A stretch of 54,595 nt of DNA from a virus (IMGVR_UViG_3300045996_000773:1-54595), one strand, 5' to 3'; counted from the stretch's first letter, positions 1 through 54,595 are shown. Translations and numbers: made by a program. The notes: generated from the letters alone by a model not told the origin.

Positions 1-142
1 CCTGGTCCCGCTGATCCTGGTCCCGCTGATCCTGGTCCCGCTGATCCTGGTCCCGCTGATCCTGGTCCCGCTGATCCTGGTCCCGCTGATCCTGGTCCCG
101 CTGATCCTGGTCCCGCTGATCCTGGTCCCGCTGATCCTGGTC
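1..142. repeat. Tandem repeat, 15-bp unit CCTGGTCCCGCTGAT, 9 full copies plus a partial
   Basis: Read directly; identical unit at 54496-54595, so true copy number is unresolved. Confidence 0.98.
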
Positions 143-193
143 AGTATATAGCGTGCTATTCGACGCCGTATAAAAACAAAGATTAGAGCGAAT

Positions 194-221
194 AAAAACC
201 CGGTATTGAAATACCAGGTTT
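194..221 (-). terminator. Intrinsic terminator of the leftward early operon
   Basis: Minus strand AACCTGGTAT-TTCA-ATACCGGGTT followed by T-run, just after the stop at 242. Confidence 0.7.
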
Positions 222-241
222 GACCTAAACAATCTAAAAAT

Positions 242-1207
242 CTATATCTTCATTGTGTCCATAGCTTTCATACATTTATTGCACATATCGACATTATATT
301 CAGGGACGTAAGTCACGACGTCGGCAAGTTCACGGCAGCAATCACAATATTCAATCGGGACCGTCTTTATCTTGTCAGGAATGCCGTCCCAATCTCCCCA
401 ATTATCCCAACGGTCCAAATATTTATTGCCGCCTAAACTTGTCACGGACTTATAAACAGGCTTATCATAGTTGCAAACATAGGCCCGACCGTTTAACGTG
501 GTAATAATTTCAAATACAAAGTTCAAACATTTTAGAACGTCTGGGACGTTTACAAATTCATAAACTGAATGAGGGTTATAATATCCACAACTGATATTTG
601 CCATAGAACATTCAATGCTACATTGTTTAAGGGCCATGACATCAGTCATTAACCCAGATTCAAATTTATACCCGTATTTATTCAGGATGAATTTAACGTC
701 CCGTTGAAAATCTTTGTCAGATAATCTTACACCACCCGCTTTTGTAATAAAATCTTTGTTTCCCTTCCGATCACATTGAAGTACAAAACCACAATCCGAG
801 AAAAAATCGTCGTCAGGTTCATAACTTCCTTCACAACCAACTTCCTCGTCCCGAAAAAACGCAGCTTTAATATTTTCAAACTTTTCCAAACATTGAAGGG
901 CAATAAAAATACCCACTTTATCGTCGCCCCCGATACCAGTTTGAGACATGGTTACACTGTTAAAACCCGTTAGGTTATCGCCTATCTGAATAACTGTTAA
1001 GTCTTCGCAAATTTCGTGAACAGTGTCTAAATGAGAAACAATACAAGGGAATGAACTTGCATTCCCTTTTGTTACATATATGCAGCCATTATAGACGTAA
1101 TATTCACAGTCAATCTTTTTTAACTGTCTTATCACATAAGCGAACATTCTGAATTGATTATAAGATTCAGATTGAATTGATAATATGTCTGTTAATTTGT
1201 TTAGCAT
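242..1207 (-). CDS. M28/M20-like zinc metallopeptidase with C-terminal CxxC...CxxC motif
   Basis: Metal-ligand pattern SHLDTV, GGDDKVG, DEEVG, QCDRKG, GYYNPH typical of the clan MH fold; C-terminal CDCC...CNKC. Confidence 0.75.
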   Translation of the reverse strand: MLNKLTDILSIQSESYNQFRMFAYVIRQLKKIDCEYYVYNGCIYVTKGNASSFPCIVSHLDTVHEICEDLTVIQIGDNLTGFNSVTMSQTGIGGDDKVGIFIALQCLEKFENIKAAFFRDEEVGCEGSYEPDDDFFSDCGFVLQCDRKGNKDFITKAGGVRLSDKDFQRDVKFILNKYGYKFESGLMTDVMALKQCSIECSMANISCGYYNPHSVYEFVNVPDVLKCLNFVFEIITTLNGRAYVCNYDKPVYKSVTSLGGNKYLDRWDNWGDWDGIPDKIKTVPIEYCDCCRELADVVTYVPEYNVDMCNKCMKAMDTMKI

Positions 1208-1218
1208 GTTAAATGTTT

Positions 1219-2520
1219 TTAGATTGTTACGCCTGCAGATTCCAGGTAATATTTCCCGTTAATTTCGACAACTTTATCACTGTCTTTATGGTACCACTTA
1301 TCGCCAATTTCAACTGCTTCACTTCTTAATACGTCCTCTCCATCGTCTTCGCAATAAACGCAATCATCCGATAAATAATAACAGCCATCACGTTCACAAT
1401 ATGTACAGTCTTCAGTTAAATAGTACTCATCATCTATGCAGCAAATATCGTCGTCGTCTTTTCTGTAATATTCGCCGTTAACACAAACAATATTATTGTC
1501 GTCTTCGTGGTACCAATCGTCGCCAATGTTAACCGCATTATTAACGTGACACGTTTGGTCCCGGTAGCGTCTTTCCCCTGCAGTAATAGTGCATGCATCC
1601 TCTTCGTCGATATATTCACCGTTTATGTCATCATATACCTGGCCCTCATTCTCGTCTTCGTCGCCGTCCCGGGTGCCCCCTGTAGAATTGTAAGTATATT
1701 TTCCTGAGTGATTATTTAGGGACCCGTCCTCGCCATAACAAAACGTGTCTATATAAGGATAGCTGTCAAAATCAGTTTCAGTATAAACAGTAAATTTTTC
1801 GCACATCATTTCACCAGCCGGATTAATGAAACACATTTTATCATTGTAGCCTTTATAATCTCGTTTGCGCCAAAGGTTATTTTCGACAGCGTATTGCAAA
1901 AATTTATCAAATAAAAAATCCTGAGTAACATAAATACGGTCCATTAATGTTATGTTATCTCTTAAACTCCAAACAAGGGACCGACCGCAAAGAAGACCTT
2001 CTTTATTTGTCAGGATAAGTATTTTTAAAGATTCACAATTGGTATAAATATCCATGTAATTACCTTGTCCGTTCATACAACTACCTGACAAACTACCTTC
2101 GCCAATGCCTATTTTCATTTCATCATAAACGAAAGGAATTTTTTCGGCTGGTAACAATTCAAATTTGTAGCCTGCATCATTAAAAGTCGCCTTATATTGA
2201 TTCGTGAAACATTCAAAATCAGCGTCTTTAAAATACTTCCAAACTCGAGGATGAAATAATTTTTTCATAACCTTTGCAGGTTTTCCGTTTTGTCTTCCGT
2301 CCCGCTTCCATGTCCCGTCGTCGTTTACAATATGGTCCTTGCCTGCAGGTAAATAACTGATTGTCCCGTCGTTTCTGAATGTCAGGAAATTAATTTCAGA
2401 ATCAGTTACCATTAATGAATGGTAATTTTTGCGGGCTAATCTGCAAAGTATTTTCGCAATAATGCAGTCCGAAGACTGCAAAAATTGTGAAAAGGAACGG
2501 GTGAAAATTAAGTTAGTCAT
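1219..2520 (-). CDS. Uncharacterised phage protein with SCM / GRSLVW / MDRIY / YPYIDTF motifs and acidic Cys/Tyr-rich C-terminal repeats
   Basis: 433-aa ORF, co-oriented with and 11 bp from the peptidase; function unassigned. Confidence 0.8.
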   Translation of the reverse strand: MTNLIFTRSFSQFLQSSDCIIAKILCRLARKNYHSLMVTDSEINFLTFRNDGTISYLPAGKDHIVNDDGTWKRDGRQNGKPAKVMKKLFHPRVWKYFKDADFECFTNQYKATFNDAGYKFELLPAEKIPFVYDEMKIGIGEGSLSGSCMNGQGNYMDIYTNCESLKILILTNKEGLLCGRSLVWSLRDNITLMDRIYVTQDFLFDKFLQYAVENNLWRKRDYKGYNDKMCFINPAGEMMCEKFTVYTETDFDSYPYIDTFCYGEDGSLNNHSGKYTYNSTGGTRDGDEDENEGQVYDDINGEYIDEEDACTITAGERRYRDQTCHVNNAVNIGDDWYHEDDNNIVCVNGEYYRKDDDDICCIDDEYYLTEDCTYCERDGCYYLSDDCVYCEDDGEDVLRSEAVEIGDKWYHKDSDKVVEINGKYYLESAGVTI

Positions 2521-2571
2521 GTTTAGGTTTTTTAGCGTTAAAATAATGTGGTTTACATTAGAATAATTAGT

Positions 2572-2760
2572 TTAGAAACAAACAGTTATAAAGGTTATCA
2601 CTGTTGATAAAAGAACTGCCAATTTAAAAAGGGCAATTTCTTGTGTTTCAATTTGCTTAGTGATTGTGTTGTTCACATTCACTTTTTTTGCAGTGAATGA
2701 AGGGATTATTACACCTTTGTAATTTTTCATTTCACCGCGGTAAACTTTTAGAGTTGTCAT
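2572..2760 (-). CDS. Small protein with C-terminal hydrophobic segment
   Basis: 62 aa; first gene after the 2830-2915 promoter; ends LAVLLSTVITFITVCF. Confidence 0.55.
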   Translation of the reverse strand: MTTLKVYRGEMKNYKGVIIPSFTAKKVNVNNTITKQIETQEIALFKLAVLLSTVITFITVCF

Positions 2761-2829
2761 AACTTTAATTTTTAATAATGAGTTGAAAACCAGGCATTTA
2801 ATCGGGTACCTGTTCCCGTTTGTTTGTTT

Positions 2830-2915
2830 TGAAATACAAATATAGAACTATTCAGGACCCATTCAAACTTTTATAGAACTATTTTAGAAATATGTTTGCA
2901 ACAATATTTGCAACA
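2830..2915 (-). promoter_or_regulatory. Leftward early promoter (-33 TTTG, -7 TATATTTG) with GTTCTA boxes and TGCAACA direct repeats
   Basis: Matches the Bacteroidota primary-sigma consensus; alignable with 39502-39589. Confidence 0.75.
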
Positions 2916-2965
2916 TATTAACAGTGTTTCATGTATCTTTAATGTAGAAAACATAATAAACATTT

Positions 2966-3229
2966 ATGGCAAGGGATGGCTCAATTTCAGGAGGTCGCAA
3001 AAAAGGATCATTAAATAAGAAGACGATTGATTCGCTTAATAGGGCCGAAAGTATCTTACAACTAATTGAAAGTGAATACCTTGTCGAAGATATAAAAAAA
3101 CTTACTTCGTCTCAAAGGTCCGCACTTTACAAGGACCTGCTACAATACCGGGCGCCAATGCTGACAAGGATTGATCAGCGGATTCAGGCAAATGTAAATT
3201 TGTCGGATGAACCAATTACGTTTGAATAA
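2966..3229 (+). CDS. terS: Putative terminase small subunit
   Basis: Directly upstream of terL; N-terminal GGRKKGSLNKKT motif common in small terminases. Confidence 0.65.
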   Translation: MARDGSISGGRKKGSLNKKTIDSLNRAESILQLIESEYLVEDIKKLTSSQRSALYKDLLQYRAPMLTRIDQRIQANVNLSDEPITFE

Positions 3230-3367
3230 TGATTTTCCCACTGAGGGCCAAATAACAGCCCGTTTAACACTTCCTTAACAAGTAATCAAATAATTGAATT
3301 TCTTAATAATTCGATAATCAGTTAGTTATCTTTCTACTTAACATAATGCTAATTATCAGTACTTTTT

Positions 3368-3450
3368 TAGAACAAAGTTCTACCTGATAATTTGGCCGGT
3401 CCCGAAGTTTCCGACCTTCCGACCGGCCAAGTTGGACCCCCATATGGGGG
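3368..3450. other. Cluster of inverted repeats between terS and terL, candidate packaging site
   Basis: TAGAAC-AAA-GTTCTA (3368-3382); TTGGCCGGTC...GACCGGCCAA (3392-3430); CCCCATATGGGG followed by a G-run. Confidence 0.4.
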
Positions 3451-3555
3451 GGGCACCTGGTCAACGAGGGCCTTCCCCTACGTCCCGCTAACTTTATAAC
3501 TTATGAACTACGAAGTATTTCGTATATAGCCACATCGGCGATAATTACGTTGTAA

Positions 3556-3575
3556 TTAAAATAATTATACCTTTG
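3556..3575 (+). promoter_or_regulatory. Putative terL promoter (-7 TACCTTTG) with adjacent TTAAAATAATT box
   Basis: TAnnTTTG 8 bp before the ATG at 3584. Confidence 0.55.
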
Positions 3576-3583
3576 CATCTTCT

Positions 3584-4936
3584 ATGGGGATCCAGGTGAA
3601 AACCGCTACATCACCCTTAACAGGTGAAAAACCTTTCCAGATTTTATATGATCTTCCGAAAGGTACGAATGTTGTCGTATGTATAGGCGGTCGCGGTGGG
3701 ATGAAAACTTATGAAGTATCAAAGTTTATCGCGTTCTCTTCCACAGTCAGGAAAAAGCGTTGTGTTGTTCTGCGGGATGAAAAAGAATTGATCCGTGAAT
3801 CGATCCTGAATGAAGTTCTATTAAGGTTCGATACCGCTAATACCGGCGGCAGATTGTCCGCAGAGTTCGACCGGCTCGATACCGGGATCAAGCACAGGCA
3901 GTCAAACGAAATGCTCGTCTTCACTAAGGGCTTCAGAGCCTCCCAGGTGGATAAGAAAGCAAACCTGAAGTCCATATCCAACGTGGATATAGCCGTTATC
4001 GAAGAGGCGGAGGACATTAGAGACGTTGATAAGTTCAACACTTTTGCTGATAGTATCAGAAAGGAGGACTCCCTTGTTATAATCATCCTCAACACTCCCG
4101 ACGTTAACCACTGGATCATAAAAAGGTACTTTAACCTGGTGCAAGTAGAGGACGGCTTTTACGAAATTGTGCCGAAAGACTTACCCGGCTTCGTATGCAT
4201 TAAGACAGGATTTGAAGACAACCCTTTCCTGCCGGAGCATATCGTTAAGCAGTACCGGGCCTACGGCGATCCGACAAGCCATCTGTTCAATCCGTTCTAT
4301 TACAGGACTGCGATCAAAGGACTTGCCAGCACAGGGCGGAAGGGCCAGGTGTTTACGAAGGTTAAGCCGATCAAGCTTGTCGATTATCTGGCCTTGCCGT
4401 TTAAGGAGTATTACGGCCTGGACTTCGGTACGGCCTCGCCTGCAGGGATTGTAGGGGTGAAGGTTGATAAGAATGCAGTGTACGCCCGCCAGCTGAATTA
4501 TAAACCAATGGTGACGCTGGAAATAGCCAAGTTCTTCTGCACCCTGGGGCTTAACCTGACGGATCTTATTGTCGCCGATAGCGCGGATCCGAAGAGCATA
4601 GCCAAGCTAAAGAAAGGATATACAGCTGACGACCTTTCCATTGATGAGTTTGTGAAGTACCCGGCTCTTGCCCGCGGGTTCCATATTGTACCAGCAAAGA
4701 AGGGTGCCGACTCGGTAGAATATTCGATAGGCGTGCTTGACAGCATGGAGTTTTACGTGGTGGAGGAAAGTGTTGACTTTTGGAACGAAGTCTTCTGCTA
4801 CATCTACGCCCAGGATAAGAACGGTAACTATACCAACGACCCGATCGATGAGTTTAATCACCTGATCGATCCAACCCGGTACGTCGTGATGCACGTCAGA
4901 CCGCACAACCGACCAGCACAGGCTTATGATGCTTAG
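3584..4936 (+). CDS. terL: Terminase large subunit (PBSX-like family)
   Basis: Walker A GGRGGMKT, Walker B IAVIEEAE, nuclease motifs GLDFG and NHLIDPTRY. Confidence 0.95.
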   Translation: MGIQVKTATSPLTGEKPFQILYDLPKGTNVVVCIGGRGGMKTYEVSKFIAFSSTVRKKRCVVLRDEKELIRESILNEVLLRFDTANTGGRLSAEFDRLDTGIKHRQSNEMLVFTKGFRASQVDKKANLKSISNVDIAVIEEAEDIRDVDKFNTFADSIRKEDSLVIIILNTPDVNHWIIKRYFNLVQVEDGFYEIVPKDLPGFVCIKTGFEDNPFLPEHIVKQYRAYGDPTSHLFNPFYYRTAIKGLASTGRKGQVFTKVKPIKLVDYLALPFKEYYGLDFGTASPAGIVGVKVDKNAVYARQLNYKPMVTLEIAKFFCTLGLNLTDLIVADSADPKSIAKLKKGYTADDLSIDEFVKYPALARGFHIVPAKKGADSVEYSIGVLDSMEFYVVEESVDFWNEVFCYIYAQDKNGNYTNDPIDEFNHLIDPTRYVVMHVRPHNRPAQAYDA

Positions 4937-5002
4937 CACGTTCACCAACTACAAAACCTTTACTTCGCTCTTACTGGTGAAGAATTGCCGATTCAGTTAT
5001 GA
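4937..5002 (+). pseudogene. Gene relic (or read-through extension) encoding HVHQLQNLYFALTGEELPIQL
   Basis: In frame right after the terL TAG. The HQLQNLYFALTGEEL peptide is recalled as the C-terminus of a common Bacteroidota phage protein family (not searched). Confidence 0.55.
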
Positions 5003-5223
5003 AATATCTGATCGAGTTCAGTGGTTGTATAACTTTCTGCATAGGGGCCGAAGCTAATATTTATATCCCGGCGAAGTTTATTAGCGTTGCGCTCGTTTAA
5101 CCAAAACATTCTACGGGCGTTGAAAGGGGCGACACTGTTTTGCAGATCGGCCCCGAGTTGGTACAAAAGCGTTTGCCTTTGTAGTCTTTTGAAAGCGTCG
5201 TGAAGATGTTCAGGAACTTCCAT
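4993..5223 (-). CDS. Small antisense moron-like gene
   Basis: 76-aa ORF filling the terL-portal gap; TACATTTG -7 box at 5228-5235, 4 bp before the ATG. Confidence 0.6.
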   Translation of the reverse strand: MEVPEHLHDAFKRLQRQTLLYQLGADLQNSVAPFNARRMFWLNERNANKLRRDINISFGPYAESYTTTELDQIFHN

Positions 5224-5347
5224 AGCTCAAATGTAAGCGTAAAAATAAAGTTAATAATAATTTTTTTAATTGTTTCACAATTATTTTAATATCTTTACCA
5301 GGGAAGGTGTACTCACACCCGCATAATTATTTTAATAATTCAGTCCA

Positions 5348-7054
5348 ATGATCCTACAATTTGATGAGATTGAAAAGATCATCAAAGAAAATCCAGGGGC
5401 AAAACGTATTCAACAGGGGAGAGATTACCTGAAGAACATGCGCCGCCATATCTACGGCGAGTCGCTGGAAAATTATTTGAAGAGTAACAAGAACCTAGAG
5501 ATCTACGAGACTGAATCCAAACGCGAGGCCAGAGCTAAATACACTAAATCCAATAAAGATTTATTTTCACGCCTGTCAAGACCGATCGATAAAGTTTTCA
5601 CCGCTAAAGGCGGATCGGTTTACTACAACTTAGGCGAAACCCAACAGAAAAAAGCAGTACAGTTATCCCAAAACGTGGCAGGTAACTTGTCAGTACGTAA
5701 GTGGGTTGAAACATTCTGGAAACCACACATGTTAGACGATCCATTCGGGGTTGTTTTTCTTGAAATACTGCCCGATAAAGAAGCAATACTGGCGAAGCGC
5801 GAAGGTCGTTCTTTCGTCTACCCTACATATAAACCGATCTCATCTATTTACGACTACCGAACTACCGGAAACAAACTTGAATGGGTCGTTTTTACGCTTA
5901 CACCGGAGGAAAGGCAGGAGGCGGGAATAAAAGACGACGTGCAGGCTTATCGGCTCGTTGATGATGCTAACGACTACTACGTTGTAAGGGAAGGGGAAGA
6001 AATTAAGATACTTGACTTCTTTACACTGGATAACTTTTTCGGTCAGGTCCCAGGCATTGTGAATAGCGACCTGCCGGATCCATCGAACGAAGAGCTTTAT
6101 GTGTCGTTTTTCCACGATGTACTGGAACTGGCGGAGCAGTTTTTGCTGAAAGGTTCTATAAAAGTTACGCACGACTTCCTGCATGGTTTTCCAAAATATT
6201 CCGAGTTTGCTTCCAGCTGTTCTACCTGTAAAGGTACAGGAGTGTACCAGGGCGTAGCGTGCAGCACTTGTAATGGCTCGGGCAAGAGTTGGATCACTGA
6301 CATAAGCAAAGTGAAGCTTCTCTCAATGCCGAGTTCAAAAGAGGATGCCATCGTCCTTCCGCAGCAGATAGGAGCATACATATCGCCGGACAAAACATTC
6401 TACGAAATATCCACTGATGACCTGCACTTGCTTGAAGACCTGATGACTTTTACCCTTTGGGGTACGCAGGTCAAGTCCAAGACTTCGGGCATGTCGATCC
6501 AGCAGGAGACACGTAAGACAGCCACTGAGGTAGTAGACGAGATCAAACCCGAGGCGGACCGGCTCTTCGTTATATCTGAAATGGCAGAGAAGCGGCACAA
6601 GTTCATCCTGGACATGATCATCCGGGTTCAGGTATCACCGACCTATAAAGGCTCATCCGTTAATTACGGACGCCGGTACTTACTTGAATCGCCTGATGTG
6701 CTTTGGCAAAAGTACAGCCAGGCAAGGCAGCAGGGATCGCCGCTTGTTGTGCTTGATACGTTACTGAACGAATACTACGACGCGAATTTTCAAAGCGATC
6801 CAATTGAGTTAGAGATATCCAAGAAACTGATGTACGTTGAACCGCTTGTTCATTATACAGCTATGGACCTTACAACCATGATGATCGATGACGCGGACTA
6901 CAAGGCCAAGCTGTTCTTTTCCGAATGGCTTTCCCAGACTGAAGATGCAGAGCTGGTCCTTAACGACATACCCACCTTACGCAAATCCCTGTATGATTAC
7001 ACCGCAACAAAGAAACTTAAAGAACCGGAGAAACCGGAATTAAAAGCAGCATGA
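5348..7054 (+). CDS. Portal protein with inserted CxxCxGxG zinc finger
   Basis: 568 aa, follows terL; KTATEV and coiled-coil region typical of portals; CSTCKGTG...CSTCNGSG insertion. Confidence 0.85.
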   Translation: MILQFDEIEKIIKENPGAKRIQQGRDYLKNMRRHIYGESLENYLKSNKNLEIYETESKREARAKYTKSNKDLFSRLSRPIDKVFTAKGGSVYYNLGETQQKKAVQLSQNVAGNLSVRKWVETFWKPHMLDDPFGVVFLEILPDKEAILAKREGRSFVYPTYKPISSIYDYRTTGNKLEWVVFTLTPEERQEAGIKDDVQAYRLVDDANDYYVVREGEEIKILDFFTLDNFFGQVPGIVNSDLPDPSNEELYVSFFHDVLELAEQFLLKGSIKVTHDFLHGFPKYSEFASSCSTCKGTGVYQGVACSTCNGSGKSWITDISKVKLLSMPSSKEDAIVLPQQIGAYISPDKTFYEISTDDLHLLEDLMTFTLWGTQVKSKTSGMSIQQETRKTATEVVDEIKPEADRLFVISEMAEKRHKFILDMIIRVQVSPTYKGSSVNYGRRYLLESPDVLWQKYSQARQQGSPLVVLDTLLNEYYDANFQSDPIELEISKKLMYVEPLVHYTAMDLTTMMIDDADYKAKLFFSEWLSQTEDAELVLNDIPTLRKSLYDYTATKKLKEPEKPELKAA

Positions 7055-7081
7055 TTATTTAACCTAAAACTATAAAAACAC

Positions 7082-7423
7082 ATGGCAAAGCCAAAACAAG
7101 CACCAACTAACGAACCTGATCAGGATTTTGAAATACCTGGTGAATTGATCGACGATATCCGGACCGACGAAAAGGTGAAAATGATGACTGAAGACTTTGC
7201 GAGAAACGTCGGTACTTATGCGCCTGCACCCGCGAAGTCCAAAAAACCATATCACGAAGAATGGACATGCCAGATCAGACAAACTGATAAAGGTCCGGTG
7301 TTTGAAAAGCTTAAGAAATTGAGGGAGAATATCACCATGACCGAAGAGCAAGCCGCGGTCCTTAACACAGGTCTGCTTCACGGTCCTAACAACTTTGGAA
7401 GTATGTATTTTCTGCAGGACTAA
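7082..7423 (+). CDS. Hypothetical protein
   Basis: 113 aa, tiles the head operon. Confidence 0.7.
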   Translation: MAKPKQAPTNEPDQDFEIPGELIDDIRTDEKVKMMTEDFARNVGTYAPAPAKSKKPYHEEWTCQIRQTDKGPVFEKLKKLRENITMTEEQAAVLNTGLLHGPNNFGSMYFLQD

Positions 7424-7437
7424 AAAACCAAAACAAT

Positions 7438-7737
7438 ATGAACCCATTTTTAGAAATACCGATCGTTCTGGTAAATAACGAGAACGAATCGAAGACCACA
7501 ATGGCGAGAATTAAACCGGGCGAAATCGAATACTACTATCCTGGTTTTAACGAAGGAACGATAGTGGTAATGGCGTCAGGCCATAGCATCATGTCCATGC
7601 TGACGTTTGCACAAATGGATGACGCGATCACTTCCTGGGTGAACTTCCTGAAAAAGAATCCTAACGCCGGTTTTGGTAATCTGGCGGTCAAAGCCAAAGA
7701 GCCTGAACAATCTAAACTAATATCTTTAAAACCGTAA
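7438..7737 (+). CDS. Hypothetical protein
   Basis: 99 aa, tiles the head operon. Confidence 0.7.
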   Translation: MNPFLEIPIVLVNNENESKTTMARIKPGEIEYYYPGFNEGTIVVMASGHSIMSMLTFAQMDDAITSWVNFLKKNPNAGFGNLAVKAKEPEQSKLISLKP

Positions 7738-7740
7738 ACT

Positions 7741-8010
7741 ATGCTGCCTGTTGATTTTCCCGAAAGGAACTTTACATACACCAAACCGAAGGGCTGGACT
7801 GACGAGCAGTGTTCGGACCTGCAGGTATGGCGCGGTACTTCACCCCTGGAAGGTGGAGGCATGACAGCTACCATTATATCTTGCTGGCAACCGTCCAAAG
7901 AAGATATTGAGGCTATTAATGCGGGCAAACCAATCTTCTTAAAGATCCTGTCGGCTGAACAGCCGCCGGTTGAGGTAACGACTGAAAACCCATTCATCCA
8001 CCAAGATTAA
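7741..8010 (+). CDS. Conserved phage hypothetical protein
   Basis: 89 aa; ISCWQPSKEDIEAINAGKPIFL...QPPV pattern recalled from many phage proteins. Confidence 0.7.
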   Translation: MLPVDFPERNFTYTKPKGWTDEQCSDLQVWRGTSPLEGGGMTATIISCWQPSKEDIEAINAGKPIFLKILSAEQPPVEVTTENPFIHQD

Positions 8011-8026
8011 AAAAAAATCTTAACCC

Positions 8027-8848
8027 ATGTTAAAAAAAGAAACCCTACAACAAATCGCAAAACTGCTAAGGCTCAGAGAAGCTGACCTGGAAGCAGCTAT
8101 CGCGGACGAAAAAGAAGTCGATTTTCCGGTTGACACCAACCTGCATGTTTTCACTGAAACAGAAGTAACTACCCTTAAAAACAACGAGTACAAGAACGGT
8201 AAGGATAAAGGCGTTGAAATGGTAGTGAAGGAAACAAAAGAAAAGCTTGGACTCGAGTTCCAGGGGAAAACTATCGATGGGCTTATCGGTGCCGCGACTA
8301 AAAAAGCACTGGAAGACGCCAAGATCGAACCTGAGAAGCAAGTAAAAGAGCTGCAGGAGAAACTTACCACGGTCCAAAGCTCTTACAAGCAACTCGAACT
8401 GCAAGTCGCTGAAAAGGATAATGAGGTAAGTAATGTGAAGATCAAGAACGAAGTGTTTAAGTATATACCGGCCTTTGGCGAAGATGCTCCACAGTTTGAC
8501 CAGGAAGACATTTATTCAATGATGAAGCTGAAAGGTTATGAGTTTAAGAACGAAAGCGGTAAAACCGTAGCTTACAAAGACGGCAAGCAGGTTTTAGATA
8601 AAGTGTCGGAGCCTGTTGCTGTTAAAGATGTAGTAAACAGTTTTCTTATGGAAAAGAAATTGATAACCGAAGACAGACAACCGGCAGGGCGCGGCGGCGG
8701 TAACGGTAAGCCAACAACGAAATTTACGGCCTTGTCTGAGTTGAAAAAGAACTTTACTGATCAGGGCAAGAGCCTGAACGGTCAGGAGTTTATGCAGGCT
8801 GTAGAAAAAGCAACTAAGGATAATCCAGAGTTTGCTTTAGACAAGTAA
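8027..8848 (+). CDS. Capsid scaffolding protein
   Basis: Charged coiled-coil protein directly upstream of the capsid gene; GRGGG linker near the C-terminus. Confidence 0.75.
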   Translation: MLKKETLQQIAKLLRLREADLEAAIADEKEVDFPVDTNLHVFTETEVTTLKNNEYKNGKDKGVEMVVKETKEKLGLEFQGKTIDGLIGAATKKALEDAKIEPEKQVKELQEKLTTVQSSYKQLELQVAEKDNEVSNVKIKNEVFKYIPAFGEDAPQFDQEDIYSMMKLKGYEFKNESGKTVAYKDGKQVLDKVSEPVAVKDVVNSFLMEKKLITEDRQPAGRGGGNGKPTTKFTALSELKKNFTDQGKSLNGQEFMQAVEKATKDNPEFALDK

Positions 8849-8880
8849 TTTTTTGCTTGACGACTCATGTTCCATTTTTG

Positions 8881-8911
8881 CCCCGGCTGTTTCCACAGCA
8901 GGGGTTTTTTA
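8881..8911 (+). terminator. Intrinsic terminator
   Basis: CCCCGGCTGT-TTCC-ACAGCAGGGG followed by T7. Confidence 0.8.
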
Positions 8912-8970
8912 CTGCATTAACAAATAATTATTCTAGTTACAGGGGAATTATATTAATTTTACGGTTAATT

Positions 8971-9070
8971 GCGAGGCCAGGTACGGCTTTGCGGGTCTAT
9001 TCTCAATTCGGGCAAGGTAATGTCCCGGTGGTATTATCCTCTAGGTACAGAGGTCTTAACTCCTAAGACC
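8971..9070 (+). ncRNA. Candidate structured 5' leader of the capsid gene, three AGGUA(C/A)-loop hairpins
   Basis: GCGAGGCC-AGGTAC-GGCTTTGC; GGGCA-AGGTAA-TGTCC; CCTCT-AGGTAC-AGAGG; plus GGTCTTA-ACTCC-TAAGACC. Confidence 0.55.
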
Positions 9071-9079
9071 AATTTTATA

Positions 9080-10102
9080 ATGGCAAATTTTGATGTAGGT
9101 AATCTGTTAACAGCCCAAACAATATTGGCTGACAGATACAAAAGACCAGAAATGAGGATGAAACCCGCCCCGGCATTCACCCTCCTGACTGGCAATGACA
9201 ACTTCCTTATTGTCGGCGCTGAAACCCTTAAAACCAGGGACGACCGCACAATTGAGGCACACTTGCTTAACAGAACAAAAAGAAGTTCTGGATCTGCAAG
9301 GGCACACGATCACACAGGTACAATTGATGATTCAAGTAAGGTAACACTGACCTGGACAACCAAGTCGGACAAAACCGCTATCAGCCTGAAATTACTCGAC
9401 AAGAACATGCATGATTTCAATACTGTGCTTGCTAACAAGCTGGAACAGGCCTGCATGAACATTCTTGAAGATAAAGAGACTGAAGCAATCGCTTACCTGG
9501 TAGCGCAGAAGTCAACCCAAAGCCCGACGCTGAAGGGTGCGACTTTTAACACGGTACCGGATGCGGTTGAAGTGGCGCTGGCCGATAAATCGCAGTTTTT
9601 CCAGATCCTGAAGTCTGTAATGCGGCAGAATTATTTCGGCGGGCAGCTTGATATTATCGCTGATCCGATAAAAATGATCTCGGCTGAGTTCCTGAACGCA
9701 CAAGGCAGCGGCAACTCAACAAACTACGGCTTCCAGTTCAATAACATGAACATTGCTGAGTCTGTCGAGTACACTGACGCTGATTACACTTCTGGAAGTG
9801 TAATCGCAATGCCAGCAGGTACTGTAGCGGCCCTTAACTGGATCCCGAAACAGAACAGGCAGGGTTGGGGGGATTACAATTCTTACGTTGGTGGTTACGG
9901 CACGTTCCAGTTCATGGGATTCACGTTCGCGTTGCATGGCTATGCTTCAAGAACGAATACCAGTGCGACAAACGGTGACGTACAGGACGTAACAATGGAG
10001 TTCGAATTGTCGCTTGATTCAAGCTTCAATAAAGCGCCATTGGTTTACACAACCAGCAGAACTGATTCTGTAATTATCCAGTTCGGTCAATTGGCAGCAT
10101 AA
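9080..10102 (+). CDS. Major capsid protein
   Basis: 340 aa from ATG 9080 (the track's 8969 start runs through the leader); position after scaffold and size fit an HK97-fold capsid protein. Confidence 0.8.
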   Translation: MANFDVGNLLTAQTILADRYKRPEMRMKPAPAFTLLTGNDNFLIVGAETLKTRDDRTIEAHLLNRTKRSSGSARAHDHTGTIDDSSKVTLTWTTKSDKTAISLKLLDKNMHDFNTVLANKLEQACMNILEDKETEAIAYLVAQKSTQSPTLKGATFNTVPDAVEVALADKSQFFQILKSVMRQNYFGGQLDIIADPIKMISAEFLNAQGSGNSTNYGFQFNNMNIAESVEYTDADYTSGSVIAMPAGTVAALNWIPKQNRQGWGDYNSYVGGYGTFQFMGFTFALHGYASRTNTSATNGDVQDVTMEFELSLDSSFNKAPLVYTTSRTDSVIIQFGQLAA

Positions 10103-10120
10103 TAAAAGTTCTTTGAAACA

Positions 10121-11185
10121 ATGGCTTATTCCAATGGATATGATATAACAGCGGTGTACGCCGCACTTAAAGACCGGGTTGGTTTTCGCCAACCGGAAGG
10201 TTCAGGTGTGCCTACGCTGACCTCAGCAGTGACCACAACAAACAGTGGGAGATACTTTCAGGACTTCCATTCCCTGGTTACTGTTAAGAACATCAAATCC
10301 ACAATGGAATTAATAAATGCAAGCGACGGGCAACTAATTACGCATTTAGAGAACATACGTAAAGCTGCAATCATGCGGGCTTTGAAAGGCGTGTTTTCTG
10401 ATTCGGAAGTAGTTGAACAGGTAAAACTGTTTAGCAGGTATGGCAAAAACGATCAGCTGATTGAAAACACCGGAAAATTTATAGGCTATGAAATTAACGT
10501 AGCAGATAGACCGGATGCAGCTGTTCAGATAGATGCCTTACACCTGTACTTCGATAGTGCAGTCACGTTTAACATATACCTTTTCAAAGATGGCGATTTA
10601 ACACCTGTGATGACGCAGCCAGTAACAACGGTTGCGAATAAAATAACAGAAGTGATCCCCACAGCTGAACGAATAATAGGCCGGGGTAAATATTACCTCG
10701 GCTATTTTCAAGCTGATCTCACTGGCGGCGCGAAAGCATACCGTGAGCAGGTTGAATGCTGGAATGATACACTAATGTTTGCAGCAAGCCCGATCCAGGC
10801 TGAAGCAATAGATGCGACAACTTTTGAACGCGACGAGATCAGCTACATACAGCCGCAAGGCCTTAATGCAGAAATGAGTTCGTTTATCGATCAAACCCGC
10901 CACATAAAGTTAAAAGCTGCGGCCTTTGATGAGTTAATAGGATTAGTACTTGCCAATTCCGTACTTGAACAAATCATTTACGCGGTAAGAATTAACCCTG
11001 AAGAAACGGTCCTAAAGGATCAACTCAATCAGGTCGGTATACAGCTTGAAACGATGGGCGCGGCGCCGATCTCGGACAGCCCCAGGATCACAGGTTTAAA
11101 ACAGCGGATAGATAGAGAAGCGAAAGCAGTTAGAGAATCTTTTTATCCAAAACCCAAATCAGTTGTAATCGATGTTGGCGACTAA
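10121..11185 (+). CDS. Virion structural protein (head-tail adaptor candidate)
   Basis: 354 aa, immediately after the capsid gene; call from synteny only. Confidence 0.5.
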   Translation: MAYSNGYDITAVYAALKDRVGFRQPEGSGVPTLTSAVTTTNSGRYFQDFHSLVTVKNIKSTMELINASDGQLITHLENIRKAAIMRALKGVFSDSEVVEQVKLFSRYGKNDQLIENTGKFIGYEINVADRPDAAVQIDALHLYFDSAVTFNIYLFKDGDLTPVMTQPVTTVANKITEVIPTAERIIGRGKYYLGYFQADLTGGAKAYREQVECWNDTLMFAASPIQAEAIDATTFERDEISYIQPQGLNAEMSSFIDQTRHIKLKAAAFDELIGLVLANSVLEQIIYAVRINPEETVLKDQLNQVGIQLETMGAAPISDSPRITGLKQRIDREAKAVRESFYPKPKSVVIDVGD

Positions 11186-11738
11186 AACAAACCCGGTTGG
11201 TATTGACTATAATCTGCAGGCCCTTCAAACGGATCTGCATGACGCCTTAGTTGCTAAGTGGGGGATTAGTTCTGACGATTATAAATCTTACGGGCGCTGT
11301 TACAGAAAACCGACAGACCAGGGATATATCGCGGTCAACTATGAATCAGGTAACGAGTACAAGGAGGTTTATTGCGATGACACCTTAAAAGCGTTAAGCT
11401 TTTTCGGTCAGTCGGCAAGAGTTGGGTTCAATCAATTAGAGTCTACTGAAGTTCATTTAGTATTCTTCGTGAACCTGGCAGCTTTGAAACCTCTGGTTGC
11501 TCACAGGGCTGATGAAGAGGTAAGAAAAGATGTGATCTCGCTAATCGGATCTGCTTCGTATGGGTTTGCTTATATGGGTTTTGATCTATACCTCGAAAAC
11601 GTATTGAGAGAATACCCAGGGAGCAGAAGGGATAGCCGGTTAAGCATCGTCGACATGCACCCATATCATTGTTTCAGGATCAACTTGAAAGTTCAATACG
11701 ATATTAATTCAAACAATTGTACACCTTTTAAAAATTAG
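11172..11738 (+). CDS. Neck / tail-terminator candidate
   Basis: 188 aa, just before the tail tube gene; call from synteny. Confidence 0.5.
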   Translation: MLATKTNPVGIDYNLQALQTDLHDALVAKWGISSDDYKSYGRCYRKPTDQGYIAVNYESGNEYKEVYCDDTLKALSFFGQSARVGFNQLESTEVHLVFFVNLAALKPLVAHRADEEVRKDVISLIGSASYGFAYMGFDLYLENVLREYPGSRRDSRLSIVDMHPYHCFRINLKVQYDINSNNCTPFKN

Positions 11739-11741
11739 TAA

Positions 11742-12695
11742 ATGGCCTCAATATTAAATGTACCCGATTGCGCAAGTGTGGATACCGTGTTTAACACTGG
11801 TAAACCGCTTTGCGACTTCATTAAAGGTATCCCGAAGAAAGGGGTAATCCTTTTGGATAAGGGGACAACTTTTTCAACTTCCGACCTTGCTTCGGTTGCT
11901 TCATTCATCGCAGCTGTTAAGGCTAAGACGTATGCAGCCCGCGGAGGTCGTGTGTATCCTATTTGGGATATCGACAACTTCGAAGAGGAAGTTCCTGATC
12001 CAACAACTGGCGCAGTAGGTAATATGACCACTGAGCAGATTTTCGTAAGCGATCCACTCCCTGCGTTCCGCGTAGGTTACGGTGGCGGCGAATTGCAACA
12101 CGCAAGAGTCGGCGCAATGAGTGGCGGATCGTATGATTTTATGATCGTTGATGACAACTATACTGTCTACGGCACCAAGACAGGTGACGGCGGCATGAAA
12201 GGTTGGTCAACGTCTCAGATCTTCGTATATCCGTCGAAGTTCCGCGTAGCTGATGCAGTAAACCAGTATTCGTTCCGTATCCAACTTGGATCAATTGCTG
12301 AGTACCGCGAAAACATTTCAGCAGTAAAAACAAACTCTACAATTCTTACAGCCTTCGGCTTGATCAACGTTCCGTTGAGCGAGTTAAGCAAAGCTGCAAA
12401 CGTTGTAAAAGTTTTGGCGATTGCTGATGGCGGTACGAACCTGCAGCCGATTTACGGCACAGCGATTTCAGGTCTTACCTGGACTGCGAAAAAAGCAGAC
12501 GGTACTGCGTTTACAGTTACTTCTGTAGCTAACAACGCACCTGACGACGCCTATGACGTGACGTTAGACACTACCGAGTGGACAGCGTTGGGGAGTGGCG
12601 AGACTGTGACAATTTACGGACCTACAGCAGCAGCTTTGGCTGGTGCAGCAGTGGCACCGTATGAAATGATCCCGGTTATCATCACTAAACCATAA
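11742..12695 (+). CDS. Major tail (tube) protein, probable C-terminal Ig-like domain
   Basis: 317 aa, Ala/Thr/Gly-rich and beta-rich; position upstream of the tape measure. Confidence 0.65.
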   Translation: MASILNVPDCASVDTVFNTGKPLCDFIKGIPKKGVILLDKGTTFSTSDLASVASFIAAVKAKTYAARGGRVYPIWDIDNFEEEVPDPTTGAVGNMTTEQIFVSDPLPAFRVGYGGGELQHARVGAMSGGSYDFMIVDDNYTVYGTKTGDGGMKGWSTSQIFVYPSKFRVADAVNQYSFRIQLGSIAEYRENISAVKTNSTILTAFGLINVPLSELSKAANVVKVLAIADGGTNLQPIYGTAISGLTWTAKKADGTAFTVTSVANNAPDDAYDVTLDTTEWTALGSGETVTIYGPTAAALAGAAVAPYEMIPVIITKP

Positions 12696-12699
12696 TACT

Positions 12700-12891
12700 A
12701 TGGGTATTCAGATTGACGGAGTGCATATCCTGATTTCAGACAAGTATAAGGAAATGAGCAGAAGGGACGCGGTGGCACACATGCTGAAGGAAGGGTTTGT
12801 ACCCGGAGAAACCGAACGAGAAAAGCGAATATGGGCAGCGAATGCGTATGACTTGATCAATCCTAAGAAACCAGGCCCTGAAGAAGAGTAA
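12700..12891 (+). CDS. Hypothetical protein
   Basis: 63 aa, tiles the operon. Confidence 0.6.
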   Translation: MGIQIDGVHILISDKYKEMSRRDAVAHMLKEGFVPGETEREKRIWAANAYDLINPKKPGPEEE

Positions 12892-12905
12892 GGGCCTTCT
12901 TTTTT
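12873..12905 (+). terminator. Putative intrinsic terminator
   Basis: AGGCCCT...AGGGCCT stem followed by TCTTTTTT. Confidence 0.55.
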
Positions 12906-12909
12906 GATA

Positions 12910-13356
12910 ATGACAATAGATGCTATCATAGCAAATACTGAGGCGTTAAGTATCAACCAGGTGATCGAGGAATCGGTGAGCGAAACGACAGAAGAATTAA
13001 AGAACTACCAGCAGCAGCAGATGTACTCAGGTATGCGGGCAGACGGTGAACCGATTAATCCTTTACATGGTAAGTATGCAGGCTACGCGCTTCGTACAGT
13101 TCAGATAAAGCAGAGTAAGGGTCAGGTGACTAATAGGGTAACGCTAAGAGACGAACGAAATTTTTATTTGGGAATAGTTGTTACGCCTAAGAATAATGCT
13201 GCAGAGTTTACGAGCGCAGACGGTAAAACAGATTTGCTAATTGATTACTACGGCCCACAAATATTTGGTTTGAATAAAGATTTCGCTGGTTTGTATTCCA
13301 ATAATGATCTGAAGCCCCTCGCTATTCGTAAGATACAGGAACAAATTCTAAGGTAA
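12910..13356 (+). CDS. Tail completion / neck protein candidate
   Basis: VTLRDERNFY resembles the L-x-D-T-G-x-F motif of neck proteins; ATG at 12910 preferred. Confidence 0.55.
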   Translation: MTIDAIIANTEALSINQVIEESVSETTEELKNYQQQQMYSGMRADGEPINPLHGKYAGYALRTVQIKQSKGQVTNRVTLRDERNFYLGIVVTPKNNAAEFTSADGKTDLLIDYYGPQIFGLNKDFAGLYSNNDLKPLAIRKIQEQILR

Positions 13357-13598
13357 TGTCTTGCATCGGATGCACACAACAAATAATAGACGCGAATGCC
13401 AAAGAACAGGAAATACTTAAATTGGCTGCGGAAAAAGCAGAAGCAACAGGGGAGTCGCAAGCCCTCTACAGGGACGAGGAAAAACGACTCTGTTTCTTAC
13501 CAGCACCAGCAGCATTCGGATACCCCGTCTTCTTTTACGTTACACCGGAGTATAAAAACACTATGCTACGAGAGTTTTATCCTAATCATAACAGGTGA
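13356..13598 (+). CDS. Small protein with N-terminal CxxC (tail assembly chaperone position)
   Basis: TAATG coupling to the previous gene; overlaps the next ORF by 203 bp. Confidence 0.6.
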   Translation: MSCIGCTQQIIDANAKEQEILKLAAEKAEATGESQALYRDEEKRLCFLPAPAAFGYPVFFYVTPEYKNTMLREFYPNHNR

Positions 13599-14142
13599 AG
13601 ATCTTGGACCGCTGATTATTTCAGGTCAGCCGCCGGTCGATGAACTTGTATCCGCCTGGAATACTATCGCCGATGAATACGCAGAGGCCATCAAAACAGG
13701 AAAATCGAAAAGTGTTTTTGAGGCGTATAAGAAAGTCGTCAGACTTGAAGCGCAGATCAAGATGATCGATGCGTGTCTCTACTACCTGACGCAATATTAC
13801 GACGAAGAAATAGCAACGATCCTGTCGGAGAATGGATACCATTTCATTGCGCCAAACGATGACACGGAAGTTTATTTAAGGGAGATCAATATTGTAAGGA
13901 CACAAGCGAAGACGTTGATTGTAATTCTCAACCAGGCGGTGGCGCACTACAGGCTCTTATCTCCTGATAACGAACTGAAGTTCGAGAGAAGCTATCAGGA
14001 TTTTTTGAACGAGTTGGCCGTGTTAAGCGAACACCAGGGGTATGCTTTAAGGCCGAAAGAAATTACAGTGGCGGAGTATTGTGCCGTCGTGAATAGCTTC
14101 ATAAGAAAAGTAGAAGCATATAAAAAGAAGCACAATGGGTGA
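13396..14142 (+). CDS. Tail assembly chaperone-like protein (start uncertain)
   Basis: Helical ORF immediately before the tape measure gene. Confidence 0.6.
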   Translation: MPKNRKYLNWLRKKQKQQGSRKPSTGTRKNDSVSYQHQQHSDTPSSFTLHRSIKTLCYESFILIITGEDLGPLIISGQPPVDELVSAWNTIADEYAEAIKTGKSKSVFEAYKKVVRLEAQIKMIDACLYYLTQYYDEEIATILSENGYHFIAPNDDTEVYLREINIVRTQAKTLIVILNQAVAHYRLLSPDNELKFERSYQDFLNELAVLSEHQGYALRPKEITVAEYCAVVNSFIRKVEAYKKKHNG

Positions 14143-17100
14143 AACACTTTTTAACCAGTTTGCCGATGAAGGTGCGCTTGCAGCGCAGCGGGATTTCTTT
14201 TTGAATGAAATATTAAAACCAATCAAAGAAGCGATAAAAAGTACTAATGTAAATCTAGGTACTATTGACTCATCGCAATCGAAAAAAAGTGTTGATGAAC
14301 TATCTAAAACAATAGATTTACTTGAAGGTAAACTTGGGATCGCGCAGAAAGAAATAGTTGCGCTTACCGCAAGGCTAAACGAGTATGCCGCCGCAAGCAC
14401 TAATGCAGCGAAAGGCCAAAAGGACATATTAAATACAACGGCGGACCTTACAACATCTTTGAAGGAAGGTGCAAAAGCCGCTTACGATAATGCGAAAGCA
14501 AAAAAGGATGCAGCGCAAGCTGAGGTCCTGGCTGCACAAGCAGCTTATAATTCTTTGAAAGCAAAAGACGGTGTAGCAGCCGCTGAACTTAAAAGCGCAA
14601 AGGCAACGCTGGATGCAGCGAAAGCAAAACGCGATGCCGTCAATTCTGATCTTGCGGCGGCAAGAGCAGCGTTATCTACCGCAGCTGCGAAAAAGACTGT
14701 TGTAAAAGAAACCCAAGCAGAACAGAAAGCGGCAGAGGATGCAGCCAATGACTATTTGAATTTAGCGAAGGCCTATAACGATGCCGCCTTACGCGCAAAG
14801 AATTTTGCATTAAGGCTTGGCGAAAATCATCCTATCACTGTACAGGCTATTAAGGATGCTAACGACATGGGCAACACGCTCAAAAGGCTTGATGCCGCTG
14901 TGGGCCAACACCAAAGGAACGTCGGTAACTACGCGAATGCAATGACCGGCCTGGGATTTTCATTTACGCAAGTAGCAAGGGAATTGCCATCGCTTGCAGT
15001 AAACTTTCAGCAGTTTGCTTTAGCGATATCAAACAACTTACCCTTTGTCGCAGACAGCATCGCGCAAACGAAAAAGGAGTTGGCGTTATTAAGAGCTGAA
15101 GGTAAGCAAGCGCCATCGTTATTTTCATCTATCGCCAAGTCAATACTTACCTGGCAAACAGCACTTGCGGTTGGCATAACACTCTTTACAATATTTGCAA
15201 AAGAGATAAGTAAATTCTTCACAGAGTTATTTGACGGATCCACGGCATTCAGTCGGGCGCAGAAAGAGTTGTCAAAAGCTATGGCTGAGGTAAATGTTAA
15301 CGCACAGGGCCAAGTTGCAGAACTACTTACTCTTTACAAGATCACACAGGACAGCAATCAGCAATTAGATGACCAGGTTGATGCAACAAAGAAAATCTTA
15401 GAGGTAAAAGACAAGGTAAATGAAGCAACTGGCGAGAACATTCAGTTAGTAACCGATGAGAATGGAGTATTAAAGAAAAACACCGGGGAATGGGAGAAGT
15501 TAATAAAGGTATTAGTAAGGGTTGAAAAAACAAAAGCGCTTTTATCTCTTATAGGTGAACAATTTAAAAAAGTGGTTGCAGCAGAGAGTAAGGGGTTAGA
15601 AACTTTTACTACGGGAGTAGGTGATGCTTTTAGAAAATTCGGCGGCGGAAAGCTTGGAGAAGTACAGACCGAAGCCCTTCAGCAACTAAGGAGAAAGCAA
15701 GGGGTTGATGACGCTAACGCTTATTTAATAGCTTTCGAAAAACGACTCCTGGACGGTTTAATAACGGGCGAGTTCGACCTATCCGGTGTTTTCGATACTG
15801 AGGGAACCGATAAAGCGCTGAAGGAAATTAATAAGTTGTTTACTGGTGAACTTGAATTTCGCAGGGACCAGCTGTTAAAGATTGCCGATGACGAAAATAG
15901 GTTTATCGCAGAGCGTATTAAAGCAAGGGAGGAAGCGGCTAATATAGATAAGCAGATCATAAGACTTAGATCAGGTTTTGAAATATCAGAAGCCCGCAGA
16001 AATGCGGAGTTCCAAATAAAAGAACAAAAAGGCAACGCTGAAAATATTAAGATCATCCAATCCAACTTAGCGAAGGAGATCGCATTTATACAAAAAACTG
16101 CAGCCGTTGATCTGAAGCGGATCAATGCTGAACGCGATGAAGACATATTAGCCTTGCAGGATGAGTTCTATCAAGAGCTTATCAATAATGTTGCAAGAAA
16201 TGAAAAGCTATTAGCCGAAGCCAAGAAAGGCGATATAAACGTCAGATCAGAGGAAGCGAAAAAAGAGTTCGAAGAGGAAAAGTTGATTGTCCAAAAGTTT
16301 TACGATCAGGAACTAAGAATACTGTCCGCAAACTTAAAGCAAAAGAAGATCACCCTGGAAGAATATAACCTGGGGGTTAAGGCTAATGACCGGGCGTTAA
16401 AAAGAGCTTTAATTGATGCGGAGATAGACTATGTAAAAAAACTAATCGAGATTGAAAGATTGAAGCCTGACGGCGGTAACGCCATAGCGCTTGAAGCCAG
16501 ATTGTTTAATCTCAGAAAGAGTTTGAGGGATCAGGACATAAACGACTACGGTGAGTACGCAAACAAAGTTGCCGAGATCAACAAGAAGATCAATGAAGAC
16601 ATTAAAAAATCATTAGAGAAACTTGCCGATCAGGTTAAGGAAACTTTGTTTGCTGCGCTTGCGGGTACTTATGACGCGCAGATAAATAAAATACGCGATC
16701 AGATCGATGCTGTAAACGAGTTGAAAGCAGCGGAGATTGAACGCGTCAACTCTAGTACAGATACAGTAGAACAAAAAGCGGCGAGAATACAGATCATAGA
16801 AGCCAGGGCGCAAAGCCAGCGTGAAGCACTGGAAAGACGGCAAAGACAGATCGAAAAAAACAGGGCTATTGTTGAAAGGGCGTCTTCTGCATTCTCAATC
16901 ACCATTGGCGGCATAAGGGACGTTGCGCGAATAAAGGCAGCAGCAGCTCTTGCGTATGCAAATGCAATGGCTACCATTCCTCCACCGTTTAACGTGCCTG
17001 CGGCCATTGCTCTTAGATTAAACGTTTTAAAAGAGATACCTATTTCCATTGCGACTACTGCCGCAAGTTTAGCCGCCATCCTCGCCACTCCGATCCCGAG

Positions 17101-17470
17101 GTTCTATAAAGGTACAGAGTCATCACCTGAAGGTATAGCCGAAGTAGCCGAGCGCGGGCCAGAGTTAGCGGTAGATAAGAAAGGTAACGTAAAGGTTTAC
17201 GAAAAGCACACGCTTACCTATCTGACTAAAGGAACAAAGATATATCCGGCTGACGCTACAAAAGATATTTTGAATGCAGCAGAACAGGAAAGAAAAGGCT
17301 TGTTAAAATCGTTTAATAACAATGTAACGATAAGTGTTCCGGATAATAGTGCAGAACTAAAGAAGCAAACAAAGATTCTGGAAAGACTTGAAAACAAATC
17401 CAGGATAGCAATTATAAATAACGCTCCTATTGAAACAGAAGCGTGGTATCAACAACAGTTTAAGCATTGA
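14135..17470 (+). CDS. Tape measure protein
   Basis: 1111 aa, Ala/Lys/Glu-rich helical; QRNVGNY motif, hydrophobic segments, C-terminal VAERGPEL motif. Confidence 0.9.
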   Translation: MGETLFNQFADEGALAAQRDFFLNEILKPIKEAIKSTNVNLGTIDSSQSKKSVDELSKTIDLLEGKLGIAQKEIVALTARLNEYAAASTNAAKGQKDILNTTADLTTSLKEGAKAAYDNAKAKKDAAQAEVLAAQAAYNSLKAKDGVAAAELKSAKATLDAAKAKRDAVNSDLAAARAALSTAAAKKTVVKETQAEQKAAEDAANDYLNLAKAYNDAALRAKNFALRLGENHPITVQAIKDANDMGNTLKRLDAAVGQHQRNVGNYANAMTGLGFSFTQVARELPSLAVNFQQFALAISNNLPFVADSIAQTKKELALLRAEGKQAPSLFSSIAKSILTWQTALAVGITLFTIFAKEISKFFTELFDGSTAFSRAQKELSKAMAEVNVNAQGQVAELLTLYKITQDSNQQLDDQVDATKKILEVKDKVNEATGENIQLVTDENGVLKKNTGEWEKLIKVLVRVEKTKALLSLIGEQFKKVVAAESKGLETFTTGVGDAFRKFGGGKLGEVQTEALQQLRRKQGVDDANAYLIAFEKRLLDGLITGEFDLSGVFDTEGTDKALKEINKLFTGELEFRRDQLLKIADDENRFIAERIKAREEAANIDKQIIRLRSGFEISEARRNAEFQIKEQKGNAENIKIIQSNLAKEIAFIQKTAAVDLKRINAERDEDILALQDEFYQELINNVARNEKLLAEAKKGDINVRSEEAKKEFEEEKLIVQKFYDQELRILSANLKQKKITLEEYNLGVKANDRALKRALIDAEIDYVKKLIEIERLKPDGGNAIALEARLFNLRKSLRDQDINDYGEYANKVAEINKKINEDIKKSLEKLADQVKETLFAALAGTYDAQINKIRDQIDAVNELKAAEIERVNSSTDTVEQKAARIQIIEARAQSQREALERRQRQIEKNRAIVERASSAFSITIGGIRDVARIKAAAALAYANAMATIPPPFNVPAAIALRLNVLKEIPISIATTAASLAAILATPIPRFYKGTESSPEGIAEVAERGPELAVDKKGNVKVYEKHTLTYLTKGTKIYPADATKDILNAAEQERKGLLKSFNNNVTISVPDNSAELKKQTKILERLENKSRIAIINNAPIETEAWYQQQFKH

Positions 17471-19815
17471 GGCCATCATTCATATATTACCTATTTTCTA
17501 AGAACAAAGCACCGCTTTACGTGGATGCAAACGGCCATGTCCTGGAAGGAGATCCTGGTAACTATTTCAAACCGGACGGCCAACCGGCAAGGCTTAAACA
17601 TTCACCTGATGGATGGAAAGATACGCTTGTAAAATATGCAAGGAACATAAAATATTGGGGCCTGTTCAGAGATTATTCAGTGCCCATGAACTTTGTAGGT
17701 GATGGCAGAAGGATCTTAAGAGATCAGTTTTATAAGTATGGCAGTGAAGCAGTGGTATACTTAGGCATTGCAAAACTTGACAGAAGTTCTGTGCCTTATA
17801 ATTATACTTCCTGGTACATAAGCGAACTTGACTTCTCTAAGTATGAAGAAACAAAGACAGGCATTAAGGTAATGGCTGTTGAAGGTGGCCTGACTAAGTT
17901 TATAAAGTCGTTTGAAAATACTGTTTATGAAATACCGATTGACACTGACCCGGAAAAAATATTCGTAAAAGACGACGGGGTTGTACTCACAGAAAAGTCA
18001 AACCACCAGGTAGTTGACGGTTTTGAGATCACTAAGTCAGATCATGGCACAGAATTTTTCATGCCTTTCATATTCATCAATAGGGAAGGTCGTTCTAGCG
18101 GTATTACATTCCAGGATCAGAATATGGAAGACATAAGCGGCGTAACGTATGCGGATAAATTGCTTTCTTCAAACTGGTGCGCTAAAGCAGCTGACACTAA
18201 CACGTCAACAATCATATTAAGAGTCAGGGGCCAATTAACTTTTGACTGTAATCAACAAGACGCGGCTTTAGGGTTTATAATGCGGTTTTTAAGAAGTAAT
18301 CTGGATATTGGAAGTCAGAACGATTACCGTTTTTTCAATGAGTCGCCTTTGGTAGCGGGCGAGACTTATAATGTACCCGTCAGCATCGATATTCCACTAC
18401 AACCCGGCGAAAGGTTATACCTAGAAGGTATTTTCGGTTCAACCGGATCTGATATTAAAATCGTATTTGACCAGAGAAGTATATTATCCTTTGAATATGA
18501 AGGTAGGTACGGAACTACATACATAGCGGGCCTATACCCTTACCGGGTTTTGGAAGTACTGTTGAATAAAATGACAAACGGCCAGCACACTGTTGCACCT
18601 GGCTGGCTACAAAATAAAAAAGATATTGTACTCACAAGCGGCTTCGGCATAAGGAATTTACCGAATAAAGTTATAAAGACCTCGCTTGCCGATTTCTTTA
18701 AAGCGATGGGTATTTTCTCAGTGGGCTTAACTGTAAAAGATGAGAAGTTGGTAATTGACCAACTGGCTACTTTTTTTACTTCTGATGAAATAGTGGATTT
18801 AGGCGAAGTGGACGACATTCAAATCACGCCAGCTGATGACATTTCCTTCAACACAATTAAGACAGGATACAAGCAGCAGGAGTATAACGATGTGAACGGT
18901 AAATATGAGTTTAACCAGGGCCAGCAGAAAACCACACCGAAGCTAAGGAATGTAAAAGAGCTAGATCTTATTTCTCCTTACAGAGCGGATCCGATAGGCA
19001 TAGAACTACTCAGGCTCAATTACGATAGCCTGAACACCACAGATGCGAAAGATGATAACGACGTGTTCATGTTAAACGTGGAAACGGTCGTGCAAGTCTT
19101 AGTCCAAACGGTAGATTTCGTTTCAGCTGGAAACTTCTTAACGAATCCCGGTAATTATCCATTCACTGCGGGAAACCTTATAAAGATTACAGGCACAGTA
19201 AATAACAACGGCATATACCCGGTAGTAGCTGTAGGTACTAACATTGTGCAGATTGATCCGGCGGTCCCGATCATCGATGAAACAGGCGTAACAGCTACGA
19301 TAACGTTCTTACAAGGTGGAGTAGTCGCGTTAAACAGACCAACTTTTTCGAATTTGTCAGGCATACCGGAAACAATGGAAGATAGTATTTACAACGTACT
19401 GCTTTCCCCAACAACTAATCTGCTTAACAACGGCGGGCTGATACATTCCATTCTGGACCTGATGGACAGTGATGTAATAAAATTCCAAAGTGCTGATCAG
19501 AACGCGGATCTCAGTTATACATTTTTAGGTAACACAGTTACTGAAAAAGCGGATATACAAATAGGAGGTCTGACAGCTAAACATTTTAAACCTTATTACA
19601 TTGACTTAAGAACGATAGTGCCGATAAATGTAATAGAGTTGATAAATAAAACTCCGTTTGGTAAAGTGAAGTTTCAATCAGGCGGAAAAGATTACTATTT
19701 TTTCCTATGGGATGGCGGTATTGCACCGGCGAAAGCAGGAAAGGATAATGACGCGCAGCAGTGGAAGGGGTTAAGCGCGCCTGAAAGCGATTTGAGTAAA
19801 ATTTATAATTATTAA
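17467..19815 (+). CDS. Tail tip / baseplate hub protein
   Basis: 782 aa, beta-rich, directly after the tape measure; TTG start overlapping its stop. Confidence 0.65.
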   Translation: MRPSFIYYLFSKNKAPLYVDANGHVLEGDPGNYFKPDGQPARLKHSPDGWKDTLVKYARNIKYWGLFRDYSVPMNFVGDGRRILRDQFYKYGSEAVVYLGIAKLDRSSVPYNYTSWYISELDFSKYEETKTGIKVMAVEGGLTKFIKSFENTVYEIPIDTDPEKIFVKDDGVVLTEKSNHQVVDGFEITKSDHGTEFFMPFIFINREGRSSGITFQDQNMEDISGVTYADKLLSSNWCAKAADTNTSTIILRVRGQLTFDCNQQDAALGFIMRFLRSNLDIGSQNDYRFFNESPLVAGETYNVPVSIDIPLQPGERLYLEGIFGSTGSDIKIVFDQRSILSFEYEGRYGTTYIAGLYPYRVLEVLLNKMTNGQHTVAPGWLQNKKDIVLTSGFGIRNLPNKVIKTSLADFFKAMGIFSVGLTVKDEKLVIDQLATFFTSDEIVDLGEVDDIQITPADDISFNTIKTGYKQQEYNDVNGKYEFNQGQQKTTPKLRNVKELDLISPYRADPIGIELLRLNYDSLNTTDAKDDNDVFMLNVETVVQVLVQTVDFVSAGNFLTNPGNYPFTAGNLIKITGTVNNNGIYPVVAVGTNIVQIDPAVPIIDETGVTATITFLQGGVVALNRPTFSNLSGIPETMEDSIYNVLLSPTTNLLNNGGLIHSILDLMDSDVIKFQSADQNADLSYTFLGNTVTEKADIQIGGLTAKHFKPYYIDLRTIVPINVIELINKTPFGKVKFQSGGKDYYFFLWDGGIAPAKAGKDNDAQQWKGLSAPESDLSKIYNY

Positions 19816-19818
19816 TAG

Positions 19819-20736
19819 ATGGCTAATCACTTCAACATACCGTTAATATGGCCTTTTAAGATGGTGCCGAGTACTCAAACACCAGGAATCCATTTTCACG
19901 ATGATTGGGCCTGCAGGCAGGTCCGGTCCTGGGAAATGAAGCGCTACTATCAACAGAAATGGGAGAAAGCAGATACCACCCCTCTACAGATCGAGTCGAG
20001 TATCATGCCCGATAACTTGAAAGTATTAAACCAGTACGGTGCTGTAGTGAAACAGTTTACCTGGACCGCTGTAGTAACTGAACTGAGCTATAAGATTTAC
20101 GAAACAACTTTTGATATTAGCGATCTTGCTGATGGAGTTTATTACTTGTATCAGCGAGTGACATTCGGCTCTATCGATTGGGCCTATATCAGCGAGCCGA
20201 TCAGTTCCAAAGTGGAATGGGAAAGGACTTTAGGGTTTACATATAAAAACTCGTTTAACGAAGCGGGGGTTGCCTGGACTGCTACAGGCATTGAAATGAA
20301 ATTTCGCTGCGAAGCAGATATCCAGGACGTAGATTTTTTAAGAGACAGATCTGCGTACATAAATCAGGTAAGGAATCTAACAAACCTTTCGGGCGTTCCT
20401 TACAACGCCTTTACATTAGTGATAGGCGATGCACCAGGTGTTGCTCCTTACATAGTTGATATTTTGAACCGTATATTTTCAACGTGTGACAGTATTGATA
20501 TCGAAGGATTAAAGTATCAAAGTAATGAAGGTAGTAAGTGGGAAATTAACCGGGTGAAAGGCTATCCTTTAATTGGCGCAGAAATAGAAATAGCGCCAGC
20601 AGTGAATAAAAGTTCTCAGCAATCTGCGGATACCACGCCACTTTCATCGGGCATTGTCATGGCTTATAATATTGAAACAGCATTTTTCGGCCCAGGTTCG
20701 CTTGTGCCTGTAACTGATATAGAAGAACAGTCTTAA
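19819..20736 (+). CDS. Minor tail protein
   Basis: 305 aa; synteny. Confidence 0.55.
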   Translation: MANHFNIPLIWPFKMVPSTQTPGIHFHDDWACRQVRSWEMKRYYQQKWEKADTTPLQIESSIMPDNLKVLNQYGAVVKQFTWTAVVTELSYKIYETTFDISDLADGVYYLYQRVTFGSIDWAYISEPISSKVEWERTLGFTYKNSFNEAGVAWTATGIEMKFRCEADIQDVDFLRDRSAYINQVRNLTNLSGVPYNAFTLVIGDAPGVAPYIVDILNRIFSTCDSIDIEGLKYQSNEGSKWEINRVKGYPLIGAEIEIAPAVNKSSQQSADTTPLSSGIVMAYNIETAFFGPGSLVPVTDIEEQS

Positions 20737-20740
20737 AATT

Positions 20741-21892
20741 ATGGTACTAAAATATCACATATCACCCTCAGCCCTAACCGAAGATTTTATTGTAAGAATA
20801 TGGGAAGCCGCCAGCGATGGCGTCGGCGCACACATCTATGAGCAAACAATACCTGCGCCACACGCAGCGCCTGTAACCATTACGGTAAATGGCCTCGATA
20901 GAGTTGTGCATATTGTAAGAATGTATGGCGCTACTTCAGCAGTGCTTTTGCACGAATATAATGTAGAGCCTACTACGGAAGATATAGTTTCTGTGTTTGA
21001 TCCGATAAGGTTTAAAATAGGTGACGGTGGACCAAATACGCCTGCAGCAAATAGCAGTGTCTGTACAACTCCTGAACTTGCAGGTTTACTTGAAACAGAT
21101 TTTTTGATCTTCAGGGCGAACTATGGTCCGCTCTTCCCGACAACGCATTTCACTTTTAATACTGGCGACGGCAGTTGGGAATTAAATTCGCCTGATATCT
21201 TTAACGGCGAGGGCGGCGGTGAAGAGTTTACAATCGTAAGGCTACCTAAAGCAGTAACAGGCATTGTAAATGATAGCGTGGTCGGTAAATGGTTCGCAGG
21301 GTTTGTGGACGTTAGTTCAAATACAGCGTATGCGAGTACTCACCTTAGAAAATTAATTCGCTTCAGCGGTTCACCTGAATATACTTTTTCAGGAAGTATA
21401 CCAATCGGGTATGTATTTTGTTTTCAACATTTCGGCAGTACAGGAACCGCTAAGATCAATTTCAATAACGGTACTTTGCTTTACGCTGGTACCCCAAAAG
21501 CAAGTATTGATATTCCGCGTTACACCGAAGCCGCTTTCGTTTGGGACGGAACTAACTGGAATGTCGTGTACATGACAGACAGCGATTGGGTGAACGGCAG
21601 TTCAACTCCTACACCTGGAACAGTATTAGGTCTTGGCAGGTTTCTGTGTGGCGATGTACCAGCGGGCGATCCACTGTACACTATTGCGCATAACCTGAAT
21701 ATCAGTGGTGACTATATGATCATCCCGACAATAGAATCGAATAATCCGGCGAATTATGCAAAGAATAACAAGATGGGAGTCGCCTGGCATCACCATGCGA
21801 CGGATAAGCCCAATAAAGTGTACGTATCGCTGCAGGAGATAAGCGCGGAAGCGCAGGATTTGTATATTGCCTGGGTTATCATAAAAAGATAG
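20741..21892 (+). CDS. Minor tail / receptor-binding adaptor candidate
   Basis: 383 aa, beta-rich, FVWDGTNW motif seen in fibre-associated domains; no signal peptide. Confidence 0.55.
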   Translation: MVLKYHISPSALTEDFIVRIWEAASDGVGAHIYEQTIPAPHAAPVTITVNGLDRVVHIVRMYGATSAVLLHEYNVEPTTEDIVSVFDPIRFKIGDGGPNTPAANSSVCTTPELAGLLETDFLIFRANYGPLFPTTHFTFNTGDGSWELNSPDIFNGEGGGEEFTIVRLPKAVTGIVNDSVVGKWFAGFVDVSSNTAYASTHLRKLIRFSGSPEYTFSGSIPIGYVFCFQHFGSTGTAKINFNNGTLLYAGTPKASIDIPRYTEAAFVWDGTNWNVVYMTDSDWVNGSSTPTPGTVLGLGRFLCGDVPAGDPLYTIAHNLNISGDYMIIPTIESNNPANYAKNNKMGVAWHHHATDKPNKVYVSLQEISAEAQDLYIAWVIIKR

Positions 21893-21893
21893 T

Positions 21894-21941
21894 AATTATT
21901 TTAACGTTTTTATAATTAATTCAACTATTTAATTAAATTTG
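21894..21941 (+). promoter_or_regulatory. Promoter for the exported-protein module (-7 TAAATTTG), probably leaderless
   Basis: TAAATTTG at 21934-21941, 4 bp before ATG 21946; AATTATTTTAA box at 21894. Confidence 0.6.
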
Positions 21942-21945
21942 CGAA

Positions 21946-24900
21946 ATGAAGAGAATCCTAATCCTATTAATACTTATAATCCCTACCCTATGTTTCTCTC
22001 AGGTTGTAACGCCCGACAGCAAATATGCAACAGGACATGTAAGAAGTATAAAGGACAGCGTTGATAGAATACCTATAGGATTAACAGGTAGTAACGACGG
22101 CAAGAGAATATCTATAACAGGCCAGGATACCGCGCAGATCCGTTACAACAAAGCGGATAGCTCTATTTATGTACATACAGGTACGCAGTTTATTAAAGTT
22201 GGTGGCGGCGGTGGCGGTGCCTGGGGTACGATCACTGGCACTTTATCAGATCAAACCGACTTACAAGCCGCGCTTGATCTTAAATTAAATATTTCCGATT
22301 CTGCCGCTATGCTCGCCAGTTACATTCACAGTTCAGGTTGGGGGCTAATAGAAGCAGGACAAGGATTGAAGGTTGATACTTCTTTAGTTGGTACTCGTAC
22401 TTATATTGAAGCACTCGTCGAAGCTAATAATAATACCCCTACACTTCAGCAAGTATTAGACGCAGGAAGTATATTAACATCAGATGAGACAATAAATGCC
22501 CAGGGTAATATGTTAGCTTTTACTGGCACAGATGATGTAATGTCTATTGCTAATACGGGAGCAGCAGCGCAGCCGCCATTATTTTTGAGCCGGTCAACAT
22601 CTGCAACAAGTTCACCAACATTAGTATCAAGATGGGACACATATACAACTGGTACAGCAGCAGCAGGATTTGGCGGTCAGCTTGGATTAGCGGTTGAAAA
22701 TGCTGCTGGCAATCTTATAACGACAAATCAAATTGATTGGAAGTATTCAACAGCAACGGGCGGTAATGAAACTACCTTAATAGATATTAAGGGAATGGAT
22801 AATGGCTCGTATGAATCATTAATGGAGATACAGAAAAATGGGATTATAAGAGTAAATAATTATTTAGATACTCTTGGAACAATGTCTTGGGTTCGCGCAA
22901 ACTTTAGCACAGGTGGAGGCGGTACTCAAAATCTTTCCTGGGATGCTACAAATCACGAAGTAGATATTTCTGGCGGTGGTACAAGTGCGATCATTCCCTT
23001 TGCTGATTTAACTACTGATGGACTTCTTACTGATGGGTTTCAAGAAATTGCTGGAAACAAATTTTTTAGTCATGCTGGTAGTTTTACTCATAATTCATCA
23101 AGTACAACGGGAGCGAAAATACCACTTGATTTAGTTGGTAATACTACTGGGACACCAGAGGCTGGAATAGGAACAGGATGGAGAACTACAATAGAAAGTT
23201 TAGGAGGTAATCAAATCGGAGCAACATTTGAAGCTATAATGACCGATGTTACAGATAATAGCGAAGATGTTGATTTTGTAATTAAGCTAATGGCCGGAGG
23301 TTCAGCAGCGGCAGAAAGATTCAGGTTTATAAGTACAGGACAATTAAAACTTCCTTTATACACAACTACAACTTCATTTACTGTTACGCCAGTGGGAATG
23401 TTAGTTTTTGATGCAAATGGAAATATAGGAACTCAGGCTATTAGTGGAGGTAGTTATACAAATGAAGAAGCACAAGATGCAGTAGGTACGATACTCAATA
23501 CAAATACTTTCAACTACGATGATGCCACCCCCGCTATCACCTTAAAAACTCAAATGAGTATTACCAGTGATGCGAGTGGAATAAAACTTTCCGGTGATGC
23601 GGCTTCGCCGGGCAACACTAAATATTACGGAACCAACTCAGTTGGCACAAAAGGATTTTATGATTTAGCTGGTGTCTCATGGAGCGGTATAATGCAAGGT
23701 ACAGCGGTTTATAACACTTCACAGACATTAGCCACAGGAGTGGGTTATGATTTCGATGGAGCATCCCCAGCCACGTTTACACTTCCTTCCCTATCTACCA
23801 ACTTCAATAGATTGTATTTTATTAAAAACAGGGGAAGCGCAACGCTTACAGTCGCAAGGGATGGAACGGATAATATCTATACAACTTCGTCAGTGACTTC
23901 ATTTACACTTGCGCCTGGTGAACACGCAATAGTGAGGGCGCAAGGTTCTGCAATTTGGAGTGCGCATCAGGTAATCGGTGAAGTTGACGGAAGTACAAGC
24001 AACGAACTACAGACTATAAACAATACCAGTGATGCAACCAGTCATACAGTTACGCTTTCAAATTCAGGTGGCACTATTCAGTTTATCGAAGGAACAAATA
24101 TTACCCTGACAACAGGTGGTACGGGTGCAGCGGGAACGCTGACCATTGCTTCAACTGGTAGCGGCTTTACAAATCTTACTCAATTCGTATCGCAAACAGC
24201 ACATAGATTATTTTATTCAGATGCAAGTGGTGATGTGCAGGAACTTGCTTTTGGAACAAGCGGTCAATACTTGAAAGCAAACGGTCTTACAACTGCGCCT
24301 TCATGGGACACGCCCGCAGGAAGTGGAACAGTAAATGCAGGAGCAGCTTTAAAGGCGGCTTATTATCCTTCTGCCGCTGCGCTTGTTGATGATTGGATAG
24401 GAGTTGAATTTGGGAATACAAACTTGAACACTAAAATAATTGCGCAGGCCACAACCGAAGTTGGTTTACAAATATCTTTAGCTGATTTGGCAACAGCTAA
24501 TGCTTTTGAAATTAAAAATAGTGGTGGTACTAATTTAATGAAGATTACAGCAGACGGTGAACAAATAGCTTCTACGCTATCAGACCAGGGGGATTACGAT
24601 ATGCAGTTAAATAAGGGAATGTATGTTGCGAATGTAAGCGCCACTGAATATGGTCTAATAGTTAGCTCAAGTACTGGGACAGCCGATGTTTTCGGAATAG
24701 GTAACGGTAGCGGTAATTGGGTAATAGGCACTGTTGCTGGTTCAAAAGGGGTAAGCATGAATAGCGGAGCGGGTTACAATTTTAATTTTTCTAGTCAAGC
24801 AAGACACGCTTTTACCGCAGCAGGAGCGTTGATAACTGGCAATTCCATTGGATTCTTTAATCCAGACAGAACATTGCATGTATATGACCAGACCGGAACA

Positions 24901-27384
24901 ACTAATGCAGTGGTATATGAGGCAAGATTTGAACACAGTGTTTTTGGTACACAAGCAATCGGTTCTGGTGTAGGTATTGAATTTAAGAATACCGGAATCA
25001 TAGCAAGTACATTAGAATCAGTAGCCACAGATATAACAGGAGCAAGCGAAGATGCAGATATTGTTTTTAAAACATTAAGAGCGGGAACATTAACAGAAGC
25101 AGGAAGGTTTATTTCAACTGGCAGTTTAAAACTTGATGCGCTTGCTAATGATAACGCAGAAACAAATCTGGTTGTGTGGAATGCTACTGATAAGGTATTT
25201 GAGTATAGAACGGTGGCATCACTTCCAGGCGGTGGTGGAGGTTCTCCCGGTAGTCCGGTAAATAGCATTCAGTACAACAGCGCAGGAGCATTTGCAGGTA
25301 GCGCAAATCTAACTTATGACGCTTCGCTGGTTACTGCATTGTCAGCAGGACTTGGCGTAACACAAGACGATGCAAAAGGTATTGTTTTAATAAACACTAC
25401 TGCTGCCGCCGCAGGAGCGCAACAAATTTCACCAGCTATTAGATGGTCTGGACAAGGTTGGAAAACAACAGCAACAGCAGCAAGCCAGGAAGTAGAGTTT
25501 CGGGCTTATGTATTACCTACTGAATCGACAACAGCCCCGGTAGCAAGTTGGGTATTGGAGGCAGCGATTAATGGCGGCGGTTATGGTTTAAATTATAGGT
25601 TCACTTCAAACAATAGCATTATAATTGGTTCGGGAGTAATTACTGATCTACGCAATACTACCAACTCAATTGTGATGGCTGGAAGCGAAATAAGGGCAGG
25701 GGCTATTAATGCAGTAGTGTTCACGACAAACGGAATTGATAGCAGTAGCAACACATTTATGGCCGGTGGTCAAAACAGTGTTATCCAAGATGGTGCTGGC
25801 GGCGCAGTTTCATTATGTACTGATTGTTTAACTTATTCAAGTGCCTTATATTCTGTTTTATTAGGCGATGCCAACAAGACAAGAAGCGAAGCAAGTTTAA
25901 CAGCGGGATTTGGAAATTTGAATGCAGTAAGAAATGGTATTGCATTAGGAAACACCATTACATTAGGACAACTTGGCGGCAGCGAAATTTCATCAGCTAA
26001 TAAGTTTGATGATTCGTGGGCTATTGGTAGTAACATTCAGACAGAAGGACATAGAAACGGTACGCTTGGATATAGGATAACAAATACAGGAAAGGAAAGT
26101 ATCGTTATTGGTTCTGGGTATGGCGGTTCTAATTTAAACTTTGGATGGAGTAATGCAATCGGCTTTGGTACTCTTTCGGATAGCGCAACCCTTATCATTA
26201 AACCAGCAGCAGGAGCAACTGGAACTTATGGTGAGACAATGATTCGTGGAGCATTAAGACTTCCGAACAATGTTTATAATTCAGGTGAGCCAATGGTTGC
26301 CTTAGTTGTAGATACTTTGACAGGATTAGTTTACCGTAAGACGCAAACTGGTAGTGGTGGTGCAACCCTTCTTAATCTTATTGACGATGCAAATGCAGCA
26401 GGAACAGTAGCAGCAGGAAACTTTGACCAAACTTGGACATGGAATACTTTAGGCGGTAAGACTGGCTTTGCTCTTTCAGCTAATACAACAGCAGCAGCTT
26501 CTAATGCTCAAATATTGTTTTCGGTTGCTTTATCTGGCGCAAACTCTACATCGAACCAGATAACACAAGCTGTAAATATAAGCAATGTGCATACTGGTAC
26601 TGGCTCGGAAAATTATGGATTATCTCTTAGTGCAAGTGGTGGGGCTACAAGAAACATTGCCTTATTTATTGATGCCGGTGAATTGATGCTTCCTGAAATG
26701 ACTGCGCCTGGAACGCCTCCAACAGGATATGGAACATTATATGAAAAGACAGACGGTTTACTGTACTTTAAAAATGATGCTGGAACAGAGTTCGATTTAA
26801 CAGCAATAGGTGGGGGCAGTGGTATCACAATCGGGACAACTACAATAACAAGTGGAACAAATACAAGAGTGTTATTTAATAACTCAGGGGTTGTAGGTGA
26901 ATATGTAATCAGTGGTACAGGTAACGTAGCAATGACCACTAATGCTGTGTTCACAACTCCAAACTTAGGTACACCTTCAGCAGTTGATTTAACCAATGCT
27001 ACATCTATTCCAGCAGCACAGCTTACGGGTTCAGTAGCAACAGCAAGGCTTACCAATATTTCACAGACAAAGGGAATAAAGTTTGTTTCCCCGACAGCTT
27101 CGGAAAGTCAGTCATTGGCATTTAACGTATCAGCCATGACTGTCACGGCCGCAAGAGTTGTTGTAGTTGGTTCTTCGCCTTCGGTTACTTATACTGTTCA
27201 TTATGGCACTACATACGGAACGCCGGTAGGTACAGTCATAGCATCAAACACGGTTACCACAACAGGGACGCCAACATTAAACGTGACAGATATTCCAGCC
27301 AATAGTTATATGTGGGTAACAACAAGCGCAACAAGTGGAACGGTAAATGATTTTTCAATCTTTATAATAATGAACCAGCAATGA
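21946..27384 (+). CDS. Large modular fibre/adhesin-like protein with N-terminal Sec signal peptide
   Basis: 1812 aa, Gly/Thr/Ser/Ala-rich. Starts MKRILILLILIIPTLCFS|Q. Fibre-type modules WGTITGTLSDQTDLQAAL, TLQQVLDAG, IQYNSAGAFAGS, TPNLGTPS. Confidence 0.8.
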   Translation: MKRILILLILIIPTLCFSQVVTPDSKYATGHVRSIKDSVDRIPIGLTGSNDGKRISITGQDTAQIRYNKADSSIYVHTGTQFIKVGGGGGGAWGTITGTLSDQTDLQAALDLKLNISDSAAMLASYIHSSGWGLIEAGQGLKVDTSLVGTRTYIEALVEANNNTPTLQQVLDAGSILTSDETINAQGNMLAFTGTDDVMSIANTGAAAQPPLFLSRSTSATSSPTLVSRWDTYTTGTAAAGFGGQLGLAVENAAGNLITTNQIDWKYSTATGGNETTLIDIKGMDNGSYESLMEIQKNGIIRVNNYLDTLGTMSWVRANFSTGGGGTQNLSWDATNHEVDISGGGTSAIIPFADLTTDGLLTDGFQEIAGNKFFSHAGSFTHNSSSTTGAKIPLDLVGNTTGTPEAGIGTGWRTTIESLGGNQIGATFEAIMTDVTDNSEDVDFVIKLMAGGSAAAERFRFISTGQLKLPLYTTTTSFTVTPVGMLVFDANGNIGTQAISGGSYTNEEAQDAVGTILNTNTFNYDDATPAITLKTQMSITSDASGIKLSGDAASPGNTKYYGTNSVGTKGFYDLAGVSWSGIMQGTAVYNTSQTLATGVGYDFDGASPATFTLPSLSTNFNRLYFIKNRGSATLTVARDGTDNIYTTSSVTSFTLAPGEHAIVRAQGSAIWSAHQVIGEVDGSTSNELQTINNTSDATSHTVTLSNSGGTIQFIEGTNITLTTGGTGAAGTLTIASTGSGFTNLTQFVSQTAHRLFYSDASGDVQELAFGTSGQYLKANGLTTAPSWDTPAGSGTVNAGAALKAAYYPSAAALVDDWIGVEFGNTNLNTKIIAQATTEVGLQISLADLATANAFEIKNSGGTNLMKITADGEQIASTLSDQGDYDMQLNKGMYVANVSATEYGLIVSSSTGTADVFGIGNGSGNWVIGTVAGSKGVSMNSGAGYNFNFSSQARHAFTAAGALITGNSIGFFNPDRTLHVYDQTGTTNAVVYEARFEHSVFGTQAIGSGVGIEFKNTGIIASTLESVATDITGASEDADIVFKTLRAGTLTEAGRFISTGSLKLDALANDNAETNLVVWNATDKVFEYRTVASLPGGGGGSPGSPVNSIQYNSAGAFAGSANLTYDASLVTALSAGLGVTQDDAKGIVLINTTAAAAGAQQISPAIRWSGQGWKTTATAASQEVEFRAYVLPTESTTAPVASWVLEAAINGGGYGLNYRFTSNNSIIIGSGVITDLRNTTNSIVMAGSEIRAGAINAVVFTTNGIDSSSNTFMAGGQNSVIQDGAGGAVSLCTDCLTYSSALYSVLLGDANKTRSEASLTAGFGNLNAVRNGIALGNTITLGQLGGSEISSANKFDDSWAIGSNIQTEGHRNGTLGYRITNTGKESIVIGSGYGGSNLNFGWSNAIGFGTLSDSATLIIKPAAGATGTYGETMIRGALRLPNNVYNSGEPMVALVVDTLTGLVYRKTQTGSGGATLLNLIDDANAAGTVAAGNFDQTWTWNTLGGKTGFALSANTTAAASNAQILFSVALSGANSTSNQITQAVNISNVHTGTGSENYGLSLSASGGATRNIALFIDAGELMLPEMTAPGTPPTGYGTLYEKTDGLLYFKNDAGTEFDLTAIGGGSGITIGTTTITSGTNTRVLFNNSGVVGEYVISGTGNVAMTTNAVFTTPNLGTPSAVDLTNATSIPAAQLTGSVATARLTNISQTKGIKFVSPTASESQSLAFNVSAMTVTAARVVVVGSSPSVTYTVHYGTTYGTPVGTVIASNTVTTTGTPTLNVTDIPANSYMWVTTSATSGTVNDFSIFIIMNQQ

Positions 27385-27950
27385 TAAAGATACTTATTGC
27401 CATATTATCTTTTGTTTCTGTAATGCCGTTTGCAAATACAGGTAACGTGTTTGCTGTAACAGGCGAGAATGTTGACAGAGCAGGATTAACAGCGTGGTTT
27501 CCTTTTGTTGACCTCGACGCAGATGATGCGAATGATTGCGTTTGTAATGGTGCTGGCAGCGATTATTTGGTTGCAAGAAATTTTGGATTCAGTTTACCAG
27601 CTGGCGCAACTATTAATGGAGTTCTTGTTAGAGTAGAAGCAAGTGAACACAGCGGTGGGACAGAGCCTTTATTAGCACAATTACAAGATGAAACCGCAGC
27701 TTTAGTTGGTTCATCAAAATCAACATCAAACGAAGGTAGTATAAGCGGAACTACTAAAGCCGTTTATACATACGGTAGCACAAGTGATTTATGGGGAGCT
27801 TCATTAACAGAAGCTATTGTGGAAGATGCTGATTTTGGCGTTAGGCTTTGGTTTGCAACATCACATCAGGTTAATATTGATTATGTAACAATGGCTATTG
27901 AATATACAACGCCGGGAGGACGCAGAGTAACATTAATTTCTAAAAAATGA
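27381..27950 (+). CDS. Secreted beta-rich protein
   Basis: N-terminus MIKILIAILSFVSVMPFA; FGFSLPAGATINGVLV and YGSTSDLWG segments. Confidence 0.7.
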   Translation: MIKILIAILSFVSVMPFANTGNVFAVTGENVDRAGLTAWFPFVDLDADDANDCVCNGAGSDYLVARNFGFSLPAGATINGVLVRVEASEHSGGTEPLLAQLQDETAALVGSSKSTSNEGSISGTTKAVYTYGSTSDLWGASLTEAIVEDADFGVRLWFATSHQVNIDYVTMAIEYTTPGGRRVTLISKK

Positions 27951-28276
27951 AAAAACTATTTACAGCCTTAATGTTTGTAGCGGTTGCCGGTTGTGGGCAA
28001 AGAAACAGTGTGATTGATCTTAGGGGGTCAACTGGCGTTAGCTACTTTAACATTGATATTTCTGACAGCGTTAGACCTTTAATTAGGATCACCGCAACTG
28101 ATACAATCATTAATGATACGTTAGGATCTATCAGGTATTTGATCAAAGAAAACCAAAGGCTATACGACGCTAATGAGAAATTAAATGAGAAGTTGTTAAA
28201 AGCTGATAAAATGATGGGCCGGATTGACGGACTACTTCTGTATTTACCCAAACGAGAACAACATTTTAAACTATAA
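27947..28276 (+). CDS. Putative lipoprotein with C-terminal coiled coil
   Basis: MKKLFTALMFVAVAG|C lipobox. Confidence 0.7.
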   Translation: MKKLFTALMFVAVAGCGQRNSVIDLRGSTGVSYFNIDISDSVRPLIRITATDTIINDTLGSIRYLIKENQRLYDANEKLNEKLLKADKMMGRIDGLLLYLPKREQHFKL

Positions 28277-28290
28277 TCTATCTATACCCT

Positions 28291-28731
28291 ATGAAAAAAA
28301 TAATAGCCGCCTTTTTGATCTTATCAGTAGCAGGAGTTTTAAACGCTCAAAGCTATCAACTCAATGTAACATTCACAGCTGACTCCTGGGGACTTATGAG
28401 CGCCTTGTATTCATCAAAAGGAGACAGCACAGCCGCAAGGTTTGAAAGGAAACTGCATAATACCGTACAAGCAAATCTTCCGATCAATTCCTGGTCGCAG
28501 AATATCACCGTAGATACTGTGCCAAACGCTGTGATCAATTGGATATACGCCACGTATAGAAGCTTACCAGAGGGGCTAACAACTCTTTATGGAAATTCAA
28601 TACTCACTGTAATAAACGCCATGACGCATCCCGACATTGTAGCGCATAGGGCTATCATCAATCAACAATACATAGACCGAAGGATAAACGAAATTAGGCC
28701 GGAGGCAAAGAGAAAAAACATTGACAATTAA
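28291..28731 (+). CDS. Secreted protein
   Basis: MKKIIAAFLILSVAGVLNA|Q signal peptide with Gln at +1. Confidence 0.75.
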   Translation: MKKIIAAFLILSVAGVLNAQSYQLNVTFTADSWGLMSALYSSKGDSTAARFERKLHNTVQANLPINSWSQNITVDTVPNAVINWIYATYRSLPEGLTTLYGNSILTVINAMTHPDIVAHRAIINQQYIDRRINEIRPEAKRKNIDN

Positions 28732-28755
28732 ATACTAACTATAAAAACAACGCAA

Positions 28756-29136
28756 ATGAAAAAAACAGCAATTCCATTTCTTACTGCGCTCGTCGTACTT
28801 GTAGCCTGCAACAGTCGTGACGACGACAGTTCAAAAGCGGATCCGAACGCAACGAAACCATACAGCAAAAGGAAAGTAGTCGCTGTCGTGACAAAACCCG
28901 ACAGCTCTAAAGTTCTGAGCGCTGTACTTGAAATTATCAGCGATAAAATCAAGTATGATTCGATTGCAGGTAAAAAGGTGATCGTAACAGACACTATTTA
29001 CGGCGAGTGGGCGCCAATGGCTTTTAAGACACAGGCCGGTAAAGACACTGTAGTGTACGATTGGTTTTTAAAAAGTAGAGACAGTATAAACACAAAAGTT
29101 GAAAACCGAGATCTTGATTCGTTATTAAAAAACTGA
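28756..29136 (+). CDS. Putative lipoprotein
   Basis: MKKTAIPFLTALVVLVA|CNSRDDD lipobox followed by an acidic patch. Confidence 0.75.
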   Translation: MKKTAIPFLTALVVLVACNSRDDDSSKADPNATKPYSKRKVVAVVTKPDSSKVLSAVLEIISDKIKYDSIAGKKVIVTDTIYGEWAPMAFKTQAGKDTVVYDWFLKSRDSINTKVENRDLDSLLKN

Positions 29137-29164
29137 TGATAACCAATAACTAAAAAATCCAACA

Positions 29165-31741
29165 ATGAAAAATCTACTATTAGTTTTTGCAGCAGTCTTA
29201 CTCACAGTAAGCTGCCAGAAGCAAGCAAGAGAAATCTTGCGCCCAGAACTCAAAACTACCACTAAGACTGAAAAACCAAGCAAAAAGTACCGGGAGGGGC
29301 AGTTAATGATTCGCATGAAAGATGGCGGCACAACAGCTAGGCTTGGGTATAGAATCAAACAAAATATTCACACTAAGCACATGCAGCGCAAAGGTGTGAA
29401 AGCGATTGAAATAATCGAGGTTGACGATGTAGAAAAAGAATATGAAAGATTAAAGAATGACCCCAACGTTGAGGCGGTAAGCCCGAATTATATTCGTACC
29501 GTTCCTCAAATAGACCCCGAAGCGCCAAAGGGGTTAGATAAATTAAGCGCATCCCTTTATCCTAATGACCCGTTGTTATCACAGTTATGGGGCATGACCA
29601 CTATCAATGCTCAAACAGCATGGAACGCTGGAAGCCTGGGAGACACAAGCGTTATTGTTGGTTTGATTGACGAAGGTGTAAAGTATTGGCATGAAGATTT
29701 GCGCTGTGTTATTTGGACAAACCCTTTCGATAAACCTGATGGAATTGATAACGATGGCAATGGCTACACAGATGATATTCATGGATGGGATTGGCACAAT
29801 AGCGATAACACAATCTTTGATAACAGGGATTTTCACGGCACACATACGGCAGGAACTATTGGCGCAACCGGAAACAACGGGTTAGGTGTGATTGGCGTAT
29901 GTCCACAGGTGACAATTATTTCGTTGAAGTTCCTTGAAAGTTGGGGTGATGATAGTTGGGCTGTGCAAGCGTTTGATTATATAGCCGATTTAAAAGTTCG
30001 CCACAATCTTAATATTGTTAATACTTCTAATTCGTGGGGCGGTGGTGGATATAACGTTTTTCTTCGTGAAGCCATTAAAAGAAACGGTGATGTACAAATA
30101 CAAGCGTTTTGCGCTGCCGGAAATTCTCAACAGAATAATGATACTGACCAGGATCCAAATTACCCAAGTTCTTATGACTTAGATTGTATCACAGCAGTAG
30201 CCGCAAGTGATTGGTCAAATAACATGGCGGGATTCACTTCTTACGGCGCAACTTCAGTTGATCTTGCAGCACCGGGGACTGGAATTATTTCCTGCTATCA
30301 GGGTTCATTGTATGAAACAAATAAGTACGTTGGGGCGAGTGGAACAAGTATGAGTACGCCACATTGCGCCGGTGCAGATGCTTTATATGCAGCTTCTCAT
30401 CCCGGTAGTACGATAGCCGATCGAAAGGCAGCAATGTTAAACAGCGTTACGGTAGTTCCTGTATGGGCGGGTAAGGTAAGGTCAGGGGGTATATTAAATA
30501 TTGCCACCTTCACAACTCCAACACAAGCGCAAGCGGAAGTAAGTTGTTTAGACCAACCAGCGGATTTAGATACTGTTCGTCCTACAATACCTCCCGAACT
30601 TGAACTATTAGGCACAGCACCGGGACAAGTTTCTTTACGGTGGAGAAAGGGTTCAGACAATCAGGGCATAGATCATTACATTATAACAACTCATGGTTGT
30701 TGCATTGACGGAACGACAGACACAACAGCGACCTTAACAGGATTTCAACCGGGGGTTTATACATGGCACGTTAATGCGAAAGATAATTGGGGGAATATGT
30801 CTGACCCAACCAATACAGTTACCGGCACTATTCCGGGCGATGAGCAGCCGCCGACCTCACCTACAATTACTTCAGTAGCCGTTGATGGGACTAGAATAAT
30901 TGGGGTATTTACGGGAAGTACAGATAATATCGGCATCAGGAAATATGTAGTTTATTGGAGAGAAGCGGGAAAAAATTGGAATCAATTTGACCAATCGAGA
31001 GTAACGTTTCAATTTGTTTTGCAAGATCTTTCTCCCGGAACAACGCATGAAATTTACATGGTTGCACTTGACTACTCAGATAATCAGTCTGCGCCAAGTA
31101 ATACGGTATATGCCACAACAGGAGGCTCACCAACAGAAGATGCACAAGCTCCTACATTAAACGGGGCGCCTTCCCTAAGTGACATTACCACTTCGTCCAT
31201 AAGAGTAAGTTTCCCTGCCGCTTCTGATAACATTGGAGTAACAGGGTATAGGATTAATTGGAGGGCGGCAGGAGGAAATTGGCTTGAAAAATTACTAATA
31301 AGCACATCGCTTACTATTGGTTTATTGTCAGAAGGAACTACTTATGAATTTAATTACCAGGCGAGGGACGCAGCAGGAAATTGGAGCGCAAACAGCGCAA
31401 CAGTATCAGGAACGACATTAGTGACGCCCCCTCCACCACCGCCCCCTCCGCCGCCACCTGGCGATGATATCGCGCCAAGCGTAAATATTACCAGCCCGCA
31501 GGACGGTTATGTAATCCCACTGAAAGGAAACAGAAATGTAAAGATCATATTTACTGCCACCGATAATGTTGGAGTTACATCGACACAGATTTTAATTGAC
31601 GGGCTTGTTGTAGCGAATAACGTTTCGTCTTATATGTGGAATGCAGGTAAAGCATCGCCAGGAAATCATGTAATAACGTGCAAGGCTTTTGATGCGGCGG
31701 GAAATACAGGCAGTAAATCGGTGACAGTTGTTAAAAAATAA
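29165..31741 (+). CDS. Lipoprotein S8 (subtilisin-family) serine protease with FN3 repeats, poly-Pro linker and Ig-like C-terminal domain
   Basis: Lipobox LLTVS|C; catalytic triad LIDEG, HGTHTAG, GTSMSTP; oxyanion AAGN; three (S/T)DN(Q/I)G-containing FN3-like units. Confidence 0.92.
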   Translation: MKNLLLVFAAVLLTVSCQKQAREILRPELKTTTKTEKPSKKYREGQLMIRMKDGGTTARLGYRIKQNIHTKHMQRKGVKAIEIIEVDDVEKEYERLKNDPNVEAVSPNYIRTVPQIDPEAPKGLDKLSASLYPNDPLLSQLWGMTTINAQTAWNAGSLGDTSVIVGLIDEGVKYWHEDLRCVIWTNPFDKPDGIDNDGNGYTDDIHGWDWHNSDNTIFDNRDFHGTHTAGTIGATGNNGLGVIGVCPQVTIISLKFLESWGDDSWAVQAFDYIADLKVRHNLNIVNTSNSWGGGGYNVFLREAIKRNGDVQIQAFCAAGNSQQNNDTDQDPNYPSSYDLDCITAVAASDWSNNMAGFTSYGATSVDLAAPGTGIISCYQGSLYETNKYVGASGTSMSTPHCAGADALYAASHPGSTIADRKAAMLNSVTVVPVWAGKVRSGGILNIATFTTPTQAQAEVSCLDQPADLDTVRPTIPPELELLGTAPGQVSLRWRKGSDNQGIDHYIITTHGCCIDGTTDTTATLTGFQPGVYTWHVNAKDNWGNMSDPTNTVTGTIPGDEQPPTSPTITSVAVDGTRIIGVFTGSTDNIGIRKYVVYWREAGKNWNQFDQSRVTFQFVLQDLSPGTTHEIYMVALDYSDNQSAPSNTVYATTGGSPTEDAQAPTLNGAPSLSDITTSSIRVSFPAASDNIGVTGYRINWRAAGGNWLEKLLISTSLTIGLLSEGTTYEFNYQARDAAGNWSANSATVSGTTLVTPPPPPPPPPPPGDDIAPSVNITSPQDGYVIPLKGNRNVKIIFTATDNVGVTSTQILIDGLVVANNVSSYMWNAGKASPGNHVITCKAFDAAGNTGSKSVTVVKK

Positions 31742-31746
31742 AACGC

Positions 31747-31938
31747 ATGAAAGCGATGGAGCAGCAATGGTATGATGGTAAAAGTTTTTTGGGTGCCCTT
31801 CTTACGATCCTTTTTGCCTGGATCGGCACTATTACGCCGCAGGATTGGGCTACGATTATGGCGGTAGGTGCGGGGGCGACAACTATCATTTATAACATCG
31901 TAAAAACAATTAAAGAAATAAAAAATAAAAGACAATGA
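31747..31938 (+). CDS. Holin-like small membrane protein
   Basis: 63 aa, two hydrophobic segments, basic C-terminus. Confidence 0.55.
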   Translation: MKAMEQQWYDGKSFLGALLTILFAWIGTITPQDWATIMAVGAGATTIIYNIVKTIKEIKNKRQ

Positions 31939-32303
31939 TAGAGTACCTATTGATCATTTCCACCTACACGATCGGCTGCTACTTCGCTGCCCTGGAAGTA
32001 ATTAACAAAATCAGGAAGAGAAACCTAAGCGCCTCACTGAACGAAGTGAAGAAAACATATATGCAGGAAGAATGGAATACAATTCTTTCAATGGTAGGCT
32101 GTCTGTTCATTATCGTCTTAGCCTGGTATATCATCCATAAGAACGATGTACACCTACCGGATTGGATTCAAGATTGGGGCGCTTATGTTATCACGCTTGC
32201 TTCCGGATACTGTTTGCACAGGGTAATCTTTAAGCTACTCGGAACTACCGAAAAAGCTGTCGTTAAAAAGATAGAAGATAAAGGAAAGGAAATGGGCCTG
32301 TAA
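31935..32303 (+). CDS. Membrane protein (holin candidate)
   Basis: 122 aa, three hydrophobic segments. Confidence 0.55.
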   Translation: MIEYLLIISTYTIGCYFAALEVINKIRKRNLSASLNEVKKTYMQEEWNTILSMVGCLFIIVLAWYIIHKNDVHLPDWIQDWGAYVITLASGYCLHRVIFKLLGTTEKAVVKKIEDKGKEMGL

Positions 32304-32313
32304 AAAACAAACT

Positions 32314-32823
32314 ATGAAAGATGCTTTAAAAGAGTTCTGGTTAGATGTAGGCATTGCAACACTTTTTGTTATTGCGATCTTCCTCGTTATGTTTTTCTTT
32401 TCAGGTTGCAAGGTGCTAAAGAATCAAAAGATAAGCACTAAAGATTCAACATCTGTAAACAACTCGAAGGAAGGAAGCATCAAAAGCGATAGCTCGGGAA
32501 GCAAAGCTGATAGGACCAGTACAAAGGAAACGGTTTACTACCCTCAGCCGATTTATATAGAGGGAAAGAACGGAGAAGCTAAGATCATTTTTGTACCACA
32601 ATCAGTAAAAGAATCAGGTACAGAAAAATTAGAACAGGCGCAGATAATAAGAGACACAAGCTGGAAAGAAGCTATCCGCGAAATGACGGTAGCCCTATCA
32701 AATAAAGAACTCGAAAAGAAAACAAAGGTAGGCCCGTCGTTCATTGAGTGGATATTGATTGCAGGAATAGCCCTGCTTTACGTAAAGGATTTTTTACCAT
32801 TTAAAATAATCACTAAAACTTAA
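32314..32823 (+). CDS. Unimolecular spanin candidate
   Basis: N-terminal lipobox FFSG|C and C-terminal transmembrane helix, inside the lysis region. Confidence 0.6.
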   Translation: MKDALKEFWLDVGIATLFVIAIFLVMFFFSGCKVLKNQKISTKDSTSVNNSKEGSIKSDSSGSKADRTSTKETVYYPQPIYIEGKNGEAKIIFVPQSVKESGTEKLEQAQIIRDTSWKEAIREMTVALSNKELEKKTKVGPSFIEWILIAGIALLYVKDFLPFKIITKT

Positions 32824-32828
32824 ATTTT

Positions 32829-33167
32829 ATGTACAGAGACTCAGAAAAATTCGAATGGTTAGTCGCGCGAATTTTCTTCGCTGCCTTACTGACTGTAAAC
32901 CTTCTTTTAATGTTTGTAATTAACCCAGGCGGAGCAACAGATCCGTTTGTAACGGAAACTTTGTGGGAAGCCGTTCATCCGTTCAAGTGGACAGATGCAA
33001 TAGCGCTGATCGCGAACCTGTTTGTATACCTGTACCTGGGCGGCGTGGCAAATAAAGTAGTCAGGCCGATCTACGAATGGATAGAACCGAAAGGTGAAAA
33101 TTCATACGGCTTTACGAAGGCAGTGTTTTGGGTATGTGTAGGGCTAATGCTACTATACTACATATGA
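32829..33167 (+). CDS. Membrane protein
   Basis: 112 aa, three hydrophobic segments. Confidence 0.65.
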   Translation: MYRDSEKFEWLVARIFFAALLTVNLLLMFVINPGGATDPFVTETLWEAVHPFKWTDAIALIANLFVYLYLGGVANKVVRPIYEWIEPKGENSYGFTKAVFWVCVGLMLLYYI

Positions 33168-33607
33168 TCCCGGTCGTACTATATCAAATATTCGTTATAT
33201 GGCTTGCACGTAAAAACGCGAGTTGGAGCAACCCTGCCGATGTACACAAGATAAAACATACACTGAACGGTTTATGCCACTTGGCAGCAGCTGGTATCGT
33301 ATGGTATTTCTTTACCTGGACACTAGCTGTATCGCTACTGCTTATCACAAGGGTTGTTTTCGATGCTACGTACAATATGGCTATGGATAACGGCCTCGGG
33401 TACATACCGCAGAAACCGAAAAGTAGATTGGATCAGTTGGAAAAGCTGTTTTTTAAAATAAACAAGTTAGAAGAATGGTTCATTCTACTTATCGTTAAAA
33501 TAATCTGCAGGCGGAAAACTGTCATACCGGATTACGTGGTAGAACGAGTGGCTATTGTTTTTAGATTAAAAGTCTTATCAACGGGAATAATATTACTATT
33601 TATATGA
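33164..33607 (+). CDS. Membrane protein
   Basis: ATG at 33164 overlaps the previous stop (ATGA); several hydrophobic segments. Confidence 0.6.
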   Translation: MIPVVLYQIFVIWLARKNASWSNPADVHKIKHTLNGLCHLAAAGIVWYFFTWTLAVSLLLITRVVFDATYNMAMDNGLGYIPQKPKSRLDQLEKLFFKINKLEEWFILLIVKIICRRKTVIPDYVVERVAIVFRLKVLSTGIILLFI

Positions 33608-34116
33608 AACCCTCAGAAAACTGTCACGCCTTAATAAAACAATTCGAAGGTTGTAGATTAAAAGCCTATAAGGATTCTGCCGCAGTCTGGACTATCGGCT
33701 ATGGTACTACCTATTATCCGGACGGCAACGCTGTAAGACAAAGCGAAGTAATTACACAAGAGAGGGCTGAGTTTCTTTTGAAGTGGCAGGTCTTAGAAAA
33801 GTCAGGCGGCGTCGATGCTTTGGTGAATGGCCCGCTCAATAAATTAAAGCATGGCTATTCACGCGTAAATCAAAATCAGTTTGATGCATTAGTTTCTTTC
33901 GCTTACAACGTAGGAACAGGCGCCTTAAAGAAAAGCACTTTACTAAAAAAAATCTTAGTAAACGCAAATGACCCGACAATAGAACAAGAGTTTTTGAAAT
34001 GGGATAAAGTGAAAAAGGTAATTAAAGACGAAAGCGATAAGTCGATTATAACCTACGTTCCCGTTAGAGGACTAACTAAAAGAAGACAAGCAGAGGCAGA
34101 TCTGTATTTTAAATGA
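33604..34116 (+). CDS. Endolysin, GH24 lysozyme
   Basis: E-x8-D-x5-T motif in FEGCRLKAYKDSAAVWTIGYG; NQNQFDALVSFAYNVG; GLTKRRQAE. Confidence 0.95.
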   Translation: MKPSENCHALIKQFEGCRLKAYKDSAAVWTIGYGTTYYPDGNAVRQSEVITQERAEFLLKWQVLEKSGGVDALVNGPLNKLKHGYSRVNQNQFDALVSFAYNVGTGALKKSTLLKKILVNANDPTIEQEFLKWDKVKKVIKDESDKSIITYVPVRGLTKRRQAEADLYFK

Positions 34117-34367
34117 AAATCTTTTTCATCATAGCGCTCGTTTGGTCCATCACAGCAATCTGCTTTACCAGGTGCAGGATCGAAAAGATACTGCAGGTAA
34201 AGGAGATAGGCGTTACACTAATAGACATAAAAGACGGCGGGCGCGAAGAACGCGGACACATGTACTGGCTTACCTGGCGTGATGAAAGAGGAACTGATTA
34301 TTTGATGCTATGCCCTTGTCCTGGATATAAGATTGGAGATACACGAACCTTTTTAATAACCCGATGA
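34113..34367 (+). CDS. Small protein with N-terminal hydrophobic segment
   Basis: 84 aa, ATGA coupling. Confidence 0.6.
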   Translation: MKIFFIIALVWSITAICFTRCRIEKILQVKEIGVTLIDIKDGGREERGHMYWLTWRDERGTDYLMLCPCPGYKIGDTRTFLITR

Positions 34368-34579
34368 AACTACCCTGCTACTATAGCCTCCACTATCAAG
34401 GCTACCTTGTTATTAACATGGATGGCTGGTACAAAATACCCGCTATAGTTTGCCCGCTTTTACCAAACATGAACGCCGCAAAAGCTAAGATCGACGAATA
34501 CGAGAACTTACGAAACGGACCGAAGCTCTTTGATAACGAAACAACCACCTATGCCAAAGAAAGTAATGTCGGCCAGTGA
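34364..34579 (+). CDS. Hypothetical protein
   Basis: 71 aa, ATGA coupling. Confidence 0.55.
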   Translation: MKLPCYYSLHYQGYLVINMDGWYKIPAIVCPLLPNMNAAKAKIDEYENLRNGPKLFDNETTTYAKESNVGQ

Positions 34580-35696
34580 AAAGATAAAAGAACACATACT
34601 AAATAATCCAGCAAGTACAAATGCAGAGATAGCGAGAGCCTTAGACTCCACGCCTCAGTTCGTTGCAAATTGCCGCAATAAACTGAGGCAAGAAGGTAAA
34701 ATAGCAAAAGCACCTGCCGACTACAGAAGAAAAAAGCATCCTGCTTTAGCAGCGGAATGCGACACAGTAGGCTTGCCTGTTGACAATGTTTCTAACTACT
34801 GGTATAAAGGCAAGCATTATTCCATACACGTAAATGGTAAAGACGTTTCACCCTGGGAGGTTCTTGAACAGGTGATCGATGAAATGAAAAAGCATAGTCC
34901 CAGGTATGCGCCAATCAAATATGAGAAAGTAACTGACGGGCATTTGCTCGTTGTGGATCCGGCAGATATACATATCGGTAAGCTTTGCAGCGCTTTTGAA
35001 ACAGGCGACCCGTTCACACATAAAGTTGCGATCGACCGGGTGAAGTCGGGAGTGGCGGGTATTATTCAGAAAGTAAAAGGCTTCCCGATCGACAAGATCT
35101 TACTTATCATCGGCAACGATATCCTGCACGTCGATAATGCAAAACATACAACCACATCGGGCACTCCCCAGGACACAGAACTTATGTGGTATGACGCTTT
35201 CAAGATTGCATTCAAGCTGCAGGTCGAAGTAATTGAAATGCTAATATCGATCGCGCCGGTCCATGTGCAGTACGATCCGTCAAATCACGATTACCTAACC
35301 GGCTTTTTCCTGGCGCAGTCGCTAGAGGCATGGTTCAGAAATTCAAAAGGAATAACGTTCAATGTAAGTCCTGCGCACAGAAAATATTTTGTTTACGGCG
35401 AGAACTTGATCGGTAGCACACACGGCGACGGAGCTAAAGAAGCGGACCTGGGTTTTCTAATGGCGCATGAAAGTAAGGATTGGAACGGTTGCAAGCACAG
35501 ATATTTTTATACCCATCACCTGCATCACAAGAGAAGTAAAGACTATATGAGCGTTTGCGTGGAAACCCTACGAAGCCCGAGCGGTACGGACAGCTGGCAC
35601 CACCGTAACGGCTACCAACACGCACCTAAAGCTGTAGAAGGGTTTTTGCATCATAAGACACATGGACAAATAGCCAGAGTAACACATTTATTTTAA
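34551..35696 (+). CDS. Calcineurin-like metallophosphoesterase with N-terminal HTH
   Basis: DIHIG, GNDILH, SNHD, THGD, HHLH motifs; STNAEIARALDSTPQFV helix-turn-helix; ATG at 34551 preferred. Confidence 0.8.
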   Translation: MPKKVMSASEKIKEHILNNPASTNAEIARALDSTPQFVANCRNKLRQEGKIAKAPADYRRKKHPALAAECDTVGLPVDNVSNYWYKGKHYSIHVNGKDVSPWEVLEQVIDEMKKHSPRYAPIKYEKVTDGHLLVVDPADIHIGKLCSAFETGDPFTHKVAIDRVKSGVAGIIQKVKGFPIDKILLIIGNDILHVDNAKHTTTSGTPQDTELMWYDAFKIAFKLQVEVIEMLISIAPVHVQYDPSNHDYLTGFFLAQSLEAWFRNSKGITFNVSPAHRKYFVYGENLIGSTHGDGAKEADLGFLMAHESKDWNGCKHRYFYTHHLHHKRSKDYMSVCVETLRSPSGTDSWHHRNGYQHAPKAVEGFLHHKTHGQIARVTHLF

Positions 35697-35707
35697 AACC
35701 AAACACT

Positions 35708-36208
35708 ATGAAACGAATATTACTCATTGGATCCGCCCGACACGGTAAAGACACGGTAGCTGAAATGCTAAGTGCTATGTGCGGGATAACTTTTGAAAGT
35801 TCTTCTATGGCTGCAGCCAGAATATTTTTATTTGATAAGTTAAAAGATAAGTACGGCTATAAGACTTTTGGAGATTGCTTTGAAGACCGAATGAACCGCC
35901 GCGCCGAGTGGCATGCAGAGATATGCGAGTACAACAAAGATGATAAAGCCAGGCTTGCAAAAGACATTCTTGCTACTTCAGATATGTATGTAGGTATGCG
36001 CAGCAACGTTGAAGTTGAAGAATGTTTAAGGCAGGGCTTATTTAATCTGGTCATCGCAGTTTACGATCCGCGCAAACGGCTTGAAGACGCTACTTCTTTC
36101 GATATAAATATTTGGGCCAAAGCTGATATCGTAATACCGAACAGTGGCAGTCTTGAAGATCTGTACATACGGCTGCATAAAATAAAATCACTGTTTTCGA
36201 TACTTTAG
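35708..36208 (+). CDS. Deoxynucleoside monophosphate kinase-like P-loop protein
   Basis: GSARHGKDT P-loop, VGMRSNVE, IVIPNSGSLEDL. Confidence 0.75.
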   Translation: MKRILLIGSARHGKDTVAEMLSAMCGITFESSSMAAARIFLFDKLKDKYGYKTFGDCFEDRMNRRAEWHAEICEYNKDDKARLAKDILATSDMYVGMRSNVEVEECLRQGLFNLVIAVYDPRKRLEDATSFDINIWAKADIVIPNSGSLEDLYIRLHKIKSLFSIL

Positions 36209-36243
36209 CAATTCATTTGAAAGTAAAAAAGTAAATTGATGAC

Positions 36244-36492
36244 ATGGGAATCGCCGCGACTGAGAGGGTTCAAATAACCGAAGATTATTTCGGTGAGCCT
36301 TTTTATGTGATCAACGACCCAAAGCAAAAGGAGTATCTGTTGACAGGTATAACGAAAAGACCAGGAGGAACAATCCTTCACCTTGATTATTTAGGAACAG
36401 AGATCGAGGTTTACGACTTTGAATGCAGCCTTACAAGGGATGAAAATAAATACATGGAAGGTAAATACGCGACAAACGACGAGGACGAATAA
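36244..36492 (+). CDS. Hypothetical protein
   Basis: 82 aa, followed by a terminator. Confidence 0.65.
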   Translation: MGIAATERVQITEDYFGEPFYVINDPKQKEYLLTGITKRPGGTILHLDYLGTEIEVYDFECSLTRDENKYMEGKYATNDEDE

Positions 36493-36525
36493 ACTTTTTT
36501 CTCATAAGCAGTTAGTTTTGGTTGC

Positions 36526-36557
36526 GGGGCTTGTTTCTACAGGCCCCTAATTTTTTT
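36526..36557 (+). terminator. Intrinsic terminator ending the late region
   Basis: GGGGCTTGT-TTCT-ACAGGCCCC then TAA and T7. Confidence 0.8.
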
Positions 36558-36783
36558 GTACCCCGCTCAAATAAAAAACGCAGTAAACTATTCATTTACA
36601 ACGTTTAACGTTTTACTCTTGTGATCCCGCAGGGATAAATCAGTCAGATTATTGAAATAATTAGTTTCTAATTAGTTACGCTAAGAACCGCTACGGGTGT
36701 GCATTTCAGGTGAAAAATAAAGTTCTATAAAGTCGTGAGAATACCTGAAAAATGTTCTAACCTTGTACCCCAAATTGTACCCC
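36556..36783. repeat. Three TTGTACCCC direct repeats, candidate integrase arm-type sites
   Basis: At 36556, 36763 and 36775, flanking the attP core. Confidence 0.6.
36621..36636 (-). other. attP core, copy of a tRNA 3' end (probably tRNA-Arg)
   Basis: Minus strand ATCCCTGCGGGATCAC reads as T-loop end, T-stem 3' strand, acceptor-stem 3' strand and discriminator; ~150 bp upstream of the integrase. Confidence 0.7.
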
Positions 36784-36786
36784 TGC

Positions 36787-37956
36787 TTGAATAAGATATC
36801 CTTTATTTTAAAGAACCCTAACACTGATCCCTCGGCAATATTACTGCTTTTTACCTGCTATGACGGAAGATTAAAATACTACACAGGTGAAAAGGCTGGA
36901 TCGAAATGGCCTGACGTGGACGACGGTACTGCGGCTCAACTGGATCGGATAAAACGGATCGTCCGTGAAATGCATGTCGATTATAAGATCAAAGGAGAGC
37001 CACTTACAAAGGCATTGCTGGCCTCTTCTTTGGATAAGGCCCTGCATAAGAAAAAGCCGACTTCTACAAATCTGTTTACCGCAATGCGCCAGGTAGTGGA
37101 GAAAATGCGAATTGGCGAAATACTTACCCCCGATAACAAGATTTACGCAAAAGGTACTATAAAAAACTTCAACTTTTCGATCGATGTTCTCGAAAAGTTC
37201 CAACCCGACATGACGATCAGAAGTGTATCGATCGACACTTATAAAAAATTCATCACCTGGTGCCAATCAAAGGACTATTCGACAAACTACATAGGCGCGC
37301 AGATCAAGAACTGGAAAACCCTGGGCCGCGCCATCGGCGGCAATCCGATCTTTGATGACGAAGAGTTTAAGAAAATACAAGAAGCCACTTCTGACGTTTA
37401 CCTGGATGAAAAGGAACTCGGCGCAATTATGAGGCTTAAACTCCGCAACCGGGAAAGCCTTGCTCGGGATTGGTTCATTCTGGACTGCTATACAGGCCTG
37501 CGCGTTTCAGATCTTGTAGTTCTCAATAAAAAGAACTACCACAACGGCTACATAACTATAGCTAATGAGAAGACGGGTGCAAAGGTAGTGATCCCTTCCC
37601 ACCCGATCGTAAAGAAAATACTGGGCAGGTACAAAGGTTTTCCGCCGCCAATTACCGACGTGGAGATAAATAGAACTATTAAGAAAGTTGCTGAAAAAGC
37701 AGGCATTACTGAAAAAGTTCTATTTACGATCACTAAAGGCGGCAAGCGTAAAGATTCTTATATGCAAAAATGGGAAATGGTGAGCAACCATACTGCCCGG
37801 CGCAGCTTTATTACAAATCTCAGGAAAAACGGAGTAGCTGATAGTATTGTGATGAAGTTGACCGGGATCCGGTCAGCAGCTACGCTGCAGCGCTATGATA
37901 AGTTGTCTGCTGATGAGGCAGCGAAAATTGCAGCAAAGCTGAAGTTTTTTAAATAA
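36787..37956 (+). CDS. int: Tyrosine integrase
   Basis: TGLRVSD, HTARRSF, LQRYD catalytic motifs; N-terminal arm-binding-like region. TTG 36787 preferred over 36763, which lies in the promoter/arm sites. Confidence 0.95.
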   Translation: MNKISFILKNPNTDPSAILLLFTCYDGRLKYYTGEKAGSKWPDVDDGTAAQLDRIKRIVREMHVDYKIKGEPLTKALLASSLDKALHKKKPTSTNLFTAMRQVVEKMRIGEILTPDNKIYAKGTIKNFNFSIDVLEKFQPDMTIRSVSIDTYKKFITWCQSKDYSTNYIGAQIKNWKTLGRAIGGNPIFDDEEFKKIQEATSDVYLDEKELGAIMRLKLRNRESLARDWFILDCYTGLRVSDLVVLNKKNYHNGYITIANEKTGAKVVIPSHPIVKKILGRYKGFPPPITDVEINRTIKKVAEKAGITEKVLFTITKGGKRKDSYMQKWEMVSNHTARRSFITNLRKNGVADSIVMKLTGIRSAATLQRYDKLSADEAAKIAAKLKFFK

Positions 37957-38269
37957 TTATTTTATCCCTCTTTAGAGTAGCCTCTAAGGTTCTTATAGTA
38001 TCTTTCAGCTGCGTCAGTGTATCAGCTGACTTCTTGAACCGCATTTCGTTATCCAGCCCAAAGATCCAGTTCACGTTTATCTTATACTTCACGGCAGCGG
38101 CGTGTATTTGCTCAATGGTAAAAGATTGGCTGCCGTTTTTTACCTGGCGTAAGTTACTTGGCTGAAAATTGATACTTTCCAGGAACTCTTTTTGCGTGTC
38201 ACACAGTTCTAGGTCCATGCAATGCCGCATTAGTAGCAGGATGCGCTGATCCCATACTTTTAGTTTCAT
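37949..38269 (-). CDS. XRE-like HTH regulator
   Basis: TQKEFLESINFQPSNLRQVKNG...INVNWIFG. Confidence 0.75.
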   Translation of the reverse strand: MKLKVWDQRILLLMRHCMDLELCDTQKEFLESINFQPSNLRQVKNGSQSFTIEQIHAAAVKYKINVNWIFGLDNEMRFKKSADTLTQLKDTIRTLEATLKRDKIII

Positions 38270-38312
38270 AATTATTTTAATTATTATAGCGCTAACTCAA
38301 ATAGCGTTCCAA

Positions 38313-38795
38313 TCATATCTTAGGCGGCACTTTCGAGAACATTTTTACCACTTCAGGTAATTGTTTAGGTTTTATTTCTACGAAGTGATTCACCTGGTAG
38401 CCTGTCTTCCTTTGTATAACTTCGGAAGTTTGTTCAAACGCCGGATCTGTGTTCTGGATCATAACAAACCAACCACTATCTTTAAAGTAGCTGCATGTCA
38501 GTAGCAAGCTTTTAGTTGTACGGGTGATCACTGTTTGACCGGCAACCTTGTTTGCTGTTTCTGCAGCAAAGAAATTTAGAGTTTGCACAACTTCAGCAAT
38601 TTCGCTTTGTGGTATGACCACAGCCCGTATGTCGTAAGACTTGTTCTGTGATATCGACACCGTGTACACAGTATCTGTCTTAGCGAAGGAAAAGTTTAGG
38701 CCCCCGACTTTTCCAAGTTCAACTACTGTTGTCGTTGTTTGGCCGCTCCCAAATTGGGAACAACCTAGAAGGATGAACATTATTGTTATTTTCAT
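38313..38795 (-). CDS. Secreted protein in the immunity operon (superinfection-exclusion candidate)
   Basis: Short hydrophobic N-terminus ending ...GSG|Q; co-oriented with the repressor. Confidence 0.6.
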   Translation of the reverse strand: MKITIMFILLGCSQFGSGQTTTTVVELGKVGGLNFSFAKTDTVYTVSISQNKSYDIRAVVIPQSEIAEVVQTLNFFAAETANKVAGQTVITRTTKSLLLTCSYFKDSGWFVMIQNTDPAFEQTSEVIQRKTGYQVNHFVEIKPKQLPEVVKMFSKVPPKI

Positions 38796-38936
38796 TTTAC
38801 AATTTAATTGATCTTATACAAGAATTTTCGTTTTCTTTTTTTCATTTGAAACTATTACCTTCGACCCTGCAGCCGTCAAAAAAAACCTGCCTTATGATGA
38901 CAACGAACCCAAAAGCGCAAACCTGCGCGAACTGCC

Positions 38937-39497
38937 CTAATCGTTTTGAATGCCGCCTACTCGCTTTTTCTTTAACTGTCCGTAAAGTTTATTGCGAACG
39001 GCTGCAGCACCCTCTTCTCTACTTTTCCAATGTTTCCCCATCCCGAGATCGACTAACAATTCCCGAAGCCCCCCTGCAATGGCATCGAAGGTTATCGGAC
39101 TTTCTACGGGAGCATTCTCAGATGTTAACAGGTCTAACAATCTCTTGTTGTTCTGTTCTCTGAGCATTTCCGCGTCGGCCCTGATCCTGTCAGCTGCAGC
39201 ATGTTCTTTATTGCTTTGCGACAAGTTGTAAATGGTCTGCGCCATAAGCGTCTCTTTCCCGTATTCGGGCTGCGGTTCGTTCAGGACCCGCGCCGGAACT
39301 TCTTTGGAACTTTCTGCATGAAACACTTCATAGAACTTTTTAATAAAAGCCTGGGAGGGTTCTTTTTTCCTATTTAAATACTCACTCACGTTCCCTTTGC
39401 TGAACCCTGTAGCCTGAGCTATAGCGGAAATGGGAAATCTTAACCCCAAATTTTCTAAGTCCGTGTAGAAATTTTCGATAATTTTTTGGGTTAACAT
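38937..39497 (-). CDS. CI-like repressor (HTH, no S24 peptidase domain evident)
   Basis: ISAIAQATGFSKGNVSEYLNRKKEPS; divergent from the early right operon; start 39497 or 39509. Confidence 0.8.
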   Translation of the reverse strand: MLTQKIIENFYTDLENLGLRFPISAIAQATGFSKGNVSEYLNRKKEPSQAFIKKFYEVFHAESSKEVPARVLNEPQPEYGKETLMAQTIYNLSQSNKEHAAADRIRADAEMLREQNNKRLLDLLTSENAPVESPITFDAIAGGLRELLVDLGMGKHWKSREEGAAAVRNKLYGQLKKKRVGGIQND

Positions 39498-39501
39498 TAG
39501 T

Positions 39502-39589
39502 TGTTGCATTTTTTGTTGCAAATAATCTTTCTAAAATAGTTCCATAAAAGTTTGGATAGGTTCTATTTTAGTTCTAACATTGCATTTCA
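39502..39589 (+). promoter_or_regulatory. Rightward early promoter/operator (-33 TTTG, -7 TAACATTG, three GTTCYA boxes)
   Basis: Alignable with the reverse complement of 2830-2915. Confidence 0.7.
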
Positions 39590-39619
39590 CTTTCGGGTCC
39601 GCATTAGTCTGAATAAGAC

Positions 39620-39627
39620 CAAATATA
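39620..39627 (-). promoter_or_regulatory. Candidate repressor promoter -7 box (TATATTTG)
   Basis: Perfect TAnnTTTG on the minus strand ~120 bp upstream of the repressor gene. Confidence 0.5.
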
Positions 39628-39746
39628 AGGAACGGAATTGATTTTTCAGGAGAGGCGGGAATTTAAGTGCCAAAGGAGTTAACGTATAGTAAATATACGA
39701 CTCCCGAAATTAAAAACAATACCACAAACAGGTAATTCTTAAAACA

Positions 39747-40013
39747 ATGAGCGAAATACTGGAAAAAATACTGAAGGGGCAAGAGAGAATCGATAAAAAG
39801 CTGACCGCTTTATTGAATAAGGAGCCAAAGCCGGAAAAGGAAACCTGGGTAAAAGTTTCATTTGTTGTTATGCTGACAGGGTGGAGTAAGCGAAAACTTT
39901 ACCAGGCAAGGCAGCAAGGAACTATTACCTACAGGAAGACAGAAGAAAAAGGTTTTGAGTACTTAGTTGAATCGATACCGCCGCAGTTTATACTGAACAA
40001 GATTTCTGATTAG
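39747..40013 (+). CDS. Excisionase/Cro-like DNA-binding protein
   Basis: First early right gene; WVKVSFVVMLTGWSKRKLYQARQQG resembles a winged HTH. Confidence 0.6.
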   Translation: MSEILEKILKGQERIDKKLTALLNKEPKPEKETWVKVSFVVMLTGWSKRKLYQARQQGTITYRKTEEKGFEYLVESIPPQFILNKISD

Positions 40014-40051
40014 AAGCGTGTTCTCATAATAAGGATAGCGTTAGTGACTCA

Positions 40052-40080
40052 GCCGCCTTGTTTCTACAGGGCGGTCCTTT
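40052..40080 (+). terminator. Hairpin (terminator or sRNA 3' end)
   Basis: GCCGCCTTGT-TTCT-ACAGGGCGGT; shares the 14-mer CTTGTTTCTACAGG with 36530-36543. Confidence 0.6.
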
Positions 40081-40096
40081 AAAAAAAAACTGAATT

Positions 40097-40240
40097 ATGA
40101 AATATAGGCCAAGCTACTTACTAATACTGATCGTTTTCTTACTCGCGCTATGGGCGCTATCATCATGCAGCAAACTCACCTGCCCTAGCAATACAAAAAA
40201 TTACGAGCCAAAATACAGAACTGCTAAAATGAAAGTATGA
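40097..40240 (+). CDS. Small lipoprotein (47 aa, below the ORF-track cutoff)
   Basis: MKYRPSYLLILIVFLLALWALSS|CSKLTCP; stop overlaps the next ATG. Confidence 0.65.
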   Translation: MKYRPSYLLILIVFLLALWALSSCSKLTCPSNTKNYEPKYRTAKMKV

Positions 40241-40539
40241 AGAACCTGACTAAACTCGAAAGACACACAGCGTATTTAATAATGCTAGAAGAGGCGGAGG
40301 ATCCAACAAGTTACAGTACTCTGCTTTACAGCCCTTGTCTCTGCGGGTTTTGCTATATGATCGGTGTTCTTTTCCGCATGGGTAATGGGGCTAGTGAAAC
40401 TATAATACGAGATTACTTCCCTGAATTGTATAAACGTAAGCCCTCAACTGCAGCTAATCTATTTTGGTTTACCCGTAATGAGGCAGGGTGGGAAGAAAGA
40501 AAGAAAATATTACTTGAATGCATAAACGAAACAGCATGA
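40237..40539 (+). CDS. Hypothetical protein
   Basis: 100 aa, ATGA coupling. Confidence 0.7.
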   Translation: MKNLTKLERHTAYLIMLEEAEDPTSYSTLLYSPCLCGFCYMIGVLFRMGNGASETIIRDYFPELYKRKPSTAANLFWFTRNEAGWEERKKILLECINETA

Positions 40540-40856
40540 AAAATATACAGAGTCACAGCGAATCATTTATTAAGTTCTTAATTATAGCAGTGGTACTGCT
40601 ATTCATCCTGGCTTGCTTCTTACCAGCGCCAGCTGAGGCGCAAGACTCAATCAGTCTTAAAGTGCAGCGGATCAGAACCGCTGATGGTAAATACCATATC
40701 TGGCTTAAAGATGAAAAGACCAGGAGGCAGTATGTAACAGTGTGTGAGTGTGATAGGTTGCCCGATCGCGTCAGAAAAGGTAACACTGTTATGGTAGCAA
40801 GAAACAGCGTCAGGGTTACAAAAGAAATCTACAAAGACAGCGAACTGGAATACTAA
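40536..40856 (+). CDS. Secreted or membrane-anchored protein
   Basis: Hydrophobic stretch followed by AEA|Q; ATG 40536 overlaps the previous stop. Confidence 0.65.
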   Translation: MKNIQSHSESFIKFLIIAVVLLFILACFLPAPAEAQDSISLKVQRIRTADGKYHIWLKDEKTRRQYVTVCECDRLPDRVRKGNTVMVARNSVRVTKEIYKDSELEY

Positions 40857-40867
40857 AACCAAAATAT

Positions 40868-41005
40868 ATGAATACCGAACCTATCATCTTCTCGTTTGCC
40901 GCTATTGTTTTTGTCCTTGTGCTTGTCGTTGCGCTAAGGAATAGAATGCATGAAAGAGATTTAAAAAGGCAATGCCGGGAAACGGACGAGAACAGCTACA
41001 GCTAA
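40868..41005 (+). CDS. Small single-pass membrane protein (45 aa)
   Basis: MNTEPIIFSFAAIVFVLVLVVALRNR...; fills the gap. Confidence 0.55.
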   Translation: MNTEPIIFSFAAIVFVLVLVVALRNRMHERDLKRQCRETDENSYS

Positions 41006-41037
41006 ACAATTTTTAATACTATAAAACTAAGCATCAA

Positions 41038-41388
41038 ATGGAATTTACATTATCCATCGGGTTTAACCCCGAAACACTCAAAAGGATCGACGCTTTCTTG
41101 CAAGCGATCAACAGCAATGCGCCTGCCGCAAAAGTAAAAGCTGAACCTGTAAAACAGGCGCTTGAAAAGTCGATCGCTGAAGGACCCGCAAAAGCAGCAT
41201 CGACTAACGGTAAAGCTGTCGTGATCACGCTTGAAGATCTTCGCAAGCTTGCAGCTGATAAAACCACCAGCAGCAAGGCAAACAAAGCCAAGTTCGCAAG
41301 CATGTTACAAGAGTACGGCGTTGCTTCTTTAAGCAAAGTACCGGAAGACAAACACGTAGAATTATTTAACCAATTAACAGAAATGTAA
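41038..41388 (+). CDS. Conserved protein that typically precedes DUF2800
   Basis: ITLEDLRK...LQEYGVASLSKVPEDK pattern and synteny. Confidence 0.7.
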   Translation: MEFTLSIGFNPETLKRIDAFLQAINSNAPAAKVKAEPVKQALEKSIAEGPAKAASTNGKAVVITLEDLRKLAADKTTSSKANKAKFASMLQEYGVASLSKVPEDKHVELFNQLTEM

Positions 41389-42617
41389 TGGCCGGACAAC
41401 ATGCCTTACTATCCCCTTCAGGAGCAAGTCGCTGGCTTGCTTGTACTCCAAGTGCAAGATTAGAGACACAATTTCCGGACAAAGCCGGTGACGCTGCTTC
41501 CGAAGGAACCCTGGCGCACAAACTTGGTGAACTACTCATCCAACAAAAAGCTGGTCAGATAAGCAAAGCCAATTTCAATAAGAAGCTGAAAGCGCTACAA
41601 AGTTCAGAAGCAGGTAAGAAATTCTATAACGCCGGTATGCATGAGTACTGCGAAGACTATGCAGTATACGTGATGGAAACTTTTGCAGCAGCTAAGTCAA
41701 GAACTAAAGATGCAAAACTGTTCCTGGAAACGCAACTGGACCTGACAGAATTTATACCGGAAGGTTTTGGAACTACTGATGTAAATATCGTTGCTGATCA
41801 TATCCTCGATGTGATCGATCTGAAGTACGGCAAAGGTGTTGAAGTATCTGTGGTTGAGAATAAGCAGGCAATGGTATACGGTTTAGGCGCCTTATCGCAA
41901 TTCGATCTCTTGTACGATATACACACGGTCCGACTGCACATCTACCAGCCACGTATGGATAATATAAGTGTATGGGAGATAGACGCCCTTGAACTGAAAG
42001 TGTGGGCGATGGATGAACTCATACCAAAAGCGCAGATGGCGTTTGCTGGTGAGGGTGAGTACGTACCAGGTAAACATTGCCAATTCTGCAGGGCAAGACC
42101 AACATGTAAAGCACATGCGGATAAACAGATCGAGATTTTTGACTACGATCTTAAAGCTGCGCGGTTGTTAACAGACACGGAAGTATCCGATATACTTGGA
42201 CGCGCGAAGGATCTCACAAGTTGGTTAGGGGAGTTACAGGACTATGCACTTGAACAAGCTGTGAATAACGGTAAGAAGTGGCCGGGGTACAAACTTGTAG
42301 CGGGCCGTAGCAATAGATTCTATACCGATCAGGAAACTGTCGCAACCAAACTAATAATGGCAGGCTTTCCGGAAGAAAAGATTTATAAACCGAAGGAACT
42401 GTTAGGCATAACCGAAATGGAGAAGACTATAACCAAAAAAGTTTTCAACGCAGAACTAAGTGATCTGGTAAAGAAACCTGAAGGTAAGCCAACACTTGCA
42501 CCAGTTGATGATGAAAGACCTGAACTTAATTCGGTAGATAAATGTGACGCTGATTTCGCAGAGGACCTGCCGATATATGACTTAGGAACAGTTTATGACG
42601 GAACAGGGCACGATTAA
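41388..42617 (+). CDS. DUF2800 family PD-(D/E)XK (Cas4-like) exonuclease
   Basis: HALLSPSGASRWLAC, GFGTTD, VIDLKYGKG, IYQPR, HCQFCRARPTC. Confidence 0.9.
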   Translation: MAGQHALLSPSGASRWLACTPSARLETQFPDKAGDAASEGTLAHKLGELLIQQKAGQISKANFNKKLKALQSSEAGKKFYNAGMHEYCEDYAVYVMETFAAAKSRTKDAKLFLETQLDLTEFIPEGFGTTDVNIVADHILDVIDLKYGKGVEVSVVENKQAMVYGLGALSQFDLLYDIHTVRLHIYQPRMDNISVWEIDALELKVWAMDELIPKAQMAFAGEGEYVPGKHCQFCRARPTCKAHADKQIEIFDYDLKAARLLTDTEVSDILGRAKDLTSWLGELQDYALEQAVNNGKKWPGYKLVAGRSNRFYTDQETVATKLIMAGFPEEKIYKPKELLGITEMEKTITKKVFNAELSDLVKKPEGKPTLAPVDDERPELNSVDKCDADFAEDLPIYDLGTVYDGTGHD

Positions 42618-42628
42618 AAATATTTATA

Positions 42629-42709
42629 CTGCCTGCGGGTGCGGGTCGGTTTGCAACCAAAGGGATTAAGTGATCGCAAACTAAATCCTGGCCTGCACAC
42701 CGCAAACAG
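42629..42709 (+). ncRNA. Candidate structured cis-regulatory RNA upstream of the SSB gene
   Basis: GTGCGGGTC/GGCCTGCAC closing stem; crossing pairings GGTTTGC/GCAAACT and GGGATT/AATCCT. Confidence 0.5.
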
Positions 42710-42754
42710 TAACAGAACGAAATTTTATTCAATCAAATATTAAAACTATATCAA

Positions 42755-43354
42755 ATGGCAACAAAAGATGCAACATCAAAACCCATTACGCAAGTAACTA
42801 CGAACCTGATTAGGCTTAGTTACGCAAGTATTTGGAAAGCTACAGCAGTTGAAGAGGGCAACGAGCCTAAATTTTCTTCTGCAATCCTGATCCCTAAAAC
42901 TGATACTGCAACGCTCGAAAAGATCGATGCCGCTATCGAACACTTAAAAGCTGAGGCAGCAAAAAAGTTTGGCGGTAAGAGTGGCAAACTGCCGGTGAAA
43001 TTCAAACTGCCACTGCGCGACGGTGATGAAGAGAAACCCGATGACGAAGCTTATGCAGGACACTACTTCCTGAACGCATCAAGCAAACAACAGCCTGGTA
43101 TCGTAGGTCTGGAAAGAGGACCTGACAACAAGCTGAAGCGCATCACTGACGAAGCTGAAGTGTACAGTGGTTGCTATTGCAGAGTGAGTCTTAACTTCTA
43201 CATCTTTGATGTAAGTGGTAACAAAGGAATAGCTGTAGGACTGAATAATATACAGAAAGTAAAAGACGGCGAACCTCTCGCCGGTCGCAGCAATGCCGAT
43301 GCTGATTTCGATGATGAGTATGAAGGTGAAGATGGCGACGGAATGCTGGATTAA
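42755..43354 (+). CDS. DUF2815 family single-stranded DNA-binding protein
   Basis: RLSYASIW, PLRDGD, YSGCYCR, GNKGIAVGLNNIQKVKDGEPL, acidic tail. Confidence 0.92.
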   Translation: MATKDATSKPITQVTTNLIRLSYASIWKATAVEEGNEPKFSSAILIPKTDTATLEKIDAAIEHLKAEAAKKFGGKSGKLPVKFKLPLRDGDEEKPDDEAYAGHYFLNASSKQQPGIVGLERGPDNKLKRITDEAEVYSGCYCRVSLNFYIFDVSGNKGIAVGLNNIQKVKDGEPLAGRSNADADFDDEYEGEDGDGMLD

Positions 43355-43427
43355 AATTTTTTTTGCAATTGTCCATAACCATTCGGGTCGGCTTGTCCAG
43401 GCTGGCCCTTATTAAAACTTTTTATTC

Positions 43428-43514
43428 ATGGCACAAGTCATATTCAACCTATTTGTCGCTGCTAGTTTAATACTACTACTGATCAGGGTTGGTAATCTTG
43501 AAAATAGAAAATGA
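43428..43514 (+). CDS. Tiny membrane peptide (28 aa)
   Basis: MAQVIFNLFVAASLILLLIRVGNLENRK; stop overlaps the next ATG. Confidence 0.4.
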   Translation: MAQVIFNLFVAASLILLLIRVGNLENRK

Positions 43515-44077
43515 GAAACCACTATCAAAGAACTAAAGACGCAGGGCGTCAGATACCGTATCCCGACTATAACAAAATTAGAAGAGAACGTAAAAAACAA
43601 CTGAGGGACCTTCTAAAAGACAAAGACGAAAACGCTAGAACTTACATACTTGCTGACGCCTTGCTACCAGGGGTATATAAAATCGGAAAAAGTTCTAACC
43701 CTACCAGCAAAAGGGAGCTTACGTTAGAAGCACAAAAACCCTCTATAGAATGGCTATACGTATTAAATCGAAACGTGGAAAAGGAGCTACATGCCAAGTA
43801 TGAAAACAAAAATGTTCGAGGCGAGTGGTATAGATTAACCCGGAGGGAACTAAAACAAATATTAAAAGATTATGGTTTTGAACTGGCAATGACACCCAAC
43901 CTACACAGTCTGACAAAAATAGAAAAAATTAAATGGTGCAGAAAAAAAATATACGAGGAAGCGATGCTATCAAATGCCGAGGATATCCTTTTTAGGTACT
44001 ACCTGCAATTAGAATACGTAAAGCACCTTGAAGTTAAAATTGAGCAGTTGACGCCGAAAGTTTTATCTATCGAATAA
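43511..44077 (+). CDS. T5orf172 / GIY-YIG-like domain protein
   Basis: TYIL...YKIGKS...EKELHAKY...RGEWY. Confidence 0.8.
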   Translation: MRNHYQRTKDAGRQIPYPDYNKIRRERKKQLRDLLKDKDENARTYILADALLPGVYKIGKSSNPTSKRELTLEAQKPSIEWLYVLNRNVEKELHAKYENKNVRGEWYRLTRRELKQILKDYGFELAMTPNLHSLTKIEKIKWCRKKIYEEAMLSNAEDILFRYYLQLEYVKHLEVKIEQLTPKVLSIE

Positions 44078-44096
44078 ATAAAAAAACCACTACAAT

Positions 44097-46055
44097 TTGA
44101 GAACACTCGCCATCGACATAGAAACCTATAGTTCTGCGGATCTTAAAAGCTGCGGAGTTTATAAATACACCGAAGCGGAAGATTTTGAAATACTGTTGTT
44201 TGGGTATTCTATGGACGGCGGTCCGGTAAAAGTTACCGATCTGCTGATCGATCCCTTGCCCTACGAAGTAGTCATCGCACTGAATAATCCCTACGTTTTA
44301 AAGACTGCGCACAACGCTGCATTCGAAAGAACTTGTATAGCAAAACATTTCGGACTTACTCTTCCTCCGGAGCAGTGGGAATGCACAATGGCGAAGGTTG
44401 CTCAACTTGGCCTGCCGTTATCGCTCGACCAGGCAGCTAAAGCACTTGGTATCGAAGACGGCAAAAAGGCTGATGGTAAAAAACTGATCCGTTATTTTTC
44501 CATACCCTGCAAACCGACAAAGACTAACGGTATGCGCACTCGTAATTTACCGCAGCATGATCCTGAGAAGTGGTTAAGTTTTATAGAGTACTGCGCTCAG
44601 GACGTTGCAGTAGAGCTAAAGATAAAAGAGAAAACATCATTTTTCGAAATAAACGAAACAGAAAAGAAAGTATGGAAGCTGGATCAGCAAATCAACGATC
44701 GCGGGATCTTAGTAGATCCTGAGTTTGTAAAAAACGCGATCGAGTTTGATCTGGCACACGCCGAAAAACTCACCCGAAAAGCCGCTGAGATTAGCGGTTT
44801 GGAAAACCCCAACAGTGTGTCGCAGCTAAAGGAGTGGCTGTTACAAGAAACAGGCGAAACCGTCCAGAGCCTGAATAAAGAAACTATCCCCGCCCTACTG
44901 AAATCAGTTTCTTCCGAGGCTGCGAAACACATGCTGGAAATACGTCAACAATTATCCAAAACATCGATTAAGAAATACGCTGCGATGATGGAAGTCATCG
45001 GACGAGATAATAGGGTAAGAGGCATTCATCAATACTACGGAGCGAATAGAACAGGCCGTTGGGCCGGTAGGTTAATACAACCGCAGAACATGCCGAAGAA
45101 CGAATTAAAGGACCTGGATCTTGCAAGGCGAATCGTAAAGCTTGGAGAACTTGACATGCTTGAAATGTTGTTCGGTGATGTATCGGGTACAATTTCTCAA
45201 CTTACGAGAACAAGCTTTATAGCAAAGCCGGGCTGCAGGTTTATAATTGCTGACTTCTCAGCCATTGAAGCAAGAGTTATCGCATGGCTGGCTGGTGAGA
45301 AGTGGCGCGTCGATCTGTTTAACAAAGGCGGCAAAATATATGAAGCCTCAGCTTCTCAAATGTTCAAGATACCTATTGAACAAATTACAAAGGGTTCAAC
45401 TTATAGACAACGTGGCAAGATAGCTGAACTCGCATTAGGCTACCAGGGTGGACCGAACTCAATTCAGCAGATGGAAATATCCACTAAAGTACCGCCGGAA
45501 GACCGCATACCCGAAGATGAACGTGTTCCGCTTGTAAAGAAGTGGCGTAAAGCAAATCAAAAAATAGTCCAATTCTGGTATGATGTGAATGACGCTTGCA
45601 TTGAAGCCGTTGATAGTGGTGAAAGGACAGGAGTACAGTACGGGATAGAATTTCATACTCATAACGATTGCCTGTTCTTAAAACTTCCAAGTGGCAGAGA
45701 ACTGGTTTATCAAAAGCCGAGACTTAAAGAAGGTCAGCGCGGCCCCGCAGTTACTTATATGGGAATGAACCAAACAACTAAACAATGGCAGCGGCAAGAT
45801 ACCTACGGCGGGAAGTTGGTAGAGAACATTGTACAGGCTACAGCAAGGGATTTATTAGCGCATACGATGTTAGATCTTGCCAAATGGGGATATACTATCG
45901 TTATGCACGTACACGACGAAGTTGTACTGGAAGAAGAATATGACTTTAGTAGAAGCCAAGAGGTCGCAGATATAATGAGTATAGTACCTACCTGGGCCAA
46001 AGGATTACCGCAGTCAGCTGAAGCTTACGAAACTGAATTTTATAAAAAAGATTAA
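44097..46055 (+). CDS. Family A DNA polymerase with 3'-5' exonuclease
   Basis: DIETYS, AHNAAFER, YCAQDV, RTGRWAG, motif A DFSAIEARV, motif B RQRGKIAELALGY, motif C HVHDE. Confidence 0.95.
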   Translation: MRTLAIDIETYSSADLKSCGVYKYTEAEDFEILLFGYSMDGGPVKVTDLLIDPLPYEVVIALNNPYVLKTAHNAAFERTCIAKHFGLTLPPEQWECTMAKVAQLGLPLSLDQAAKALGIEDGKKADGKKLIRYFSIPCKPTKTNGMRTRNLPQHDPEKWLSFIEYCAQDVAVELKIKEKTSFFEINETEKKVWKLDQQINDRGILVDPEFVKNAIEFDLAHAEKLTRKAAEISGLENPNSVSQLKEWLLQETGETVQSLNKETIPALLKSVSSEAAKHMLEIRQQLSKTSIKKYAAMMEVIGRDNRVRGIHQYYGANRTGRWAGRLIQPQNMPKNELKDLDLARRIVKLGELDMLEMLFGDVSGTISQLTRTSFIAKPGCRFIIADFSAIEARVIAWLAGEKWRVDLFNKGGKIYEASASQMFKIPIEQITKGSTYRQRGKIAELALGYQGGPNSIQQMEISTKVPPEDRIPEDERVPLVKKWRKANQKIVQFWYDVNDACIEAVDSGERTGVQYGIEFHTHNDCLFLKLPSGRELVYQKPRLKEGQRGPAVTYMGMNQTTKQWQRQDTYGGKLVENIVQATARDLLAHTMLDLAKWGYTIVMHVHDEVVLEEEYDFSRSQEVADIMSIVPTWAKGLPQSAEAYETEFYKKD

Positions 46056-46056
46056 T

Positions 46057-46242
46057 ATGAGTAATACCGTAACAGCGGAAAGCAAAATTGCTTACCTGGA
46101 AGAACTTAATATCGATCATTTAGTTGATCTGGAAAAAACTAACAAACAGATCGCGGAACTGAAAGAGCATTGCGCAATACTTGAACGCTACATTACCGAG
46201 AACATTAAAAGGATCGCTGAACTTAAAAAGCAAAACAAATGA
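46057..46242 (+). CDS. Small coiled-coil protein
   Basis: 61 aa, tiles the operon. Confidence 0.6.
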   Translation: MSNTVTAESKIAYLEELNIDHLVDLEKTNKQIAELKEHCAILERYITENIKRIAELKKQNK

Positions 46243-46697
46243 CACCTACTATTGATGAAGTGCTTGAAACCCACTTACCGGAGTTTCATGATACTACTAA
46301 TTTTTTAAAGAATTGTATTTATGCAGCCATGACCGAATGGGCCTCCCTCAATAGGCAGGGATGGACGGATGAATTAATAAAAGAAATGATTTACCAAAAG
46401 TGCGCAATCCAAGAAAATTATTTTGGGAATGTTCAAAAGATGCTTGATGACTTTAAAGAATCTAAACCAGAAATTGATTGGATGCCACTACCAAGTAAAC
46501 CCGGTGACGAATCCTGTCAATGTGATAAGGATAAGGAGATTGAAAGGCTGAAGGGATTGATTGAAAGGCTTGTTACAGATAAATATTATTTAGCAAACAC
46601 ACCAAGACAAACGACGGTCCGCTGGATATCGCTACCGGTGCCACCTGTCAGCATTGAAAAATATCGGGAGCAATACGCAATAGAAAACAATCTATAA
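46239..46697 (+). CDS. Hypothetical protein
   Basis: 152 aa; WMPLP motif. Confidence 0.65.
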   Translation: MTPTIDEVLETHLPEFHDTTNFLKNCIYAAMTEWASLNRQGWTDELIKEMIYQKCAIQENYFGNVQKMLDDFKESKPEIDWMPLPSKPGDESCQCDKDKEIERLKGLIERLVTDKYYLANTPRQTTVRWISLPVPPVSIEKYREQYAIENNL

Positions 46698-46714
46698 CCA
46701 ATAAATAATAGTAT

Positions 46715-46996
46715 ATGAAATACAGAAAAAAACCAGTAGTCATTGAAGCGATTCTTTATAACGGTGATAATGGGAATGAATTATATAATTGGTCAAATGG
46801 TGTAGTTGTAGAAAGCCCAATAGCGGAAGCGACAAATGATTACACAAATGGTAGTTACGTTCAAATAAAAACGTTAGAGGGTACAATGACCGGTATTATT
46901 GGTGATTGGATTATAAAAGGTGTTAAAGGAGAGTTCTACCCATGCAAGCCTGACATATTTGAAGCAACCTATGAAAAAGCTGATAACCAAATTTAA
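46715..46996 (+). CDS. Widespread conserved phage protein (PGDYG-like)
   Basis: YRKKPVVIEA...IKTLEG...GDWIIKGVKGEFYPCKPDIFEATYE. Confidence 0.8.
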   Translation: MKYRKKPVVIEAILYNGDNGNELYNWSNGVVVESPIAEATNDYTNGSYVQIKTLEGTMTGIIGDWIIKGVKGEFYPCKPDIFEATYEKADNQI

Positions 46997-47272
46997 CCCA
47001 ACTCAATACACCAACATGAGTAACTACACTAAAACGGATGATGATAAGATGCCGTTTACTCGGGTCAAAGAACCGCAACTAAATTTCTATTATCATCTAT
47101 CGTGGGGTTTTAAAGGGGCAAGATTTTGTCTTACAAAAATTAACAAAGACGGAACTGGGGAAGTTTGGACAGGTAAGACAAAAAACAAAACCATAAAAAT
47201 AAAGTTAGAAGACCTTAGACATATAAGAATGAGAAAAAACAAATTTTAACCCAACTCAATACACCAACATGA
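46992..47272 (+). repeat. 28-bp perfect direct repeats flanking one gene
   Basis: TTTAACCCAACTCAATACACCAACATGA at 46992-47019 and 47245-47272. Confidence 0.9.
47016..47249 (+). CDS. Hypothetical basic protein (77 aa)
   Basis: ATG lies inside repeat 1; the track's 46920 start overlaps the previous gene. Confidence 0.6.
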   Translation: MSNYTKTDDDKMPFTRVKEPQLNFYYHLSWGFKGARFCLTKINKDGTGEVWTGKTKNKTIKIKLEDLRHIRMRKNKF

Positions 47273-47484
47273 CAAAGGAAAAAATAATTAAACGAGTTAA
47301 TAATTGGAAAAGTACAAGGTTAGCGGCAATGTTTGATATTTATTGTTCTAATCGTTCTGAAGCTATCGTAATTCAATCGTATTTGAAAGAGGCTGGTTTA
47401 GTTGGTTATATCACCCACATAGGAACAGAAATAGGCATACTATTATATCTGAATGACAACAAACAGAATACACCAACTATATAA
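47269..47484 (+). CDS. Hypothetical protein
   Basis: 71 aa; ATG lies inside repeat 2. Confidence 0.6.
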   Translation: MTKEKIIKRVNNWKSTRLAAMFDIYCSNRSEAIVIQSYLKEAGLVGYITHIGTEIGILLYLNDNKQNTPTI

Positions 47485-47494
47485 ATACAAAACA

Positions 47495-47800
47495 ATGATA
47501 CCGCAAGATGTAAAGGATGAAGCGGAAAAAAGATTTCCGAAGCAAATAAGCTACGTTCCGGGCGGTTCTGACCGCCAACAATCATTACTTAAATCAGCCT
47601 TCATAGCCGGAGCAATGTACGCCGCCTCGCAGATAGAGGAATTGAAAAAAGAGTTGGAGGGTTACGAGGAAGCTACTAAAGATAAAAACCGCTTAGTAAG
47701 AGAACTTGACATTATCATCAACGGAGAGGAGGGGGCAGCAAAACAAGCATCCCTGTGTGATATAGTTTCTCAATTAAGAAATGAATATAAAAAGCAATAA
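47495..47800 (+). CDS. Hypothetical coiled-coil protein
   Basis: AFIAGA motif; LVRELDIIINGEEGAAKQASLCDIV segment recalled from Ead/Ea22-like phage proteins (unverified). Confidence 0.6.
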   Translation: MIPQDVKDEAEKRFPKQISYVPGGSDRQQSLLKSAFIAGAMYAASQIEELKKELEGYEEATKDKNRLVRELDIIINGEEGAAKQASLCDIVSQLRNEYKKQ

Positions 47801-47803
47801 TTT

Positions 47804-48208
47804 ATGAGTACAAAAGAGATAACAAAACAACCTTACATAAAGCTGTACACCAGGAAGAACGATAAAGTGTTTATGAAAAAAATACTTTACGTAACAACGC
47901 GCGAGATACGATTTTCATTGCTGACCGGGGATTGGATGGGACTGGAACGAGGTTCGAAGGTTGTATTCTTAAACCTCGGCGATGAGTGGTATATCGCAAT
48001 CGACAGTGATAATGAAGACGGCTACCTCGCCAATAGAGAACAAAACCACAGAAGCGGCTACCGGATATGTTCTGCCTATATGGTCAGGGCTTTATTATCA
48101 TCGCTGGCCCCTGGCAAGCTTAAAGCAGAATGCGAATTAAGTATTTCATCGAGGTTTGAATATCACGGCAAGCCGATTTATAAATTGACGAAAAGAAACA
48201 CCTTATGA
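47804..48208 (+). CDS. Hypothetical protein
   Basis: 134 aa, tiles the operon. Confidence 0.65.
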   Translation: MSTKEITKQPYIKLYTRKNDKVFMKKILYVTTREIRFSLLTGDWMGLERGSKVVFLNLGDEWYIAIDSDNEDGYLANREQNHRSGYRICSAYMVRALLSSLAPGKLKAECELSISSRFEYHGKPIYKLTKRNTL

Positions 48209-48705
48209 CGGAGAACCTGTACACGCCTGATTGCATAAGAACCTTCAGTGGAAAATATGTAAACGTCTTTGAACCGGATCCGGAAACAATCTGCATCGAG
48301 GATATAGCACACGCCTTGTCGCATCAATGCCGCTTCGGTGGACACCTGCCGCAGTTCTATAGCGTCGCGCAGCATAGTATCTTCTGCGCTGACCTGGCAG
48401 AAGATCAGCATAAGCTTGCAGCACTCATGCATGACGCGAGTGAAGCATACCTGCTTGACGTGCCAAGACCGATAAAGCTGAGGCTGGATAACTACAAAGC
48501 GATTGAAGACAACCTTATGACCCTTATCGCGGCAAAATTTAACTTCTCATTTCCCCTGGACCCGCACATTAAAGTAGTAGACGAACACATGCTTCGTACA
48601 GAGTGGGTTACTTTAATGTTAGAGTGCAGGGAGTATAAATTTGAAGTGTATAGCCCACAGAAAGCAAAGATTTTCTTTTTAAGAAAGTTCCAAGAATTAA
48701 AATAA
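48205..48705 (+). CDS. HD-domain phosphohydrolase (5'-deoxynucleotidase-like)
   Basis: DIAHALSHQCRFGGH, YSVAQHS, LMHDASEAYLLDVPRPIK. Confidence 0.9.
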   Translation: MTENLYTPDCIRTFSGKYVNVFEPDPETICIEDIAHALSHQCRFGGHLPQFYSVAQHSIFCADLAEDQHKLAALMHDASEAYLLDVPRPIKLRLDNYKAIEDNLMTLIAAKFNFSFPLDPHIKVVDEHMLRTEWVTLMLECREYKFEVYSPQKAKIFFLRKFQELK

Positions 48706-48737
48706 TTATTACGCAATTATATTAACTTGTCCAACCC

Positions 48738-51203
48738 ATGCCAATACCTAAGATTACCCACGACGGTCCGCTGGACATTGCTACCGGCAGGCACAGAAGA
48801 GAATCAAATTGGAAGAATAAACAAACCCTATGGAGTGCATTACTTGAAAAGCTATCCACTACACACCGGACAGCAGAGTCATACGCTGAGTACCTCGCCG
48901 CCAAGAAGCCCCGCCAGGATGAGATCAAAGACATAGGCGGCTTTGTAGGCGGATATCTTGACAAAGGCAAGCGCCGCAAGAACTCAATACTCAACCGTCA
49001 GCTGATCACGCTCGACGCTGACTCGCCTTCGCAAGACTTATGGCCCGACTTCAAGATGTTCTATGACAACGCTGCCTGCATTTACTCAACCCATAAGCAT
49101 AGCCCTGAACTGCCACGCTACCGGCTGATCCTCCCACTTGACCGTGAAGTAATGCCGGATGAGTACATAGCCATCGCCCGCAGGCTTGCTGGCAGTATAG
49201 GCATCGAATACTTCGACCCGACTACCTACCAGCCTGAGAGGTTAATGTACTGGCCCTCCACTTCAAAGGACGGTACTTACGTGTTCGAGGCTCAGGACGG
49301 TCCCTGGATCTCAGCCGATGCCATCCTTGCCACCTATCACGATTGGCGCGACTCTAGCGAGTGGCCGATGAGTGACCGCGAGAGATCCATCCCGCTACGT
49401 GCTATAAAGAAGCAAGGCGATCCGCTGGAAAAGCCGGGCATCATCGGCGCGTTCTGCAGGACCTATAATATCCATGAAGCTATCGCTGAGTTTTTACCCG
49501 ATGTGTATGAACCTTGCGATGTTAATGATCGGTACACCTACGCAATGGGATCCACGGCGGGCGGACTTGTTGTGTACGATGATAAGTACGCTTATAGCCA
49601 TCACGGGACCGATCCAGTCTCCGGCAAGCTATGCAACGCGTTCGATCTGGTCCGGCTGCATAAGTTCGGCCTGCAGGATGAAGACGTAAGGGAAGGGGCG
49701 AAGGCGACGGAGTTGCCAAGTTATAAGGAAATGATCGTTTTCGCCTGTAAAGATCCCGCTACCAGCAAAACGCTAAGTATGGACAAGCTTGAAGAAACAG
49801 AAGCCGACTTCGCGGACGACCTGGTAGATGCGCCGCAGGCTGAAGAAAACCTGGATTGGCTGTCCGATATCAAAAAGGATAAACAGGGCAGGGCCACCCA
49901 AACGATAGAGAATGTAATAATCGTTCTGAATAACGATACCGCGCTGAAGGGTAAGTTCGCCTACAACGAGTTCGAGGGCCGGGAAGTAGCTACCGGCAGA
50001 CTGCCCTGGCGTCACGATAAAAACACCAGCCCGCATTTAACTGATACCGATGATGCCGGTCTGCGCCATTACCTTGAAAAGCGGTACGACCTGTCTTCAG
50101 CTAATAAAATCAAAGACGCTCTGGATATAGTTATAAAGAAGAACAGTTTTCATCCGGTACGGGAATACCTGTCTGCTCTGCAGTGGGACGGCGAAGAAAG
50201 ACTTGAAACGTTGCTCATAGATTACTTAGGCGCTGAAGATAATATTTACGTAAGAACCGTAACGCGGAAAGCACTGGTGGCGGCCGTTGCAAGGATATTC
50301 CAACCAGGTATTAAGTTCGATAACATGCTTACGATTGTAGGGGATCAGGGTATCGGTAAAAGTACAATCCTCAGTAAGCTTGGCGGGAAGTGGTTTTCCG
50401 ACAGCTTCAATTTCCACATGTTAAGCAGTAAGCAAGGCGAGGAACAGTTAAGAGGCGCGTGGCTGGTAGAAGTGGGAGAACTGACAGGCCTTTCAAAAAC
50501 AGACGTAGAAAGCGCCAAAAGCTTCTTATCGCGTTGCGAGGACCGCTACAGAGTAGCCTACGGTAAAAGACTTGAATACTTCCCCAGGCAGAACATTTTC
50601 TTTGGATCCACGAATAATAAAAGGCCTTTACGCGATTCATCCGGAGGCAGGCGCTTTTGGATAGTTGTAACCGACGCGGATAAGGCTACCAAGAGCGTTT
50701 TTGACGGTCTGACGCAGGATGATGTTGACCAGATTTGGGCAGAGGCTTACACGTATTACGAATCAGGGGAATCGCTTGTACTGTCGGCAGAAGTAAAGAC
50801 AATGGCTGAAGCCATGCAGCAAGAACACACAGAGGCAGATGATCAGGCAGGAGTGATAGCAGATTACCTGGAAATTTTGCTACCTGAAAGGTGGGAAAGT
50901 ATGGACGTGTGGCAACGCCGGGATTGGTTGAAAGGCGAGGACGAACTTTCGGAAGCAGGTACTATAGAAAGAACGCATGTAAGTGTAGCGGAAATATGGT
51001 GTGAACTAATGGGTGGAACTATTAAGGATATGACCAAAAATAACACCAAACATATACACGATTACATGCAGCAAAGGTCCGGTTGGAAGATGGGTAAAAA
51101 GACAAAAAGATATAAGCTTTACGGTACTCAAAGAGTGTACGAAAAACGTGTAAACGAAGTCCAAAAAATTGTAAACAAGCGTAAACGAGAGTTGCAACAC
51201 TGA
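48738..51203 (+). CDS. Primase-helicase with VirE (virulence-associated E) ATPase domain
   Basis: N-terminal ITLDAD / YSTHKH / PRYRLILP primase-like motifs; Walker A GDQGIGKS; FFGSTN; GGRRFW. Confidence 0.9.
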   Translation: MPIPKITHDGPLDIATGRHRRESNWKNKQTLWSALLEKLSTTHRTAESYAEYLAAKKPRQDEIKDIGGFVGGYLDKGKRRKNSILNRQLITLDADSPSQDLWPDFKMFYDNAACIYSTHKHSPELPRYRLILPLDREVMPDEYIAIARRLAGSIGIEYFDPTTYQPERLMYWPSTSKDGTYVFEAQDGPWISADAILATYHDWRDSSEWPMSDRERSIPLRAIKKQGDPLEKPGIIGAFCRTYNIHEAIAEFLPDVYEPCDVNDRYTYAMGSTAGGLVVYDDKYAYSHHGTDPVSGKLCNAFDLVRLHKFGLQDEDVREGAKATELPSYKEMIVFACKDPATSKTLSMDKLEETEADFADDLVDAPQAEENLDWLSDIKKDKQGRATQTIENVIIVLNNDTALKGKFAYNEFEGREVATGRLPWRHDKNTSPHLTDTDDAGLRHYLEKRYDLSSANKIKDALDIVIKKNSFHPVREYLSALQWDGEERLETLLIDYLGAEDNIYVRTVTRKALVAAVARIFQPGIKFDNMLTIVGDQGIGKSTILSKLGGKWFSDSFNFHMLSSKQGEEQLRGAWLVEVGELTGLSKTDVESAKSFLSRCEDRYRVAYGKRLEYFPRQNIFFGSTNNKRPLRDSSGGRRFWIVVTDADKATKSVFDGLTQDDVDQIWAEAYTYYESGESLVLSAEVKTMAEAMQQEHTEADDQAGVIADYLEILLPERWESMDVWQRRDWLKGEDELSEAGTIERTHVSVAEIWCELMGGTIKDMTKNNTKHIHDYMQQRSGWKMGKKTKRYKLYGTQRVYEKRVNEVQKIVNKRKRELQH

Positions 51204-51425
51204 ACACCCGTTTGTAAACGTGTAAACGAAAATGTAAACGAGATTTTGGCAGATAGTTTACGCTAACTCACCTGAACAACAACTTTTAATATGAAATGTA
51301 AACGTGTAAACAAGAAATACTATATAAGGATAAAAATATAGGTATAGCGTATATATGCGTATATATATACCCATAAATAGCCTATTACGTATAATCCTCC
51401 AAAATCTCGTTTACACGTTTACAAA
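51148..51425. repeat. GTAAAC iteron cluster, putative replication origin
   Basis: Eight forward GTAAAC and three GTTTAC copies around an AT-rich, TA-alternating core at the end of the primase-helicase gene. Confidence 0.7.
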
Positions 51426-51442
51426 TGCTAAAAACTTAAGAT

Positions 51443-51826
51443 ATGCCAGATGAAAAATTCGTCCCTTTTTGGGATGACCCTGAAGAAAAAAAGCGGGTTA
51501 AAGCGATGCAGGAATTTAAGGATAGATCCTTCAAGTGTGAATCGCACTTAGAAAATTATTTCGCAAGGAAAGTAAAAGAGGCTGGCGGCATGGCTATCAA
51601 GTTTAACCCGACCACCAACGCAGGCCTGCCAGATCGGATAGTTTTTTATAAAGGCCGCACCTGGCTTGTAGAATTGAAGATGCCTAAAGGTAGGGTAAGT
51701 CCGGTGCAGCAGGTAATGCATAACAGGTTTAAACTTCATGGTTTTCCCGTGACGATCGTAAGGACTAAGGAAGATGTTGCAAAGTTTATAAACACTATGA
51801 CGCAACGAATAATTGAGGGTTTATAA
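51443..51826 (+). CDS. VRR-NUC domain nuclease
   Basis: ESHLE, GLPDRIV, VELKMPKGRVSPVQ. Confidence 0.9.
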   Translation: MPDEKFVPFWDDPEEKKRVKAMQEFKDRSFKCESHLENYFARKVKEAGGMAIKFNPTTNAGLPDRIVFYKGRTWLVELKMPKGRVSPVQQVMHNRFKLHGFPVTIVRTKEDVAKFINTMTQRIIEGL

Positions 51827-51838
51827 TAAATAGGATAT

Positions 51839-53221
51839 ATGAAATACAATCCCTGGCCGTACCAGCAATACACCGAAGACAGGATCGTAGCGGACACCTG
51901 CGGCCCCTTGCTTGACATGGGACTCGGTAAGACTGTGGCAACACTGACAGCGATGGCCCGGCTGATTAAAGCTGGCGAAGTAAAACGTGTACTTGTGATC
52001 GCCCCTTTACGGATAGCTGACGAAGTTTGGAGCGCTGAGGTACAGAAATGGGACCACCTGCGGCACTTGAAGCTATCAAAGGTCCTGGGGACCGAGACTA
52101 AACGCAAGAAAGCTTTGCTTTATAAGGCCGATATCTACATAATCAACCGGGAAAACGTGGCATGGCTTGTAGCTTATTACGCAGGCGCCTTTCCTTTTGA
52201 TGCAGTTATACTGGATGAGAGCAGCAGTTTTAAGGATCCCTCTTCAAGAAGGTTTAAAGCACTTCGGCAAGTAGCGCCACTGATCAAGCGGAAGTATATT
52301 TTAACCGGAACACCGATCCCCAACGGCTTGCTTGGTATATGGTCCCAGAAGTATTTTCTTGACCGTGGCGCGGCCCTGGGAGAGTCCTACGCTATGTACA
52401 GGCAGAAGTACTTCGAGGCCGATAAACGTGATCGGTATATGATACACAGCTATAAATTGCGGCAGGGCGATGAGTTGTTAGGCGCAGACATATTTGAAGC
52501 TGAGATCCATCAGAAAATAGCGGATCAGTGCTTTTCCATGAAAGCAAGCGATTATCTGGATCTACCAGAAAGGTTTGATCTTACCCGGGAAGTATCGCTA
52601 AACCCCGCCGATCATCAGAAGTATCTGGACTTTGAGAGGGACCAGGTTTTGGCCCTGAAAAGTGGGGAGGACATAACAGCCCTTACCGCTGCAGCCCTTA
52701 CCAATAAACTTCTGCAGTATGCTAATGGCGCGGTATATGACGAGGATAAAAAGTATCACGTTGTACACGACACGAAGCTGGAAGTGTTGGAAGAAATGGT
52801 GGAGGGCCTGGACGGTCAGCCGGTCCTTATCTTCTACTCCTACCGGCACGATCTGGAAAGAATGAAGCAGAAACTAAAGTCCCATAAACCTATGCACCTG
52901 CAAACCTCCCAGGACATTCAGGCGTGGAATGCATCAAAAATTGCGGTCATGCTTGCGCACCCGGCAAGTGCAGGCCACGGCCTTAATTTACAGGACGGCG
53001 GTAATCACATATTTTGGTATGGGTTGCCGTGGTCCCTGGAACTATACCAGCAGGCCAATGCAAGACTACACAGGCAAGGTCAGATAAAGCCGGTCTACAT
53101 TCATAAGCTTATTACTAAAGGCACAATGGATGAAGACGTTGAAAGGGCACTGCAAGGCAAGACTACCAAGCAGGACGCTTTAATGGATGCAGTCAAGGCG
53201 CTGGTTGAGAAATATCGATAA
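51839..53221 (+). CDS. SNF2-family helicase
   Basis: DMGLGKT, ILDESS, LTGTP, GHGLNLQ, QANARLHRQGQ. Confidence 0.93.
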   Translation: MKYNPWPYQQYTEDRIVADTCGPLLDMGLGKTVATLTAMARLIKAGEVKRVLVIAPLRIADEVWSAEVQKWDHLRHLKLSKVLGTETKRKKALLYKADIYIINRENVAWLVAYYAGAFPFDAVILDESSSFKDPSSRRFKALRQVAPLIKRKYILTGTPIPNGLLGIWSQKYFLDRGAALGESYAMYRQKYFEADKRDRYMIHSYKLRQGDELLGADIFEAEIHQKIADQCFSMKASDYLDLPERFDLTREVSLNPADHQKYLDFERDQVLALKSGEDITALTAAALTNKLLQYANGAVYDEDKKYHVVHDTKLEVLEEMVEGLDGQPVLIFYSYRHDLERMKQKLKSHKPMHLQTSQDIQAWNASKIAVMLAHPASAGHGLNLQDGGNHIFWYGLPWSLELYQQANARLHRQGQIKPVYIHKLITKGTMDEDVERALQGKTTKQDALMDAVKALVEKYR

Positions 53222-53234
53222 ACCGGATCGGTAA

Positions 53235-53507
53235 TTACTTCGATAAACCTGGTTGGGCCTGCAGCCTGTGTGCTTTAAACCAGTACATGGCCCTTTTGAG
53301 CATCGATAATTGCGCCGGGCAATCGGATCCTTCACAGTTAGAAATGGTCAAGTACCAAACTTCATTACCTGCATCAAGTTTCAGGTATGAATCAGTTGGC
53401 GGCTTTTTACTTACTTCGATAATCGCCAGGGGGTGCAGGCAGTGTACTATGTACAATCCTGACACGCCTTCGCGTATCGGATTGTACGCTAATAGAAATT
53501 TGTCCAT
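53235..53507 (-). CDS. Hypothetical protein
   Basis: 90 aa, converges on the helicase stop. Confidence 0.65.
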   Translation of the reverse strand: MDKFLLAYNPIREGVSGLYIVHCLHPLAIIEVSKKPPTDSYLKLDAGNEVWYLTISNCEGSDCPAQLSMLKRAMYWFKAHRLQAQPGLSK

Positions 53508-53546
53508 AATGTAAATTTAAAAGTTACTTCGATAATCCCGATAAGC

Positions 53547-54341
53547 CTACTGGCTATGCAGTTCTTTACCGGATCTTCTAATATAAGAGCCTTTCGTAAA
53601 TTCCTCAATCCAAATAAGTTTGTAGTCCTTTCGACCAGGACCGCAGGGCTGCACACGGAAATGTCCGCGGACCGTAAATTGGCCGTTTACAATGATAATT
53701 TTATTCCAATGAGCATTGACCAGGTAAACGTTTTTTAGGCCGGTGTCGTTTAAAAGCTTATCATCACCACCTTTCCCGTATTTGATTTTACTACCCGGGC
53801 TTAGTTTCAATTCCTTTATTTCGCTAAGTTCCATGAATAGTAAAAGCTTTATAAATCTATGGGCCATTGCTTGGTCCTGGGTAGGCAGTGTCTTTATTTC
53901 TTCACGTTCCAGATCCAGGGCGAAGCCTTCATATTGTACCATTTCAGCGAGGCCTTCACCGTGTTTATAGTATTGTAGGACCGTTATACGCAGCCCTTCC
54001 TTATTGAACCTGAAAAATTCCTTTTTACCAGTTATGTACATAGAACGCTGGTCCTTTATTTGCCGGAGCCACTTCATATTAGCTGCCTGGTATTTGATCA
54101 TTGCGGCCTCATCCTGGGCGGCTTTTGTCAGGTAGTACATTTTAAGCCTGTTTGAATTACACAGATCCTCTATCGCCTCCATTCGCCCGAGCATCCATAA
54201 AGCCCGGGAGGTTGAATCGGCGTTTGCCATACCGGGATCCAGGTCCATTTGCCGACCGCTGGAATGTTCCTTAGTAAAAAAGTCTTTAAGGAAACTGTCA
54301 GTCTCCCAAAGAACGCCAAGAAAAGAATTATTCAGTTTCAT
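53547..54341 (-). CDS. Hypothetical protein with C-terminal VRGHFRxQxxG...IWI motif
   Basis: ATG at 54341 preferred because the 54401 start lies in the repeats; the C-terminal motif is recalled from many phage proteins. Confidence 0.75.
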   Translation of the reverse strand: MKLNNSFLGVLWETDSFLKDFFTKEHSSGRQMDLDPGMANADSTSRALWMLGRMEAIEDLCNSNRLKMYYLTKAAQDEAAMIKYQAANMKWLRQIKDQRSMYITGKKEFFRFNKEGLRITVLQYYKHGEGLAEMVQYEGFALDLEREEIKTLPTQDQAMAHRFIKLLLFMELSEIKELKLSPGSKIKYGKGGDDKLLNDTGLKNVYLVNAHWNKIIIVNGQFTVRGHFRVQPCGPGRKDYKLIWIEEFTKGSYIRRSGKELHSQ

Positions 54342-54353
54342 AATTATATTTTT

Positions 54354-54399
54354 TACTTCGATAAACGTGGTGGGCCTACTTCGATAAACGTGGTGGGCC
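54354..54399. repeat. Tandem repeat, 23-bp unit TACTTCGATAAACGTGGTGGGCC x2
   Basis: Read directly. Confidence 0.95.
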
Positions 54400-54498
54400 A
54401 TTACCGATAAGTCCCGTCAGGCATTACCGATAAGTCCCGTCAGGCATTACCGATAAGTCCCGTCAGGCATTACCGATAAGTCCCGTCAGGCATTACCG
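54399..54498. repeat. Tandem repeat, 23-bp unit CATTACCGATAAGTCCCGTCAGG x4 plus a partial
   Basis: Read directly. Confidence 0.97.
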
Positions 54499-54595
54499 CT
54501 GATCCTGGTCCCGCTGATCCTGGTCCCGCTGATCCTGGTCCCGCTGATCCTGGTCCCGCTGATCCTGGTCCCGCTGATCCTGGTCCCGCTGATCC
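54496..54595. repeat. Tandem repeat, 15-bp unit (same as at the window start), about 6.7 copies
   Basis: Read directly; runs off the contig end. Confidence 0.97.

Follow-up and report, generated by a model that had tools for sequence, protein, structure and literature searches.

In the textbook view, the morphogenesis of tailed phages is cytoplasmic throughout. The coat proteins pIII and pVIII of filamentous phages carry cleavable signal peptides, are Sec-dependent and are assembled outside the cytoplasm, but these phages are non-tailed and non-lytic, with the whole particle assembled at the membrane and extruded through the envelope, whereas the phage described here is tailed, with lytic release, and has signals on its distal host-recognition parts only. 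PblA and PblB of Streptococcus mitis phage SM1 are fibre-like proteins found on the surface of the producing bacterium, where they serve as adhesins; they reach that surface after phage-mediated lysis and without signal peptides, and the host is Gram-positive. In T5 (Llp) and in T1, phi80 and N15 (Cor), the gene of a small receptor-blocking lipoprotein adjoins the receptor-binding gene, an arrangement that offers a plausible model for two small predicted lipoproteins of the present locus (27947 and 28756), and the same receptor-blocking or conversion logic is known from lysogenic-conversion surface proteins. The receptor-binding protein of the Llp and Cor phages itself is not known to carry a signal peptide, unlike the candidate fibre of the phage studied here.

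Cellulophaga phage phi10:1 (KC821618, Assiduviridae), a cultured siphovirus of Bacteroidota, resembles our locus in carrying consecutive leader-bearing genes between its tail and lysis regions. The leaders that open gp091-gp095 all end in AQ↓T, GQ↓N or SQ↓G (Q-rule type; arrows mark predicted cleavage), and gp091-gp094 are annotated in the record as 'structural protein' on experimental MS/MS proteomics, and gp095 as a pectate lyase. Unlike the locus analysed here, the phi10:1 run has neither a subtilase nor lipoproteins, and its record does not comment on the leaders; no BLASTP match at E<=0.01 joins the two sets of proteins. In Porphyromonas gingivalis phages, five Q-rule genes of unknown function were read as modifiers of the host outer membrane, with cleavage predicted, as here, to expose Gln in an adaptation to the host Sec/SPI pathway; the available portion of that account, unlike the present case, draws no link to tail fibres, a contiguous cassette or virion assembly (Matrishin et al. 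2023, Microbiome 11:161, PMC10367356). Target proteins of phage DGRs are stated to have no signal peptides (PMC6199706), signal peptides were merely counted in two Bacteroides phages (PMC5723332) and are not mentioned in PMC12014285; in the open-access literature we found no paper linking signal peptides to tailed-phage fibres.

The stretch of DNA analysed here (54,595 nucleotides, hereafter the window) is the complete 54.6-kb genome of a temperate phage, a soil phage of siphovirus type whose host is probably a member of Bacteroidota. Outside the block of six genes considered below it holds head, tail, lysis, integration and replication genes, including an integrase (phrog_216) at 36763. The block occupies the tail-fibre position between tail/baseplate and lysis genes and ends at the latter (phrog_20 holin at 31747, phrog_7 endolysin at 33604), as the preliminary description had it, with 5 nt between the end of its last gene and the holin start (Table 1). 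Upstream, the tape-measure gene (phrog_18891) is followed by three leaderless genes with homologues in the same order in loci L007, L008 and L040 (47-66% identity), the 782-aa product matching phrog_15220 'virion structural protein'. The block itself is tightly packed: ATGA overlaps place the 27381 start on the fibre stop and the 27947 start on the stop of the ORF before it, and the remaining junctions are gaps of 5-28 nt. Signals lie on a fibre-like protein, a partner of sugar-binding type, three small proteins and a protease, and the host-recognition proteins of this phage therefore probably mature outside the cytoplasm.

Table 1. Features of the exported block and its surroundings in the window.
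Feature	Position	Strand	Product or remark
Tape-measure gene	14135-17470		phrog_18891
Three leaderless distal-tail/baseplate genes	17467..21892	+	782, 305, 383 aa; after tape measure
TAAATTTG, matches TAnnTTTG	21934-21941	+	5 nt upstream of fibre ATG
Fibre-like protein ORF	21946-27384	+	1812 aa
Leader-bearing partner ORF	27381-27950	+	189 aa
Predicted lipoprotein ORF	27947-28276	+	109 aa
Predicted SPI-exported ORF	28291-28731	+	146 aa
Predicted lipoprotein ORF	28756-29136	+	126 aa
S8 subtilase lipoprotein ORF	29165-31741	+	858 aa
Lysis cassette	31747..34116	+	63-aa holin, membrane proteins, u-spanin-like 32314-32823, endolysin 33604-34116

Leaders were called by a heuristic (a 9-residue segment of Kyte-Doolittle mean at least 2.4 that begins by residue 13 and is preceded by one or more K/R and no D/E) applied to 67 non-nested ORFs of at least 50 aa, and cleavage sites were read by eye, heuristically. 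Eight ORFs were flagged, six of which are the consecutive genes from 21946 to 31741, the other two lying at 34113-34367 and, on the minus strand, at 38313-38795. A run of at least six among 8 flagged of 67 arises by chance with a probability of about 2e-5 (200,000 permutations), and the 23 ORFs between 242 and 21892 all went unflagged, which bears out the earlier claims of six successive genes with signal peptides and of head and tail proteins without them. All six N-termini read M-K/I-K/R/N followed by a hydrophobic core of 11-14 residues, a length that suits signal peptides better than membrane anchors, with predicted cleavage, in gene order, at CFS↓Q, ANT↓G, VAG↓C, LNA↓Q, LVA↓C and TVS↓C. 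A lipobox ([LVI][ASTVI][GAS]C where the hydrophobic core ends) is thus present in 27947, 28756 and 29165. The lipoprotein export signal of Bacteroidota is an acidic run within about 5 residues after the lipidated Cys; 28756 (C-N-S-R-D-D-D) has its acidic run at +4 to +6, slightly beyond that consensus, and such a run is absent in 27947 (C-G-Q-R-N) and the S8 protein (C-Q-K-Q). No type IX C-terminal sorting domain (Por_Secre_tail type) was found in the six proteins with Pfam and NCBIfam. For the remaining three we looked for a positive n-region, a core of 7-15 residues, small residues at -3/-1 and Gln at +1, following the Bacteroidetes Q-rule for Sec/SPI substrates (Bochtler 2018, PMC5837995). 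All of these are found, on a heuristic reading, in 21946 (MKR / ILILLILIIPTLCF / CFS↓Q) and 28291 (MKK / IIAAFLILSVAGVL / LNA↓Q), and only the n- and h-regions in 27381, where ANT↓G leaves no Gln at +1.

Wrong start codons or chance hydrophobic N-termini are a scarcely credible source of this pattern. No homologue was found for 27947, 28291 and 28756, so that their starts follow from ORF logic only and their leaders from the heuristic only, as such an artefact would have it; against it stand the improbability of the run, the leaders kept in relatives of the fibre, the 189-aa protein and the subtilase, the two starts that overlap a preceding stop codon and the fibre's first downstream Met, which lies beyond residue 110. 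To judge from the alignments, the leaders look selected.

A further element noted earlier, a -7 box belonging to the block, is real as a motif: TAAATTTG matches TAnnTTTG, which we take to be the Bacteroidota -7 promoter box, and a similarly placed copy (3568-3575) precedes the terminase ATG at 3584. TANNTTTG is rarer in the genome than expected (31 against 54.9 +/- 7.1), with only 10 copies on the plus strand of the 54.6 kb. Scans for sigma-70 promoters (43 against 43.1) and intrinsic terminators (17 against 15.0) were at shuffle level and uninformative, and the latter gave no terminator-like site at either border of the block.

The 1812-aa protein consists of a leader (aa 1-18, MKRILILLILIIPTLCFS↓Q), an N-domain (aa 19-85), a Gly-rich linker, a mosaic shaft and a beta-rich C-terminal tip domain (about aa 1690-1812). 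A survey of related phages for fibres with signal peptides, proposed in the preliminary description, found the leader, the Gln at +1 and the N-domain of about 65 aa together in every one of 18 related viral loci and 10 protein clusters, the residue preceding the N-domain being invariantly Gln; among the best 150 of 3099 matches, the N-domain proper is confined to leader-bearing proteins. In P0129, P0163, P0213 and P0253, what first passed for an internal N-domain was a widespread WGxITGxLSxQxDLQ repeat. Between loci the N-domain is 35-57% identical and the remainder of the fibre differs; its shaft modules recur in phage proteins from other phyla, short modules share 67-69% identity with proteins of phages that infect other hosts, and one mosaic relative (P0005) carries BppL_N. 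The protein thus follows baseplate genes and joins a conserved N-terminal module to a variable C-terminal part, as receptor-binding proteins do, and no second fibre candidate appears in the rest of the genome. We therefore regard it as a candidate receptor-binding fibre, whose presence in the virion is suggested by analogy with the MS/MS annotation of phi10:1, a precedent that favours maturation outside the cytoplasm. Several observations weigh on the other side. The protein matched 0 families in Pfam, PHROGs and NCBIfam, including curated tail-fibre families, and a PDB sequence search returned 0 matches at E<=1; the AF2 monomer model of the N-domain is poor (pLDDT 54.9), and a predicted complex between the mature N-domain of the fibre and the 383-aa protein encoded upstream scored 0.00, evidence neither way. 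The upstream neighbour was considered as the conserved docking partner of the N-domain; the domain is found with three or more tail backbones, between which the upstream neighbours show no BLAST relationship, and a common docking partner is therefore not evident. Scanning viral contigs with one protein at a time (the fibre, the S8 protein, P0003) yielded no relatives.

The 189-aa partner gives a confident AF2 model (mean pLDDT 92.0, pTM 0.85) of a CBM-like beta-sandwich of a phage tail-protein family. Its best BFVD matches are phage tail proteins (TM 0.65-0.71) and its best PDB matches are CBM4-2, CBM22 and the TSP4 tailspike of CBA120, with a Foldseek probability of 1.00 but a TM of only 0.40-0.47 and 5-15% identity. 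The fold is not a known fibre-assembly protein, contrary to its earlier description as a fibre 'tip', and the gene after the fibre matched no chaperone family of the Tfa, gp38 or gp57A type in Pfam, PHROGs and NCBIfam. Among 120 listed of its 155 homologues, 89 are leaderless, beginning directly at M-x-x-TGN, and 31 have a leader ahead of the same motif. The leader-bearing members fall into clades of 22 and 7 plus two singletons, a clustering matched by 0 of 500 label shuffles; at least three leader changes are therefore forced and, as we read the alignment, the leader was gained at least three times. Such a family amounts to a natural experiment, and counts in favour of our preferred reading. 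The same fold also forms the N-terminal domain of phage proteins of 663-781 aa. The pair of fibre and 189-aa partner recurs in L040 and L047, of which L040, the single genome-derived close relative, comes from an assembly labelled Gammaproteobacteria; this label, like the unrelated neighbours of the N-domain, counts against our preferred reading. The gene after the fibre is not orthologous across relatives, being a 235-aa protein unrelated to the 189-aa partner in L002 and L007. Nor is the partner tied to one tip type, since it accompanies type 1 in the window and L047 and type 2 in L040, and the L007 fibre has the window's tip type yet is followed by the unrelated protein; specific tip docking is therefore unsupported.

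The last gene of the block encodes a peptidase of family S8 with an intact Asp-His-Ser triad, and hence a predicted protease (PF00082, 128.5 bits against a cut-off of 21.8; also PF22148, PF00041 and PF17957). Behind the lipobox (TVS↓C17) lie a fervidolysin-type pro-domain (aa 32-108) and the catalytic domain (162-428), and the C-terminal half holds FN3 repeats (about 490-750), a poly-Pro linker and a Big_7 Ig domain (771-838). All 12 aligned relatives keep C17, D169, H224 and S395, while the residue after Cys17 varies (Q, K, R, N). PF00082, PF22148 and the invariant triad are shared with secreted fervidolysin-type S8 subtilases and with phage S8 peptidases (phrog_3677); unlike other S8 subtilases, the clade of the window is lipidated, bears FN3 and Ig domains and lies directly before the holin. 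Viral contigs often carry S8 genes (at least 191 confirmed); the closest S8 relative is P0277 (54% identical), whose 49.9-kb contig was not among the results of a metagenome scan with that protein. In L045, L046 and L047 the gene of a homologous S8 lipoprotein immediately precedes the lysis genes, and that of L047 is directly followed by homologues of 31935, 32314 (47%), 33128 and 33604 (63.5%). The idea that the subtilase is a helper of the fibre has accordingly lost ground, because it accompanies the lysis cassette as much as the fibre, and its place just before the holin in four phages points to an uncharacterised late function. Its pro-domain, intact triad and invariant lipobox Cys are those of an enzyme built for secretion, which favours export of the block.

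Hydrophobic N-termini could be real and still not lead to productive export, if they keep the fibre set anchored at the inner membrane, for timing or localisation, up to the moment of holin firing, or if another protease removes them, an explanation that we consider quite improbable. The same families function with and without a leader and so should not need export for folding, and the leader of the 189-aa protein has neither a canonical AxA site nor Gln at +1. Yet positive n-regions followed by such short cores have the topology of cleaved signals and not of anchors that keep a protein in the cytoplasm, only cutting by SPI and SPII at these sites would make sense of a Gln(+1) kept by all 18 fibres and a lipobox Cys kept by all 12 subtilases, and the pro-domain of the subtilase is of the secretion type.

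Three small orphans lie between the partner and the subtilase: the 109-aa predicted lipoprotein 27947 (MKKLFTALMFVAVAG↓C), the 146-aa predicted SPI-exported protein 28291 (VLNA↓Q) and the 126-aa predicted lipoprotein 28756 (VLVA↓C-NSRDDD), whose acidic stretch resembles a surface-export signal. None matched Pfam, PHROGs, NCBIfam or PADLOC at curated cut-offs, NCBIfam giving sub-threshold noise only; the 'lipoprotein chaperones' proposed earlier thus find no counterpart in these collections. ESM Atlas offered no usable relatives of 28756, and a low-confidence model and no usable relatives for 28291. The likeness of 27947 and 28756 to Llp and Cor is one of position beside the fibre only, with no PHROG or PADLOC match to a family of that type. 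The motif D-[ST]-[AILVMT] occurs three times in 27947 (0.4 expected) and five times in 28756 (0.8 expected, a count reached by 0 of 300 shuffles); the six proteins are not jointly enriched in this Bacteroidota O-glycosylation motif (18 against 15.3 expected).

Predicted lipoproteins, which three of the six products are, stay in membranes and would not easily serve as virion parts, a point that weighs against our preferred reading. The main rival to that reading is that all six are non-virion proteins (a fibre-like adhesin, a lectin, small lipoproteins and a protease) which convert the envelope or protect progeny: sent to the periplasm or outer membrane of an infected or lysogenic cell, they would hide, occupy or degrade the receptor that the phage itself uses, or alter the cell surface. 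The phage is temperate, the block has its own -7-type motif, and the acidic stretch and glycosylation-type motifs of 28756 would suit a surface protein; the N-domain is common to phages with unrelated neighbouring tail proteins, and the 189-aa domain has relatives in leader-bearing bacterial proteins of Bacteroidia and Chitinophagaceae MAGs. Q-rule signal peptides of Bacteroidota phages have also been interpreted in this sense, in the one paper found on them, the P. gingivalis study (PMC10367356). We nevertheless judge this explanation unlikely: it would leave the genome without any variable receptor-binding protein and would have a receptor masked, at considerable cost, by a fibre of 1812 aa, whereas overlapping or closely spaced junctions and the lack of a terminator-like border site fit late expression, leaderless relatives of the 189-aa protein are domains of tail proteins, and the annotation of phi10:1 places leader-bearing tail-end proteins in the virion.

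The six genes are not a fixed system, on the evidence of their distribution. Homologues of the window's other five genes were found in 0 of the 18 loci with the fibre N-domain; the only parts seen again elsewhere are the N-domain, the 189-aa partner, present in two other phages, and the S8 lipoprotein, present in three. L046 and L047 repeat the gene order of the window, with a fibre followed by a partner, small leader-bearing genes, the S8 lipoprotein and the holin. The single six-component system of the preliminary description therefore does not stand, its partners not being co-conserved, although its proposal of a fibre matured outside the cytoplasm survives in part, on the conserved signals, the tail-protein families, the fibre position and the MS/MS analogy with phi10:1. 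A strict assembly line, a dedicated set of six with the small lipoproteins acting as chaperones and the subtilase as fibre maturase, is very improbable: the packing of the operon and the S8 lipoproteins beside leader-bearing fibres in the window, L046 and L047 speak for it, but apart from the lack of co-conservation, 14 small exported ORFs from nine loci show no mutual similarity (with one weak, leader-driven match to window proteins), the L045 S8 lipoprotein comes after leaderless structural genes, and no chaperone family was matched in Pfam, PHROGs and NCBIfam.

We give an even chance to the reading that the block is a late gene cassette of mosaic make-up for exported proteins acting in host recognition or on the envelope, whose fibre and adhesin mature in the periplasm and join the tails at lysis. 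Late in infection, the six proteins would cross the inner membrane via the host Sec pathway and be cut by signal peptidase I or II, the cleavable type-I signal of the fibre exposing Gln and the 189-aa protein being a translationally coupled CBM-like adhesin with a grafted leader. Periplasmic maturation would comprise pyroglutamate formation, possibly O-glycosylation, and removal of the protease pro-domain, while fibre-less tails are built in the cytoplasm; fibre and adhesin would reach these tails no earlier than the joining of the two compartments by holin, endolysin and spanin, or else after release. The protease and the lipoproteins may stay behind in the envelope, where they could mask or destroy the receptor, process the fibre or aid release.

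A broader proposition, which we hold to be possible though on balance doubtful, is that tailed phages of Bacteroidota routinely assemble in two compartments, with heads and tails made in the cytoplasm, and Sec-exported fibres, lectin-like adhesins and envelope enzymes matured in the periplasm and docking only after the inner membrane has been opened by the holin. In that case the leader would be a transferable adaptation, acquired more than once, by which a tail protein otherwise made for the cytoplasm comes to be matured in the periplasm; the phage S8 lipoprotein may process exported parts, and pyroglutamate capping would be left to the periplasmic machinery of the host. If this is true, virion assembly has a late extracytoplasmic step coupled to lysis, and fibres may bear modifications of the host's kind (pyroGlu, O-glycans), with effects on their stability and host range. 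This would be relevant to phage therapy and engineering with phages of gut and environmental Bacteroidota, where recombinant fibres from the cytoplasm of E. coli may be wrongly matured. Families with leader-bearing and leaderless members are a ready-made experiment, and the 189-aa family is not the only mixed one: a leader-bearing 441-aa protein of L046 is 45% identical to a leaderless 405-aa protein of L045.

The window is a complete temperate siphovirus-type genome, because PHROG searches placed head and tail, lysis, integrase and replication genes along it (Table). Its ends are direct terminal repeats, the 54,595 bp make up the whole IMG/VR record, and no tRNA genes were found in the window. 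The distal-tail genes are separated from the lysis cassette by a block of six consecutive ORFs, all of which start, as the preliminary description had reported, with predicted signal peptides (hereafter leaders). A heuristic that looked near the N-terminus for a 9-residue stretch with a mean hydrophobicity of ≥2.4, preceded by a positively charged n-region and free of acidic residues, flagged 8 of 67 ORFs, six of them the consecutive genes of the block, a run reached in 2 × 10−5 of permutations. Equally, the head and tail genes were rightly described as leaderless (0/23 ORFs upstream of the block flagged), and the block does end at the lysis genes, with the holin gene at 31747 directly after 31741. 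Hydrophobic cores in the six proteins span 11–14 residues; with a slash marking the cleavage site, two ORFs have a small-x-small site before Gln (CFS/Q and LNA/Q), three end in a lipobox (VAG/C, LVA/C and TVS/C), and the site of the 189-aa protein is weaker than the others (ANT/G).

Features of the phage genome and of the block with predicted export signals (empty cells, no strand listed)
Feature	Position	Strand	Basis or remark
Large terminase	3584		PHROG search
Portal	5348		PHROG search
Head and tail proteins	8969 to 13356		PHROG search
Tape measure	14135-17470		PHROG search
782-aa virion structural protein	17467		PHROG search; followed by two proteins (305 and 383 aa) without PHROG assignment
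Fibre, 1812 aa	21946	+	Block
189-aa partner	27381	+	Block
Three small proteins	27947, 28291, 28756	+	Block
S8 subtilase	29165	+	Block, ending at 31741
Holin	31747		PHROG search; first gene after the block
Unimolecular-spanin layout, 169 aa	32314-32823	+	N-terminal membrane segment with lipobox-like FSG/C; C-terminal transmembrane segment
Membrane proteins and endolysin	downstream of holin; endolysin 33604		PHROG search
84-aa ORF, signal-peptide-like N-terminus	34113-34367	+	Directly 3′ of endolysin; eighth flagged ORF of the genome
Exonuclease, then integrase	downstream of endolysin; integrase 36763		PHROG search
Predicted lipoprotein, 160 aa	38313-38795	-	MKITIMFILLG/C; between integrase and regulator-like gene
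Exonuclease, Gp2.5-like SSB, DNA polymerase, primase-helicase, helicase	after integrase		PHROG search; replication genes

Starts overlap the previous stop (ATGA) at two block junctions, and the remaining junctions measure 5–28 nt. The block was also said to have its own -7 box, and TAAATTTG indeed lies 5 nt upstream of the fibre ATG (21934); we take TAnnTTTG to be the Bacteroidota -7 promoter element. The motif TANNTTTG is strongly depleted in the window (31 copies against 54.9 ± 7.1 expected from shuffles); only 10 of the copies are on the + strand, several of them closely 5′ of gene starts; the copy at 3568 precedes the terminase gene in the same placement as the 21934 copy before the fibre.

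The fibre matched neither curated families nor PDB sequences, and is a mosaic: short stretches reach 67–69% identity with proteins from an uncultured phage and from a Bradyrhizobium phage. Among 8,000 scored candidates, seven proteins including the query were related at E ≤ 0.001; three of the other six (P0002, P0003 and P0006) have a signal peptide and three (P0004, P0005 and P0007) have none, with leaderless P0005 carrying a BppL_N baseplate-protein domain. An exhaustive search with residues 1–124 returned 3,099 proteins, mostly via a repeat, WGxITGxLSxQxDLQxAL, at residues 85–120. In its longer form (GxWGxITGTLSDQTDLQAALDxK; window 22198–22305) this repeat often occurs many times per protein, in up to 23 stretches, and four apparent internal matches to the N-domain, the conserved region after the leader (about residues 19–85), proved to be the repeat and not the N-domain. 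Among the 150 listed of the 3,099, the query and nine other proteins carry the first 85 fibre residues at their own N-terminus, and all nine begin with a leader. Gln directly after the leader is invariant in the 10-protein N-domain alignment, and a scan of viral contigs with that alignment recovered 18 loci, every one with a leader ending in A/G/S-Q directly before the N-domain. These loci are spread over at least three phage backbones: the window type (L007, L008 and L023, with homologues of the 782-, 305- and 383-aa genes), a 30–35-kb type with the fibre gene placed after that of a 144-aa protein, itself behind portal and head genes, and the further types of L011 and L021. The C-terminal 120 residues fall into at least two types. 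Being conserved at the N-end and variable at the C-end, the fibre has the architecture of receptor-binding proteins, and no other candidate for such a protein was found among the PHROG-mapped genes.

At E ≤ 0.001, 155 of 458 candidates proved related to the 189-aa partner, with identities of 48–76%. In the 120 listed, 89 have leaderless starts, M-[APS]-[NST]-TGN, and 31, including the window's, place a 15–30-residue hydrophobic leader ahead of the TGN motif. A quick maximum-likelihood tree built from the mature parts groups the leader-bearing members into two clades, one of 22 and one of 7, and leaves two as singletons; the leader label requires four changes, at least three of these forced by well-supported branches, against a mean of 27.6 changes when labels were shuffled (0/500 shuffles as low as observed). 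The AlphaFold model, a confident one (pLDDT 92.0, pTM 0.85), is a beta-sandwich; among viral folds it comes closest to phage tail proteins (TM 0.71, 0.69 and 0.65), and among solved structures, at modest TM of 0.40–0.47, to carbohydrate-binding modules and CBA120 tailspike 4. The family alignment recovered 15 viral loci, 14 of them high-GC (0.55–0.71); no leader was seen in any of the 15, and the start is clearly leaderless in seven. At three high-GC loci (L026:8001-10175, L033:2666-4657 and L034:137-2482) the domain heads proteins of 663–781 aa, so that the free-standing form in the window is one of several architectures. The window's pair is repeated at two low-GC loci, where a leader-bearing fibre is followed by an overlapping or abutting leader-bearing homologue of the partner, 45% identical in both: L040 encodes a 1,727-aa fibre and a 196-aa partner, preceded by genes homologous to those for the 782-, 305- and 383-aa proteins, while the L047 fibre has 589 aa and its partner 175 aa. 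L040 (CAXOVY010000015.1), a 22-kb contig of 36% GC that also holds lysis genes, belongs to an assembly labelled Gammaproteobacteria, and could be either a mis-binned phage contig or a host hint in conflict with Bacteroidota. Leader-bearing proteins of 290 and 382 aa in Bacteroidia/Chitinophagaceae MAGs (L042:2160-3032 and L043:7752-8900) contain a domain 34–37% identical to the partner, in a context that looks chromosomal at least at L043.

The subtilase combines, by Pfam, a fervidolysin-type pro-domain, an S8 catalytic domain (128.5 bits), FN3 repeats and Big_7. Its relatives at E ≤ 1e-10 number 2,141, the nearest 54–55% identical; in the nearest and in most of the next twenty the leader ends in x-x-[SG]-C-[QKRN]-K, and an alignment of 12 subtilases shows no variation at Cys17 or at the triad columns D169, H224 and S395. 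S8 genes are frequent in viral contigs, with at least 191 confirmed among 596 pattern matches (L045–L124 being the best 80 of these), and seven loci were inspected, of which L045, L046 and L047 were the three best. L045 runs from leaderless structural genes through a 272-aa lipoprotein and the S8 lipoprotein to lysis genes. In L046 the 782- and 305-like genes are followed by a leader-bearing fibre (1,552 aa), a further protein with a leader (441 aa), a signal-peptide protein of 98 aa and a lipoprotein of 60 aa, and then by the S8 lipoprotein and the holin region. At L047 the fibre and partner homologue precede a 144-aa signal-peptide protein (unflagged by the heuristic, its leader read from the sequence as …IIYAQ/N), the S8 lipoprotein and lysis genes homologous to those of the window (47% identity for the u-spanin-like protein, 63.5% for the endolysin). 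In all four phages (window, L045, L046 and L047) the lysis cassette comes directly after the S8 lipoprotein gene. A second family also occurs with and without a leader: the 441-aa protein of L046 (7818-9143) bears one and a 405-aa protein of L045 (5681-6898) does not, at 45% identity over 402 aa (E 9e-90), and the mature parts of both begin with a CGFECGV motif.

No relatives of the three small proteins were found in the libraries searched or the loci examined. At the matching position, nine loci carry 14 small leader-bearing ORFs that are mutually unrelated; they gave a single weak match to proteins of the window, owed largely to the leader. D-[ST]-[AILVMT], presumably the Bacteroidota O-glycosylation motif, is enriched in 27947 (3 against 0.4 expected) and 28756 (5 against 0.8), with no enrichment over all six block proteins (18 against 15.3).

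One of the two readings offered in the preliminary description was a fibre assembly line outside the cytoplasm. The comparison of loci speaks against a dedicated six-part machine: gene content between baseplate and holin is not kept, while the property of carrying export signals recurs. The sequences argue instead for a mosaic cassette whose members would share a destination outside the cytoplasm. Leaders have been acquired by two protein families whose members elsewhere lack them, in one family on at least three occasions. These leaders, the invariant Gln(+1) of the fibres and the invariant lipobox Cys of the proteases are understandable only if the proteins really are processed by signal peptidases I and II. 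We give about an even chance to a scheme in which the fibre and its adhesin partner would mature in the periplasm and dock as holin lesions connect the compartments, with the lipoproteins and protease acting in the envelope. Canonical holin holes would be large enough for such docking.

A possible virion role of the leader-bearing fibre and adhesin is favoured by their kinship with tail proteins, by the lack of another receptor-binding candidate and by a cultured precedent, Cellulophaga phage phi10:1 (KC821618), in which gp091–gp095 all start with comparable leaders and gp091–gp094 are annotated as structural proteins from MS/MS, although these proteins share no sequence similarity with the window's. 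Against it, the N-domain lies behind unrelated neighbours, so no common docking partner is visible. For the lipoproteins a place in the virion is unlikely. PMC10367356 notes that P. gingivalis phages have five genes of unknown function whose products carry Q-rule signal peptides, and reads them as outer-membrane modifiers; the Q-rule is described in PMC5837995 and PMC10653852. No link of signal peptides to tailed-phage fibres was found in the open-access literature searched. The parts of the cassette are ordinary (fibre, lectin-like domain, lipoproteins and subtilase); what is unusual is the presence of export signals on an entire host-recognition cassette, an arrangement implying that one step of assembly happens beyond the cytoplasm.

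L007, L008 and L046 also have ORFs that, like the spanin-type gene of the window, combine a lipobox with a C-terminal transmembrane segment. The predicted 160-aa lipoprotein beside the integrase gave no family match, and is a candidate for a lysogeny-expressed surface or exclusion protein. Short contigs (150–530 nt) matching the window with zero differences between 17000 and 36000 were found in four soil-metagenome-labelled runs from four studies, one possibly the source sample, and cover pieces across the block, including the fibre leader region (21985–22219).
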